A stretch of DNA of 64,000 nt, from contig OX638151.1 of NCBI GenBank assembly GCA_951804945.1, positions 60,574,001 to 60,638,000 of the forward strand. The letters run 5' to 3'. The DNA comes from Podarcis cretensis (taxonomy: Eukaryota). Shown piece after piece: positions 1-64,000 of the stretch (the stretch's first letter is position 1; each line of letters begins with the position of its first letter). The notes beneath the pieces are model-generated. The model saw nothing but the letters and a program-made list of their open reading frames with translations, did not search any database and was not told the origin of the DNA. The position numbers were made by a program, and so were the translations under genes.

Positions 1-854
1 GAACAGGTCAAAGGTCATGGTCTTGCTGGTTCTTTCAAGCTGGGCAGAAACTACAAGGAACAGAAATTTTGTAATAAATTCAAAAAAGAGGTAACCTGGG
101 AGTTTTTTTTTTAATCCATGGAGGGAATAATTTCTGTTTAAGTGTTTTGATACATGTCCATTATAGTAGTTTTGGGAATGGGAGCAAATGAGAACAGATC
201 AGCTAAGTCAGTTTGAACAAGAGTTGATAGAATTCAGGGAGTAATCGCTGTATAGGAAATCTTATCTGGATTTGCCATTGGATATTTTCCGCCATCTGCT
301 TTAATGACAGTAGTCTCAAAAGTTGTTGTGAGATATCTTCATATCAATCCCTGAACATTTTAATGGGTTGAAATAATTGCATGTAATTTAGGCCAGGGAG
401 AACTGGGTATGAACCCCAATGGCTGATAATGAGGATGAATGTACTTATAATGTGCAGTAGATCTCTTGGGTGTAATGCTATTACACTGTTTAATGAATTA
501 CAGATGTGTTGCATTGTAGTTTGGGGTGTAGTTTTTCAGTGTTAAACTGCAGTGCTGAATTAGAGGACAAAAAGAACTGAAAATGTATAACGCACACATA
601 TTTATATATATATTCCTATATGCATTAAAATGTAAGATGTCAACACTCTGCAATTTGCATGGCCACTGATAGGCAACCTATCAGTGAGCTGTTTATTGGA
701 AGGGGTGGGGTGCTGTAGCAGAGTTTAATGGGGAAAGCCCTTCACACAGTAGTTGGTCAGGTAAGGGTTGAGATATAAAAGGGTGTTGGGGTTGGTTAGG
801 TGTGTGGGAAGGGCAAAGGGGTTGGTGAACAGAGCAGGGGTGGCAACCCCTAGT

Positions 855-856
<2 letters not shown>

Positions 857-892
<36 letters not shown>
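857..892. repeat. (GT)n microsatellite
   Basis: Seen directly. Confidence 0.95.
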
Positions 893-894
<2 letters not shown>

Positions 895-1113
895 CTTTGT
901 TTGGAACTCCCTTTAAAAAGTCTTGTAAAAGTCTACTCAGTATCCTGAAAGTGTGTTTTGTTCCAAACATGCACAGAATGCAGCATGCACATTGGGACTT
1001 TTCCAGCTCCCCTTCCCTTGTGCCTCCATATCAAGTGTTTGATTTAATCCAGAGTGTTTTTATGAAGCTGAAAAAGCAAAATAAGTTTATTTTATTTTGT
1101 TTGTTTGTTTTAG

Positions 1114-1794
1114 AAAATAAAAACTTCAGCTAGGGTTCAGAAGAAAAATTCACCAGAAAATAAGAATGAAACCAAAGAATTGGGAGATGAGGGCACGTGC
1201 TATCCAAATGGTCTTAAACTATCTCAGGCAGTAGACATCACAGCAGAAGAGCATGATTACTGTACAAGAAGCAAAGATAATACAAAATCAGAAATGGATC
1301 CTAAGGGCTGGATAATGCAAGAAGATTCTCTGCATAGAACTTCTGACTTGCAAGAAAATAGGCCTATTTCAAAAAACAAAACGTATTCTACTGACATTTC
1401 TAAAAAAGATGATGAAGCTGAAGAGCAGCAAGACAACTCAGAAGGCCAGTCTCCAGCCTCTCAAGAACACACTAGCATTTTTGTACCACATCCTGGTTCT
1501 ATTTTTCCATTCAATACCTCTGATTATCGCTTTGAATGCATATGTGGTGAGCTTGGCTTGGTTGACTATAAGGCCCGTGTGCAGTGCCTGAACTGCCACC
1601 TGTGGCAGCATGCTGAGTGTGTGAACTACAAAGAAGAAAATCTAAAGATCAAGCCCTTTTACTGTCCCCATTGCCTTGTAGCAATGAAACCAGTTCCAAC
1701 AGGAGCTACTCTGATAATCTCTCCAAGTTCTATCTGCCACCAGTGGGTTGATGAGATTAACAGGCACGTGAGATCATCTTCTCTTCGAGTGTTG
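1114..1794 (+). CDS. SHPRH: SHPRH exon (linker + PHD finger + SNF2 motif Ia)
   Basis: tttag|KIKTSAR...[39 protein letters not shown]|gtaaga. Confidence 0.92.
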
Positions 1795-3189
1795 GTAAGA
1801 AAAGGTGTTGTTTCACAGCAACCAATAGGGGAAGTATACTATGTTGAGGTAGAGTGTAGAAAATGCAGTTATTAAGTGAGTAGAATGAAAATATTTTCAC
1901 TCCTGGGTAGTTGTTAAAATAAATGTCCAGCATTTCAGTACATTTTTATATTGGTAGTAATCCTTAAGATTTTTTTTTATTTTTTTGCAGGATAGATTGA
2001 TTTATATTAAGACAATTTAAATCAGTGATTTAAAATCAACAAGGAAAAAATGGCAATGTAAATCAAGGGCTGTATCCAACAAAATTGTTCATGCAAATGT
2101 TCCTTTTGTCACAGAACTTCCTCTTACCTTCTGAAACAGATTATTTCTTGTAAATCTTTGTTTCTAAAGTAGTCAGTTCTTGATTTAGCAGTCATTTCTG
2201 TCATGAAACTTGAGAGCCAAGTTATAGAGAACCTACATTTTTTTAAACTACAGCATGCTTAACTGTAAATAAAGCTGTCATCATAGGGTTAAAATCCTCT
2301 TGCAAGGCAGGAAATTTTCAGCTTCTCAGTGTTGTGTGTCTCTCCCCCTCCCTCAATTTAATTGTCAATGCTTTCTCTCATGTACATTGTGCCCAAATTT
2401 ATGCAGGTTTATCAAGGAGTGAAGAAGCATGGTTTCTTGCAGCCTCACATCTTGGCAGAGCAGGAAGTAGTGATCACCACATATGATGTCCTTCGTAGTG
2501 AACTGAACTATGTGGACATTCCTCACAGTAATAGTGAAGATGGACGCCGTTTCAGGAACCAGAAGCGTTATATGGCTATCCCAAGTCCCTTGGTAGCTGT
2601 GGAGTGGTGGAGAATTTGCCTGGATGAAGCACAGATGGTAGAATGCACCACTGCAAAGGTGAGAATGAACATTGCTTGGGTATGACCCTGTTGAACATGT
2701 ACAACATAAAAGCAAATGAAAAAACCTACTTGTATACCCTTTTAACACGCGGGCATATAAATTTGACCTTGACATTTATTCTTCTGAAGTGACTAATATA
2801 GTTTCCCTTGGAGGTGTTACTAAATGTTTTATCTGCCAGAGGTTTGACTTGCTATGAAGCTTAGTACTTTTTTATTATTTAATCTCTTAACACAATGTAT
2901 TCTGACAGTTTAAAGAACTAGGTCATCGTGTATATTACACTGCTTGATAGTTGAAAGCAAGATGTTAGTCTGTTTCAGTGCCTATCTAAACAGGCAGAGG
3001 GTCTGCCCTTGGGTCTAGAAGCTGTAAAACGGTCTTTATTGACATTAAGAAATATTAAGCAGGACCATTTCAGCTATTTGCAAAGCGGTACTGCTGTGAG
3101 TACCTGCTCACCTCCAGTAAAGGAATTTCTTGGTGGATGACATTGCATATTTGAACAGCTAATCCTTTGAACAGTAACAAAGTGATATT

Positions 3190-3235
<46 letters not shown>

Positions 3236-6200
3236 GTGGGTGGGTCTTGTGTATGGATCGGAATGAGAGAGAGAGATGTTGGAACACACCCACAATGGGT
3301 GTATCCTCATTCAGATCAGATAGCTGTTCAGTTTTACTGAGGACCGCCATGTGTACAAATGAATAGACATCTGTAAAGCAGAGTGAAGGAAAGAACCCAG
3401 ACGACAGTGGGAATGAGGGGAATGGGTTCCAGAAGCAGGCTTGCTGAAGAAAGGAAGGGGAGGCTGAATTGCAATGATATGGAGTGTAGGAAATTGGAAC
3501 AATGTGTAAAAGTGTTACGGTTTGAAGAAACGAGAAGCTATGGAAAAGTATTCACACCATGTCTGTGAATATAAGGGGCTTTGTTCTGATGGCAAGATGC
3601 AGTAATGATGGCAGGCCAGGAACTCACCTGAGTAGGAAAATAGAAATGGAATGCTGTCTCAGTACTTCCGTTTACATTGCTCAAATGTTCAGCCTATTTC
3701 ACCCCTTCCCTGTTCACAAAACTGAGCTATAGCAGTGTGGACTGTGCAGATTGTTGGGATATTCCAGCTGAGCATTTTCCACTAGGACTCTTTCTACTGG
3801 TTGGTCTCTATAGGGGGATGAAATAGAAAGGTGGGGAACTACCATCTCGTCAATTTCCTAAAGCAGTTAGTCTTCACTTAACATTCTGGTATTCATCCTT
3901 GCCATTCAAGTCATGTAGGAAGTACATTTAGAAAGCGTGGTGGCAGGTGGACCCTTAGTATTGCTTATTATTTTTGGGCTAAGCATGAGGTTGTTCCTAG
4001 TAGTCATGGGCTTTAATTATATTTTCTATAATATTTTATTAGGCTGCAGAAATGGCTCTCCGTTTGAGTGGAATCAATCGCTGGTGTGTCAGTGGCACAC
4101 CAGTGCAACGAGGATTGGAAGGTGAATAGTATAGCTAATCTTCTGTCTGTATCAACAAGCATGCAGTAATGGCAAGGGTATTTTGGTCCAAACTCCCTTC
4201 TAGAAAGCAATTCTTTTTTTTAAATCCAGAATATTTGTGTCCTGGCTATCCAACAGCATATTGTTCAAGACAGCTAATAATAAAAGAGAATCCATCAAGT
4301 GCAAACTAAAGCATATTTAAAATACACCTTAAAAATCACATACCAAAGAAAAAAGCAGCACAAAAAACAAAAACAGGACTAATTGTACCTACAAGTAGGT
4401 CTTCTCTTATGTTCCCACCAAATGTACCTATGACATTGGTGAGATACAGACAGTGACCTCATTTGCAGATCTTAATGCCCAGGCAAGTTTGTATTGGAGC
4501 AGGCAGTCCTTCAGGTACACTAATGCCAATACATTTAGGACTTTAATGGTCAAAAGCAGCCCTACTTTGATTTGGGCTTGGAAACTATTTTGAAATCAAT
4601 TCATTTGTTGTGATCAGAATCACACACTCCTTATCAGCTACTCCAGTTAGCAGTCTGGTTGCAGCATTTTGGACCAACTGCAGTAGTCCAAATGTACGTA
4701 GAGCCCAGCATCCTATTTTCACAGTAGCCAACCAGATGCCTATGGGATGCCCACAAGCAGGACATGAGCACATCAGCAGTTTCTCCACTTGTGTTTCCTA
4801 GAAACTGTTATTCAGAGGCATGTTGCCTCCAGTACTAGAGGTACATGGCAGGTAGTCATTTATAACCTTATATTTCATGGGTTTAACCCTGTTTTTAAGA
4901 CTCCATCTTGTGGTAGTAAATTCCAGAGTTAAGTTGGGTGCGGTATGAAGAAATGCTACCTTTTGTTTCTCATGAATCTTCTGACATTCAGCTTCATTGC
5001 ATGGCACCAGGTTCTACTAACTAGGGCATGTGTTGCCTTGGCCAAATCCGTATCTCAAGTAAAGGATGTAGTTGACATACTAGCCAAAGCTATGCAAATA
5101 TAGTTCCAGCAACAACCTGTTCCCTGTGTATCCAGTTTCCAGGATTACTCCCAAAGTGTGAACTTCATTAATCAAGGGAAGTGGGACCTTCTCTAAAACA
5201 GGATGAACTCCAACTTTTTGATCTACAGTATTATAGATTATGACAGTGTTGGCCAAACTTGGGTCTCCAGCTGTTTGGGGACTACAGTTCCCATTATCCC
5301 TGACCACTGGTCCTGTTAGCTAGGGATGATGGGAGTTGTAGTCCAAAAACAGCTGGAGACCCAAGTTTGGCCAACACTGGATTATGAGCACCTAATAATT
5401 GCATTTACAATTGGCATCTATTCGTTTTTAGAAGTAAACTTGAGAAACGGCAACAACAAAAATATTTTTTTAAGCACTGGAAAATTTTCTACCCTCTATC
5501 ATTGCCACCATGCAGTAATCCTTGTTCAGGAAAGCCTCCTAAGAATTAGGACGAAACTGGAAACTATCCTTCCATGAACTTCCATATAAAATTTATCATA
5601 CATTTGTGATTGAAGCCCAGATTTTGAAAAATGTCAGTGCTTTGAAATTGCTGATGGACTCTGTGTGATACTTATAAGTGGATGTGCTGCTTATTTTAAG
5701 CTTTCACAAAGATTTGGTTGTATATGCAGCACCCAAGTTCCATCTCTCCTCCCCAAAGAAAGAAAGCGTGAAGCAATTTAACTTGTCAGGCTTAGCTAAG
5801 TTGAATTGTGTATAAGCTTTTTTTTTTTTTAAGTATTTCTTGCATGCAGTAAAATGTGCTGTTCCTTTGTCATAGATTTATATGGATTAGTACTGTTCCT
5901 TGGAGCTGATCCTTACTGGGTCAAATATTGGTGGGATCAGCTTCTGTATCGACCATACTGCAGGAAAAACACACAGCCTCTCTACAACTTCATAGCCAAG
6001 ATAATGTGGAGGTCAGCAAAGAAGGACGTGATTGACCAAGTAAACACACAAGTTCTAAGAATATGTTCATAGACGACATTTTTCACCCAATACTTGAGTT
6101 ACTCATTTGTCGTTTCATTTTATTATTAGATTCAGATCCCTGCTCAGACAGAAGATACACACTGGCTCTATTTTTCTCCTGTTGAGAGACACTTTTATCA

Positions 6201-9200
6201 TCGCCAACATGAGGTCTGCTGCCAGGATGCTCTGGCAAAACTCAGGAAGATTTCTGATTGGTCCCTCAAGCTTAGCAGCTTGGATCGGAGGACTGTTGCT
6301 TCCATTCTGTACCCTTTGTTGCGTTTGAGGCAGGCCTGCTGTCACCCGCAAGCTGTACGTGGAGAATTCCTCCCACTGCAGAAAAGGTTAATTACATTTA
6401 TTCTTAAAGTGACTCGACCTCTCATACTGGGTCAGTGGGGCTTACTTCTGGGTAGACTTACAATTTTGAAATGTAAAGGTTGGGCTTTTTCTGTAGTTAC
6501 TCTAAAGTCAGTTGGTGAGTGAAATTCACCAGTTTGGTATATGAAAGAGAAAGCTATTTGTTGTTCATTTGGACTTCATATTCCAGGCAGTGACTCTAGA
6601 AATAGCAGAGTACTTGTGAAGTTGAATTTATACTTACAAGACAGCGTTTGAAAATACCCTGTATATTCTGCATACAAAGCAAGACATACATACATCTGTG
6701 CAACCTGCTGTGGTCTTGTTACCTCACCTGATGGAACATTAAAGATAGTTGTTGAGGTTCAAATGTCAGATAATATGCAAAACTAAGATCCCACTCCATG
6801 TTTTTAATCATTGCAACTTGCATCAACAAAGTGCAAGTGAGGTTGTAGTAGGAAGGGGAAATTAGTGGAAAGTGAGGAAGGAAGAAGAGGTGCCCTTTGC
6901 TTGCAAAAGAGCAGCTTTTGATCCAAGGCTATGAATGAAAAGATATCAGATCTTTTAATTTTCATTATCTTTAACTTATAGTATTCTGAGACAACTAACT
7001 GAGCAAAGAAATAAATAGATCTAAACCATGCAGATAGGTTTAGCTTAACTGTAGTTGGGATCCATTGACCTGTTTGGTCTTTGCTCTTGACTCAAGACTA
7101 TTTGTTTACCATAAATCGAACAGTGCTGAAGAATCTTTTACTGCACACACCAACAATTGAAATTCACATTTTGATCTGCAACCAACAAGTAATAGTACTG
7201 ATTGATTAATCCTTTTCAACTCTGCAGATTACATGTTTCTATACTCTGCTGTGAGAAGAAATAGCATAACAGTATGGCAACTGATGTTGACTATTCACAT
7301 TCATACTATCACAGCCTAGAAATATAATACTAGCTTGTATTGGGAGCAGAATATTGCCACTAACTCTTTGGTGTTTAAGTTGATGCAGCAAGTTCAGGAA
7401 ATGTGTCAGTGAAATAAAGCAGCTTTAATTTTAACTAAAGGGTTTTATCTGTCCTAGCAACCTATATTCAGTGGAATGTTCATGCGTAGCAGCAACATAG
7501 CCACTTCAGTAAAGGAGGAGTACAGTAACAAAACAAGTAGTTCCCATAAAAAGGTCTGCAGAAAAAGGATCTGTTTCTAAGCTCTTTTTGTCTGAGAGCA
7601 ATAGTCCATTTTTACAACAAATGGTTGAAATTACATGTGGGTATCCTGTGTCCATGTCACAGTGCTAGAGCTTCTGAATAATAGAAACAATGAACCCATC
7701 GTCTCTATCAGGTTAGCAGGCTAGTTCACTGTTGCTTTTCTATCCTGCCCTCTGTGAAGCTGGGGGTCCCAGGTTGTCTTTTATCCACATAATAGCCTGG
7801 ACCAGTCTCTTGGTTTAGATGTAGAATGACATCAGGTTTCTTTGCCTGTTGTTCAATATATATCCTTTTCCTCACAGCATGTCTTTTAGAAATCAGCATT
7901 TATTTTTTTATTTTTACAATTTGAACCTGACAGTGAACAATGACTACTTTCTCTGTTTCTCCCACTCTGGCCCTGTATTGTGCCTGGAGAATGTGAACAT
8001 GAGAGTACTGTTGCTCTCATATCCTGCTTGTGGACTTCATAGATAATCTGGCTGGCTCGGTGAGAACAGAATGCGAGACTAGATAGCCTTTGCTCTGGTC
8101 CAGATGGGCTCCTCTTATATTCTTAGAACAATCTGCTTCTCTGTTAGGGTGCTTCTACCTGGAAGCCTTCTGCAGGTTTCTGTTCCTTCTCATTCCACTT
8201 TTCATCAGATTATGAGATAGCAGTGTACTGTCCACACCATTTAAATTTTTTAAAAAAGCAAGGAGCTGAGTTGAACGTTGTCACCATCAACAAGCCCAGA
8301 CTGGAATGTTTTTTAAGTGTTTCTCCCTTTTCCGTGGGCCGGCATAGCAGGTCCAGTGGAGAGTTTGGGGCTGTGTGTCAAGTAATGAAGATTATTTGGC
8401 TTCGCCAATGGCATCATGAGACCTTGAGCAGCATGGACTGGGGGAAAAGAAGGAGACCCTTCTTCAGGGTAATAATCCCAACTGCAGTTACTTATCCCTC
8501 TCCTGTAGGCTAGCAGTGCCATTCCAATATTTGTTGTCTCTCTAAGGTCATGTTACTTGGTTATGTCAAGTCAGTCATTATAGTCTCTCACCACACTTTT
8601 GCATATAGTGTGGATTACAAGGCATCTAGGCAAGGATTGTATCCTTATTTTTTTCTGTATATTAAATGGAATATATTTTGTAAAAATATTAAATAATAGC
8701 AGTAGAACAGCATCATTTTTGAATTATACCAGTTGCTAGCCCTTTCGGTTTATTATTGTTATAAAAAGTACATTCTTGAAAAGGTGGGCTTATGACCTCT
8801 GATGCATATTGAATGCCTGCTTTGGGTCTCTGTTCCAGCACAATGACAATGGAGGAGCTTCTAACATCACTACAGAAAAAATGTCGAACAGAATGTGAGG
8901 AAGTCCATAGGCAACTGGTGTGTGCTTTGAATGGATTAGCTGGTATTCATATTATTAAAGGTAAAATTGGCTCATAATAGTTTGGTGTCGTTCTTATGAG
9001 TGCAGTAGCACTCATATATTTTATTTTTATTGATAGAGAGAGAGAGAAAGATATCTTTACTATTTGGTTAATTCAGACTAAATCCAAAGGGCTGATTTGT
9101 TTTGCCTCAGTTTCCTCTAATCAAAATATAAGCCTCTGCCAACCTAGCAGTTCGAAAGCACCTCCGGGTGCAAGTAGATAAATAGGGACCGCTTACCAGC

Positions 9201-12200
9201 GGGAAGGTAAACGGCGTTTCCGTGTGCGGCTCTGGCTCGCCAGAGCAGCGATGTCACGCTGGCCACGTGACCCGGAAGTGTCTCCAGACAGCGCTGGCCC
9301 CTGGCCTCTTGAGTGAGATGGGCGCACAACCCTAGAGTCTGTCAAGACTGGCCCGTATGGGCAGGGGTACCTTTACCTTTTAATCTAGCCACTTACTAAC
9401 TACGAATATCCACTGGCTCTGAGCACCAAACTAAATTGGGCTAGCTGTGGAATCTGTTGGTTGTTTCTTAAATAGTTAAGTACCAGCCCAGGTGTTTAGG
9501 CATTTTTTTAGTAGAGTTACTGGTAAATCCTAAAGGAAAATGTGTATGTTCAGGATACTCAAGAAATGACATTTGTACTATAGCTGCAAGCAAAACTGCA
9601 GAATTGTAAGTCTGTGGAAGGTTAGGAGGTGTAAGTCGCTGAAATATTACTTCAAGGTAGACTTGGTACACCAAGATGCAGGAAGAGAAATTTAATCAGA
9701 AATTAAGATGGCCCTTGAGGAAATACTTGCATACCTTTTTAAAGCAGTCTGCAAAGAGGAGGGCAGTTTTACAGGCCCACTCAAAAGTCTGGTGACCCAG
9801 CACACAACTCTGGATCAGCATAAGAAGTACTTGAATCTAACCGGGAATAGTGACTATATACAGTTTTATTTTATATTTCTTATCTCAAAAAATATTTTTT
9901 ACAACATTTTAAAAATATGCTAACTTTATCAGTGGCTGCCTACACAATTTTACTGTTTTGATCTTAATGCTACAATATTTTTGCCGTCTATCTCTGTCAA
10001 GCTTCCATATGTAAATAGCCAAACAATTTAATATAATACTTTACAGTGATGTTTCTAAGTGTTGGAAATAGGGAATTATTTCTGTTTGGGAACAGACATA
10101 GAAAGTGTCTGCTTCTACTTCCCTGGAATGAAAAATCACGGTGGTAGTAGTAGAATTCTGTGTTTTAGCTTTGTTTTCACAGTTGGAAATTTATTTTCCA
10201 ACTCCTTTGCAGTTATAATTTGTTTATTCAGCATAGATGTCTCTAATTAAAGTGCTTACTAAGAAATCCTGATGGCACTGTGTGTACAGTTGTAGGTAAT
10301 TAGACATTTGAAAGACAGAAATCCCAATACTCCAATCTGAAATATGCTAATTTTTCAGGTGAATATGCATTGGCAGCAGATATGTATCGAGAGGTGCTGC
10401 GTTCCTCTGAAGAGCACAAAGAGAAGCTCAAAACAGATTCATTGCAAGTATGTGCATAATCTCTGAAGGCACTCTTTAAACTAGTACAGAAATTTTGTGG
10501 AACTTTTTTGCCTTTTTCTTGGCTTTTATGTCTGTTCATGAGCTAAAAGATTGATCACCTGATCAGCCATCAAGTACCAACCTCTTTTGCGAAGAGAGAC
10601 CTGGTAATGTTGTCAACTTTCAAAAATCATCGTCACCAGGCATATATTCTGATATTTAGGAACCAGCTTATATTTTGCATCAGTTTAGTTCAATCTATCC
10701 ATAAGAGGAAAGCTAATTCCTCTTTGAAATAGTGTTACATCCAACTTCACATATGAATAGGCAGGTGCTAGGCAAGCATCGGGTTGCAACTAGTGTGTAT
10801 ACTGCCAGTAAAAACTATGATTTCTTCACAAGGATCTCATAATTGTTAAGCACTCTGGAAGTATGGAAGACCAGGATATAAATATTGTGAACAGTAATAC
10901 TCAATCTATGGTACCAGATGAACAATGTAAACAGTGAGCTAGGCCTTTCAGCTGGTGATGGTGTTGTTTTTTTAAAGCCTCACTATGGAATACCTGTGGG
11001 CACCTATAGTTCTATAAGGTACAGGAGTCAGTTTATTACACTATTACAGGAGTAGAGAACAGGATCTGGCCAGTGGACCAAGTTTAACAGTGGGACAGAG
11101 ATGCCCACCAGCCAAACACATAATTTCAGAATGTTTTTGGCCCTACTTGCCCACATAGATTTTGCAGAGAGCTTTTCAAAGTACTGTACAAGACATGACA
11201 CTCAGCTGTTTTTTAAATCTTCGAAGGCTGCTTACACAATTTCACGTATGTGCACTGGGGTTCAGAATGTAACCCCCACATAAATGGGGAGTCACCTGTA
11301 CTATTCTTTTTTGTATAACATGAATAAGTGTACACTGCCATAACTTTGAGATATGGGTAGAAGATTATTTACCGTATATACACGAGTATAAGCCGACCCG
11401 AATATAAGCCGAGGCACCTTATTTTACCTCAAAAACTGGGGAAACTTATTGACTCGAGTATAAGTTGGTTCACCACACCACAAACTCTCCCCCCCCCAGC
11501 CCCTCCTGTACCCCTGCCTACCTAGGGTGCTCCTCCACTTTTGCCACTGTCGTAAATGCACTCGGGTGGGACCCTCACTTGAGTATAAGCCATGGGGGGC
11601 TTTTTCGGCATTAAAAAATGTGCTGAAAAAGTCAGCTTATACATGAGTATATACGGTAGTTCTGTGTGGTAGTGTATTCATGTTTCTGTGGGGATTCTAC
11701 TGCCAATTTAAACTGCTTTTTGTTCGTAATTGTCACCATACGTCAAACTTAATCACTGCTGCCTTGTGTATTGAAAAATGCAGAGACTTCATTCTACGCA
11801 CAACCTGATGGAGCTTCTGGCAGGAAAGCATCCTGGGATATCACCCACTTTGCGCGATAGCAGGCTTCAAGAAGAGGTGATTGTACACTGTGTGCACTTC
11901 AGGGTGTTTAGGAATACTTTATGCAAAAGAATTTATAAAAGAATGTAATTTGTTACAGGATAGCTCCAAGGCCTCTTACAGAAATGCTTACAATCCTAAG
12001 GTCAAATGTAAGGAAATTCCATGTTTGTCATCTCTTTCCAGATACAGCTGTAGTGCACTTTCAAGGTCACAACTGTCAGTAACAAGTTGCAAGAACAAAT
12101 GAATAGTTTCCTTATGGAGACTGCTGTGCTTAACGTCTTCATAACCTTATCCTGGCTATTGTTGTAGAGTTAATGCAGTTCTTCTCAAACCTCCACTAAC

Positions 12201-12868
12201 CATACTGGGCTGTTAATAATAAGAGAAAGAGTTTATGGTTGTGAAATTGAAGCTAATTGAATTGATCGGTACTTTTAAAGGACTGCCTTTAGGTAAGAGG
12301 GACAAGACAGGGCCAGTCACTGTACAATTAGGACCTGAGGTTTATCAGGGCCTGGATAAAAGTTTGGCTGAGATAGCTGAAGCTGAAAAACTAGCAAGGT
12401 AAGAATGAATACCAATAGATCAGATGTTTTGAAGCTGACCAAGTAACCTTTCACAGATGATGAAAACAAGGATGTGACATTTAATGAAGAACAAACTGTA
12501 GAATTGGAACACAAAGTGGGAATTAGTGGCAATAGTTGTAGTGTTATAGTTGAATAAGAATTAATAGGGATAACAAGCAAGTCCATTTGGATAGGAACAA
12601 TGATTTGAAGGCAAGATTGCATGAAAGTACACACTAAAAATGATGGCATCCACTCAGGAGGCTGGTAAGTTTTTGTCTTGCTTAGGTGAGGCTGTTCTAC
12701 CTTCAGTTGATTGCTGATAGAGAAGAGCCAGCTAGGCACACCCTCAAACCCTGGCAAGGTCTTTCTTTTATCATCCTTTGCTAGCTACTACAGTTGCCTG
12801 AGTAATGTTTCAGGTTGTACAAGGAGCATTATTTATTAACTTTATTTGGAAAATTCATAAATGGCTTG

Positions 12869-12902
<34 letters not shown>

Positions 12903-15900
12903 ATGTACAGATAAAATGTGGCAAAAAACCCCAATTAAAAATAAATATGCATAAGATAATGATTTTTTTTAAAAAAAGATAAAATCAACAAAACTTTAAA
13001 ACAGATGTTTCTTGATAGGCTTGCTAAAATGGGAGAGTTTTCAGCATGTGTTTTAAACAATGTAGTAATGGTACCTTCTGAATGTCAGTAGCCAGGGAAT
13101 TTCAAGGCACATGCCACACATGGAAAAACTCGATCACAAATACGCAACTGGCAGCTTGTGGGACTGCAAAAGTTGTAGTTCTGCAGATCAAAGTGATTGA
13201 ATAGGCACATGTGGGGCAAGGTGAATTTCTTAAATAAACTGGTCCCAAGGAATTAAGAGTTTTATATACCTTAATATATAAGGGACGCGGGTGGCACTGT
13301 GGGTAAAACCTCAGCACCTAGGACTTGCCGATCGCATGGTCGGCGGTTCGAATCCCTGCGGTGGGGTGCGCTCCTGTCGTTCGGTCCCAGCGCCTGCCAA
13401 CCTAGCAGTTCGAAAGCACCCTCGGGTGCAAATAGATAAATAGGGACCGCTTACTAGCGGGAAGGTAAACGGCGTTCCGTGTGCTGCGCTGGCTCGCCAG
13501 ATGCAGCTTGTCACGCTGGCCACGTGACCCGGAAGTGTCTGTGGACAGCGCTGGCTCCCAGCCTCTAGAGTGAGATGAGCGCACAACCCTAGAGTCTGAC
13601 AAGACTGGCCCATACGGGCAGGGGTACCTTTACCTTTACCTTTAATATCAGTTTATTTTGCTAATGCCATTAAAACATCTAATGCTTAATATATGCTAGC
13701 ACTAACAAGGTGATAGACAGGTTCTCTGCCCAGAGTTGAAATTCACAATGTTAAAGGTAATTATCCAGATAAGTGTTATGGACAAAGTAATATTTCATTG
13801 TTGTCCAGAACTGGTAAGTTATGTCTGTTGTTGATGATATTCAAATAAACTTGCGATATTCCAGATAAACATGAATATCCTTTCTATTTAAAAAAGCTGT
13901 GTAAGTTTCTCTGTGTTCTAGGGATAAGGGCAGTCCTTACTGAAATATGGCTTTCAAAGAAAATATTCCCTATGGTTGGTTGGTCTTACTTACTATGGGT
14001 TGCCCATAGAATCATAGAGTTGGAAGGTACCCCGAGGGTCATCTAGTCCAACCCCCCTGTGATGCAGGAATCTCAACACAAATGTCTCTCAAGTCCTTCT
14101 GTAGATTTTGTTGTAGGTAGCAGCTGTGTTCATATGTGATTCTAGCTTGGTATAGCAATTTATGTTGTGGCCTTTCTGGAGAGTGAAAGTAATTAAAAAT
14201 GGCCTAACACACTTCTAAAAAACATAGTATTCTATTTCATCTACATTCACTGGTAATAATGTACAACTATTGACTAATAATGTTGTAAGTATTTCAGTGT
14301 TTGGTGTCTGTCTCTCTCTATCATTTAAAAAACAGTGTGAGCAACTCCGTCAACATTATATGAGCAAATCAAATGCAGAAGTTTCTGAAGCCCACCAGGC
14401 TTTGCAGCCAGTGCTACAGGCAATCCATGAACTCCAGAAGAAAGTAAGATTTTAGTAATATTTTTGACTTGCCTTTTGATGATATGTGAGCTATGTGGGA
14501 TTTGTATACAGTGGTACCTCAGGTTAAGTACTTAATTCGTTCCAGAGGTCCGTTCTTAACCTGAAACTGTTCTTAACCTGAAGCACCACTTTAGCTAATG
14601 GGGCCTCCTGCTGCTGCCGTGCCACCGGAGCACAATTTCTGTTCTCATCCTGAAGCAAAGTTCTTAACCCGAGGTAATATTTTTGGGTTAGCAGAGTCTG
14701 TAACCTGAAGCGTATGTAACCTGAGGTACCACTGTAAATCTCTAAAAATGTGCCCATGAAAAGATTCCCTACTGCAACAAGGTGGATCAGAAATGGAGTT
14801 CTAGAAAATTGGCCTTCAGTGGGTTATATCCAATCCTGCAGTTCCATTAATGCAACAGACTTCCACAGTGCAGGTGAATTTCTGCCCATACAACAGGACT
14901 CTCTGTGGTTCTCCTGCTCCCTGCAGCCCCACTCGTGCCTTCAGAAGTCTGCTCCAGAGCAGATTTTTGTGGGTGCAGGGAGGGAGGAAGGAGAGGAAGG
15001 CAAGTCCTGTTACGTGAATTAAAATGTGCATGCCAGTTTTAGATACAACCAATGCATTTCTTCCACAGAGTTTCGACGGAATAATGTATGTTCACGTTTC
15101 TCTCTGCCTCACTCCTGTCCGTAAACATTTAAGATGCATGAATTGACCTGTGAACATACAAGTTAACAGCTTCAGTACATGCAAATGTTATAAAACTTTG
15201 AAACTACCCAAATAAAATAGTTAAAGCAAATTTTCTTTATCACGGATTTTTTCTGTTCCTCCAAGGAGCTCATTCCATCTTAGGCTAATTTACTTCACAC
15301 TTGACAATGGACAAAAGAGCATGATTGGCTGAAGCTCATGGCTGATCCTTCTGAGCCTAGTCTGACACTCTGTTTGCTGCTGCACTCTACGAGGCACATT
15401 GTACGCTGGGATGATAATGAACACTGATGGCTATGTTCAGGCATAACACTGTGATGTGAATGAGCCTGGGGCTTGCACACAATTCCCCTTCTGCCTTGGC
15501 ATGGCCACAAGGAGTTCAAAAGGTTTTACTTCCATTTTTGCTTATCCCTGGTATCTTGTTTAATTCAAACTGACAAGTTGCTAGTTTAAAAGAAGCCAGC
15601 TCTTTCCTCCTCTTTGCATTGGAGGGGAGAGTACGAGTTTCTGAGGTTTACGTATGCTCATTCACAACACTCTAAACCAAGGTTTATTTTAACATCCAAA
15701 CGCATCCACTGTGACTTCCTCAATGAATCACATTTGCATTCGTTTCTTCAAATGTAAGTTGAGCAATCGCTTATACCAGGTGTAGAACAGCAAGATCAAG
15801 GGTAGTGTCATTTCTGTAATCCTTAAACAAATGGTGTTTCACTTGGAGATGCTTTGTTTCTCTAAAACTAATAAAAAGCAGTTCTCCAGATGAGACTTGC

Positions 15901-17096
15901 TTTTCTCTCTAAGAAGCAAAATAACTTTAAGGCAAGAATATGTCAGTTTTTAACACGTAGCTCCTCAAGGAAGATCTTAGGAAATAATTCACTACAATAG
16001 GCCTTTCTCTTTTAAGCCTCATTTTGAGGTGTAACATATGAAGAAAGGGGGGAAGTACTCATGTCATTAAAGAGATATGCTCACCTAATTGCACTGTTTC
16101 CACAGTTTCAAATATTCCTCATTTATTTTTCATTGTTAAATCTAGCTACTGATTTGTCTCTCGCTGTCTTAAACGCTACAAAAAATAAGTAAACAGAGTA
16201 AGAGAAAATACTTAAACAATTGTTTATATTTAAAAATCAGTTTTGAAATTATCTAAGATGACTGCAGTGTGTCAAAATTTACCTGGGGAAAAGCTGCTGG
16301 TCTTGTATTTAGTCACAAGAAAGTGTGTGTTTCTCAGGCATGTCTTTTTATCACACAAGATGTGGCATATGTATTTATGGGCCTATTTTCTGCACCTAGA
16401 TGCGCTCCAATTCACCTTGGTGGTTGGATGTGATCCAGTCAGCAATACAATATGCTATTGATGAGGAGCTTGTTCAGCGGGTGCAAAATGATCTTACTAG
16501 CAATTACAAACAACAAACTAATAAACTCTCTATGGCAGACAAGTAAGTCAGCAGCTACAAAGTAATGTTTCTCAAGTTTTACTCAGTTTGTGACAGCTCA
16601 TACACCATGCCGCAGGCACTGCTTGCTTGCAAACATCTGGGCTATCATTTAAAATTTGAAAATGCTTCAAGCGATGTATGTATCCAAATACAACTTTGGT
16701 TTTCAAAAATGTAAGTCTTCTGTTCCCTTTTATGTTGATTTAAATCTTAGTTGTGCATTAGGTGTATTTTTATGTTTGAGATAATAGTCTATGGATTCAT
16801 TCATCTCTTTAGCAATTATTTTTGCTCTGGAGCGTAACATTATTTTTTAAAAAATTACAGTGTGGTGTAGTGGTTAAGAGCGGTAGTCTCGTAATCTGGG
16901 GAACCGGGTTCGCGTCTCCGCTCCTCCACATGCAGCTGCTGGGTGACCTTGGGCCAGTCACACTTCTTTGAAGTCTCTCAGCCCCACTCACCTCACAGAG
17001 TGTTTGTTGTGGGGGAGGAAGGGAAAGGAGAATGTTAGCCGCTTTGAGACTCCTAAAGGGGAGTGAAAGGCGGGATATCAAATCCAAACTCCTCTT

Positions 17097-17127
<31 letters not shown>

Positions 17128-20100
17128 AAGCACCATTTTCTAAGAATAAGTAGAATTGTATGTATATTTTAAAATATCAGCTTGATATATATTGTATTGG
17201 TGTATGCTCTACATTGACTTGCCTTTTCAGAAAATTGCAATTGTCTTGTATAGGCACATTACCTCACTTATAGGCTACTCACAGAGATCGCTCTGCATTC
17301 TGCCAAAAGTCAAAAGCAGAAATGGTTTGCAAGCTGTTAGCCACATAGCCAGTTCTGAATGTTCCCCTGATAAAAATTTGAAGTAAGGTTTGCATCCTCA
17401 TGCCATTCAGCCAGAAGAAGTTGCATACAGTATATGGGCCATGAGTCAATCCAGTGATTTCAAAATAAAGTTCTGACTTTTCCTGTTTTTGCTAGATTCC
17501 GTGACTGCAGAGGCCTTCAGTACCTGCTCACAACTCAAATGGAAGAAGTGAAGAAATTCCAGAAACGTGTGAGAGAGGCTGTGAAAAAACTGGAGGGCCC
17601 TCCTTCCAAAGAGGTTATTGAGGCTGCCACTATCTGCCATCTGCGCCCTGTGAGGTTGCCCCTAAACAAGTAGGTGTGAAAACACCTAGACCTCTGTCAC
17701 TGGGATTCCAATTAGCATTTCTTCTAATAATGAGACACATATCCCACAACTGAAGTGAAGCAATCAAGTGTGTGCATGGATCCTGTTGAGTTTTTAAAAA
17801 CCTAAATATATTTTTCTGATTCTCATGTTATATTTCTTATTAAGCATCTCAGTGGGGTTAGTTTCCAAATCTTTTTATTAATTGAAAGAATACTGATACC
17901 AAACTTTGGGAAATTTAATTGTTTATTGATCTTCTAAATGTTTCTCTTTGTAATATCTTGTATTCCAGCTGTGTCTTCTGTAAGGCTGATGAATTGTTCA
18001 CAGAATATGAGTCAAAGCTCTTCTCCCATACGTAAGTGATTTTCTCCCTTTTTGTGCACTTGTGATGAAAGCAAACTTCTTTCATAGATCAGAAAGCAGT
18101 TTCTGCTGTGACCTTCTATATCCTTTCTGGATAGAAACGAGGTTCCTTCTCTTTGAGAGCTGCTCCACCTCTTGGGAGTGTGAAACTCAGGTGAATTATG
18201 TTCTCTTTCACTGTGTTCTTGTGAGGAGAATTGGTATAAGTTTTAAAATAAGGTCACTATATCAAGCACTGTTTGTTTGCCTATTATCTTTGATTTTATT
18301 AAGATTCATATGGACTTCAGATATGATGACTACTCTAATTCTTCTACATTATTTAAGTGTAAAGGGACAGATGGCAATCTTTGAAGAAATGATAGAAGAT
18401 GAAGACGGTCTGGTTGATGACCGCTTACCTACCACAAGCAGAGGTCTCTGGGCAGCAAGTGAAACTGAGCGCTCTTTGAAAGCTATACTGTCATTTGCCA
18501 AAGCTCATCGAATAGATGCCAAGGCAGTTGAAGAGGGCAGCATCTTCTTGGAACTTTTTGAAGCATGGAAAAAGGAATATAAGGTACAACAGCCAGAAAA
18601 AATCATGGTGAAAAGTTCAGAACATAAGAAGCATTTTAAGTTGTTTGGTTGATATGCATATAGACAACTCATGCATAACAGTCATAGCGATTGATTTATT
18701 TGTAAACCTCCTTTCCACAAAAACATGCTTAAAGCTGCTTACAAGAATTATAATGACAAGAGTCATAAAACAGCAATATATAATGGTGGCGCTGTGGTCT
18801 AAACCACTGAGCCTCTTGGGCTGGCTGATCGGAAGGTTGGCGGTTCGAATCTGTGCGACGGGGTGAGCTCCCATTGCTCTGTCCCAGCTTCTCCCAACCT
18901 AGCAGTTCCAAAGCATACCATCCAGGAGTCCTTTACCTTTAACTTTTACCTAACAGATAATCATTTCATACAATGATAATTTATTCAATAAAGAATAAGG
19001 ATGGTAATAATACATAGCACATACAACCACAACATTTCATATGTGTGATCAGTATGTACCGTATATTCTTATTGCTGTGTTAGGCAATTGTCACAAGCCA
19101 CCATGACCCCTTGCATTTCAAAATCTTTTGACTTCACTGTTCGCAGTTGTTTTCATTTGTGTGGAGATGCACATAATGTAAATGGTCTCAGTGGGCAAAT
19201 ATGTAACCAAATATGTTGGGTAACATATACTCAAAAGGTTCTGCTCTGATTAATGAAAGGGTAAAAAAAAGGTAAAGGTACCCCTGCCCGTACGGGCCAG
19301 TCTTGACAGACTCTGGGGTTGTGCGCCCATCTCACTTAAGAGGCCAGGGGCCAGCGCTGTCCGGAGACACTTCCGGGTCACGTGGCCAGCGTGACATCGC
19401 TGCTCTGGCCAGAGCCAGAGCCAGAGCCGCACACGGAAATGCCGTTTACCTTCCCGCTGGTAAGCGGTCCCTATTTATCTACTTGCACCCGGAGGTGCTT
19501 TCGAGCTGCTAGGTTGGCAGGCGCTGGGACCGAGCAGCGGGAGCGCACCCCGCCGCAGGGATTCGAACTGCCGACCTTTCGATCGGCAAGCCCTAGGCGC
19601 TGAGGCTTTAACCCACAGCGCCACCTGCTGTGAAAGGGTATGCCACAACAAAATGGTTAATGTGCCACAGAGCTCTTTGTTATAGATGTTCCCAAAGCAG
19701 TTTTCTCTAAACTAAAGGGCTCATTTTGAAATGTCATTCCCAGCTCTTCATTGCTCATGTCTCAACCCTTAAGTGCAGGATGGAGGCTTTGTCATTCAGG
19801 CAGTCAAATTACTGGTGCTAATCAGCCATTTATGACATTAATGTCCTTCTAGTGTTGCAAGTGGGGAACAAATTGTCTCTTCACATATGGTTGCTTTGAG
19901 GACACATATGGAGACCTGTTACCAGTGACAAAAAAGGCTGTGCATTTGTTTCTTCCATCTGTCCAGTACTAGTAAACTTTCAATTGGCTATGTAGTCTTT
20001 GCAGTACTGTACCTGGTAACTCTACCAAGGCCTCGTATTCTGTGCTGCATGGCAGCAGCATTTAAAAACTGAAAATTGATTCCTGTGAAGGCATTTTTAA

Positions 20101-23100
20101 GTTGATATAGTTCTTTATTCCTCAAACTATAGCTGTTGGCTAATAGAATGAATTGTAAACTAGGAAGCTGTAGGTTAAGTCTCATTTTAGGCAGAAATTA
20201 AGTAGTCTTTAGGCAAGAGGTAGTGTCACAGCATTGGATCCATAGCTGCAGTTTGGGGATGATACTAATACAGGCTTACTTCCCTAGGGCCTTTCCGCAG
20301 GGCCTGCAAGACAGAGCTGTTCCACCAGGCCTTTGGTCAGGGCGCAGCCTGACTCCCTCCTTTGGCAATCTTTACAAAACTTTAGTTTATGGTTGCCATC
20401 AATTTTGATTTTAATTAATTTTTATAATGTTTTTATAATGTTGCACTACTTTAGTGTTGTTAGCCGCCCTGAGCCTGGCTTCGGCTGGGGAGGACGGGAT
20501 ATAAATAAAATTTATTATTATTATTATTAGGTCATTGTAATGATATATACATGGTATATGTGCTAAGAGTACTGTACCTTTAAAATATTGACTTATATTT
20601 TCTCTAGTTTGGCTATGTTTCAAGTTATTTTGTGAAAGCAGGCTTTTTATTCTGTCTTTGGACCCTTTAAAAGCAATAACAACCAGGAATTGTGCATACT
20701 GAAGTGTGCTTAGTTTTGCGAAAATAGCTGGTTTTCCCACTCATAGCTAACACAGAATTTCTAGTTTACTGTAACTTTCTTCTGTGTACCTGTGTGGGTG
20801 GGTATGCATATGTTTTGCACTACAAAGTACAGTAATTTTACAGTGCAAAGCTGTAATTTTCCATTAGATTTTTTTCTGTTGGTGTTATTTTGAAATCCTG
20901 AGTGCTGGGACACAGAATTATTTGTTAACCACAGCTTACTGTGCTACTGCTGATTATCTTTTTATCTTCCCTTCAGCTGCTTCATGAATATTGGATGGTC
21001 CTCCGAGATCACGTGTCTGCCATTGATGAGCTTGCCATGGCTACAGAACGATTTAGAGTGCGTCATCCGGAAGAGCCAAAACCTAACCACCCTGTTCTTC
21101 ACATAATTGAGCCGCATGAGGTGACAAGATTGCATTGTATCTGAAATACAGTAGTGCTGATTAAGCCACCATTTGGGACTGCTGCTTGCCACTAAACAGG
21201 ACTTTAAAACCTCAGTCGTGCTGTTTGTTGAATGTTCTTTTTGTAGCATCTCTTCATTGTTTTGGGACTAGATATAACTTGCACACCAGGATTATGTGTT
21301 TATTGTATTATATCTAGAGATTGCCTTAATGATCACTGAATGGTTACATTTCTTTTCTAGGTAGAACAAAATCGAGTGAAACTCCTGAACGACAAAGCAG
21401 TTGCCAAATCACAGCTTCAGAAGAAACTGGGCCAGCTCCTCTACCTCACTAATTTGGAAAAGGTAAGGTTGACTTGCACCATTTCCAAATTACATTCACG
21501 TGGAACCCTCTTTTACCTTGTAGATAGGATTTTCAATCTTCCCTCGTATTGTTTGAATATCTAAAAGAAAGAAATGAGGGAACAGGGATTCCTACTTTGC
21601 ATTGGCATTATCCTCAAAGAGATTCTTGGAGCCGAGACAAGAAAAGCTGTGCTGAGGTTCTGCAGATTTTACCTCATTCTTTCAAGTATGTCCAGTATGG
21701 ATTTAAAGGGTACAGGATAGACTCAAAACTATGACTCCTTAAATAGCTGTAGATACTTATTGCAGATGTTTGTATAGCTATGTCAAGAAGCAGGATACCT
21801 TCCAGACTGTGCTTCATAGCTCTAAATTATACAGTGGACCCTCCAGACACGAACTTAATTCATTCCAGGTGTCTGTTCGCACCCCAAAAATTACTTAAGT
21901 AGATGCACCATTTCTGTGCACGTGTGTGGCACAGTTGAGCGCTTCTGTGCATGCACAAGGTGCGTAGAGCGCTTCTGCGCATGTGTGCGCAGCAAAACCC
22001 GGAAGTATACACTTCGGGTTTGTTGCATTCACAACCCGAAAGTTACATTACCCGAAGGTAACATAACCCGAGCGTCCACTGTATACAAGTTGCTAACCTT
22101 CACATAATTGGGACTTTCTGCTGATTTGAATCACTGCAAACTGCTCTAATTAAACAAAAGGAAAAATCTCATTCTTCCTTAAATGCCAGCTTTGTAATTT
22201 TTAGATCATAGTTATGAGAACTATGCAAGCCATTTTTTGCACAAAATGAATTCATTCTTTCCCTCTCTTATATACAGTGGTGCCTCGCAAGACGAAAAGA
22301 ATCCGTTCCGCGAGTCTCTTCGTCTAGCGGTTTTTTCGTCTTGTGAAGCAAGCCCATTGACGGCTTAGCAGATTAGCGCTATTAGCGGTTTAGTGGCTTT
22401 TAGCGGCTTAGCGGATAAGCGGCTTAGCGGCTTAGAAAAGGGGGGGGGGAGGGAAAAAACCCCGCAGGAACTCGCAAGACATTTTTGTCTTGTGAACCAA
22501 GCCCATAGGAAATTCGTTTTGCAAAGCACCTCCAAAACGGAAAACTCTTTCGTCTAGCGAGTTTTCCGTCTTGCGAGGCATTTGTTTTGCGGGGCACCAC
22601 TGTACATGAACTTACCATACTACATAGCTAGCTAATTCTCAGGGAAGTTTCAAAACCAGTTTGAAATACTGAAGCAGGCTGTTGCCTAAATGATAAAAAA
22701 GACGGAAGTCCCACTGGGCTTGTACAAGCTCTTGGACACACCTAAAATTGTCTGGATTGTATTTTAAAATCATGACTCAGAATTACCCCCGCCCCCCGTT
22801 TGCCTCTTGGAAGTTTTCCATGGAGTTGTTTGCATTCATCAACCATAGTGCTTTAAACAATTCTTTTTAAGCAATATCTCTCATAGAAATCCTAAAGTGG
22901 ATCACTGAATCTCAGACAGCATTTTCTCTTTTAGTTTTATAACTCCTGAAAAATACTGGCTTGAATCCAAATATGCCCTTCTGGTTACAGAAGGGCTGTT
23001 GACCGAGAGAGAGAGAGCATAGCATGAGAAAGTAACCCCAATTCAGGAAATATTTTTCTTTTTGCACAAGTTTATTAATGGAGTTTGTATGCTACAGCTT

Positions 23101-26100
23101 GTATTGTATGTTTCTTATATTGTAATAATGTAATCCCAAGTAAATTGTGGTACTGCACTGCAAGATGTCTTCCACAAGCTTGCACAAGAACACCTGGATA
23201 GCACTAACACACACATGAGTCTTTGAATCCAAGCTATTGCTTTTATTTTTCCAGGTATTGATTTATTTTTAACATACTTACAAACAGGTCCTATATAATG
23301 AATTGCCAAACTTACCAGGCTTTAAAGTTGTTCCAGCTTCAAATCATTTGTAAGATTACTTTAAGTATTAATTTACTTTTACTCGCTCACCCAAAATGTT
23401 TTCTTTAATACTTCCATAGTCTCAGGATAAAACAACTGGAGGAGTTAATCCAGAGCCATGTCCAATTTGTGCACGGCAACTGGGAAAACAGGTAAGAAGT
23501 TCACCTATGGATTTTTCTGTAGAGGATCTTAAGATTTCATATTTTTAAAGTTAGTGCCAACCAAACTTCCCTGGGGAGAGCATTCCACAAACAGAGAACC
23601 ACCACAGAAAAGGCCGTTCTTGTGTTGCCACCCTCTGGACCTCTTTCGGAAGAGACACCTGAAGGGCCCTTGATGTTGATGACAGGGTCCAGGTTGGTTT
23701 AAGTTGTGTTTTTATGCTCTGTTTGTAATTATGTCCATTTCACTAACTCCTTGTTTTTTACCTTTCTTTTGACTTTANNNNNNNNNNNNNNNNNNNNNNN
23801 NNNNNNNNNNNNNNNNNNNNNNNNNNNNNNNNNNNNNNNNNNNNNNNNNNNNNNNNNNNNNNNNNNNNNNNNNNNNNNNNNNNNNNNNNNNNNNNNNNNN
23901 NNNNNNNNNNNNNNNNNNNNNNNNNNNTCAAACTTAATCCATTCCAGGAGTCTGTTTGACTCCCAGAATGGTTCAGAAACCAAGATGTGGCTTCTGATTG
24001 GATGCAGGAGCTTCCTGCTCTCAATCGGAAGCCGCGGAAGCTGTGTTGGATGTTTGCCTTCCAAAAAACGTTCACAGTCTGGAACACTCACTTCCAGGTT
24101 TGTGGTGTTCGGGAGCTGATTTGTTCGGGAGCCAAGCCATTCGACAACCAAAGTACAACTATATATAGATTTATAGAGAGATATGAGAGATTTTTCTGAT
24201 TATTCCAGAGATCAGTGTACAGTATGGGGTAGCAACATCACTACTGGCTTCTTCCCTGATTCATGCCTTTAGTATCCTTAAGTAATGTGTACATATTAAT
24301 TGCAACCAGCATTGTAGACGGATTTCTTCATAGAACTTAAATTCAAATGTTTAAAAATTACAATTTTCTACTTAGTTCTAATGCATTGTCATGTTTGCAT
24401 GTGAACTCCAACATCACATATGTCTTTGCACTTACTTGGTGTTATTTCTCCCTCTAGTGGGCAGTGTTGACATGTGGACATTGCTTCTGCAATGAGTGTA
24501 TAGCTATTATTATAGAACAGTACAGTGTTGGCACCCGCAGAAGTTCAATCAAGTGTGCCATCTGCAGACAAACAACATCACATAAAGAAATCTCCTATGT
24601 CTTCACTGCAGAGGCAGCAAACCAAGAAGATGATATACCTGTGAAGGTAAACTGTCATACAGATGGGAACTTTTTATATTGATTCAAGTTTCTAATCATC
24701 CTGTAAGAGTATTTACATTTTTCTTACTTGGAAGAAAGTTTAGATGCCATGCTGACTGGCAACAAACCTAGATTTTTAGGTGGTAAACCAAATGACTGAT
24801 TTTTAATGTTTTAGTATGTTTATGTTTGAACTGAGTTTTCTGTAAACCACCCAAGGACTTCAAACATTCAACAAATGTTCTGAATAAATAAATGGCAGCA
24901 GTCCGTTTAAACACAAAAAAACCTTTTAATCACTGAGATTTTATTTATGGGCAATTGGAACTTGCTGGTAGTTGAATTTGATTTTGTGAAGTTTATAGTT
25001 CTTTAGAGAGCAAAACATACTGATTAATCTGTTGATATTTATAGTGCCAAGTCCCAAATACTCTCCAACCATCAACCAGCCATTGGGCTGATTGGATTTC
25101 AATATACACACCCAATGCCGACACCAAAACCTTCTTACATCTGTAGTCATTAAAAGCTGTGGCCTCATTTAATCCCAATACTGCTGTCCCGTGTCTTATT
25201 TTGTGTTACTTTACATGTGCCCGCTCCACTGTACCTCAGTCCGCAACTAATTACTTTTAATTTAAAAAAAAAAAAATCACATGGAGGTACTTCTATTTGA
25301 ATAACATTTTTGTGAAATGCTTACAATGTTTATACGTAACTTTTAAAAATAGGATAGATTTCTTTATGGAAATCATTTATGGCAATTTTCACTGTATATA
25401 TTTATATAAACAAACATATAAACACACAGTGATACTGAATGACTTTAATCAGATGTGAACTATATAAAGGAAACATAATCTTCAATTTCTTTTTCAAAGG
25501 GAAGTCACTCCACCAAAGTGGAAGCTGTGGTCAGGACTCTAAAGAAAATCCAGTTCAAAGATCCAGGAGCCAAATCCCTAGTTTTCTCAACGGTATATCT
25601 AAAAGTTTTAAAAATTAAAATGTACATTAATCAAAAGGTGGTATATAGCTAAATTGTTTATTTCATACATTTTTTTACTGCTCGATTGTAAATGCACACA
25701 CACACACCTCAAAGCTGTTTGGATTGGGTGATGGTATAGCTAATGAAGATAATTTTAAGTTAAGATGAAATTAGGATACATGGGAAAGTGTATCTTCTTA
25801 TTGTCTTCCCACCTATTTTAGATGCTGGGTGCTCTGATAAGTACTACCTTGTTTGTAATATGGAAATATCTTCTTTTTATATTTTATAGTGGCAAGATGT
25901 GCTCGATATCATTGCAAAAGCACTATATGATAATAGCATGGAGTTTGCTCAAATCAATGGAATTAACAAATTTCAGGTATGTTTCTTCAACTGCTCACTG
26001 ATGGTAATTTAATCCTTTGCTTTGTCTTGAGAGTAACATTATGAGGATTTCAGAGGACAGATGTCTGCCGGAACATATTGGGACAGGATTCACCTAACAA

Positions 26101-27486
26101 GTCTCATTAGCAGAAGCCCTGCTCAAGGGTTTCTACTTGCACAACGGAGCTTTCTCCTGTGCATTCCTGTGCCCCCAAAACTGGGGGGGAGGCAAATTCC
26201 CAGGACTAGGAGGTAGGGAGAACAGGGGAGATTGTTCCATCTGGCAAGCTGAAATGCTTGTCCTGAAGGAATGATCAGAAGACTGTGACATTGTATTTGA
26301 GCTGATAGCACCTAGCACTTGCTTGGCGCGGAAATAAAAAGAATTAAACTGTCAGAGAGCTAGGCTAATTTTAGAGCTACTAGAAAGATAATGCCTACTC
26401 CCTGTTAATTGCAGCTAAGCAAGTCAAATAACTCAGGAATGTGGATGTAACCCCACCCCCATTGTGTCTGGACCAAGCTCCATCTGAAAAGCCCCCCTCA
26501 TGCCCACCTAGCACATTTAATCTCTGAGGTCATCAGAAAGAAAGGAGGCAGCAGCCAGGCAACCCTCTATCATGCCTGAATACATCTGCAGCTGTACTTC
26601 ATGCCCAGGCACCCTTCCCGCATACCTGTGCTAAGGTATAGTGCACACCTGCTCTCTCTGTCTCAACACTCTCACATCACATCTAGCCTAATACTGTTTA
26701 TTGTGTTTTAATTATTTACAATGATTTTAATTAGTCATGTGTCTGCTTAGGGAGCCAATTTTGGTTTATAACTTGGGATTAAAATTTAATCACCCATTGT
26801 TCATGTTCATCGCTGCTGTGAAGTTAACAGTGGCTAAGGTTTCCGTTTCATGCAAGCTTTGAAACCCCTTCTGACTAGCTTCAGGTCCTTTGCTGCAGTG
26901 GTGATGAGCTGCTTAATTGCAGGGAAGTGAGGAAGGAAAATTATTCTTCCAGAGCTGCAAGGGAAGGAATAGTTATAGTCATTGTTAACAGGAGAGAGTT
27001 ATTGATATATGTGCACCAGCCTTAAGTATTCTTGGGTTGTGTATGATCCATTACCTCTCAGATACACTCTGTCTTTGTAAAGAATTTAGGATTCAAGGGT
27101 CACTAGTCTGTCACACTTTATAGCAACTGTTCTTAAATATACAGGGATCTGGTGAAGTTTTGAATATTATTCCTTATTTTGCCTTTCAGGAAAATCTATC
27201 TGCATTTAAGTATGATCCCAAGATCAACATATTGTTATTGCCTCTCCATACTGGCTCGAATGGATTGAATATTATTGAGGCAACACATGTCCTCCTAGTA
27301 GAGCCTATCTTGAATCCAGCACATGAGCTACAGGCCATTGGCAGAGTGCATCGCATTGGGCAAACTAAGTAAGGATCAAAAACTGTTTTGGGCTCACCTA
27401 ACTGCCACTTAATGCAGTGTATGTATAACCACTCTGAGGTTTTCTACAATTAAGCGGTATATAAATTCTAGGAAATAAATTAACTA

Positions 27487-27531
<45 letters not shown>

Positions 27532-30262
27532 TTATTATTTATACCCCGCCCATCTGGCTGGGCCTCCCCAGCCACTCTGGGCGGCTTCCATAAAAACCAA
27601 AAATACAGTAAAATATCACACGTTAAAAACTTCCCTGAACAGGGCTGCCTTAAGATGTCTTCTGAATGTCAGGTAGTTGTTTATCACTTTGACATCTGCT
27701 GGAAGGGCATTCCACAGGGCGGGCGCCACTACCGAGAAGGCCCTCTGCCTGGTTCCCTGTAGCTTTGCTTATCGCAATGAGGGAACCGCCAGAAGGCCCT
27801 CGGCGCTGGACCTCAGCGTCCGGGCAGAATGATGGAGGTGGAGACGCTCCTTCAGGTATACTGGACCGAGGCCGTTTAGGGCTTTAAAGGTCAGCACCAA
27901 CACTTTGAATTGTGCTCGGAAACGTACTGGGAGCCAATGTAGATCTTTCAAGACCGGTGTTATATGGTCTCGGCGGCCGCCCCCAGTCACCAGTCTAGCT
28001 GCCGCATTCTGGATTAGTTGTAGTTTCCGAGTCACCTTCAAAGGTAGCCCCACGTAGAGTGCATTGCAGTAGTCCAAGCGGGAGATAACCAGAGCATGCA
28101 CCACTCTGGCGAGACAGTCCGCAGGCAGATAGGGTCTCAGCCTACGTACCAGATGGAGCTGGTAAACAGCTGCCCTGGACACAGATTTGACCTGTGCCTT
28201 CATGGACAGCTGTGAGTCCAAAATGACTCCCAGGCTGCGCACCTGGTCCTTCAGGGGCACAGTTACCCCATTCAGGACCAGGGAATCCTCCACACCTGCC
28301 CGCCTCCTGTCCCCCAAAAACAGTACTTCTGTCTTGTCAGGATTCAACCTCAATCTGTTAGCCGCCATCCATCTTGGCGTTAGGATGTCACATAGCGTAC
28401 GACTATAAATTGCGAGTAAGTGGCAGGTCAGTAGAAACAGGAAGTACCAGCAGAACCAACCACTTGCCAATAACCTGATCTCATTATGACATTATGACAT
28501 TGGCTGGTCAACACCTGTCAAAATTTCTGTAGCCAGTATTGTCCTAAAGCTACATTATAATTCTAGCATTTTCTGAAACATAAGTGGTTTATAATACACA
28601 TCACATGCTTGTTGTTGGAGCTATTATAGAGTAAGCAATAAAGACTATGAAGGCTGTAATCCTAAACTCCCTTTCTAGGGAGTAAGCCCATTGAACACAG
28701 TGATCTACTGCGTAAACTTGTAAGGGATATCCCTGTAAGTGTAACAACGTGTGCTGAATAGTCTTTTCTTTCCCGAAAAAAAAAATTCAGGCCCACAATT
28801 GTTCATAGATTCTTAATCAAGGCAACAATTGAAGAAAGAATGCAGACAATGATGAAAACTGTAGAAAGGAGGTAAGTAAAGCCTGTCTATACAATATTGC
28901 ATTTTTCAAATTTGTATTCAAATTTGCAAGGGCAGCTACCCCAGACATAGAAACTGAAATCCTAGACACTTACTGCTATGTAAGTAAGTCCTAGTTAACT
29001 CAATAGGACTTACTTCTGAGTAGATATGCATGGTGTTAGAAGCCAGAAAAAAATGTTAACAAAAATGTATTGTGGTGCAAGAAGGGGAGGCATTATGCAA
29101 GTGATATTTCTGCAGTCACAAATGATTACGAATTTCTACACAGTACTCACAAATGCAACAAGTGGGCTTGTTGCCCAAAGAATATTGCTTTCCCCAAGCA
29201 AAATAAAGCCCTTTGAAGTATTGTGGAAATCAAACCCCTACAGCAGAAGAGTTTCCCTAAGAATCAAACATTTGAATCCTAGGCAGTAAGGAACTGCATG
29301 CACACTTAGATATAAACTGATCCTATGGTAATGGTTCTCTGGTTTGTCCTTCTGATTTGTATGTATTTCCAGATCTTTCATGTATATAGAAAGCCCTAGA
29401 ATCAAAACTAGTGATGTGGTTTGCCATCACATACTTTCAAACTTTACTCCTCATTGGCATTATTTTCAGGCTACGGGAACTGAAGGGCTTGGGGGCATTT
29501 TTTCAAACAAAATTAAGACAGAGTGAATTTACTTCAAATTTTTGTATTGTCTGATATTCATAGTGAGCCCACATTGTCAGGTAACATGCAAAGCAGTGTG
29601 CACAAAAATCAGTGCGGGTTGTTACAGGTGGAGAACTATATACCTGTTTACCATTCACAAGCACAGATCGGCCTTTTCTGTAAGTCTGCTTTTACGATAA
29701 TAGAGCAATCTAAGTTGGTTTTTGACCATCTTTTGCAGGTAACATAGCATGTTGATAACAACTCTCATAAGGTTCTTTAAATACACAAAGGTTGTTTCAA
29801 TAAAAGAATATAAAATTCTTTTGCATATAAAATTCAGCAACTTTCGCAACTTAATTTTGTGAACATTGATAATACAAAAATGACTAAAGCAAAACACTGG
29901 CTTAGAAATAACACAGTTCACAAAGCAGCTTGTCCTTGCAAACCTACTTTTGACTATTTTCTTCAGGTAAATAGACAGCTTGGTCCACCTTTAAAACCCA
30001 GTGCTGTGCTTTTGAGACTCTCCTTTTCAACCAGGATCATTGCAACATAAACCTCTTTAGTAGAGCTGCCTCTTGTATTTAATGAATGTAGATGTGAGCT
30101 ACATTTCTCATATTTTAAAATGTATTTTTCCCTTCTCCCCTCCAATGTTCCCTCATCCCCCAAAGCCACTCTAGTTCTTCCATGAAGCAGTCGGAGGCCT
30201 CTGTGTTAACAGTAGCTGATCTCGCAGACCTTTTCTCAGCAGAAACTGAAGAACTTGAATGA
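1114..30262 (+). CDS. SHPRH: E3 ubiquitin-protein ligase SHPRH (SNF2 histone-linker PHD RING helicase), 5'-partial; 22 coding exons in window (3495 nt, 1164 aa + stop)
   Basis: All 22 exons join in frame via GT-AG introns with matching phases. PHD, SNF2 motifs ([26 protein letters not shown]), C3HC4 [15 protein letters not shown] and C-terminus ..[23 protein letters not shown] match vertebrate SHPRH. Confidence 0.97.
2407..2658 (+). CDS. SHPRH: SHPRH exon (Walker B, DEAQ)
   Basis: cag|[28 protein letters not shown]|gtgaga. Confidence 0.95.
3196..3233. repeat. (CT)n microsatellite
   Basis: Seen directly. Confidence 0.95.
4043..4121 (+). CDS. SHPRH: SHPRH exon (motif III)
   Basis: tag|[26 protein letters not shown]|gtgaat. 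Confidence 0.95.
4395..4700 (-). mobile_element. Old L2 fragment
   Basis: Minus-strand [14 protein letters not shown] motif. Confidence 0.6.
5244..5379. mobile_element. hAT-type palindromic MITE (136 bp), 8-bp TSD GATTATGA
   Basis: Arms of about 58 bp, first 33 bp perfectly inverted; TSD at 5236-5243 and 5380-5387. Confidence 0.9.
5876..6039 (+). CDS. SHPRH: SHPRH exon
   Basis: tag|[22 protein letters not shown]|gtaaac. Confidence 0.95.
6130..6386 (+). CDS. SHPRH: SHPRH exon
   Basis: tag|[32 protein letters not shown]|gttaat. Confidence 0.95.
8839..8960 (+). CDS. SHPRH: SHPRH exon
   Basis: cag|[41 protein letters not shown]|gtaaaa. Confidence 0.95.
9136..9380 (+). mobile_element. Sauria SINE, 5'-truncated
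   Basis: CTGCCAACCTAGCAGTTCGAAAGCAC...GGGGTACCTTTACCTTT tail. Confidence 0.9.
10359..10447 (+). CDS. SHPRH: SHPRH exon
   Basis: cag|[30 protein letters not shown]|gtatgt. Confidence 0.95.
11372..11656. mobile_element. Tc1/mariner-superfamily MITE
   Basis: TA|CCGTATATACACGAGTATAAGCCGAC ... GTCAGCTTATACATGAGTATATACGG|TA. Confidence 0.82.
11784..11876 (+). CDS. SHPRH: SHPRH exon
   Basis: cag|[31 protein letters not shown]|gtgatt. Confidence 0.95.
12871..12899. repeat. (TA)n microsatellite
   Basis: Seen directly. Confidence 0.95.
12990..13265 (-). mobile_element. Old L2 fragment
   Basis: Minus-strand [14 protein letters not shown] motif. Confidence 0.5.
13282..13643 (+). mobile_element. Sauria SINE, full length
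   Basis: GGGACGCGGGTGGC tRNA-like head, box B GGTTCGAATCC, (ACCTTT)n tail. Confidence 0.92.
14005..14072 (-). mobile_element. CR1 LINE extreme 3' end
   Basis: CATAGAATCATAGAGTTGGAAGG..ATCTAGTCCAACCCC, the reverse of the CR1 (ATTCTATG)n tail. Confidence 0.65.
14336..14443 (+). CDS. SHPRH: SHPRH exon
   Basis: cag|[18 protein letters not shown]|gtaaga. Confidence 0.93.
14509..14734. mobile_element. Tigger/pogo-like MITE
   Basis: TA|CAGTGGTACCTCAGGTTA ... TAACCTGAGGTACCACTG|TA. Confidence 0.88.
16400..16542 (+). CDS. SHPRH: SHPRH exon
   Basis: tag|[26 protein letters not shown]|gtaagt. Confidence 0.94.
16858..17126 (+). mobile_element. tRNA/MIR-core SINE (Squam3-like) with (CTT)n tail
   Basis: Box A TGGTGTAGTGG, box B GGTTCG, MIR-like core GCTGGGTGACCTTGGGCCAGTCAC, (CTT)n tail. 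Confidence 0.82.
17496..17669 (+). CDS. SHPRH: SHPRH exon
   Basis: tag|[26 protein letters not shown]|gtaggt. Confidence 0.94.
17969..18031 (+). CDS. SHPRH: SHPRH exon
   Basis: cag|[20 protein letters not shown]|gtaagt. Confidence 0.94.
18358..18583 (+). CDS. SHPRH: SHPRH exon
   Basis: aag|[37 protein letters not shown]|gtacaa. Confidence 0.93.
18785..18951 (+). mobile_element. Sauria SINE, internally deleted
   Basis: Head GGTGGCGCTGTGGTCTAAACC..GGTTCGAATC joined almost directly to a CCTTTACCTTT tail. Confidence 0.8.
19264..19630 (-). mobile_element. Sauria SINE, young, with 10-bp TSD
   Basis: Reverse-complement Sauria SINE; TGAAAGGGTA repeated at 19254-19263 and 19631-19640. Confidence 0.92.
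20275..20528 (+). mobile_element. L2-like LINE 3' end, different subfamily
   Basis: ..GTTAGCCGCCCTGAGCCTGGCTTCGG..GGGATATAAATAAA(ATT)n. Confidence 0.6.
20977..21120 (+). CDS. SHPRH: SHPRH exon
   Basis: cag|[32 protein letters not shown]|gtgaca. Confidence 0.95.
21361..21462 (+). CDS. SHPRH: SHPRH exon
   Basis: tag|[34 protein letters not shown]|gtaagg. Confidence 0.95.
21832..22081. mobile_element. Tigger/pogo-like MITE, diverged
   Basis: TA|CAGTGGACCCTC ... GAGCGTCCACTG|TA. Confidence 0.75.
22275..22602. mobile_element. Tigger/pogo-like MITE
   Basis: TA|CAGTGGTGCCTCGCAAGAC ... TTGCGGGGCACCACTG|TA; internal (TTAGCGG)-like repeats. Confidence 0.82.
23420..23491 (+). CDS. SHPRH: SHPRH exon (RING start)
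   Basis: tag|[24 protein letters not shown]|gtaaga. Confidence 0.95.
23778..23927. other. Assembly gap (150 N)
   Basis: Run of N inside a SHPRH intron; flanking exons join in frame, so no exon appears to be missing. Confidence 0.99.
23928..24158. mobile_element. Tigger-like MITE, left end lost in the gap
   Basis: AACTTAATCCATTCCAGGAG body similar to the other Tigger-like MITEs; ends ..CAACCAAAGTACAACT. Confidence 0.6.
24458..24646 (+). CDS. SHPRH: SHPRH exon (C3HC4 RING)
   Basis: tag|[27 protein letters not shown]|gtaaac. Confidence 0.96.
25500..25592 (+). CDS. SHPRH: SHPRH exon
   Basis: aag|[31 protein letters not shown]|gtatat. Confidence 0.94.
25890..25976 (+). CDS. SHPRH: SHPRH exon
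   Basis: tag|[29 protein letters not shown]|gtatgt. Confidence 0.95.
27190..27368 (+). CDS. SHPRH: SHPRH exon (helicase motifs V-VI)
   Basis: cag|[32 protein letters not shown]|gtaagg. Confidence 0.96.
27488..28372 (-). mobile_element. L2-clade LINE 3' fragment with open RT C-terminus
   Basis: [62 protein letters not shown]; AAT/ATT microsatellite at the 3' end. Confidence 0.9.
28791..28871 (+). CDS. SHPRH: SHPRH penultimate exon
   Basis: cag|[26 protein letters not shown]|gtaagt. Confidence 0.94.
30166..30262 (+). CDS. SHPRH: SHPRH last coding exon
   Basis: aag|[31 protein letters not shown]; TGA at 30260-30262. Confidence 0.93.
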
Positions 30263-30572
30263 AGCAATGGATTTCATGCTCTTTTGAGACCAGAAGAGGG
30301 CCATAACCTACTTGTTTTCTAAGCAACACAATACAAATAGCTAACTGTTCAGAGGTTCCTGTAGATGTCACTAAACACCCACCCTTATTAGGCTTCCATG
30401 AACTGATAAGTCTTTTTAACAGTTTCCTCTAAGTTATGTGGTTGTGGATTTCTCCAGCACATTTCTGTTAAGAAGAAAACTTGCACTTTACACAAGCACT
30501 ACATTAAGTATAGCTTTGCACTTCCAAAGAACATGAACACCCCAGTCCAGCTTTTGTTTTGTGATTTAAAAA

Positions 30573-30578
30573 AATAAA
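30573..30578 (+). terminator. Candidate SHPRH polyadenylation signal
   Basis: First AATAAA about 310 nt after the stop; the real 3' end may be further downstream. Confidence 0.3.
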
Positions 30579-33500
30579 ATGTATGACTAGTTGTGCCAGA
30601 AAATGGATGGGGATTCACATACCATTGAAAGCAAGGAGTATGGGTAGATAGTATCCATACTCAGATGTACATCTGAGTTATCCCTGACATTCCTAAACCG
30701 ACATGAGACTTGTTTGCTCAAGGTGTTTGACTAGACATTGAGGAAAGAAAGCTTTGCATGGCAGAAAAGAGTGTGAAAATCATGAAGCAATTCTTTTGCT
30801 TTCATTTTATTCCTAGAATGAATTACTAAAATAAGTTAGTGAGTAAACAAATCTTTTTTCAGAAAGGGCTTCTAGCGGTGCTAACATATTATCATGCAAG
30901 TTTTACCAGTTAATCCTAGCTACTTATTTTTAGACACCACTTTGGCATTTGTAATCATTTTCTAGTTATTTATGCTGTGATATTATGTTATAGAAATCTG
31001 AAAATAATTTGCTTGTTTATATTTAAACGTTTGCTGTTAATGTCTGCTCTTCTCTTGATAAATTATGTCTTTTGTATGATCTTTTGTCTTGAAATAATAG
31101 CTGAAAACATCTGTTTGATAGATTTTTAAACATTCTTACATTCTTGTTTAAATTTTGGATTCTTGTATCCTATTAAACTGGTAAAGCTTCCTCTTGTGTA
31201 GCTCACTTGATATCTATTAATCAGTTTAGCAGCTTATCAGAATTACATCACAGGGCAAATGTTAATGCTAACAGATGTGTTTTCAACACTGAAAAATTAA
31301 ATTGTTGAAACACTGAGATTCAATAAGAGCTTCGTGGAGAAGACAAATACTCCTGTTAAGAGGGAATTTTTCATAGTATGTCTTCACATGGGAATGCATA
31401 TTAGAAGTAACATCCTCCTGGCTTGCTTGGGCCATCACTTTCAAGTACACAAATGGGTATTTTGCATACTCATCTTCCTGCAGCACCTGAGCTACCATCA
31501 ATCACAACTGTCTTTTGGAGTGTGTGGGAGGTGTTTGTGTGTCCTTAATCTTTACTCATCATTTGCTACCTTGGAGGTCTCTTATTAAGCAGAAAGATGG
31601 TTGAAGTGGAACCCACATGTGGAAGGAATAATATTTTTACACAGGGCTCAATTCCAACTTCATTTCCCTGCAAATAGTGCTTAACTTCAGTCCTGGGGAC
31701 CAAATACAACTCTCCAAGTCTCATTGGCTGGCTCTTCAAGGTCTCTCCACACCACACAAGTACATTCTGGCCACACCCCTTGAGTGTTTTTACTTGCTGG
31801 TATGCATATCTTTGAGCTGCCTTTTGCTTGCCGTGGATGGAGGATAGAAAGAAACATTGGTTCCATGGAATTGGGGTTTGTTAGGAAAGTGGAGGTGAAT
31901 CATCATTTAGCCATGCCCTTTCTCTAGAAACCGTGTTAGCAGGGATTATTGAGAATGCCCAAAGATTGAGAGCAGGGTCCCAGAACAGACATAATTGAGG
32001 TGTGTGCTGTGTTTATCAGCCATATGAGTGAGTTTGTTTTTGTATGGAGCTGTTAGACTTAAGAATCTTGGTTACTCTTATGTTAGCCACCCCTGTAGAA
32101 TAGATTCTGGTGACTGATCTGCTCTTTTAAATATACAGATGTTATTTTACTATCTGTATTTAGTATCTTAATATTTTACTAAATATTGCAGATTGTGATT
32201 CTTCCCTTGTAAAATGGGGATAAGTTACTTAAGGATGTAATCATATACCTATCTAAGAGAAAGCCCCATTGAACTTGATGGCTTCTGAGTACACAAGTAA
32301 AGGATTGTGCTGTAACGCATGGGTTTTCTGTGAAGAAAACGCTGGATTATAAATCCATTTGGCAGATCCCATGCCACCCCATGCCACTTAATCTTTCCAA
32401 AGCAGACTTTGGGGACGTATTCTGAGTTGTTTTATGATTGTTGCCCTTGATTTAGTGTTAGTCCTCCCTGAGGCTCAGAGGCTTGGCAGTTTCCCTTTGG
32501 TTGCTAGAGCTAAAGATTGTGCATGGATGGCATGTAAACATGGATGCCTCACTTTATTGGGGTGATGGATGTAGCTATCTTTAAGCTGCTTTAGACTTCG
32601 TTACAGATTTTTAAGATCATGTTTATTTCTGTTTAAGCATCTTTTTCTAACATCGTTATGCATAAGGCAAAGAATATCTGAGCTAAAACATAGTACAAAT
32701 AAGCAATATATGTGTGTGTTTGTCTAAGCTCTAAGCTGCTGGTTCAGTCACAACAAGAGTTTCGACCATTTCAAGGAGCTGGACTTGGCCTGCAACGCAT
32801 CCGTTGGTACAACCAGCCTTTTTCTTCCTTTTTTGGTTGCCTGGAACATAAAAGTTGTTTACGGGAATGGTCATGTACTATAAACGTAGGCTTGAAAAAA
32901 AAAATCCCACGCTGGGAGAAAAAGGAAGCCAAGGGAATTACTTGCTTGCTCCCAACCCCCCTCGTTTGCTCAGTCAGACAAAGATTGTGTCTGGTCAATG
33001 ACATTAGGGCAGATGAGTCACAATCTATAAATTGGCTGCAATGAAAAGTGTGTTTTAGAACTAACATTGTAGGAAAGCCAAGCCACTTTTGAGAAGTTAT
33101 TCACTCAGCAACACTATTCTGGGAATTTCTGTCCTTTTAAAAGCTGACCGAGCTTCAGTATGGTGAAAAATGCCAACTGGCTACTCCTGCTGGGTTAGGC
33201 GCATGGAAAATGTTCCTGTTTATCACACCTATAATACCCATCCACACTGCTTCACAAGTTCTGCAGCCCCATGAAACAGGAACCCGCAGTTTGAATGAGC
33301 ATTGGAGTTTTAAATATAATAATTTACTTGCCTGCGGCTTCCCAGATTAAACCATGGGTAATTAACCATGGTAATTGCATTTGCTTCTCATTAAAACAAG
33401 AAATCCCATTGTTGAAGTGGTGACTTGAATAAAATCTGCCTCTCAAAATGAAGGTACCATGTTTGACAGCACCACAGCATCACAGCTGGGATTGCATACA

Positions 33501-34019
33501 TCACAAGAAATTGAGTCACATGCTTATAAGGGAAAAGGGGATCTGGATATATAAATTTGGTGGTCCTCTAATAAGAGGTTATTGATTCAGTGGAGCAAGT
33601 ATGCAGGCAAAGATTGGTGATTTCCCACTCTCTCCTGCAGCTCCTCACGCTGTTCTGAAGGGGCAGGCAGGGGAAGAAGAAATCCCTGTGATCCCTGTTC
33701 CGCTAAAAAGCTTCACTGGGTCTAAGAGCCTTTCAGCTGAATACTGTATCCATCTTTTAAAAATACTTGTGTGATACAGCAGATGATACCCACAGTGCAT
33801 TAAGGAGCAAGCACAACCATTGCAGAAAATAATTCCATACCCCCTTTTGTGCTTTAATAAGAGTGTCGTTTCTAAAATAAGAATAATACTGCTTATCAAG
33901 CAGGAAGATTAGTAACAAAACTGCTTGTTTTAGAAATTAACAATCTGAGTATGTACTGTAGAAATTATACTCTAACAGAACTTGTGCTTTTAACGGTCAG
34001 TAGAGGTTTCCCTAATAAT

Positions 34020-34730
34020 AATGATAATTTTGTACTGTACCCATTTGACTGAGTTGACCCAGCCACTCTGGGCAGCTTCCAACAGATATAAAAATAGATC
34101 TATCAAACATTAAAAGCTTCCCTATACAGGGCTGCCTTCAGATGTCTTCTAAAAGTTGTAGAGTTATTTATCTCAACATGTGAAGAGAAGGTGTTCCACA
34201 GTGTGAGCCCCACTACCAGGGGCCCTCTGTCTGGTTCCCTGTAACCTCACTTCTTGGAATGAGGAAACTGCCAGAAGGCCCTTGGAGCTGGACCTCAGTG
34301 TCCGGGCTGAATGATGGGGGTGAGGGCACTCATTTGGGTATACATGACCAAGGTCATTTGGGGCTTTAAAGGTCAGCGCCAACACTTTGAATTGTGCTCG
34401 GAAATGTACCGGGAGCCAGCGTAGATCCTTTAGGACTGGTGTTATATGGTCCTAGTGGCTGCTCCCAGTCACCAGTCTAGCTGCCGTATTCTAGATTAGT
34501 TGTAGTTTCCAAGTCACCTTCAAAGATAGCCCCACGTAGAGCACATTGCAGTAGTCCAAGCGGGAGATAACCTGAGCATGCACCACTCTGGCATGACAGT
34601 GCGCAGGCAGGTAGGGTCTCAGCCTGTGTAACAGAGCTGGTAGACAGCTGCCCTGGGCACAGAATTAACCTGTGCCTCCATGGGCAGCTGTGAATCCAAA
34701 ATGACCCCCAGGTTGCACACCTGGCCCTCA
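34020..34730 (-). mobile_element. L2-clade LINE 3' fragment
   Basis: Same family as 27.5-28.4 kb, with frameshifts. Confidence 0.85.
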
Positions 34731-36085
34731 TGAACCTGAAATGGCTTCTTCATGCATGATTTGTTGAGGATTTGGAATAAATTGTTGTGGGTCACAATTT
34801 TGTGCACTGCTGTAAGATGGAAACACCACTGATTTCTGTTCAGTCTTTCATTGGGACCTGCCTACCTTTGTAGGCAAGGTCATACTTCAGACAAGTGACA
34901 ATCTAAGTAAGTTATTTTTATCCTCCTTGAGCCATAACATAAGCCAGTTTTAAAATGTTTTAGGCTGCAATCCAGAACCCTGACTGGATTATTCCCGGTA
35001 ATTTCTCACTTGGGGATGGGGAGATAGTGTGGTTTTCGTACATTATGACTGTTGTACTGTTCTTGTTTTTACTTTCATGTATTTTATTTACTGTAACATG
35101 CCTTGCATCTTTCCCCCTTTTTTTCAAAAAAGGGTGCCTAAGAAATCTAATAAACCTAAGCATATGTGTTCACATTAAAGTGTCAGGCAGACTGTTGACT
35201 GTGAAGATGCCTCATCTTTCCCATCAGTCAATATATTCAAGAAAGAGGTGGCTTATCTTATAAACCACTAATGGACCCAGGTTGAATGCTAGCTCTTTTG
35301 TTTGGAGCATCCAAAGCATCATATTTAATTTGGTCCATTGCTGAGTTTAAATTGGTTTGAAAGTTTGAAGATTTACATTCCTTAGAGTTCTATAATGAAA
35401 GTGGTTCCAGAGTTCAGTTTGGAACCAGTGCTCCTGGGAATAGCCTTTCTGTTACTAACTTTGTAACCTAGTTACTATGATCGTAATGTCTGGAGTTGCC
35501 ATTCCTGGCTAGGTTAACAGGGATTCCTCCTGCTGACAAAAGGAGGAAGTTTGCCTAGATTAAAACACAAACAAGGCTTTTAATTCTTCCTTTCCCCAAT
35601 TGAATTAAGAGTTTGTTGTGCCTGCAAGTAGACTACGGTCAGAGAAAGCTAATCATTTGCCGTCTTTGAGTACCAATGAGATGCAAGGAGTACAAGAAAT
35701 TGTTAACAGTACATGTTTAGTCTTGGACCCAAGACTAGCAGTAAAGGGGCCAAACTATCAATGTGGCATTATATACAAATACATTAATTACACACTCTCA
35801 CAAGCACCCTGCCACCAAGATCTCACCTTGATTCCCCACCTTCCAATGCTGCTATTCGTATTGGGAGAAATGTTCTCACTGAATTAGTCCAAAATTTGAT
35901 CAACTAATGGTAGTGGATTTTCTTCCTAAATCTTCTTTATTTGCTTTAAACCCTAATCTTCATGTTCACTCAGAAGTAAGCGGCACTGAGGTCAAGGGAG
36001 CTTAGTCCAAAATAAGCGTTTATGGAATTGCAACTTTTATTGCTATTCCTACAGCATTCAGCGCTAAAACATTACACATAACTAT

Positions 36086-36335
36086 ATTGTTGTTGTTTAG
36101 TTGTTTAGTCATGTCCGACTCTTCGTGACCCCATGGACCAGAGCACGCCAGGCACTCCTGCCTTCCACTGCCTCCCGCAGTTTGGTCAGACTCATGTTTG
36201 TAGCTTCGAGAACACTGTCCAGCCATCTCGTCCTCTTTCGTCCCCTTCTCCTTGTGCCCTCAGTCTTTCCCAACATCAGGGTCTTTTCCAGGGAGTCTTC
36301 TCTTCTCATGAGGTGGCCAAAGTATTGGAGCCTCA
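36086..36335 (-). mobile_element. BovB (RTE) LINE 3' fragment
   Basis: LQYFGHLMRREDSLEKTLMLGKTEG..; (GTT)n at the left end. Confidence 0.9.
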
Positions 36336-37633
36336 ATAGTTATACTAAATAAAATTATTATTGTACTACTTGCCCTTGAGTGGTCCAACTGACATTGATT
36401 TTTTTTTTAACATTTGGAGTTGCACTAACTGTGGATTTTTCTCTCTCTTTTGAACAACTGGTCACCTCCTTTCCAAACACTAGATTGCAAGCATCTTCTG
36501 AAAACTCAGATTCAAAAGCAGTTTGGTTTGCAGAATTGGGTGTGAGAATCTAGGGTCTCTCGGAACTTGTTTCACTGTCATTTGGATCCTGAATGATATT
36601 TTGGCATCATTCTCTACTGATAATCTTCCAAAATCCTTTTACCTCATAATACTGCTGTGGGTGAGCACCTGCCCTCTAAAACTCATTAACACAAAACTCC
36701 AACAGTTGTTAGATCCAATACAATTCCATGGGCTGCAACAGTCAATTCAAAAAGCGGCTTGGCAGCTCTTGACAATCCATCATTATATTGGGCCTGTTAA
36801 ATCTTTAGGTTTGTTTCCCTCGTATTCTACAGGCAGCTATAGCCGCTGTATTTCCTGCTGAAATTCTTTCCATAGAAATGGTTGGGGTCATTGCCTGAAA
36901 ATAACTGAAAACAGTGACTTGAGAGAAGTACACATTATTTCAGGTTAATAGCATCATTTTGAAAGTGATGCTGCTTTTTTCCTCTGAGAAAACTCTCACC
37001 TGTTTTAGAAAGGCATTTATTTATTTACATTGCCCATCGAGAAAATTAGGACATTATTTCCAATTCATGCTTTGTCTTCTGTGGGGATGGTGTTAGTGTC
37101 TTCTGTTATTTTGTGCCTTTATTCCCAAGAAACAACAACAACCTAAATGAATGCATAAATAAACAAGGAGCTGTAAATCATTTACTGCCCTTCTGCAGAG
37201 CAGAATGGAAGCATATAAAACACCCAGAGGGAGAATCCCAAAGGGAGTCGAGGGAGGTCCAGATAAAGGATGTGCTAAGCGGCTGCTATAGTAAAGACAA
37301 AAATGTGAGGTGGGGGAAGGGTTTTCTTCTTGGGGAGAATTCGGCTCTAAAATAGGTGGTGACTTTGGCATGAGTAATCATGGTCTCCAGTGGCTATCTC
37401 TGTGGAATCCTATTGTTGGACCCAGAACGCCCTTGCGTCTTCAGGCAGGAGGCATTCAAGTTTAGAAAGGGAGGGAGGAAACACCACAGGGTAAAAGCTG
37501 TGAGGAACCATTTACACCACACCCTCATCCAAACCCTCATCCAAGAGACAAAGTTGAAAGGGCGGGAAGTCTCTGTTCAAGTTCCTGGCTGGTGCTATTT
37601 GAGGAAACTTTGGTTGTGATGGGACCTTGCAAA

Positions 37634-37700
37634 ATGCCCTTCTCTGCCCTCTTGGCGGCTTCTCTGCTGATGTCTTCAAGCGGGACCAACACTGGGGAGG
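37634..37700 (+). CDS. ZP-module gene exon 1 (signal peptide)
   Basis: aaaATG MPFSALLAASLLMSSSGTNTGE|gtgagt; phase 1 fits the next exon; an in-frame upstream ATG at 37619 is possible. Confidence 0.65.
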
Positions 37701-40700
37701 GTGAGTTCTCTCAGGAGGAATCTACTTTGAAACAGTGTCTAGATCTTCTGTGGTATTATTGGTCCAATTCTAAATTTATCTTTGTCATATCTACAGTTTA
37801 AATGCGTTTGTCATAATGTAGCTTTGAAAACATAGCTTGTGGCACACTTTGATGTTTCTGTGCGTTGTGGAAAAGGTTCAGTATAGATACCTTAACAGGT
37901 TTTTTAAAAAATTACGAAGTCGCCTTTTCTATTGAATCAATGTTAGTAATAAGAACTGGCCTGGACTTGCACACCACCTTTGTGATAGTTATAGATTTTA
38001 GAATAGATAATACACTGTTAAAGTACATGGTTGGAAATTCCTGAAATTGCTTGCCTCAATGGGTATCACTTATTGAAATACGTTCTTTAAAAGATTAATA
38101 TAAATTTGCTGGTTATAATCATAGCTGTCAACTTTTCCCTTTTCTTGTGAGGAATCCTATTCGGAATAAGGGAATGTCCCTTAAAAAAAGGGGAAAGTTG
38201 ACAGCTATGGTTATAATAAACTACCATGTAAGGCTTGTGATTTTAGGCTACTACTGATATCCCCAGTTTTAATAATAGTCTAAACTGAGAGAGAAAGTAT
38301 CTGTGTGACTTTTTAAAACCCAATTTTCCTGGTATAAGGAATGCAGGCTTTCTTGAGGAGCAAGGATGAACCCTAAGAAACACAAACGCCAGCCCTCCTT
38401 CATGTAGGCTGAGGGAGCCCACAGTGGGGAAAGAGCGAGGGAGCAAAAAGTGGGAGGAGAGGCACAAATAAAAATGGAGGGAGGAAAGGAGAAGGGGAAA
38501 TCCTCTGCAAGTAATCAGCTCAAACTTGTGGCAAGGGAGAAAATGAGATGAAGGGATTACGGCGAAAACAAACACACAACACTCTATAACGCTGCAAACT
38601 TTCCACCACTGGCTTTGGTGCCCACTCACCATCACAAAGATTACCTCTGTGAGAATGTGGCCATGACAGACAGAAAATGATTCTCTAGTCTTGCATTCAA
38701 GGAGAGGACTCCTATGCCTCTAACATTTGTGAAAGTTTAGAAGAGGGAATACAAGTTAGTCTGAGTTGTATTTTTTTTGGGGGGGGGAAGGAAAAATTGA
38801 TCCCTCCTGGAAAGTTATGAAGCAAATTCTGCAGGCACCCTTCTAAGTAATTTATGTGAGATGAGCCAACCTGGCTGCTCCCATCTTTCAGTGTTTTAGA
38901 CAATAAGTGAGGTCAGAAAGGTTATTAAGGAGTTTGAACGCCAGGTGATAGAGATCCCTGGGTCCTTAGGATCCACTCTTTTCACTTTGTCCTTAATGCA
39001 CTTTTCCTGCTTCTGTCTCATCTTGTACTCCTTGAAATTTCTATAGTTTGCCCTTCCTTTTTTGCCTAGAAACTAGAGATGCACGTTTCCTGGTGATGGG
39101 TTAATTTTAGTACAGTACTCTAGAAGTTGTTTTCTGCAAATCCTGCCACACAACAAGTGCAGGTGGATGCTGTAGAATCCCACCCACTGCAAAATAACAA
39201 ATGGGAAAACTTTGCAAAGCACATTTAAAGCTAAAGACCAGACATGCATCAAGAATTCACTATTGCAGCTGAATTTTATACATGTCTACTGATGAGTCTT
39301 TGCTGTTTAATAGGGTTTATTCCCAAGTAAGAGAGTACAGGGTCGCAGTGTAGGTTTAGGGTTGGCATTGGGGAAAAGCAGGGTTCTTGTGCCTTTAAGA
39401 GCTGAATGGCAGCTAAAAATTCAACAGGTTAAGCATTTTCTAGTATGGACATACAATTGAGGAAAGCTTCACCTGCTGACATTCTGTCTGTCAGACATTT
39501 TGTGTTGTGTGCGGCAGAAGATTTATTTTTGGACCCTCCAATCCACCTGCAAAAGAGGTTACAAATTTGCATATTACATAAAGCATCTGTAAATGTTATG
39601 CAAATCCCTCTCCTCTTTTGCAAGTGGGACAGAGGGCCTAAACCACACACAGTGGACTGGGTACAGAAAATTCTGTTGGAACCCCTGTGCTCCATTGCTT
39701 CAAGGGTGAAAGAGGCTACATCTATTGACATCCATGCTATCACAACTGTTAAAGGTACATGAATCCTAAGATGAATTGTGCCTAGTCACTTTCCATCAGC
39801 ACAGCACTGTCATGCTCAGAATAATTCTGCGCGTGCTGTTGTTCAGGATTTTTGCTGGCACTCTCCTCCCTTCCCGTAAATTAACTGCTGCTTCTTGGCA
39901 GCTTTACAGACAGATTGGCAGCTGCAAAGCTCTAGCTTCTTTCAAGAAAACTCTGGGAACATGAAAACAGGAAAAATTCTGATCCCATCATTTTACATGT
40001 GGACAAGTAGGGTAAATTCTTGAAAGCTGGCCCACCAGCCTTTGGGCATAAGTCCTCCAGATAAAGTTTGATAGTGAATAAAGAGACACAACAATATTTC
40101 CCCTGATCCTTGGATAAACAACAACATATTTTTCTTAAAATTCATAGGACTTCTTTATTACTGATTTTAGAATAACACAGGTGGCACTCCATTTTAAAAA
40201 TCTACAGTTTCTGCTGAATTCATAAAATAGCCCACTCTGTTCTACATTTTGCATTAAAAAGCACTATAAATGTTTTAGAAATATTTTTATTAGAATAGTT
40301 TCGTAGAATGGTTATTATTTAATCAGAGTTTCCATATGTTTGTTCCATGTGTTCAACTTTTTATTTTGCATTATACATCTAAGACTGAAACCCTTTCTAT
40401 GTCCAGGGCAGCCGTCTACCATGCAGGCTAAACCCTACCTGCCCGCAGAATGTCTCACCTGAGTGGTGCGTGCTCTAGTTATCTCCCACTTGAACTACTG
40501 CAATGCGCTCTACGTGGGGCTGCCTTTGAAGGTGACTCAGAAACTACAACTAATCCAGAAATGCAGCAGCTAGACCGGTGACTGGGAGTGGCCACCGAGA
40601 CTATATAACACCAGTCCTAAAGGATCTTCAGTGGCTCCCACTATGTTTCCGAGCACCATTCAAAGTGTTGGTGCTGACCTTTAAAGCACTAAACAGTCTC

Positions 40701-43700
40701 AGCCCAGACATTGAGGTCCTCCTCTGAGGGTCTTCTGCTGGTTCCCTCACTGCGAAAAGTGAAGTTACAGGGAACCATTAGACAGAGGGCCTTCTCAGTA
40801 GTGGTGCCCCCCCCCCCCCGGTGAAACATCCTCCCTTCAGATGTCAAGAAGAAAAAAGAATTACACAACTTTTAGAAGACATCTAAAGGCAGCCCTGTAT
40901 CAGGAGGTTTTTCATGCTTGATGTTTTTATTATGTTTTTAGATATGCTATAAGCTGCCCAGAGTGGCTGGGGAACCCAGCCAGATTGGCGGGGTATAAAT
41001 AATAAAATTAGTAGTAGTAGTAGCAGCAGCAGCAGTAGTATATTGTAAACCACTCTGTAAACTGCATTGTAGACCACTTACTAATTCAGGGATAGATCGG
41101 TTCAGTGTTCTTCCATTGTAACATCAGTTCTAGACTACAGCTCAAATTTATTTTCAGGATTCCAAAAACAAACAAACAAACAAAACATGAGACAGTAATA
41201 ATAGTTTAGGGGTTTGGGCAGGGGCTATTTTCCATCCCTTCCCCTCCCTTTGAGGCCTCATTTGCTAACCTCATCTGCCAGTTGATAGAAATATGATAAT
41301 CTAGATTAGTCATTCATCTCTGAAAACAATTCTGTGCTAAGATTAGGCTTTCAATACATACTGATCAACCACTGAGAGCAATGTGCTAATTCACCTTCCA
41401 TTTTAGCCACCCAAAGGCTAACAATTCTTTCCTGAATGTAAACTATATTTCTTTCAAGCCAATAACCTCTGTGACATTTCAGCAGACCATTAGTAAGTAA
41501 GGACCTTCAATGGAACCTGCTCTGCGATGCTTCAAGAAGCGCAAGAATCAATCAGCCAAAAGCTCTGTTAACATTATTTGGGTCTGATAAATATACAATT
41601 TCTGAAAGGCCAAAGCTAATTGGTGTTCTGAAGATACTTCCATTGCATCCAAAAACAAATGTGTTTTATGAAAAGCCCTGCAGCTGATTTGACCTGGAAT
41701 ACAGAAACAATAGAATGGGACTCAACAAAACCAGCTATCTTCAAAAAGCTCAATAAAACTAGAAAATAGCTTACTCCCCCTCACATTTGTAAACTCTGTA
41801 ATGATCCTCATAATCAGGAACACAACAGGTCAAAACACCTCCTTTCAAACCACTCTCTTCAGATCCCCCAATCTACCTGTGAAAAGAGTTTGGGAGGCCA
41901 TGTTTCCCAGCAGCTCTTGCACCTTAGTGGCTGCTGTTGAGTTCTAGGCATCAGGGGAGCTGTGAAATGTAATTATCCCAAGTGTCTTGAGTCCACACCC
42001 TGGAGGGCTCTGGTATACAAGCTCTCTCCTGTTTTTTACTCAGCTGTTGGAACACAGGGAGAGAGGCAAGCCTTACACAGATCCATCTAGAGCTCTTGCT
42101 GGGGTCAAACTACTGTCATGTGAGTTTGGGGGAGGGAAAGGGATGGTAAGAAGGGAGGGAAGAGTGACTGACAGCTCTGGCAGGCTGTCCTACAATATAA
42201 GTTAGGCTCAAATGCAGAAGGATCCAAGTCTGGGGAAACTCCACTTTGCCTCCATCACAAGCAGGAATATGATTTCCCGTCATAGACATCAAAACCTATT
42301 GAACTGCTCCTGCAAATGGAATAGCTTTCACCCACAATATTCCTGTATCTTATAGCAAGGCAAGAATTCTGACACTACACCTGCCAAAAAAAACAAGCTT
42401 GGATAAGCAGCAACAACTGGTATCCTCAGTGAAGAAACAGGCACTGTAGCTGTTCCACAGCTGGGACAATCTGGTCTAATCCTAGATACCATTAAACTAG
42501 TTTAGCATTTCAGCTACACTGAAGAATACACAATAAAACTGAAGACACTAGGAGATATCTTTATTGCAGTGGGTCATAAGACTGGGTTATACAGAAATGT
42601 TCGCTTTCCCAGAATAGTAGTAATTATTGTAAGAATTGGACATGAGTGACTGGCAATGTTTGCAACTGGGTCACAAGCCCCACATTACAAGTAGGGCTAT
42701 GCCATTTTTGGAAATTGCTAAGAAACCGGTACTCTGCTAGGGAAAAACTGGTCATGCACACGTGAGTTCTGAACTGCAGCCAGTGCATCTGATTTGGGCT
42801 TTAACTTTCGTAAGAATCCCAAAGAGAGCCAGTGTGGTGTAGTGGTTAAGAGCGGTGGACTCGTAATCTGGAGAATCGGGTTTGCTTCCCCGCTCCTCCA
42901 CATGCAGCTGCTGGGTGACCTTGGGCCAGTCACACTTCTCTGAAGTCTCTCAGCCTCACTCACCTCACAGAGTGTTTGTTGTGGGGGAGGAAGGGAAGGG
43001 AGAATGTTAGCTGCTTGGAGACTCCTTAGGGTAGTGATAAAGCGGGATATCAAATCCAAACTCTTCTTCTTCTTGAAGTGTTCTGGGAAGCCGCAGAATT
43101 CACTGATATTCACTAACCTGTATTCTAGAATGTATCCCAAGAATAATATTTCCTTTGCAATTTCACCTTTGCTTCCAGCGATCCAGATTCAAACTCTGTA
43201 CATACACACATGCAGATCACACACACATACACACACACCAGAAAGCCGGGAGTGTTCTTCCCATTCCTTCCCCTTTAAAAAGCAGTGTTTTTATATACAG
43301 ACACAGAAATCAACGAGACTATCATATGTACTAAGGACCTGATTGAAGTAGAAATTCCGAGTGCATTCTTCCTGTCAAAGAACCCTCCAATATTAGTAAG
43401 TACTATGATTTTATAATTTTAATTAAAAAAACCAATCCATTCAGTCACTTTAACATGAGGTAATCCCCTTTATTTTGGATGTGTGAGTGCCAATGCATAT
43501 TTAGCAACCACTGCATGCACATGCACACACACACACACACACACACACACGGGTGGGACCCTGAAGTTTGTAGAGTTGCAAACAAAAAAATGGCGGGGGG
43601 GGGGCAGACCCAACAAGGAGGGTGGGACCCAAAGACAGCCCAAGGAGGACTGAGTTGCCATGAATGCTGACTGTTGTGTGTGGTGGTGGTGAGGTGAGAA

Positions 43701-46700
43701 TGGAAGGGTATGGCTGGCCCCCTGAACAGGAATACTCCACAGTGCAACATTTTGTTGTAGATTTCATTTGGGGGTTTTTTCCTGGATGCTTTCCTTTTTC
43801 CCATTACAATTCAATAACCCAGAGGAGCTCATAAAGAGTTGTGGCTAATAGCCAATTTCATTGCCTCTAGTTTCTAGAACTGTGGCATAAGGGAACATTA
43901 TTTATCCAGATCTTATCTGTAGAGATCTTCCACTATCTTCATCGTCATATGCTTTATATTCTAATTTTCTGGGAGCTGCCAGCCAGACGATGATAAAATG
44001 TGAGCTGGTACATTGCAGACTACACCACATCAAAATATTGGGAAAATGCCAGGTCTTTCTTAGTGCCTTCAACCATGAAATATTTTAACTGTACTCAGAA
44101 AATTCAGGGGGAGTGCCTTTGGAAAGAGGGGTAGATTTTTCTCATGCTGCCGCTTTCTCTGTGTCCAGCTCCTAATGGGATCATAGGCTACATCACATGA
44201 ATGGATTTTCATTCCCCCCAAAATTGTTGCTGACACATGATAGAATGTACCTGTTGATAGAAGGCAGGTTGGCACTTGGTAAGATTGTATCTTGATGACT
44301 GTGAGTCCCAGAAGGCAAAGGAGGCATTTTTCATGCAATAATGCCATGCTTCCAAGTGAAATGACAGGTGTCAGGACCAAGGATATGCTGATTAGCTAGC
44401 GCAACTGTAAACATAATCTAAAATTGTGTTGAGAATTATATTGTAAAATTAAAAGGAAAAAGAAAGGTTTTTTCTTTGCAGGTCTCTGATTTACACCTTA
44501 ATGACCCATCATGTCATGGTACTCAAGTAGGAAACCTCTACATATTCAGCATTAAGACCAACTTCACAGACTGTGGAACACGAATGGTAATATGCAAAAG
44601 ATTTTGCTGTAGTCTTATGACTTTTTACATACCTTCTCTGTACACTACATTTATCCTCTTGCATCCTGCTTATTTAGTATATGAAAGAACAGCTTTTGAA
44701 GAATGACAGAATCTCACACACATTAAATTCTATATGGAACTAAATAATCATCTGCTTTGTCTCTATTCATAATGTAAGCCACAAAAACATCATTCCTGCC
44801 TTTTAGAAACTGATTGAGAATAGCCAAAACACCAAGAACCAGATTCACATGTGAATCATACAGAGGTGGTATAGATTTATATGCAGCTTTCAGTGGTTCT
44901 CAACCTGTGGGTCCCCAGATGTTGTTGGACTTCAACTCCCATCATCCCTGAGCTCTGGCCTCGCTAGCTAGAGGGTGATGGGAGTTGTAGTTCAACAACA
45001 TCTGGGGACCCACAGGTTGAAAAAGGCTGTGACTTGATTGTGTTTGCGGAAGTGTGTGTGTGTGTGTGGTGTTGCTTTTTATGTATTCCGTTTCTTACAT
45101 GTCCTTCATGATACGGTCCCAGGGCAGGTTACAGCAATTTAAAAATACAATATTAAAAACAGTTCAAAACAAGTTCCATGATACTATTGGATTCTATTAT
45201 TTTAAGCAAAAACCATTGGTTAAACATTGGTCACCTTCACACCATACTTTAAAAGACATGACTTCCCTCAAATAACCCTGGGAACTGTAGTTTGTTAAGG
45301 GTGCTGGAAAGTACCCATTCTAGGGTGGCAGAAACTATACCAATACTCAAAATCCCCCAAATGCATTTGTGACTTATCACAGTATTTCACTACACATCTG
45401 GGTTCAAGGGCAGAAGCAGTCTGTAGAGGTCTCTAGTGCCTCTCCCCTCTCCCTGCCCAGAAAGAATATGCTGTTACTTGTGTGATCCTTAATCTCTTTC
45501 TTTGAACTGGGAGAGCAGAATGGCTAAGAACTGACCTGGGTCTGGGGCTCTGCTCAATGGACCTTTGATAAGACATCAGTGAGGATCTTCCTTTCCTTAC
45601 TGGGTGCTCTAGTTCAGGCACAGGCAAACTCGGCTCTCCAGATGTTTTGGGACTACAATTCCCATCATCCCTGACCACTGGTCCTGTTAGCTAGGGATCA
45701 TGGGAGTTGTAGTCCCAAAACATCTGGAGGGCCATGTTTGCCTATGCCTGCTCTAGTTGGTTAAGGAGCAAAGCTTTCAAGTCAGGAAGCACAGCCTCAG
45801 AGCAACCTTCAGTTCCCACTGCCACTACATTATTATTTTCCTATCAACTTAAGTTTTGGGACTTACTGGAATATTTTTGTGTTTTACTAACTTGCAGGAT
45901 TCTGATGGTGCACATATTATTTTCATCAACACCATACAGAACCGCTTCTCTGATATAATCACAAGAACTTTTATCAATATCACATTTGCCTGCCGATATC
46001 CTATTAATTATATGGTACAGCAACCTAATGGAGAAAATAAAATCAGTGTTGATATCAGGTAAGCCTGTTGCCCTTGTTGTTTTCTGTATACCAATATTGT
46101 GCCTGGATTAGAAATAGACAAATCTGTAAATTATGGTTTCTCATTTTTCCAATTCAGTTATCACCATTTCCAAATTAGTTTGTGATTTGTTTATTTTTAA
46201 ATCCACATGCACACATTTTGGTACACCATTTCCCCTGATATATGCATTTTTGCAAGCAATGTTCCCTAACATGATACATTTCTCTATTTCCCCCCACAAA
46301 TGGAAGCACTTTTGTGTGCACTTTTCCATAACATGCAGTATTTGGGAATGCTTTTTTGATTGCATAACTGCACTGTAATGTTTGGAGAAGTGTGAATTTT
46401 GAACAGGAGCTGCATTTTGGTTCACATATTGGTTTGGGAAGTGCAAATTACATATGTTCACATTTAAATACAAACTGAACTCATTTTGTCCTCCATCCCA
46501 AATCTGGATTAAAGTCACTTGAGAAGTATGCAGATAATATTGGGTTAATCACTGCACTAAGTTAGCTGCATAAATAGTGTGCTCTGCTGAAGTTCCTTGA
46601 GACGAGTGGGACTCTCTTGTTTAGAGCTCTTACTGTGTTTTCCATAGCATAGCTTCTGTGCATGAAAGGCAGGCATGCATCTAGTTAGGACAAGCTTATT

Positions 46701-46978
46701 GTTGTATCACCATACTTGGGAAACTTTCACTGGCTGAAAGTTTCTGCCTGTCATGCAGCTGGTCCAAGTCACAGGAGCTTGCCAGAAAAAAAAGTTGCAA
46801 ATTTACTTAAAAGGGTATCATCACCACTGGCTACTAGAGCTGCTCCATTCCTTGCAACCTGATCCTGGGCATTTGTGTATAATACTGAAGTACCAGTATA
46901 AGAGCTCTGCAATGCCAGTGTTGTAATTTCCATAGCTGGCCCAGGCCTCACCATTAGGCTTCCCTAGTAAATCATGCA

Positions 46979-47023
<45 letters not shown>

Positions 47024-50000
47024 TAATGACAATTATCATGGAAATTGTGTCATTTCAACATCTCCATCATATCTATTTGTCTTTGTTTGTGCCAGGACCA
47101 TTACACTAAATACAGAAGATGGAAATTTCTCTGTATCCATGATGCTGTACAAAGACCGGCATTTTGAAGACATGTGGACTACCATTCCCTTTTTGACTCT
47201 AGAGGACAACATATTTGTCAAAGTGAAAATGGTACCTGGGGTTACTGAGTCCCTGATGAATCTGAGAGTGGAGGTGTTGGATAGATAGCAAAGACAAGAC
47301 CACCAGGCACAGGCCAAGATACATTGGGGGTGGGGAGCAAAAGCAACACAAATATGAGAACATTTTTGAATGTTACTATTTACTTGTGACTTACTTTATT
47401 ATCATCCATTCGCAGGAGTGGGGTTGAGAGGGGATAATAAAATACATAATTTTTTTAAACAGAGAATGAATTTCCTATCAAACATACGGTTTCAGACAGA
47501 TAGGGCCAGTGGGAATAGGGACATCAGGAGCATTAGGGCTGAGAGCTAACAATATCCAAATCAGAGAATCTACATTCACCCATAGGCCTCAGCCTTACTG
47601 TTCATGGATAAATCCTAACCAGGGGCCTGGGGAGGAATGAAGCAGCAGATCTACCCTACTGCTCTAGCACCAGCTAAGGGTGAAGGTAGAAGACCCCCCC
47701 CCCCCATTTTTTGCCATGCCAGGAAATGGTATAACTCAGGGGCCCGAGATAAGGCCCCTCAGGGGACATGAGAGGAATTGGATCCAGAAGATCTAAAATT
47801 GTTGGCACCCACCCCCTACTCCAAAATGATCTGATTTGGAGCTTGCCATTTGCCACTGCTGGTGGGAGAAGCCAGCAGAGACAAACCTATACCCCATCCT
47901 AACACTACTCCCTAACACTGCTCATCCACCAACCTTGTGGGTGGGGTAGGTACTCTTTTTCTGTGCATGTATTGGGGGGTGGGGAATGCAGAAGAGAAAA
48001 TTGCTTGCAATAATCTGTATCTCTAGGAGAAAGGTGCACTAAAATACTGATGGATTTTTGCAAGGACTAAAAAAAAAAAGATTTGCAAACTGATGCAGAA
48101 CTGATATGCCAAGCTGAACTGAAGTCTGGAAAAATACAAAACAGAGAGAACCCAATACTGACAACATTGTCTAGCCCTAGTGACAGCTGCCTTCTATTTG
48201 TACCCAGCATCTAGTTGTCACGGTTTCTTGTTAGCTGTCATGGCTGACAGTCATTGTTAGGCTCATCCTCCATGTACCTATCTAGTCCTTTTGAAAGTTA
48301 CTGACTTAAGAAACAAGAACCCTGTTTATGTTCTGTCTCTGCATTTGGCAGGTCCCAGGCAACTTAATCATTAGGCTTGAAAACTGCTGGTCTACCCCAA
48401 CGAAGGATCCTGTTCATGCTGTCCAGTATTCTTTTATCAGAGACAGGTTCGTATCCCGCTTTGGTAAAATGGACGACTCATTCTGAAAACATATTGGGCT
48501 GAGCTTTCCATTTCATTTAAAAAACAAAGCAAAATGACTGCTGTGAAGGGGAGGCTGACCAGATGAAGTCAAAGATGTGCTTCAAGAGTTGAGTGTAGGT
48601 ATTATCAGCGTCAGACTCATTGATCTCATTGTTGTTGAGAATACTAGAACACATTCTGAGGGAGACTGTAATGAGAATGCTAGTAATAGCAAAAGGTTGC
48701 TTTGGTGAATGGTGCTGAATTTGACCTCTCCTCCTTACTGTTTCCTCTTCTCTTAAGCAAATGAGCCAGAGGCTTATTTTTCACAAATAGCAGGTGCCTT
48801 TGCATCCTTGTGCGGACCCATCTCTCTTTATGTAACAAGTAAATAAATGTTTGTCCATATGTGCCTGTACCTCTAAAGCTGTACATGTAAACAGTATGAT
48901 TTGAGTAAATCAGCCTTGAACGATGGCAGAATCCATAGCTTCAATGGTAACCCCAAGTACCTTGGCATAGAAGGTTTTTCTGACTTGTGAGGAGCAGGGA
49001 ACCATTGGTCACACTGAAAGGGCTGGTAAAATGGAAAAAGATGTCCAATATAGACCTCTTTGATGCAAGAAATGCTCACAGTTGAAAAAGCATTCTAATA
49101 GTAGTATACTTTTGAGTTAAGTACTTTGCACTAAGACTGGGTTTTTTCTAGGTAGTCTATCCATAATGTGTGTATTCATTTTTTGCAGAGATGCCAGCTT
49201 TTGATGTAATCATATATTTTTGGTTTTGTTCCTGCATAGCTGCCCACAATTTGTAAAAGATGAAACCCTATCAGTAATAACAAATGGAGAAGGCGAAGAA
49301 GCACTCTTCAGGATACAAATGTTCAAATTTGTTGGCATTGCATACAACCATGTTTTCTTACACTGCACAGTTCAGATTTGCCATGGCACAACAGCTGCTT
49401 GCAAACCAGTAAGTTGATTTTTTACAGGAAAATTTCACATTCAAAATTTGAATTAAAACTGCATTTTGCACTCAAAGTTGAGGCTATTTTTGTTCTGGTG
49501 TGTTACTGTAAAGGGGAATGAAAAGAAAATGCTAAAGATGGTATTTCCTTCTAGCAGCTGGACTCTGAATGGAAGGGAGCCTGGCTGGGGGGAAATGATT
49601 GGGGAGACTAGCTGTGAGGCAAAAAGAAGCACACAAGATGTTTCAATAGGAGCCCTTGTCTGCACATTGCTATTGAAGCCCCCTCATTGGTCCTTCAGAG
49701 TCAAGTATTTTCTGTTGTGCTGTTCCACTTCAATCCATGTGTTTCTGGAGTGTGTCACACATGAATATTCATCACATATCACTTCATCATTTTGTGGCAA
49801 CTTTAAGAAATGAACGAGCTATCAGAGTACAGTACTCCGAATGGGAAAGTCATCTTGAGATTAGAGTTAACTGTAGGAATGCTTCAAGAAAAATATGTTA
49901 GTGTGTGCATTTAACAGATCCTGATTTGTCAAAGCTAAGAAACAGAAAGGTTTTTGCAGCTGCCAATGAAGGAGAATCCTTAAAAAAAAAAAAAAGCTGA

Positions 50001-53000
50001 CTGAACAATTGATTATCAGAAGCACTGGAGCTCATTTTTTTTTGTTTGTTTATCTTCCTCTGTGCTTTTTCCCTCTTGCTACCAGAGCTATCGCTGCAGA
50101 TAAAACTATCATTTCATAGCTTTAATTGCAGCCAGCTCATACAGCTACAGGTTATCAAATAATGAGCATGGGTGTATGACTCATCCAGTCCCTTTCCACC
50201 AGAGCTGGAATGATCCAATCAATATCCAGCATCACCATTTATTAAGGCAGAACTGGAAGCTGCCTGGGTTTGTCTTCCTGACCCAGAGTCTGTGATATGG
50301 GAAGGCCAAGGAGATCAGAATGATTTCTGGGGTTGAGACAGAGAAGAGGTGGTGGAGGAATTCCTGTAATCTGGCATACAAGGATTGTTGTGGCTTCCTC
50401 CCCTTCCTGATTTGGAAGGTTACAATAGAGCATGCAATTGTCAGCGGGGAGTTTGGGGTTGAGTGGAGAAGGGCTAAGGACAATAGTGTATGTACTGCTT
50501 TTACAGATTCCTGAATCACAGTCTTTCAAACACACAATGCAGTGTCATAGGAACATATCTGAAAAAGTACTCAGTCCCAATGGCAGTAGAACTAGGTGAC
50601 CTTTACTGGCAGTCAACTAGCAAATTATTTCTGCAATTAAAGCAGGGCTTTTTAACAGATGCAGTATAATATCCTGTTTCAGAATGACACTGTTCCTTAA
50701 AACTGTTTGTAGCTGGTAGGTGACTGAATAGTGTACACTTTAGTATCCTTGTGAATTATTTTAGAAAATAGATGCTTCTACCTTAGCAGCAATTGTCATC
50801 TTTCTGAAAAAACTCCAGAGAAGGATTTATTTTCCTAGTGCTATAATGAAAATGTCACTACACTTATATACTGAGCAGGGACAAAATGAAAAAGTCAGTG
50901 TGATGTTTTGGATGGAGACAGTTATAATATCAAAGGCTAGCACTAGATGGCTTATAAAACAGTTCAGGCCAATAACAACAGTGACTCTTATGCAAGAAAG
51001 CCCCATTCAGTTAAATTTAAGAGTCTACAGTGTATGTAGAATGAGAACTTTTAAAGAGTAGTAGTGTAGAGTTCAGGGACGCAGGTGGCGCTGTGGGTTA
51101 AAGCCTCAGCGCCTAGGGCTTGCCGATCGAAAGGTCGGCGGTTTGAATCCCTGCGGCGGGGTGCGCTCCCGCTGCTCGGTCCCAGCGCCTGCCAACCTAG
51201 CAGTTCGAAAGCACCTCCGGGTGCAAGTAGATAAATAGGGACCGCTTACCAGCGGGAAGGTAAACGGCGTTTCCGTGTGCGGCTCTGGCTCTGGCTCTGG
51301 CCAGAGCAGCGATGTCACGCTGGCCACGTGACCCGGAAGTGTCTCCGGACAGCGCTGGCCCCTGGCCTCTTAAGTGAGATGGGCGCACAACCCCAGAGTC
51401 TGTCAAGACTGGCCCGTACGGGCAGGGGTACCTTTACCTTTAGTGTAGAGTTCCAAAATAGTGAGTCATGTGGATCATAGGGAGTTTCTGGTTAGTTCAC
51501 TATGGGACTTATTACTTGCTTGCTCAGAAAAGAGATGTGTAAAAAAAATAGGAGACATTCCTTCTGGTTTCCATGTTGAGCAGTATTTTCTGTAGTAAAC
51601 CTTCAGTTCATCCACACACACCTTTCTCTCACACACGCGTGCACACAATGCTTAACTTCCTCTAGTCATACCCATTGCAAGGTCCGTATATTTAAAGCCA
51701 TGGTTTTCTCAGTAGTGATGTATGGAAGTGAGAGCTGGTCCATCAAGAAGGCTGATCGCCGAAGAATTGATGCTTTTGAATTATGGTGCTGGAGGAGACT
51801 CTTGAGAGTCCCATGGACTGCAAGAAGATTAAACGTATCCATTCTGAAGGAAATCAGCCCTGAGTGCTCACTGAAAGGACAGATCGTGAAGCTGAGACTC
51901 CAGTACTTTGGCCACCTCATGAGAAGAGAAGACTCCCTGGAAAAGACCCTGATGTTGGGAAAGACTGAGGGCACAAGGAGAAGGGGACGACAGAGGACGA
52001 GATGGTTGGACAGTGTTCTCGAAGCTACAAACATGAGCCTGACCAAACTGCGGGAGGCAGTGGAAGACAGGAGTGCCTGGCGTGCTCTGGTCCATGGGGT
52101 CAGGAAGAGTCGGACACGACTAAACGACTAAACAACAACAACAAATGTTGTGGGCCCCTCCACTGCAGGCTCAGGTTCTATATATGTGTAAAGGACCCAC
52201 ATAAAGACACCAGTTTTCGCATTGTCTCATATCCAAAAGGACACAAAGACCCTAGAACCTAGAACCCCTGGAATCTTGTAGGTAAGAAAAGGTAAAAGGC
52301 CCCTGGATGGTTAAGTCCAGTCAAAGACAATATGGGGTGCGGTGCTTATCTCGCTTCAGGCCAAGGGAGCCGCCGTTTGTTGTGACAGCATTCTGGGTCA
52401 TGTGGCCAGCATGACTAAATTGCTTCTGGCGCAACGGAACACCATGAGAGAAGTCAAAGCGCACAAAAATGCTGTATAGCTTCCTATCACGACAATACTT
52501 ATTTAACTACTTGCACTGGCATGCTTACAAACTGCTAGGCTGGCAGAAGCTGGGACAGAGCAATGGGAAATCACCCCGTCATGGGGATTCGAACCACCAA
52601 CCTCCTGAGCAGCAAGCCGAAGAGGCTTAATGGTTTAGACCACAGCACCACCCACTCCCAGAGATTGGGGTGGCATGTAACAATACCTTTAATTCTGACT
52701 GGCACATTATTTTCTAAGTAGCCTTTTACCTAACCAAATGGGAATTTACTTGTAATCCTAGGGTTTCTTATTGTGCACTATAGTACTTTGATAATCACTT
52801 TAGGCTCACACATATTTACTAGTTTGTGTTTTTTCTAGAACTGCACAGATGACAGTCTGACCAGAACTAAAAGAGAAGTCCCACCCTTTTCTAGTCACAT
52901 GGTATCTTATGGCCCTATAAAGCGAAAGGTGGCAGATAATGAAGAGACTAATGTTGGTAAGTGGCTAAAAAAGTGCATGCCTTAAAATATAATTCTTCAA

Positions 53001-53879
53001 TAGAGTTACAGAGAACAAGAGTGCTTCTTTTTTGTAGCATACAAATGTCCAATCTAGTAGAATAAAGATAATGGGTGGAATTAAACATCATGCTTGATGA
53101 ACATCCTTCCTAAAGCATTTCAGCTTACCAGACAGAACCACCCACATTCCCGCCCCCGTGCACTGTTCTGGGGGGATGCGGGGAAGAGATGGGGGGAAAC
53201 CTTATTGTGTAAGCACAAATCTTTGTGCAAAAATTGAAAAACATCAATTAAGCAACATCAATTAAAAATCCTAATGTTAATAATATAAGAAGTGGTTCAT
53301 CCTCCATTCCCAGAAAATGACTTTAAACACACTGAAAACTCACCTAAGTGACTGGCCAGTAAATGTGTATGTCTGCAGGTTCTGTATTCAGCATCTCCAG
53401 GGAAGGAGAGTCGGCAAAGACCTCGGCCTGTGATCCTGAAGAGCCATTTCTAGTCAGAGTAGACAATACACTGGGCTAGATGGACCAATGATGAGCGCAA
53501 TGCAACTTTATGCATTTGTAGCAAACATCTCAGATCAGGATATTCCTCTCTTACTGCCACCTGGTGCAGGTGAAATCCATGTTGCTGCTCTGTTTAAAGC
53601 AGCATGCAAATGCAATTCAAAGTTTTATAATGGTTAACATTATTCCACACATTAGATTTGGTGCGAAAGTATTAACTTTTCTGGAAATCGTTCTGCTTTC
53701 TTTCAGACAGAGGAAAACTTCTACCAGTAGACATTTTGATCCTTAGTGGAATTCTGATTTCTGTACTGGTGACAACGGTAATTTTTGGCAATCTTTTTCT
53801 TCAGTCACGAAGGACCTACCCTACTATGCAAGCACAACTAACAATGTCCCGTTTTCTCAACTCTGAAGTTCCATCATGA
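37634..53879 (+). CDS. Uncharacterised single-ZP-module type I membrane glycoprotein (UMOD/GP2/tectorin/ZPD-like), 9 coding exons, 372 aa
   Basis: Exons 37634-37700, 43301-43395, 44482-44586, 45898-46058, 47096-47231, 48352-48446, 49240-49408, 52839-52956 and 53707-53879 sum to 1119 nt, open, with matching GT-AG phases. 10 ZP cysteines, CWSTP, FRIQMFKF, VFLHC..IC, RTKR, SYGPI, TM helix. Confidence 0.9.
38120..38209. mobile_element. 90-bp hAT MITE, TIR CATAGCTGTCAACTTT, 8-bp TSD GTTATAAT
   Basis: Perfect 16-bp inverted termini; TSD at 38112-38119 and 38210-38217. Confidence 0.88.
40398..41030 (+). mobile_element. L2-clade LINE 3' fragment
   Basis: GTCCAGGGCAGC..TACTGCAATGCGCTCTACGTGGG..CCCAGAGTGGCTGGGG..AAATAATAAA. 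Confidence 0.85.
42823..43074 (+). mobile_element. Squam3-like SINE, second copy
   Basis: Highly similar to 16858-17126; ends about 230 bp upstream of ZP exon 2. Confidence 0.82.
43301..43395 (+). CDS. ZP-module gene exon 2 (ZP-N start, Cys1)
   Basis: tacag|DTEINETIICTKDLIEVEIPSAFFLSKNPPIL|gtaagt. Confidence 0.88.
43524..43550. repeat. (CA)n microsatellite
   Basis: Seen directly. Confidence 0.95.
44482..44586 (+). CDS. ZP-module gene exon 3 (Cys2, Cys3)
   Basis: tgcag|VSDLHLNDPSCHGTQVGNLYIFSIKTNFTDCGTRM|gtaata. Confidence 0.92.
44891..45029. mobile_element. Related hAT-type palindromic MITE
   Basis: CAACCTGTGGGTCCCCAGATGTTGTTG..CAACAACATCTGGGGACCCACAGGTTG. Confidence 0.8.
45615..45750. 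mobile_element. hAT-type palindromic MITE (136 bp), 8-bp TSD CTCTAGTT
   Basis: Same loop as the 5244 copy; TSD at 45607-45614 and 45751-45758. Confidence 0.88.
45898..46058 (+). CDS. ZP-module gene exon 4 (Cys4)
   Basis: tgcag|DSDGAHIIFINTIQ..IITRTFINITFACRYPINYMV..VDIR|gtaagc. Confidence 0.92.
46982..47022. repeat. (GT)n microsatellite
   Basis: Seen directly, about 75 nt upstream of ZP exon 5. Confidence 0.95.
47096..47231 (+). CDS. ZP-module gene exon 5 (IHP, ZP-C start)
   Basis: ccag|TITLNTEDGNFSVSMMLYKD..LTLEDNIFVKVKM|gtacct. Confidence 0.88.
48352..48446 (+). CDS. ZP-module gene exon 6
   Basis: ggcag|VPGNLIIRLENCWSTPTKDPVHAVQYSFIRD|gttcgt. Confidence 0.9.
49240..49408 (+). CDS. ZP-module gene exon 7
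   Basis: catag|CPQFVKDETLSVITNGEGEEALFRIQMFKFVG..VFLHCTVQICHGTTAACKP|gtaagt. Confidence 0.93.
51076..51440 (+). mobile_element. Sauria SINE, young, with 13-bp TSD
   Basis: TAGTGTAGAGTTC at 51062-51074 and 51441-51453; near-identical to the 19.3-kb copy. Confidence 0.93.
51678..52143 (+). mobile_element. BovB (RTE) LINE 3' fragment
   Basis: MVFSVVMYGSESWSIKKADRRRIDAFELWCWRRLLRVPWTARR..LQYFGHLMRREDSLEKTLMLGK; (AAC)n tail. Confidence 0.93.
52280..52660 (-). mobile_element. Sauria SINE, older diverged copy
   Basis: AAAGGTAAAAGG.. start, GGGTCATGTGGCCAGCATGAC, ..GATTCGAACC..GGTTTAGACCACAGCACCACC. Confidence 0.8.
52839..52956 (+). CDS. ZP-module gene exon 8 (furin site, EHP)
   Basis: ctag|NCTDDSLTRTKREVPPFSSHMVSYGPIKRKVADNEETNV|gtaagt. 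Confidence 0.9.
53707..53879 (+). CDS. ZP-module gene exon 9 (TM helix, cytoplasmic tail, stop)
   Basis: ttcag|DRGKLLPVDILILSGILISVLVTTVIFGNLFLQSRRTYPTMQAQLTMSRFLNSEVPS*. Confidence 0.85.
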
Positions 53880-53969
53880 TTAACTGTTCCCATATATTTA
53901 CATATTCTATAGAAAACTACTGATATTTTTTATCTAGCTACACGTAAAGATTACCCAAAGTAGGGAAAT

Positions 53970-53975
53970 AATAAA
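53970..53975 (+). terminator. Candidate polyadenylation signal of the ZP-module gene
   Basis: AATAAA about 90 nt after the stop; further AATAAA near 54227 and 54636. Confidence 0.35.
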
Positions 53976-56769
53976 TGTAAGTGAACCTACAATTTGAAGA
54001 CCACTTCAGATGTGAACTGTGTTCCCAACTTCTCATGCACAAAAAATGCCCTGAAGATTGTATATATGTGTACATTTTGCTGTGCTCATGCAGTTCCTGA
54101 TGCAATGCTTCTCAGTATAATCGCTGGGTGAGTGTGCATGACCATGGATGAGTGTGTGCTCATTATACTTGATGAGCTGGATGCTGATTGCATATTTTTT
54201 TTCCTTCAGAAAAGTGTTATCCACGTAATAAATTTTTCATGCTTGAATAGCTATTCCTCCCTTACATACATTAGATACATGTCTCTCAGGAAAAACATTT
54301 ATTTTCTGAGATCCCCCCCCCCCCTCATGGAAGCGGTCAACAAGTCAGCTGTCATTTCATTTTTAATGAATGTTATAGGTATGATCTATTGCTCAGACAC
54401 TCAGATGAAAACTACGGCTTTCCTACTGTTTGCTATGAAATGGCTTATGTTGTTATTAATTGCTATCAATTGTCCTCAATAAGCAAAGCATTGTTTAATA
54501 GCAGAAACTGGTGAAACTGTGTGACCCATCTTCCCTTTACTCCTTTCCCCCCTCTGTGCTGCATCAAGTGCAGTACTTGCTAATTTTATGAACTGTTAAG
54601 ATTTGTCTGAGCTACTTATAATAGAATTGTTTCTGAATAAACACTGATCTACTGCTAAAAAGTTTGTAATGCTGAATGAAACAATCACTCAGACCTTATT
54701 TCCCTGACTACAATATTTATCACAACCTCCAGAAAGGTAGCCATGCCCCCTCTATAGCAGCAAAAACAACAAAAAAAGAGGTGAAGATTAACTGTTAACA
54801 TCTTACTGTGACAACTACAGCAGCATGCTCATTACACTCACTCATATAAACCCACTATTTTCTGAAGTCCAAGTTGATGCTACAAAGAATACCTTTATCA
54901 AGTATTTAGCTAAGCAGGATGTAAGCACAACACAGACGAAATTGTTTTGGATTCTCCTGTCCACAGGTTCCAGGAGAAATTGATCCCTTCAGTAGTAAAA
55001 GGGGGTATGCCCCTTTGTCCTGAAAAGATGTCTGCGGGGTGGGGGGTGGGGAATGCATGCTTTGATCCCTGTCTCCACAGCCCTTCTGGTGGCAGTGAGC
55101 TCCAACCATCTTTACCACCCATCTTCAGGAGACTGGGCTTTATCAGCACAATACATTTCTTTATAGCTCAACTAGTCACCATGCAACTATAATTCACAGC
55201 AGCCATTCCATCAGACTCCAGGGGTCTGCTGAAAGACCAGCAACGTTGGTCTTCTATTCCAGCTGGTCATTACAAGAACTCTGCATTTAAGAAACAGAGC
55301 TTGAGTTTTCTTTTTTTAACTCCCTCTCAAATTCTTTTCTTTTTGGGATAAAAAATGATTTAAATAAATAAATAACCTGTGGACCTCCAGACGTTGTTGG
55401 ACTCCAACTACCATCAGCCCCAGCCAGCATGACCAGTTGTCAGATATGATATCCAGAGGACCACCCTTGTTTTATAGGTTCCCTAATGTAACATATATTC
55501 TCACAAGGTGCTGGTGAATGGGTGAAACAGATTATTATCTAATAATAACCGGTATTTAATATAATAAATATCATAATCCTAACAGGATACTTTACTCAGT
55601 CACATAAAAACCCAGCTGCACATATTTGCAAATGAAATTTGGCATCTTCTGGGAATAAAGAAAAATCTCATTTATTTGAGGAACATTTGCTCAACTGCAA
55701 ATAGTAACTAGAACAAGTAGTAGTAGCAATTCTATAGAAGGAATACAAATGCAGATAGTAGAATAGCAACAGAAAATATGGAGGAACATACCTTCAGACC
55801 ATAATAGCTAAATTAGCTAATGCTTCAGACATTTCGACAATCGGCACACACAAAACATGCACAAATTAGTTTTGCTTCCAAGTAACATGAAGGAATTTGT
55901 ACATCTTTTTGTGTGTGACTGTGATCCACATCCGAGCCCAGCAAGGCCAAAAGCCTCTCATGTCCAGGGACATATCTTTGCCAGTTTTGGGTATGATTAC
56001 TGTACAGTATTTCAAAGTAAGGAAATGACACCATCAACAAACAAGGTGTAATGATACTAAGCAGAAATCCAAGTGCCCTGTAAGTGGAGATAAGAGGTTC
56101 AGAAAAATACCAGCAAAGAATTGAACCCTATGACAGCAGCCTTCACCCCAGAATCTTTCAGTAGCAGAATAGTGGAAAATGCAATAATGTAGAAAAGTGC
56201 CTCCATCAGAGTGCCTACAGAGTGCAAAGCCAGCCACTGAAAAGAGTGAGGCAGTCTCATTTTAGGAGGACAATGAAGAGGTACCATGGAAATGGTCTTT
56301 TATTCTTATATTTTTACTATGTGGCAAGATAGGTAGATCTGTCAAACTCTTGAAATAATAATAAAGAAACTTGAAACAGGGCAGACCTTCCCCCTTGCCT
56401 GCAGGTACCACCATGCCACGGCCTTATCTGGCAGAGGAAATGACTTTTCCTTCCGCACAGCATCGCTATATATCCCACTGCATCTGCATGCAGTGGAAAT
56501 AATACCTTTCAGAACAAATAGTCCGGTTCCCCGGTCCCTTCCCTCATCATATATGAAGCAGAGCATCTGGAACCGGAGAGCAGCAGTCGCTTCTTCAGAA
56601 GCAAATTCCAGAGTACGGCTGCAACAGCCTTAATTCCGTAAGTAATAAGGAAGATGATGATGATGATGATAACAAAATAAAACTATTCCCGCAATAGTTG
56701 CTTGCACTCCTCCGGGACCATTATCCTCCGGAATAATAACTTATACTAGTATTGCAAGTTAGCATAATT

Positions 56770-58020
56770 CCCAGAGATAATGGCCGCGAATAAAATGCAA
56801 GGCGCCCTTGTATTTTACAATAAGGGAGAGCGACGCGGAGGTGTCGCCGGACTCCGGGACAGCCTCGCTCACGCTCCCCCGGGGAGAAGCTCGCTTCCCT
56901 TTCGCTGCGTCACCGCATGGAGTCCCGTTGCTCCTCCTCCTCCTCCTCCCTCCTTTACGACACCCGCTCCCCCCACCGCCACCGTGCAGCCAGGGAAGAG
57001 AGCGCGCGCGAGCAAGCGGCGTAGCCGGAAAGCGCCGCTGCGAGCCTGCTCTGGCAAGTCCTCCGCCCCACCCTTCACCGGAACCGGATCGAATCTTCAG
57101 GGCGTCCCGGGGAGCGGCTGCCTCTCTCGACTGCTCCTCACTCGTCCTCCCTCCACGTTCGAGCTGCTTTACGCGCAGGAGGCGGGAGAGCGACCGAGCG
57201 GTGAGTCGTGTGTGTGTGTGTGAGAGAGAGAGAGAGGGAACGAGAACAGGGACGCGGGACGGGACGCGTCTTGAGGGCTTTTCTCTGTCTGTCTCTTCTC
57301 CCCTCGGTGGGCTCGAACTACGGCTGCTGCTGCTACTGCTGCTCCCTGCCGGCCGACAAGTAAACAAATGGCGGCTGGCAGGGAGGTGGGTCGGTGCGTG
57401 GTGTGGAGCTGCGGGGTCCCCTTCTGGCTCCTGCCCGAGCAGGATGGGCCCGCCTGGTCTGGGGCGGTCAGCCCACCTTCTCGCAGGGCTGTGAAGCGGG
57501 ATGGGAGTGATGGTGGTCGTCGGGGGCCGGGGGGGGGGGCAATGACTGGCTGACAGCTGGCGCGGTCCTTTCTGAGGAGGCCCCGGGAGGTGCTTTCCTT
57601 GGAGCAGTGGCGCTGCTGCTTTTGGCCTCCCCCCCCCCCGTTGTGTTTAAAGACGGGTCTCAAAGGAGGGTCGGGGTGGGTGCCAGGGAGGGAGGGAGGG
57701 AGGGGGAAGATACGCCTGTGGCGCTGGCTCCTTCCCTTCTCTTCGCTGCCCGCCCCTCCTCTCCTCTCTTTCCCCTTCGGTGTAGATGGAAACAATGGAC
57801 AGAGGGGAATGGACCGCCTCCTCCTTGAGCCGATTACTTAGCATGGCTACGGCAGTAATATGCGAAGCTGCTCAACCACACACACAACACACAGACGCCC
57901 AGCTCCCAGTGGTCAGAAAAGCCCTATTGTGAGTTGGGGTGTGTTGGTGCGGCTGCTGCAGGCATCGTCCCCGCCTCAAATTAGTACAGAGAAGCGTGCT
58001 CGATTCAACGGCGGGGATTT
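56770..58020 (+). promoter_or_regulatory. CpG-island promoter of the next gene (probably FBXO30 by synteny)
   Basis: Abrupt GC/CpG-rich block, ETS-like CCGGAA sites, YY1-like CAAATGGCGGC at 57365-57375. In mammals FBXO30 follows SHPRH on the same strand (recalled synteny). No FBXO30 coding sequence is in the window. Confidence 0.75.
57040..57200 (+). other. Putative non-coding first exon (FBXO30-like 5'UTR); start approximate
   Basis: Donor gagcg|GTGAGT at 57200/57201 inside the CpG island, followed by a long AT-rich intron-like region to the window end. Confidence 0.5.
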
Positions 58021-59949
58021 CCCTGGGTTCCTATATGGGTGTGTGTTAAAAATAAATGGTTAAATGCAAGGGCAGTTCTGCCCTAGATGACTTGGCTCCA
58101 TTGAGGGTTGTCCTGTGGTTAAGCCTGAGCCTTAAAAGGAGACAGCATCGTTCCCTATGTTAAACTTGTGGGAGGGAAGGAGTATGGCTCTGCCTGTCAC
58201 TTGTTATAAGGAGGAATAGAACACAATGGAAAGCGGTATTGATTCTTGGAATAGCTTCTTCTTGAAACATTTTTCTCTACATATCTAATATGGAAGAGTC
58301 TGTAATAATCAATCGCCTATTGAAAATGAATGGATGGGTATAATGTTTTGTAAACGTTTGTAAGCTGAAAGCAGAATGCAGTAAAAGCTACAGTTTGGGA
58401 AAGGAGACATTGTAGTAGTTTTGAAATAAGAGAACCTTGTCAGATTTTTGAAAAGACATCAAACAGTGACCATAGGGACTATTGTTCAGAGAGGAATATG
58501 AACACTGCTTTAGTTCTCTGAAAAAATTTCCCTATCACATTTTGTTGGCATCTACTGTAACAGTATAGTTTTTAGTTTTTGTGCTACATAGTAAAAAAAT
58601 AATTGATAGTGAAAGAATATAGCTGGGACTTGAGTTATGCCAAAGTATATGGCTTAAGCCTGAATTTAAAAAGAGGGGTGGGGGATAATCCTATTCAATA
58701 AAACATTATCAAATATGAAACTATTTAATCAACATGGTTTGTATATGTATCTGATAATGCTTATTTTTTCTGAAATAAGTTGTTACAATTGTGAGCAGCT
58801 CTTTGAAAATAAGTCTTAGTGTCATTCAGTATTTGAGGTTAGGCACTGAACTTCTGTATTCACAAACTTTAACCCTTTCCTTCACCTCCCTACATTCTTT
58901 ATTTTAGGTGCAATCAAGGGGTGCAGATGTGGTGACTGGGTGGATAACGTAATATGTATGTGCTTAAGCTTTGAGGCAGCTTCCTATTTTTACATACTAC
59001 TTTAATGTCTCTTAAAGATATCCTGCAGTACTTTCAGAGTTTTCAGAAATTACATAGCTTTGAAAACCATATGGAGAAACTATTGCCCAGCTGTAGTACA
59101 TTAAGCCATTAGATCTGTGAAGTTGTTTCTGAAAACACTTCAATCCCAACCACATTTTTCAAGATTAAGCCCATTTGATTTTAAAGGAATTTACTATATT
59201 AAATAGCAACTCATGGGCAGTAACACCTTGGGGTGGGGGATCTCTCCACATTATGTCATACATCAGATTATATTCCCAATCTAGAAATTGTGACACACAG
59301 CTACAGGCTATAGACATGCTGCTCTATGCAACAAGCTTTGTGTTGAGCAGAGTTTGGGTGCTGACAGCTCTTGCTGAGATGGCTATTGGTGTCTGGAATC
59401 TGTTTCCATCAGACCTAACCACATTGACCATCTGTTCAAAGCTGCATGTGTTTCTCCAATCCAGCAAGTAGCAGCAAACTTTACAGCTATTGAAGCTGGA
59501 TGCAGATTTTTCTCTGCGTATCATCTTTTCTCTGTGTGTCGTCTGTGCCCTAGGCCCCAATATAGAACTCTTTCTGTAGGTGCAGATGTTAGAACAGGGC
59601 ATATCAGCAAAAACAAGCCAGCATATTTAGTAAACCAGTATCTTGTTTTTAAATTAAATCCAAAGTCTGAAAGTATCCATTGGGCTACAGATATTTAAAA
59701 TAAAAACAAATAGGTACAAAACACACTCGGTGTCCAAAACCATAATGAAGGAATGTAGGCAGTATCTGCATAATTGTGAAATATTGAAAACACATTGCCA
59801 GGTGTTTTAGCTACTAGCATTTTGAGAGAACTGACCACTTTTATAAGATTTTAATCTAAATTTCATAAGCACCCTTAATTTCTATCAAGTGAAAACTGAC
59901 AATACTATTAGCATAAGCTGTAAATGTGTGGTACAGTGTAGAATATATA

Positions 59950-60292
59950 GATATACCTGAAGGAGCCTCTCCATCCCCATCGTTCTGCCCAGACACTCAG
60001 GTCCAGCACTGAGGGCCTTCTGCGGTTCCTTCACTGTGTGAAGCAAAGTTACAGCGAACCAGACAGAGGGCCTTCTCAGTAGTGGCACCTGCTCTGTGGA
60101 ACGCCCTCTCATCAGATGTCAAAGAAATAAACAACTATCTGACTTTTAGAAAACATCTGAAGGCAGCCCTGTTTAGGGAAGCTTTTAATATTTGATGAAT
60201 TATTGTATTTTAATATTTTGTTGGAAGCTGCCCAGAGTGGCTGGGGAAACAGCCAGATGGGCAGGATATAAATAAATTATTATTATTATTAT
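59950..60292 (+). mobile_element. L2-clade LINE 3' end
   Basis: ATACCTGAAGGAGC..CCCAGAGTGGCTGGGGAAAC..(ATT)n. Confidence 0.82.
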
Positions 60293-63200
60293 TAAGCTTA
60301 AAAATAAGGCATTAGTAAATGGGTGGCTATGCACCACAATATACATGAAATAGCCTTTACTACAGGGTTGGGGGACATTTTGGGGGGTTGAGAGCTTCAG
60401 TGGGTGTTTAGAGACGTGTTGGAGTTGCATTTGGGCAGGAGCACAGGCAAAACCAAAAGGAGGTGGGATCTGAACATCCAGTTAAATAAATTGTTTCAGA
60501 AACCCCTACCCTTGAATATAAAAACTAAGATTAGAGAATTAATATTAACACAGGCATAAGTCTGATAGTGCTCCCTGACATTCTTATTTTGATATTTGCT
60601 TTCTTTTGTTTGTAACTATATCCACACCTTCCTTAATGGTTTTATTACTGCCATTTGCCACTTCCCTTTGTTTGTATTTTTATTCCTTTTATTTGGCATG
60701 TCACACTTCCATGTTTGTGTCCATTCATTCCCTCCCCACATTTTTAAATTACTTTTGTTTTCTTGAGCTGTTTCCTTTCATTAATTGTGAGGTGGGAAGG
60801 GGTTTATTTCCCCCCCTCTCCTTTGCAAAACAGACATGTCACTGATGCTCTTAATTCAAGAGCAGTAGCAGGCAACCATAAAGTACACAAGACAGACTGC
60901 ACAGTAGACTTTCAACCAGATGTGCTTATGGTCAGAAGGAAAGACAATAGCAAGGGGCTATAGGACCAGCACTGAGTTTGGTGCTGCAGTGCAGAAGATG
61001 AAAATAAAGTTATGGGTAACAGAAAAGGCAAAAATAAGGTTATAATGCACTGGTGGGGTAAATTTAGCAGTGGAGGTAGAGGGCAACCAATTGAATGCAG
61101 ATTTCTTTCCTATGTATAGTTACAACTATCCTGGGTTTTATTTTGTACATTTATTTGGTGGTCCAGGCTCAGTCTTGCAAACTCTGGATCTTTCTAAAAA
61201 TGTTATTTTGAGAAAAACGAACCTCTTTTCTAAATTTATGTTAATTTCTAGACGTAATGTTTGACAAATTGTGTATAAAATAATATGTGCTCAGTGTCTC
61301 AGATTCCAAGCTATATAAGTGGCTTCTTTAGGGCAAGTGTAACTACAGAAATTAACAATTGACAGACTGTAGTGTAATGTGTGTGGTAGATTTCTCACCC
61401 CAATCCTAAAGCTGAATGCTTCTTTTAAAGATTACCTTTGTATAAACACAGTACTGTGCAAAGCTATAATCCTTAAATGCAAATAGAGATGAAACGTCAA
61501 TTTAGTTGTAGCATTTAACAGAGAAGGTAAAGTTTCATCTATAGGTCAGGTATTTTCAGTGTTGATGTATTAGAATAATGGCATGGATCATTGACAATTT
61601 GTACTAATTACAGAAGTGACTATTCTTAAGAGTCCAGAGTTCCACAGAAACCTGGCCAGATCCTAAGGAAGACCTCTTTCCCAATACAGTGAACTGGATG
61701 ATAATCTTGGACACTTGTAGTCTGTGCTGCTCTGATGTTTTCCTCATCTTGCTTCATGCTTCATCATGACTCCTGTGTTCCAGTTCCTGTTCAGAGATGC
61801 TTATAATTATGGCACATGACTAGTAAGAAAATCTAGGCCATGTGGTGTAATTGGGAGAGGAGAAGGCAGAAAATTTCTGGAGCAAACTACAAAGCCTATG
61901 GTGCCTGAAACCAAATGAGGGATTGGGTATTTGGCTGGAGAGCAAAGGGCCCTCAGGCTACAATCATAACATTCTATGGATGCAGTTTAAAAACCTGGAA
62001 CTTACACACAGCTATTCTTGACTTCATGGGCTTTTTTACATTTAAGTGATCAATTGTTTTCCCCCAACTCTAGAACAGTTATTGGACTCTTAAAGAGAAC
62101 CCTCTCCCTTAAATGTTTCATATGCTACTTCTGCACAGCCTGCTGCATGTGAGGAGAAATGTGCAGAAATGTGTTACACATTAAATTGGACTCTTTGCTT
62201 TGGTTCCTATGTTAATTTAACCAGGTAGTGCTTCTGTGTCTGATCTATCTAAGTTCTTTTTTTCTGTTATGTTTGTGTAACAGCCTACTATACCAAGTAC
62301 TTAGGAAAATAAAGCATGTGATAATGAAAGCGGATCTGTCAGAAAGATACTTCTTATCTTTTTAAAAAAAATTTAAAAATATATTTTTAAAACAATTATG
62401 TTTACTGAGACATTAAGAAAATCAGTTATTCTGAACTGCCATCTCAAAGCTAAACATTTGTAATGAAATGATTGTAATCTAGTAATAAACTTAAAATTCT
62501 AATTGAAAATAGTGAAATAAACAGAATCCTATGTCACCTAAAAAGCAAAGACAGAAAAATTAAATTAGATATTTTATCCCATGCTTTGCTTGACTTGTGT
62601 GTAGTATATGTATGTGCAATAATAAGAAATTTATTGCCTACATTTATTGAATGTGCTAAATATTGTAAAATAATTGAAAGTCTATTGCAGAAATATTTCC
62701 ATTGTACATGAATTTATAGACTAAGGTAACAGTAACAAACAATATGCTATGATTTTCTTCCTGCCACTTTATTGGCCAGATACTGAAATTAATTACAGTT
62801 TCTGGAGGCAAAATAGAGGGTTTGTAGTATCAGCTGTACCAATAGTCTTAAGGTATGTAAATTTAGAAGGCCAGCCATTCTAAAAAGATATTTGAAATGG
62901 GAAAGCAGAGCTCACATTGGGATAGGGGATTGAGATGTTCACAGCAGTGATCCCAGCTCAGACTTTAAAACTGAACATTAGGAAGAGGAAAGGAGGAGGA
63001 TGATGAAAGGTGCTCATGCGGAGCTCTCAGTGTGATGTAATTTTGATCTAAATTCTGAAAATGGGCAGAAATAATTTAGAACTTGTAAGCAATATTTTTG
63101 AGCAATTGATTTTACAAACTAATCTGAAATACTGCTTACTGTTAAGAGGCTTCAGCACATTACCGTAGTTTTGCAATCCTGAATTTACACCTGTTTATGA

Positions 63201-64000
63201 ACTATGATTTGTGAGGGGCTGCTAAACTCATATCAGACCATACTTTGAACTGATGCAGGTTTCCACAGTACAGCTTGGGCTCACTGTGATTTGCTGTTAC
63301 ATCTGAATTCAGAACCACACTTCCATGGTTCTGTCTCAAGAGGCTTACTGGTACTTCCTCATGGAGGTGGGAGTAAATTTATGAACTTGTGAAGCTGAGT
63401 TCTAAGCAGATGAAAAACACAAGAAGAGAAGCAGCTCTAAAGCACAGCTTACTTGTTCTGAAAGTGCAAACCATGGTGTAGGGTAGGTTCTGAGTTGCAC
63501 CTAACACAAACCAGAATGTTTGATGTCTCAGTTAACCAATTAGTAAGAGGTTACCATATCACTGACTTTTAAACATTTATCTTAGTGTACTTTATTAAAT
63601 GTATGAAACCGTTGAAAAATACACACTGACATGTTGTTAAAATTCCAGTGTTCAAAGTTTAAAGTGTAGCTATAGTAACTGGATACACAAGAAGCAGAGG
63701 AGTTGAATTACACTTTGAATACCAATAGCTTTCTATTTCAAGTCATTATTATGCTCTTAGTTGTTCATACAAACATTGGTCATCGGGTTGTTTGCTACAG
63801 CTGGAATTTTAGTTTTGGCAGCAGACGTTCCAAACACACTTTGAGAGCTCTAGTCAGCTGATTGTAGTATGTACAATAACATCAGGTGATCTGTACCTTC
63901 TGAGAGCAGTGTACATCTCACCAGAACTGTGTGTATTTTTAGGTTTCTTGGTTGGTAACAGGCAAGCACGCATACTTCAACATCTCAGATGAACTGAACC

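What the first reader, a model, noticed from the sequence alone, without database searches (positions are those of the whole stretch)
37634..53879. Intact, hidden 9-exon ZP-module gene between SHPRH and the putative FBXO30 promoter
Seen: nine small exons splice into an uninterrupted 372-aa ORF. It has a signal peptide, ZP-N with 4 Cys, the IHP segment GNFSVSMMLY, ZP-C with 6 Cys (10-Cys type), five N-glycosylation sequons (NET, NFT, NIT, NFS, NCT), an RTKR furin site, the EHP MVSYGPI and a TM helix. Known: this is the complete activation kit of polymerising ZP proteins (cleavage releases the EHP and filaments form). The motifs resemble UMOD/GP2/TECTA/TECTB/ZPD more than ZP1-4. Inference: I recall no coding gene between SHPRH and FBXO30 in human or mouse, and the named family members lie elsewhere. 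This may be an uncharacterised filament-forming matrix protein (egg coat, inner-ear or sensory gel, or glandular secretion) kept in non-mammalian vertebrates and lost in mammals.
Basis: partly seen in the sequence, partly recalled or inferred. Interest (0 to 1): 0.85.

Follow-up and report, generated by a model that had tools for sequence, protein, structure and literature searches.

The report
Unnamed ancient ZP-module gene, lizard copy
The nine exons are a real, spliced gene for a small membrane-anchored ZP-module ("zona pellucida-like") matrix protein. It belongs to an old, very conserved vertebrate family, found from lamprey to crocodilians, that databases predict under misleading names, that nobody seems to have studied, and that does not appear among bird or mammal proteins.

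Summary
**Observation: confirmed.**
- Nine GT..AG exons on the + strand (37619/37634 to 53879) join into one open frame.
- The exons hit Pfam ZP-N and ZP-C in colinear order.
- Contigs from four runs (four studies, three organisms) join E3-E4, E4-E5 and E5-E6 exactly at the predicted sites; one run joins E2-E3.

**What it is**
- It is the lacertid copy of a discrete family of about 375 aa: 98% identical in Podarcis, about 63% in Xenopus, 58% in elephant shark and 47% in lamprey.
- It is not "hidden". RefSeq predicts it in related species under unstable automatic names (GP2-like, uromodulin-like, alpha-tectorin-like).
- It is not UMOD or GP2: it forms a separate clade and has no EGF or D8C domain.
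- It is not ZPD. Chicken ZPD has an EGF domain and birds have ZPD. The solved ZPD filament chain is as distant as UMOD.
- None of the 120 best database relatives is from a bird or a mammal.

**Still inferred or unknown**
- Polymerisation after furin-type cleavage is inferred from the motifs, not shown.
- Tissue and function are unknown.
- Loss in mammals and birds was not tested at DNA level.

The scan had not noted this on other DNA.

The parts
37619..37700 (+). Exon 1: start codon (37619; second in-frame ATG at 37634) and signal peptide, phase 1 at the donor
   Evidence: donor AGG|GTGAGT. Annotated orthologues start at the first ATG.
43301..43395 (+). Exon 2: start of ZP-N, with Cys37 and sequon NET
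   Evidence: Contigs of X1 and X2 begin at 43300/43301, and X2 joins 43395 to 44482. This acceptor is needed to match Podarcis without a gap.
44482..44586 (+). Exon 3: ZP-N, with Cys70, Cys90 and sequon NFT
   Evidence: Pfam ZP-N positions 22-58, E 1.3e-4. Junction to exon 4 seen in X1, X8 and X10. Skipped in the predicted Podarcis isoform X2.
45898..46058 (+). Exon 4: end of ZP-N (Cys126, sequon NIT) and first part of the interdomain linker
   Evidence: Pfam ZP-N positions 63-101. Junction 46058|47096 seen in all four runs.
47096..47231 (+). Exon 5: linker end, internal hydrophobic patch GNFSVSMMLY (47121-47150, holding sequon NFS), start of ZP-C
   Evidence: Pfam ZP-C positions 2-47. Donor 47231, not 47273, is shown by the junction 47231|48352 in all four runs and by Podarcis.
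48352..48446 (+). Exon 6: ZP-C, with Cys205 in the motif C-W-S-T-P
   Evidence: Pfam ZP-C positions 47-74. Contigs cover 48351-48446.
49240..49408 (+). Exon 7: ZP-C, with Cys226, 267, 272 and 279
   Evidence: Pfam ZP-C positions 76-132, 39.1 bits, above the cut-off. UMOD E 5.9e-10 in the PDB. 80% identical to the gecko orthologue.
52839..52956 (+). Exon 8: Cys283 and sequon NCT, furin-type site RTKR (52863-52874), external hydrophobic patch (52896-52925)
   Evidence: R-x-K/R-R in nearly all 116 family sequences. The EHP aligns with the GP2 and UMOD 'LGPI' patch. The AF2 strand at residues 301-310 has pLDDT about 89.
53707..53879 (+). Exon 9: spacer, transmembrane helix (53724-53804), conserved 24-residue cytoplasmic tail, TGA at 53877-53879
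   Evidence: Highest hydropathy window at residues 328-348. AF2 helix 328-356 with pLDDT 92-93. The tail is 60% conserved across the family. AATAAA signals lie about 90, 350 and 760 nt downstream.
1180..27369 (+). Upstream neighbour SHPRH, partial, same strand
   Evidence: SNF2 with embedded PHD, and SHPRH_helical-2nd. RING and helicase motif VI at 23.4-27.4 kb.
56700..57800 (.). Context only; not verified.
   Evidence: GC 0.554 in 56001-58000. No FBXO30 coding exon was found in the window.

Best explanation
**What it is (shown).** This is the lacertid copy of a single, ancient vertebrate gene for a type-I membrane protein of 377 aa. The protein is only a signal peptide, one ZP module (ZP-N, a very conserved linker, ZP-C of the 10-Cys UMOD type), a furin-type cleavage site, an external hydrophobic patch, a transmembrane helix and a short conserved cytoplasmic tail. 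The gene is intact, spliced and expressed. It has been under strong purifying selection since before lampreys and jawed vertebrates split. It is neither UMOD, GP2 nor ZPD.

**How it most likely works (inferred).** It probably works like its solved relatives UMOD, GP2 and ZPD:
- The N-glycosylated precursor travels to the cell surface.
- A proprotein-convertase-type or hepsin-type protease cuts at R290-T-K-R293.
- The external hydrophobic patch (residues 301-310) leaves ZP-C.
- The linker and the two half-modules rearrange into head-to-tail extracellular filaments, as a homopolymer or with a partner.

**Where it probably acts (weak inference).** The protein has no N-terminal 'branch' domain and evolves slowly. 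This points to a plain structural gel or apical matrix, in the way of ZPLD1 or TECTB, more than to a fast-evolving egg coat. The tissue is not known.
For: **Gene model and expression**
- Model and open frame.
- Colinear ZP-N and ZP-C hits of single exons.
- Spliced contigs with GT..AG joints in four runs from four studies.

**A discrete orthologous family**
- 97.9% identity to Podarcis, 81% to gecko, 63% to Xenopus, 58% to elephant shark, 47% to lamprey.
- The family HMM gives members 580-697 bits and everything else at most 151 bits.
- The family is one clade with SH-aLRT 100 and short branches, apart from UMOD, GP2 and the frog UMOD-like genes.

**Motif conservation in 116 sequences**
- Ten Cys are conserved and five sequons are kept in at least 111 of 116.
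- The cleavage site is R-x-K/R-R, the EHP is H-T/M-V-S-Y-G-P-I and the IHP is GNFSVSM-L/M-LY.
- The linker is the best conserved part (0.86).

**Relation to solved filament formers**
- GP2 6e-30 and UMOD 2e-26 with P0114. With the family profile: GP2 139 bits, UMOD 134 bits, ZPD chain 28yj 122 bits.
- The AF2 model has mean pLDDT 76.6, with ZP-N and ZP-C mostly 81-96.
- Foldseek puts the UMOD polymerisation region first (4.7e-20), then UMOD, ZPD and GP2 filaments. The ZP-C half fits a UMOD filament chain (9nu3_L) at 1.7 A and a GP2 fibril chain (8xc5_B) at 1.9 A.
- UMOD and branchless chicken ZPD are homopolymeric filaments (bioRxiv 10.1101/2025.05.09.653020).
Against: - Polymerisation, cleavage and secretion were not tested.
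- The trimer prediction gave no verdict.
- UMOD, GP2 and the tectorins are GPI-anchored. This protein has a TM helix and a cytoplasmic tail that is 60% conserved, which could mean a job at the membrane rather than in a matrix.
- The runs that hold the spliced form are only guessed to be RNA, and their tissues are coded, so the expression site is unknown.
- One contig of run X1 is intronic (43928-44211), so that run holds some unspliced RNA or DNA.
- Junctions E1-E2 and E6 to E9 rest on homology alone.
- dN/dS was not computed, because no orthologous coding DNA was available.
- The slow rate argues against an egg-coat role but does not exclude it.
Confidence: 0.68

Rival explanations
1. It is the lizard orthologue of the egg-coat gene ZPD, which is known in chicken and Xenopus, is absent from mammals and is UMOD-like.
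For: ZPD is UMOD-like and missing in mammals (PMC6262864; PMC2322995). This was my first guess.
Against: - Chicken ZPD has a calcium-binding EGF domain before the ZP module (PMC4475693; bioRxiv 10.1101/2025.05.09.653020). This protein starts ZP-N a few residues after the signal peptide and has one Cys before Cys70. Orthologues carry only ZP-N and ZP-C in Pfam.
- The solved ZPD filament chain 28yj scores 122 bits with the family profile, below GP2 and UMOD, against 580-697 bits for members. Identity is about 25%.
- Birds have ZPD, but no bird protein is among the 120 best relatives.
- The two X. laevis copies of this family carry only model (XP) accessions, named alpha-tectorin, not the curated ZPD record.
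- Chicken lists no ZPD between FBXO30 and SHPRH.
Confidence: 0.03
2. It is a recent, lineage-specific duplicate of GP2 or UMOD, as the RefSeq names 'GP2-like' and 'uromodulin-like' suggest, with a mucosal decoy function against bacteria.
For: The closest solved structures are GP2 and UMOD. Many such duplicates exist, for example the frog UMOD-like genes and the zebrafish omcins (PMC11415648).
Against: - The family is one well-supported clade from lamprey to lizard, outside the UMOD, GP2 and frog UMOD-like group.
- Identity to UMOD and GP2 is 24-28%.
- It has no D8C/D10C decoy module and no EGF domain.
- It evolves slowly, unlike immune-type duplicates.
- True UMOD-like genes with D8C exist separately in geckos (P0245 and P0246).
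Confidence: 0.03
3. It is a membrane-resident ZP protein that does not polymerise, such as a co-receptor or adhesion molecule in the manner of endoglin or betaglycan. The TM helix and the conserved tail would be the working parts.
For: - TM helix plus a 24-residue tail with near-invariant R-R, Y-P, A-Q-L-T and S-E-V motifs.
- Foldseek also finds endoglin and betaglycan ZP modules.
- The trimer prediction gave no support, which is not evidence either way.
Against: - A dibasic R-x-K/R-R site sits exactly between ZP-C and the EHP in nearly all 116 sequences, and the EHP and IHP are conserved. This is the arrangement of polymerising precursors.
- The linker, which builds the filament interface in UMOD, is the most conserved segment (0.86).
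- Sequence similarity to betaglycan is far weaker than to UMOD and GP2 (1e-6 against 1e-38).
Confidence: 0.17
4. It is an egg-coat or oviduct-related ZP subunit of egg-laying ectotherms, that is, a reproductive matrix protein.
For: - Most ZP-only proteins first described were egg-coat proteins.
- The distribution (fish, amphibians, non-avian reptiles) does not contradict it.
Against: - About 60% identity between lizard and shark, with short branches. This is unlike the fast-evolving frog UMOD-like genes in the same tree, whose branches are three to ten times longer.
- Birds keep a yolky egg and its ZP coat yet lack this gene among the hits.
- No expression data either way.
Confidence: 0.08
5. 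It is a pseudogene or a chance assembly of open frames.
For: None beyond the fact that the window's own annotation is not known to me.
Against: Intact frame, canonical splice sites, spliced contigs, 98% identity to an annotated orthologue, and all family-invariant residues kept.
Confidence: 0.01

Closest known systems
[quoted passage not shown]
   Same: - The ZP module is of the same 10-Cys type, and all Cys align.
- A dibasic cleavage site is followed by an EHP ending G-P-I.
- These are the best sequence and fold matches among solved structures.
- Both are homopolymeric filaments.
   Different: - No EGF domains and no D8C/D10C decoy module.
- TM helix plus conserved tail instead of a GPI anchor.
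- 24-28% identity, a separate clade and a different locus.
- UMOD and GP2 exist in mammals. This family was not found there.
ZPD (chicken egg-coat glycoprotein D; PDB 28yj filament)
   Same: - A small UMOD-like ZP protein with no long N-terminal branch.
- Absent from mammals.
- Forms homopolymeric filaments.
- Said to be sister to a 'tectorin alpha-like/GP2-like' clade that is probably this family.
   Different: - ZPD has one EGF domain before ZP-N. This protein has none.
- About 25% identity, 122 bits with the family profile.
- ZPD is present in birds; this family is not seen there.
- ZPD is not at FBXO30-SHPRH in chicken by name.
ZPLD1 (cupulin) and beta-tectorin (TECTB)
   Same: - By general knowledge these are ZP-only, slowly evolving subunits of acellular gels of the inner ear.
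- ZPLD1 polymerisation is governed by two hydrophobic motifs (PMC9692296, abstract seen).
- The language-model feature search ranked ZPLD1 clusters nearest, which is a lead only.
   Different: - Both have mammalian orthologues, whereas no mammalian protein is among the 120 best relatives. So this is not their orthologue.
Fish larval glycoprotein (LGP) and zebrafish omcins
   Same: UMOD-related ZP proteins outside mammals.
   Different: - LGP has an EGF domain, a very long branch and strong positive selection.
- Omcins carry D10C and EGF domains and are a teleost-specific tandem cluster.
- Both lie outside the family clade or the HMM score range.

Membership tests
ZP-module proteins (Pfam ZP-N PF23344 + ZP-C PF00100) | ZP-N domain with four conserved Cys | tested here: met
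   Exons 3 and 4 hit ZP-N positions 22-58 and 63-101. Cys37, 70, 90 and 126 are invariant. Orthologues carry PF23344. The AF2 ZP-N has pLDDT mostly 81-96.
ZP-module proteins (Pfam ZP-N PF23344 + ZP-C PF00100) | ZP-C domain following ZP-N in the same chain | tested here: met
   Exons 5 to 7 hit ZP-C positions 2-47, 47-74 and 76-132. Exon 7 alone is above the cut-off. Foldseek fits ZP-C to UMOD at 1.7 A and to GP2 at 1.9 A.
Polymerising ZP precursors (UMOD, GP2, ZP3, ZPD type) | Consensus furin-type cleavage site between ZP-C and the EHP | tested here: met
   RTKR at residues 290-293. R290 and R293 are invariant in 59 sequences, and the site reads R-x-K/R-R in nearly all 116.
Polymerising ZP precursors (UMOD, GP2, ZP3, ZPD type) | Internal and external hydrophobic patches | tested here: met
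   The IHP GNFSVSMMLY and the EHP H-M-V-S-Y-G-P-I are conserved. The EHP aligns with that of GP2 and is a confident strand in the model.
Polymerising ZP precursors (UMOD, GP2, ZP3, ZPD type) | C-terminal membrane anchor | tested here: met
   Hydropathy peak at residues 328-348. AF2 helix 328-356.
Polymerising ZP precursors (UMOD, GP2, ZP3, ZPD type) | Actual cleavage and assembly into filaments | not testable with these tools
   The trimer prediction returned 'no answer'. This needs cell-based or biochemical assays.
UMOD / GP2 | D8C/D10C decoy module, plus EGF domains in UMOD, N-terminal of the ZP module | tested here: not met
   Orthologues have only ZP-N and ZP-C. The mature protein begins ZP-N within about 10 residues of the signal peptide.
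UMOD / GP2 | Falls inside the UMOD/GP2 clade | tested here: not met
   Separate clade with support 100. HMM scores of 135-148 bits against 580-697 bits for members.
ZPD | [quoted passage not shown] | tested here: not met
   Architecture of ZPD. There is no EGF domain here.
ZPD | Close sequence relation to chicken ZPD (PDB 28yj) | tested here: not met
   122 bits with the family profile, below GP2 and UMOD. About 25% identity.
ZPD | Orthologues present in birds | tested here: not met
   No bird protein among the 120 best hits, all of which are at least 54% identical to the gecko query.
TECTA, TECTB, ZPLD1, OIT3, CUZD1, UMODL1, ZP1-4 | One-to-one orthologues in mammals | tested here: not met
   No mammalian protein among the 120 best hits. 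The only mammalian sequences found are UMOD and GP2, at 24-28% identity. Direct alignment with these named proteins was not done because their sequences were not obtained.
The unnamed ~375-aa 'GP2-like / alpha-tectorin-like' vertebrate family | Full-length match, same architecture and same invariant residues | tested here: met
   693 bits with the family HMM. 97.9% identity to Podarcis over 377 aa without gaps. All invariant columns are kept.
The unnamed ~375-aa 'GP2-like / alpha-tectorin-like' vertebrate family | Conserved position between SHPRH and FBXO30 in other species | not testable with these tools

The most novel reading that the evidence does not exclude
This is a single-copy, ZP-only, membrane-anchored filament protein that arose before lampreys and jawed vertebrates split. 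It has stayed about 60% identical for over 400 million years and has no characterised member. It is kept in every ectothermic vertebrate lineage sampled but was lost twice, in birds and in mammals. That would point to a conserved extracellular matrix, for instance in a sensory organ or an epithelium, that nobody has tied to a gene and that both warm-blooded lineages gave up.
Probability: 0.4. Interest if true: 0.6.

Novelty: new member of a known kind. Interest (0 to 1): 0.45.

Why it matters
ZP-module proteins build egg coats, inner-ear gels, urinary and gut defence filaments and many cuticles, and each characterised family has given clear biology. This family is as old as vertebrates and one of the slowest-evolving ZP proteins. 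Yet it carries three different misleading automatic names and has no paper. It also seems to be missing from exactly the two lineages, mammals and birds, in which most functional work is done, which may be why it was overlooked. A stable name, an expression map and a knock-out in zebrafish or Xenopus would be cheap. They could uncover an unrecognised matrix and give a clean minimal model for ZP polymerisation: a ZP module alone, without a branch or EGF domain.

Tried and rejected
**Models and hypotheses dropped**
- Splice-score-only model of 392 aa. It was wrong at the E2 acceptor and the E5 donor, and was corrected with Podarcis and the spliced contigs.
- ZPD hypothesis, my first guess. Rejected as set out above.
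- An argument from the published chicken zpD PCR primers. Dropped as too flimsy after alignment A2 showed the residue in question is invariant in the whole superfamily.

**Searches that did not reach ZPD**
- I tried to reach a ZPD sequence through two protein searches (P0042; P0081) and two name look-ups.
- They found frog UMOD-like genes, UMOD, GP2 and fish larval glycoprotein, but no ZPD.
- ZPD was finally reached through the PDB entry 28yj.

**Structure and complex predictions**
- First AF2 job with 59 family sequences: pLDDT 53.7, not used.
- Trimer prediction of the mature ectodomain: 'no answer', so no evidence for or against.
- Protein Atlas: only generic ZP clusters.

**Literature and earlier notes**
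- Searches for the zebrafish clone name, tecta.2, zpld2, LOC101748225, SHPRH or FBXO30 with zona pellucida, and gene loss in birds and mammals found no paper on this family.
- Earlier notes of the scan held only this same stretch and a ZP1 note.

**Closed or left out**
- The joined 377-aa protein was not sent to any database search. Exons were searched one by one by reference, and the 97.9%-identical Podarcis protein P0114 stood in for the whole.
- The joined model was built only inside local scripts from window.fa, for the frame check, local alignments and the tree.
- The N run at 23778-23927 was left alone.

Full report
**1. Is it there?**

Yes. A first model built from splice-site scores alone gave 392 aa. 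Alignment with the closest database protein showed two wrong choices.

With the E2 acceptor at 43301 and the E5 donor at 47231, the frame is open and gap-free against that protein. The exons are:
- E1 37619-37700
- E2 43301-43395
- E3 44482-44586
- E4 45898-46058
- E5 47096-47231
- E6 48352-48446
- E7 49240-49408
- E8 52839-52956
- E9 53707-53879

All introns are GT..AG.

The joined protein was never sent to a database search. It was built only inside local scripts from window.fa. The 97.9%-identical Podarcis protein P0114 stood in for it in remote tools.

**2. More than chance?**

Single exons hit consecutive pieces of Pfam ZP-N (E3 at 22-58, E4 at 63-101) and ZP-C (E5 at 2-47, E6 at 47-74, E7 at 76-132). 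E7 alone is above the curated cut-off. E7 alone also finds UMOD (5.9e-10) and GP2 among solved structures.

Public runs that hold 6-9% of the sampled words of a 6-kb stretch were laid on it. That share is about the exon share of the stretch.

Contigs from four runs, belonging to four studies and three organism labels, skip the introns exactly at the predicted sites:
- 44586|45898 in three runs
- 46058|47096 in four runs
- 47231|48352 in four runs
- 43395|44482 in one run

Contigs also begin at 43300/43301.

The runs are only guessed to be RNA and their tissues are coded. One intronic contig in X1 shows that this run also holds some unspliced RNA or DNA.

**3. Surroundings**

SHPRH lies upstream on the same strand. 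It shows SNF2 with an embedded PHD finger, the SHPRH second helical domain, a RING and helicase motif VI, up to 27.4 kb. Downstream there is only a G+C-rich stretch at 56.7-57.8 kb. No FBXO30 coding exon is in the window, so the FBXO30 side is unverified here.

In chicken the published order is EPM2A, FBXO30, LOC101748225, SHPRH, GRM1 (PMC10035218). In cattle it is EPM2A, FBXO30, SHPRH, GRM1 (PMC8341487).

**4. What family?**

An exhaustive HMMER search with E7 led to a gecko protein of 376 aa. A search with that protein found a family of about 375 aa carrying only ZP-N and ZP-C. Identity to the gecko query is:
- 76-93% in squamates
- 76% in turtles
- 71% in alligator
- 60-65% in frogs
- 64% in lungfish
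- 61% in coelacanth
- 54-62% in many teleosts, gar, sturgeon and bichir
- 58% in elephant shark

Lamprey proteins are 47% identical to the window's protein.

The names are automatic and inconsistent: GP2-like, uromodulin-like and alpha-tectorin-like. The coelacanth entry borrows a zebrafish clone name. The window's protein is 97.9% identical to the Podarcis entries and 95% to Zootoca and Lacerta agilis. So the source is a lacertid whose own protein is not in the collection.

A family HMM gives members 580-697 bits and everything else at most 151 bits. [quoted passage not shown] It has SH-aLRT 100, short branches and an inner order close to the species tree. It lies apart from UMOD, GP2, D8C-bearing gecko UMOD-like genes, frog UMOD-like genes, fish larval glycoprotein and an ascidian protein.

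**5. Not ZPD**

ZPD was the obvious rival and my first guess. Four lines argue against it:
- Chicken ZPD has a calcium-binding EGF domain before its ZP module (PMC4475693; bioRxiv 10.1101/2025.05.09.653020). The present protein has none.
- The PDB now holds a native ZPD filament (28yj). The depositors' molecule name is 'Uromodulin', but the entry title says ZPD. The family profile scores it 122 bits, below GP2 (139) and UMOD (134). Foldseek identity is about 25%.
- Birds have ZPD, but no bird protein is among the 120 best relatives.
- The X. laevis members of the family have only model accessions named alpha-tectorin.

Feng et al. 2018 drew a 'tectorin alpha-like/GP2-like' clade as sister of ZPD (PMC6262864). 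By its names this is probably the present family, seen but neither named nor studied.

By the same logic, any family with mammalian orthologues is excluded as a one-to-one match. This covers TECTA, TECTB, ZPLD1, OIT3, CUZD1, UMODL1 and ZP1-4, because no mammalian protein is among those 120 hits. I could not align them directly.

**6. Anatomy and conservation**

The layout is:
- signal peptide
- ZP-N at residues 30-128, with Cys37, 70, 90 and 126
- linker at 129-156
- ZP-C at 157-284, with Cys205, 226, 267, 272, 279 and 283
- RTKR at 290-293
- external patch at 301-310
- spacer
- TM helix at 327-353
- tail at 354-377

All ten Cys are invariant or 99% conserved, and they align with those of UMOD and GP2. 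The five sequons are each kept in at least 111 of 116 sequences. The cleavage site reads R-x-K/R-R throughout. The external patch and the internal patch are almost fixed.

The share of sequences identical to the lizard residue, by region, is:
- linker 0.86
- ZP-N 0.68
- ZP-C 0.68
- tail 0.60
- TM 0.42
- signal peptide 0.23
- spacer 0.23

The second AF2 model (147 sequences, mean pLDDT 76.6) gives confident ZP-N and ZP-C, an external-patch strand and a TM helix. The linker and the cleavage loop have low confidence. Foldseek ranks the UMOD polymerisation region first, then UMOD, ZPD and GP2 filaments, ZP3, endoglin and betaglycan.

**7. Mechanism**

Shown:
- A spliced gene encodes a complete ZP precursor.
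- It belongs to a strongly constrained, ancient family.

Inferred from established knowledge of UMOD, GP2, ZP3 and ZPD:
- Cleavage at the dibasic site frees the external patch.
- The module then opens and assembles head to tail, with the linker forming the inter-subunit strands.
- That the linker is the most conserved part fits this.

Open questions:
- Whether it forms a homopolymer or a heteropolymer.
- Which protease cuts it.
- Where it is made.

The TM helix with a conserved tail is unlike the GPI anchors of UMOD and GP2. It keeps alive a rival in which the protein works at the membrane (0.17). The trimer prediction gave no verdict.

**8. Novelty**

The gene is predicted in public annotation of related species, so it is not hidden. 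It is also a member of a well-known kind. What is not known is anything about this family: I found no paper, no stable name and no expression data.

Its apparent absence from both birds and mammals rests on one protein search, not on genome sequence. The unexplained chicken LOC101748225 sits exactly in this interval.

I rate it a new member of a known kind, of moderate interest.

Noticed in passing
window 44482-44586 (exon 3); proteins P0353, P0351, P0358: RefSeq predicts a Podarcis isoform X2 of 342 aa that lacks exactly residues 60-94, which is exon 3. The skip is in frame but removes two of the four ZP-N cysteines. The laid contigs show only the form with exon 3.
   Followed up: partly
window 49408 onward (intron 7); proteins P0004, P0127: Gecko and Sceloporus have a predicted 286-aa isoform that ends a few residues after exon 7 with a different short tail. 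It lacks Cys283, the cleavage site, the external patch and the TM helix. In the window, reading on from exon 7 into the intron meets a stop after two codons.
   Followed up: partly
window 44880-45030 and 45480-45880 (intron 3): Two stretches draw thousands of contigs at depths of 10,000 or more in all four runs, with many loose ends and odd joints. They look like high-copy interspersed repeats (SINE-like) that are carried in many transcripts.
   Followed up: no
window 51700-52131 (+), 36109-36336 (-), 27769-28470 (-): Open frames that look like reverse-transcriptase tails of LINE elements. The first two are near-copies of each other in opposite orientation, one in intron 7 of the ZP gene and one between SHPRH and the ZP gene.
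   Followed up: no
window 46981-47019, 43180-43240, 43500-43560: (TG)n/(CA)n microsatellites. One ends about 75 nt before the exon 5 acceptor.
   Followed up: no
window 23778-23927: A run of 150 N inside an SHPRH intron, between the two RING-coding exons.
   Followed up: no
chicken chromosome 3, between FBXO30 and SHPRH (not in the window): A published gene list names an uncharacterised LOC101748225 exactly where the lizard has this ZP gene (PMC10035218). It could be a non-coding RNA, a remnant or a diverged copy. No other paper mentions it.
   Followed up: partly
window 45944, 45946 (exon 4, codons 110-111): All four laid runs read His-Leu, as in Podarcis, where the window has Arg-Phe. Both are replacement changes at two poorly conserved ZP-N positions.
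   Followed up: yes
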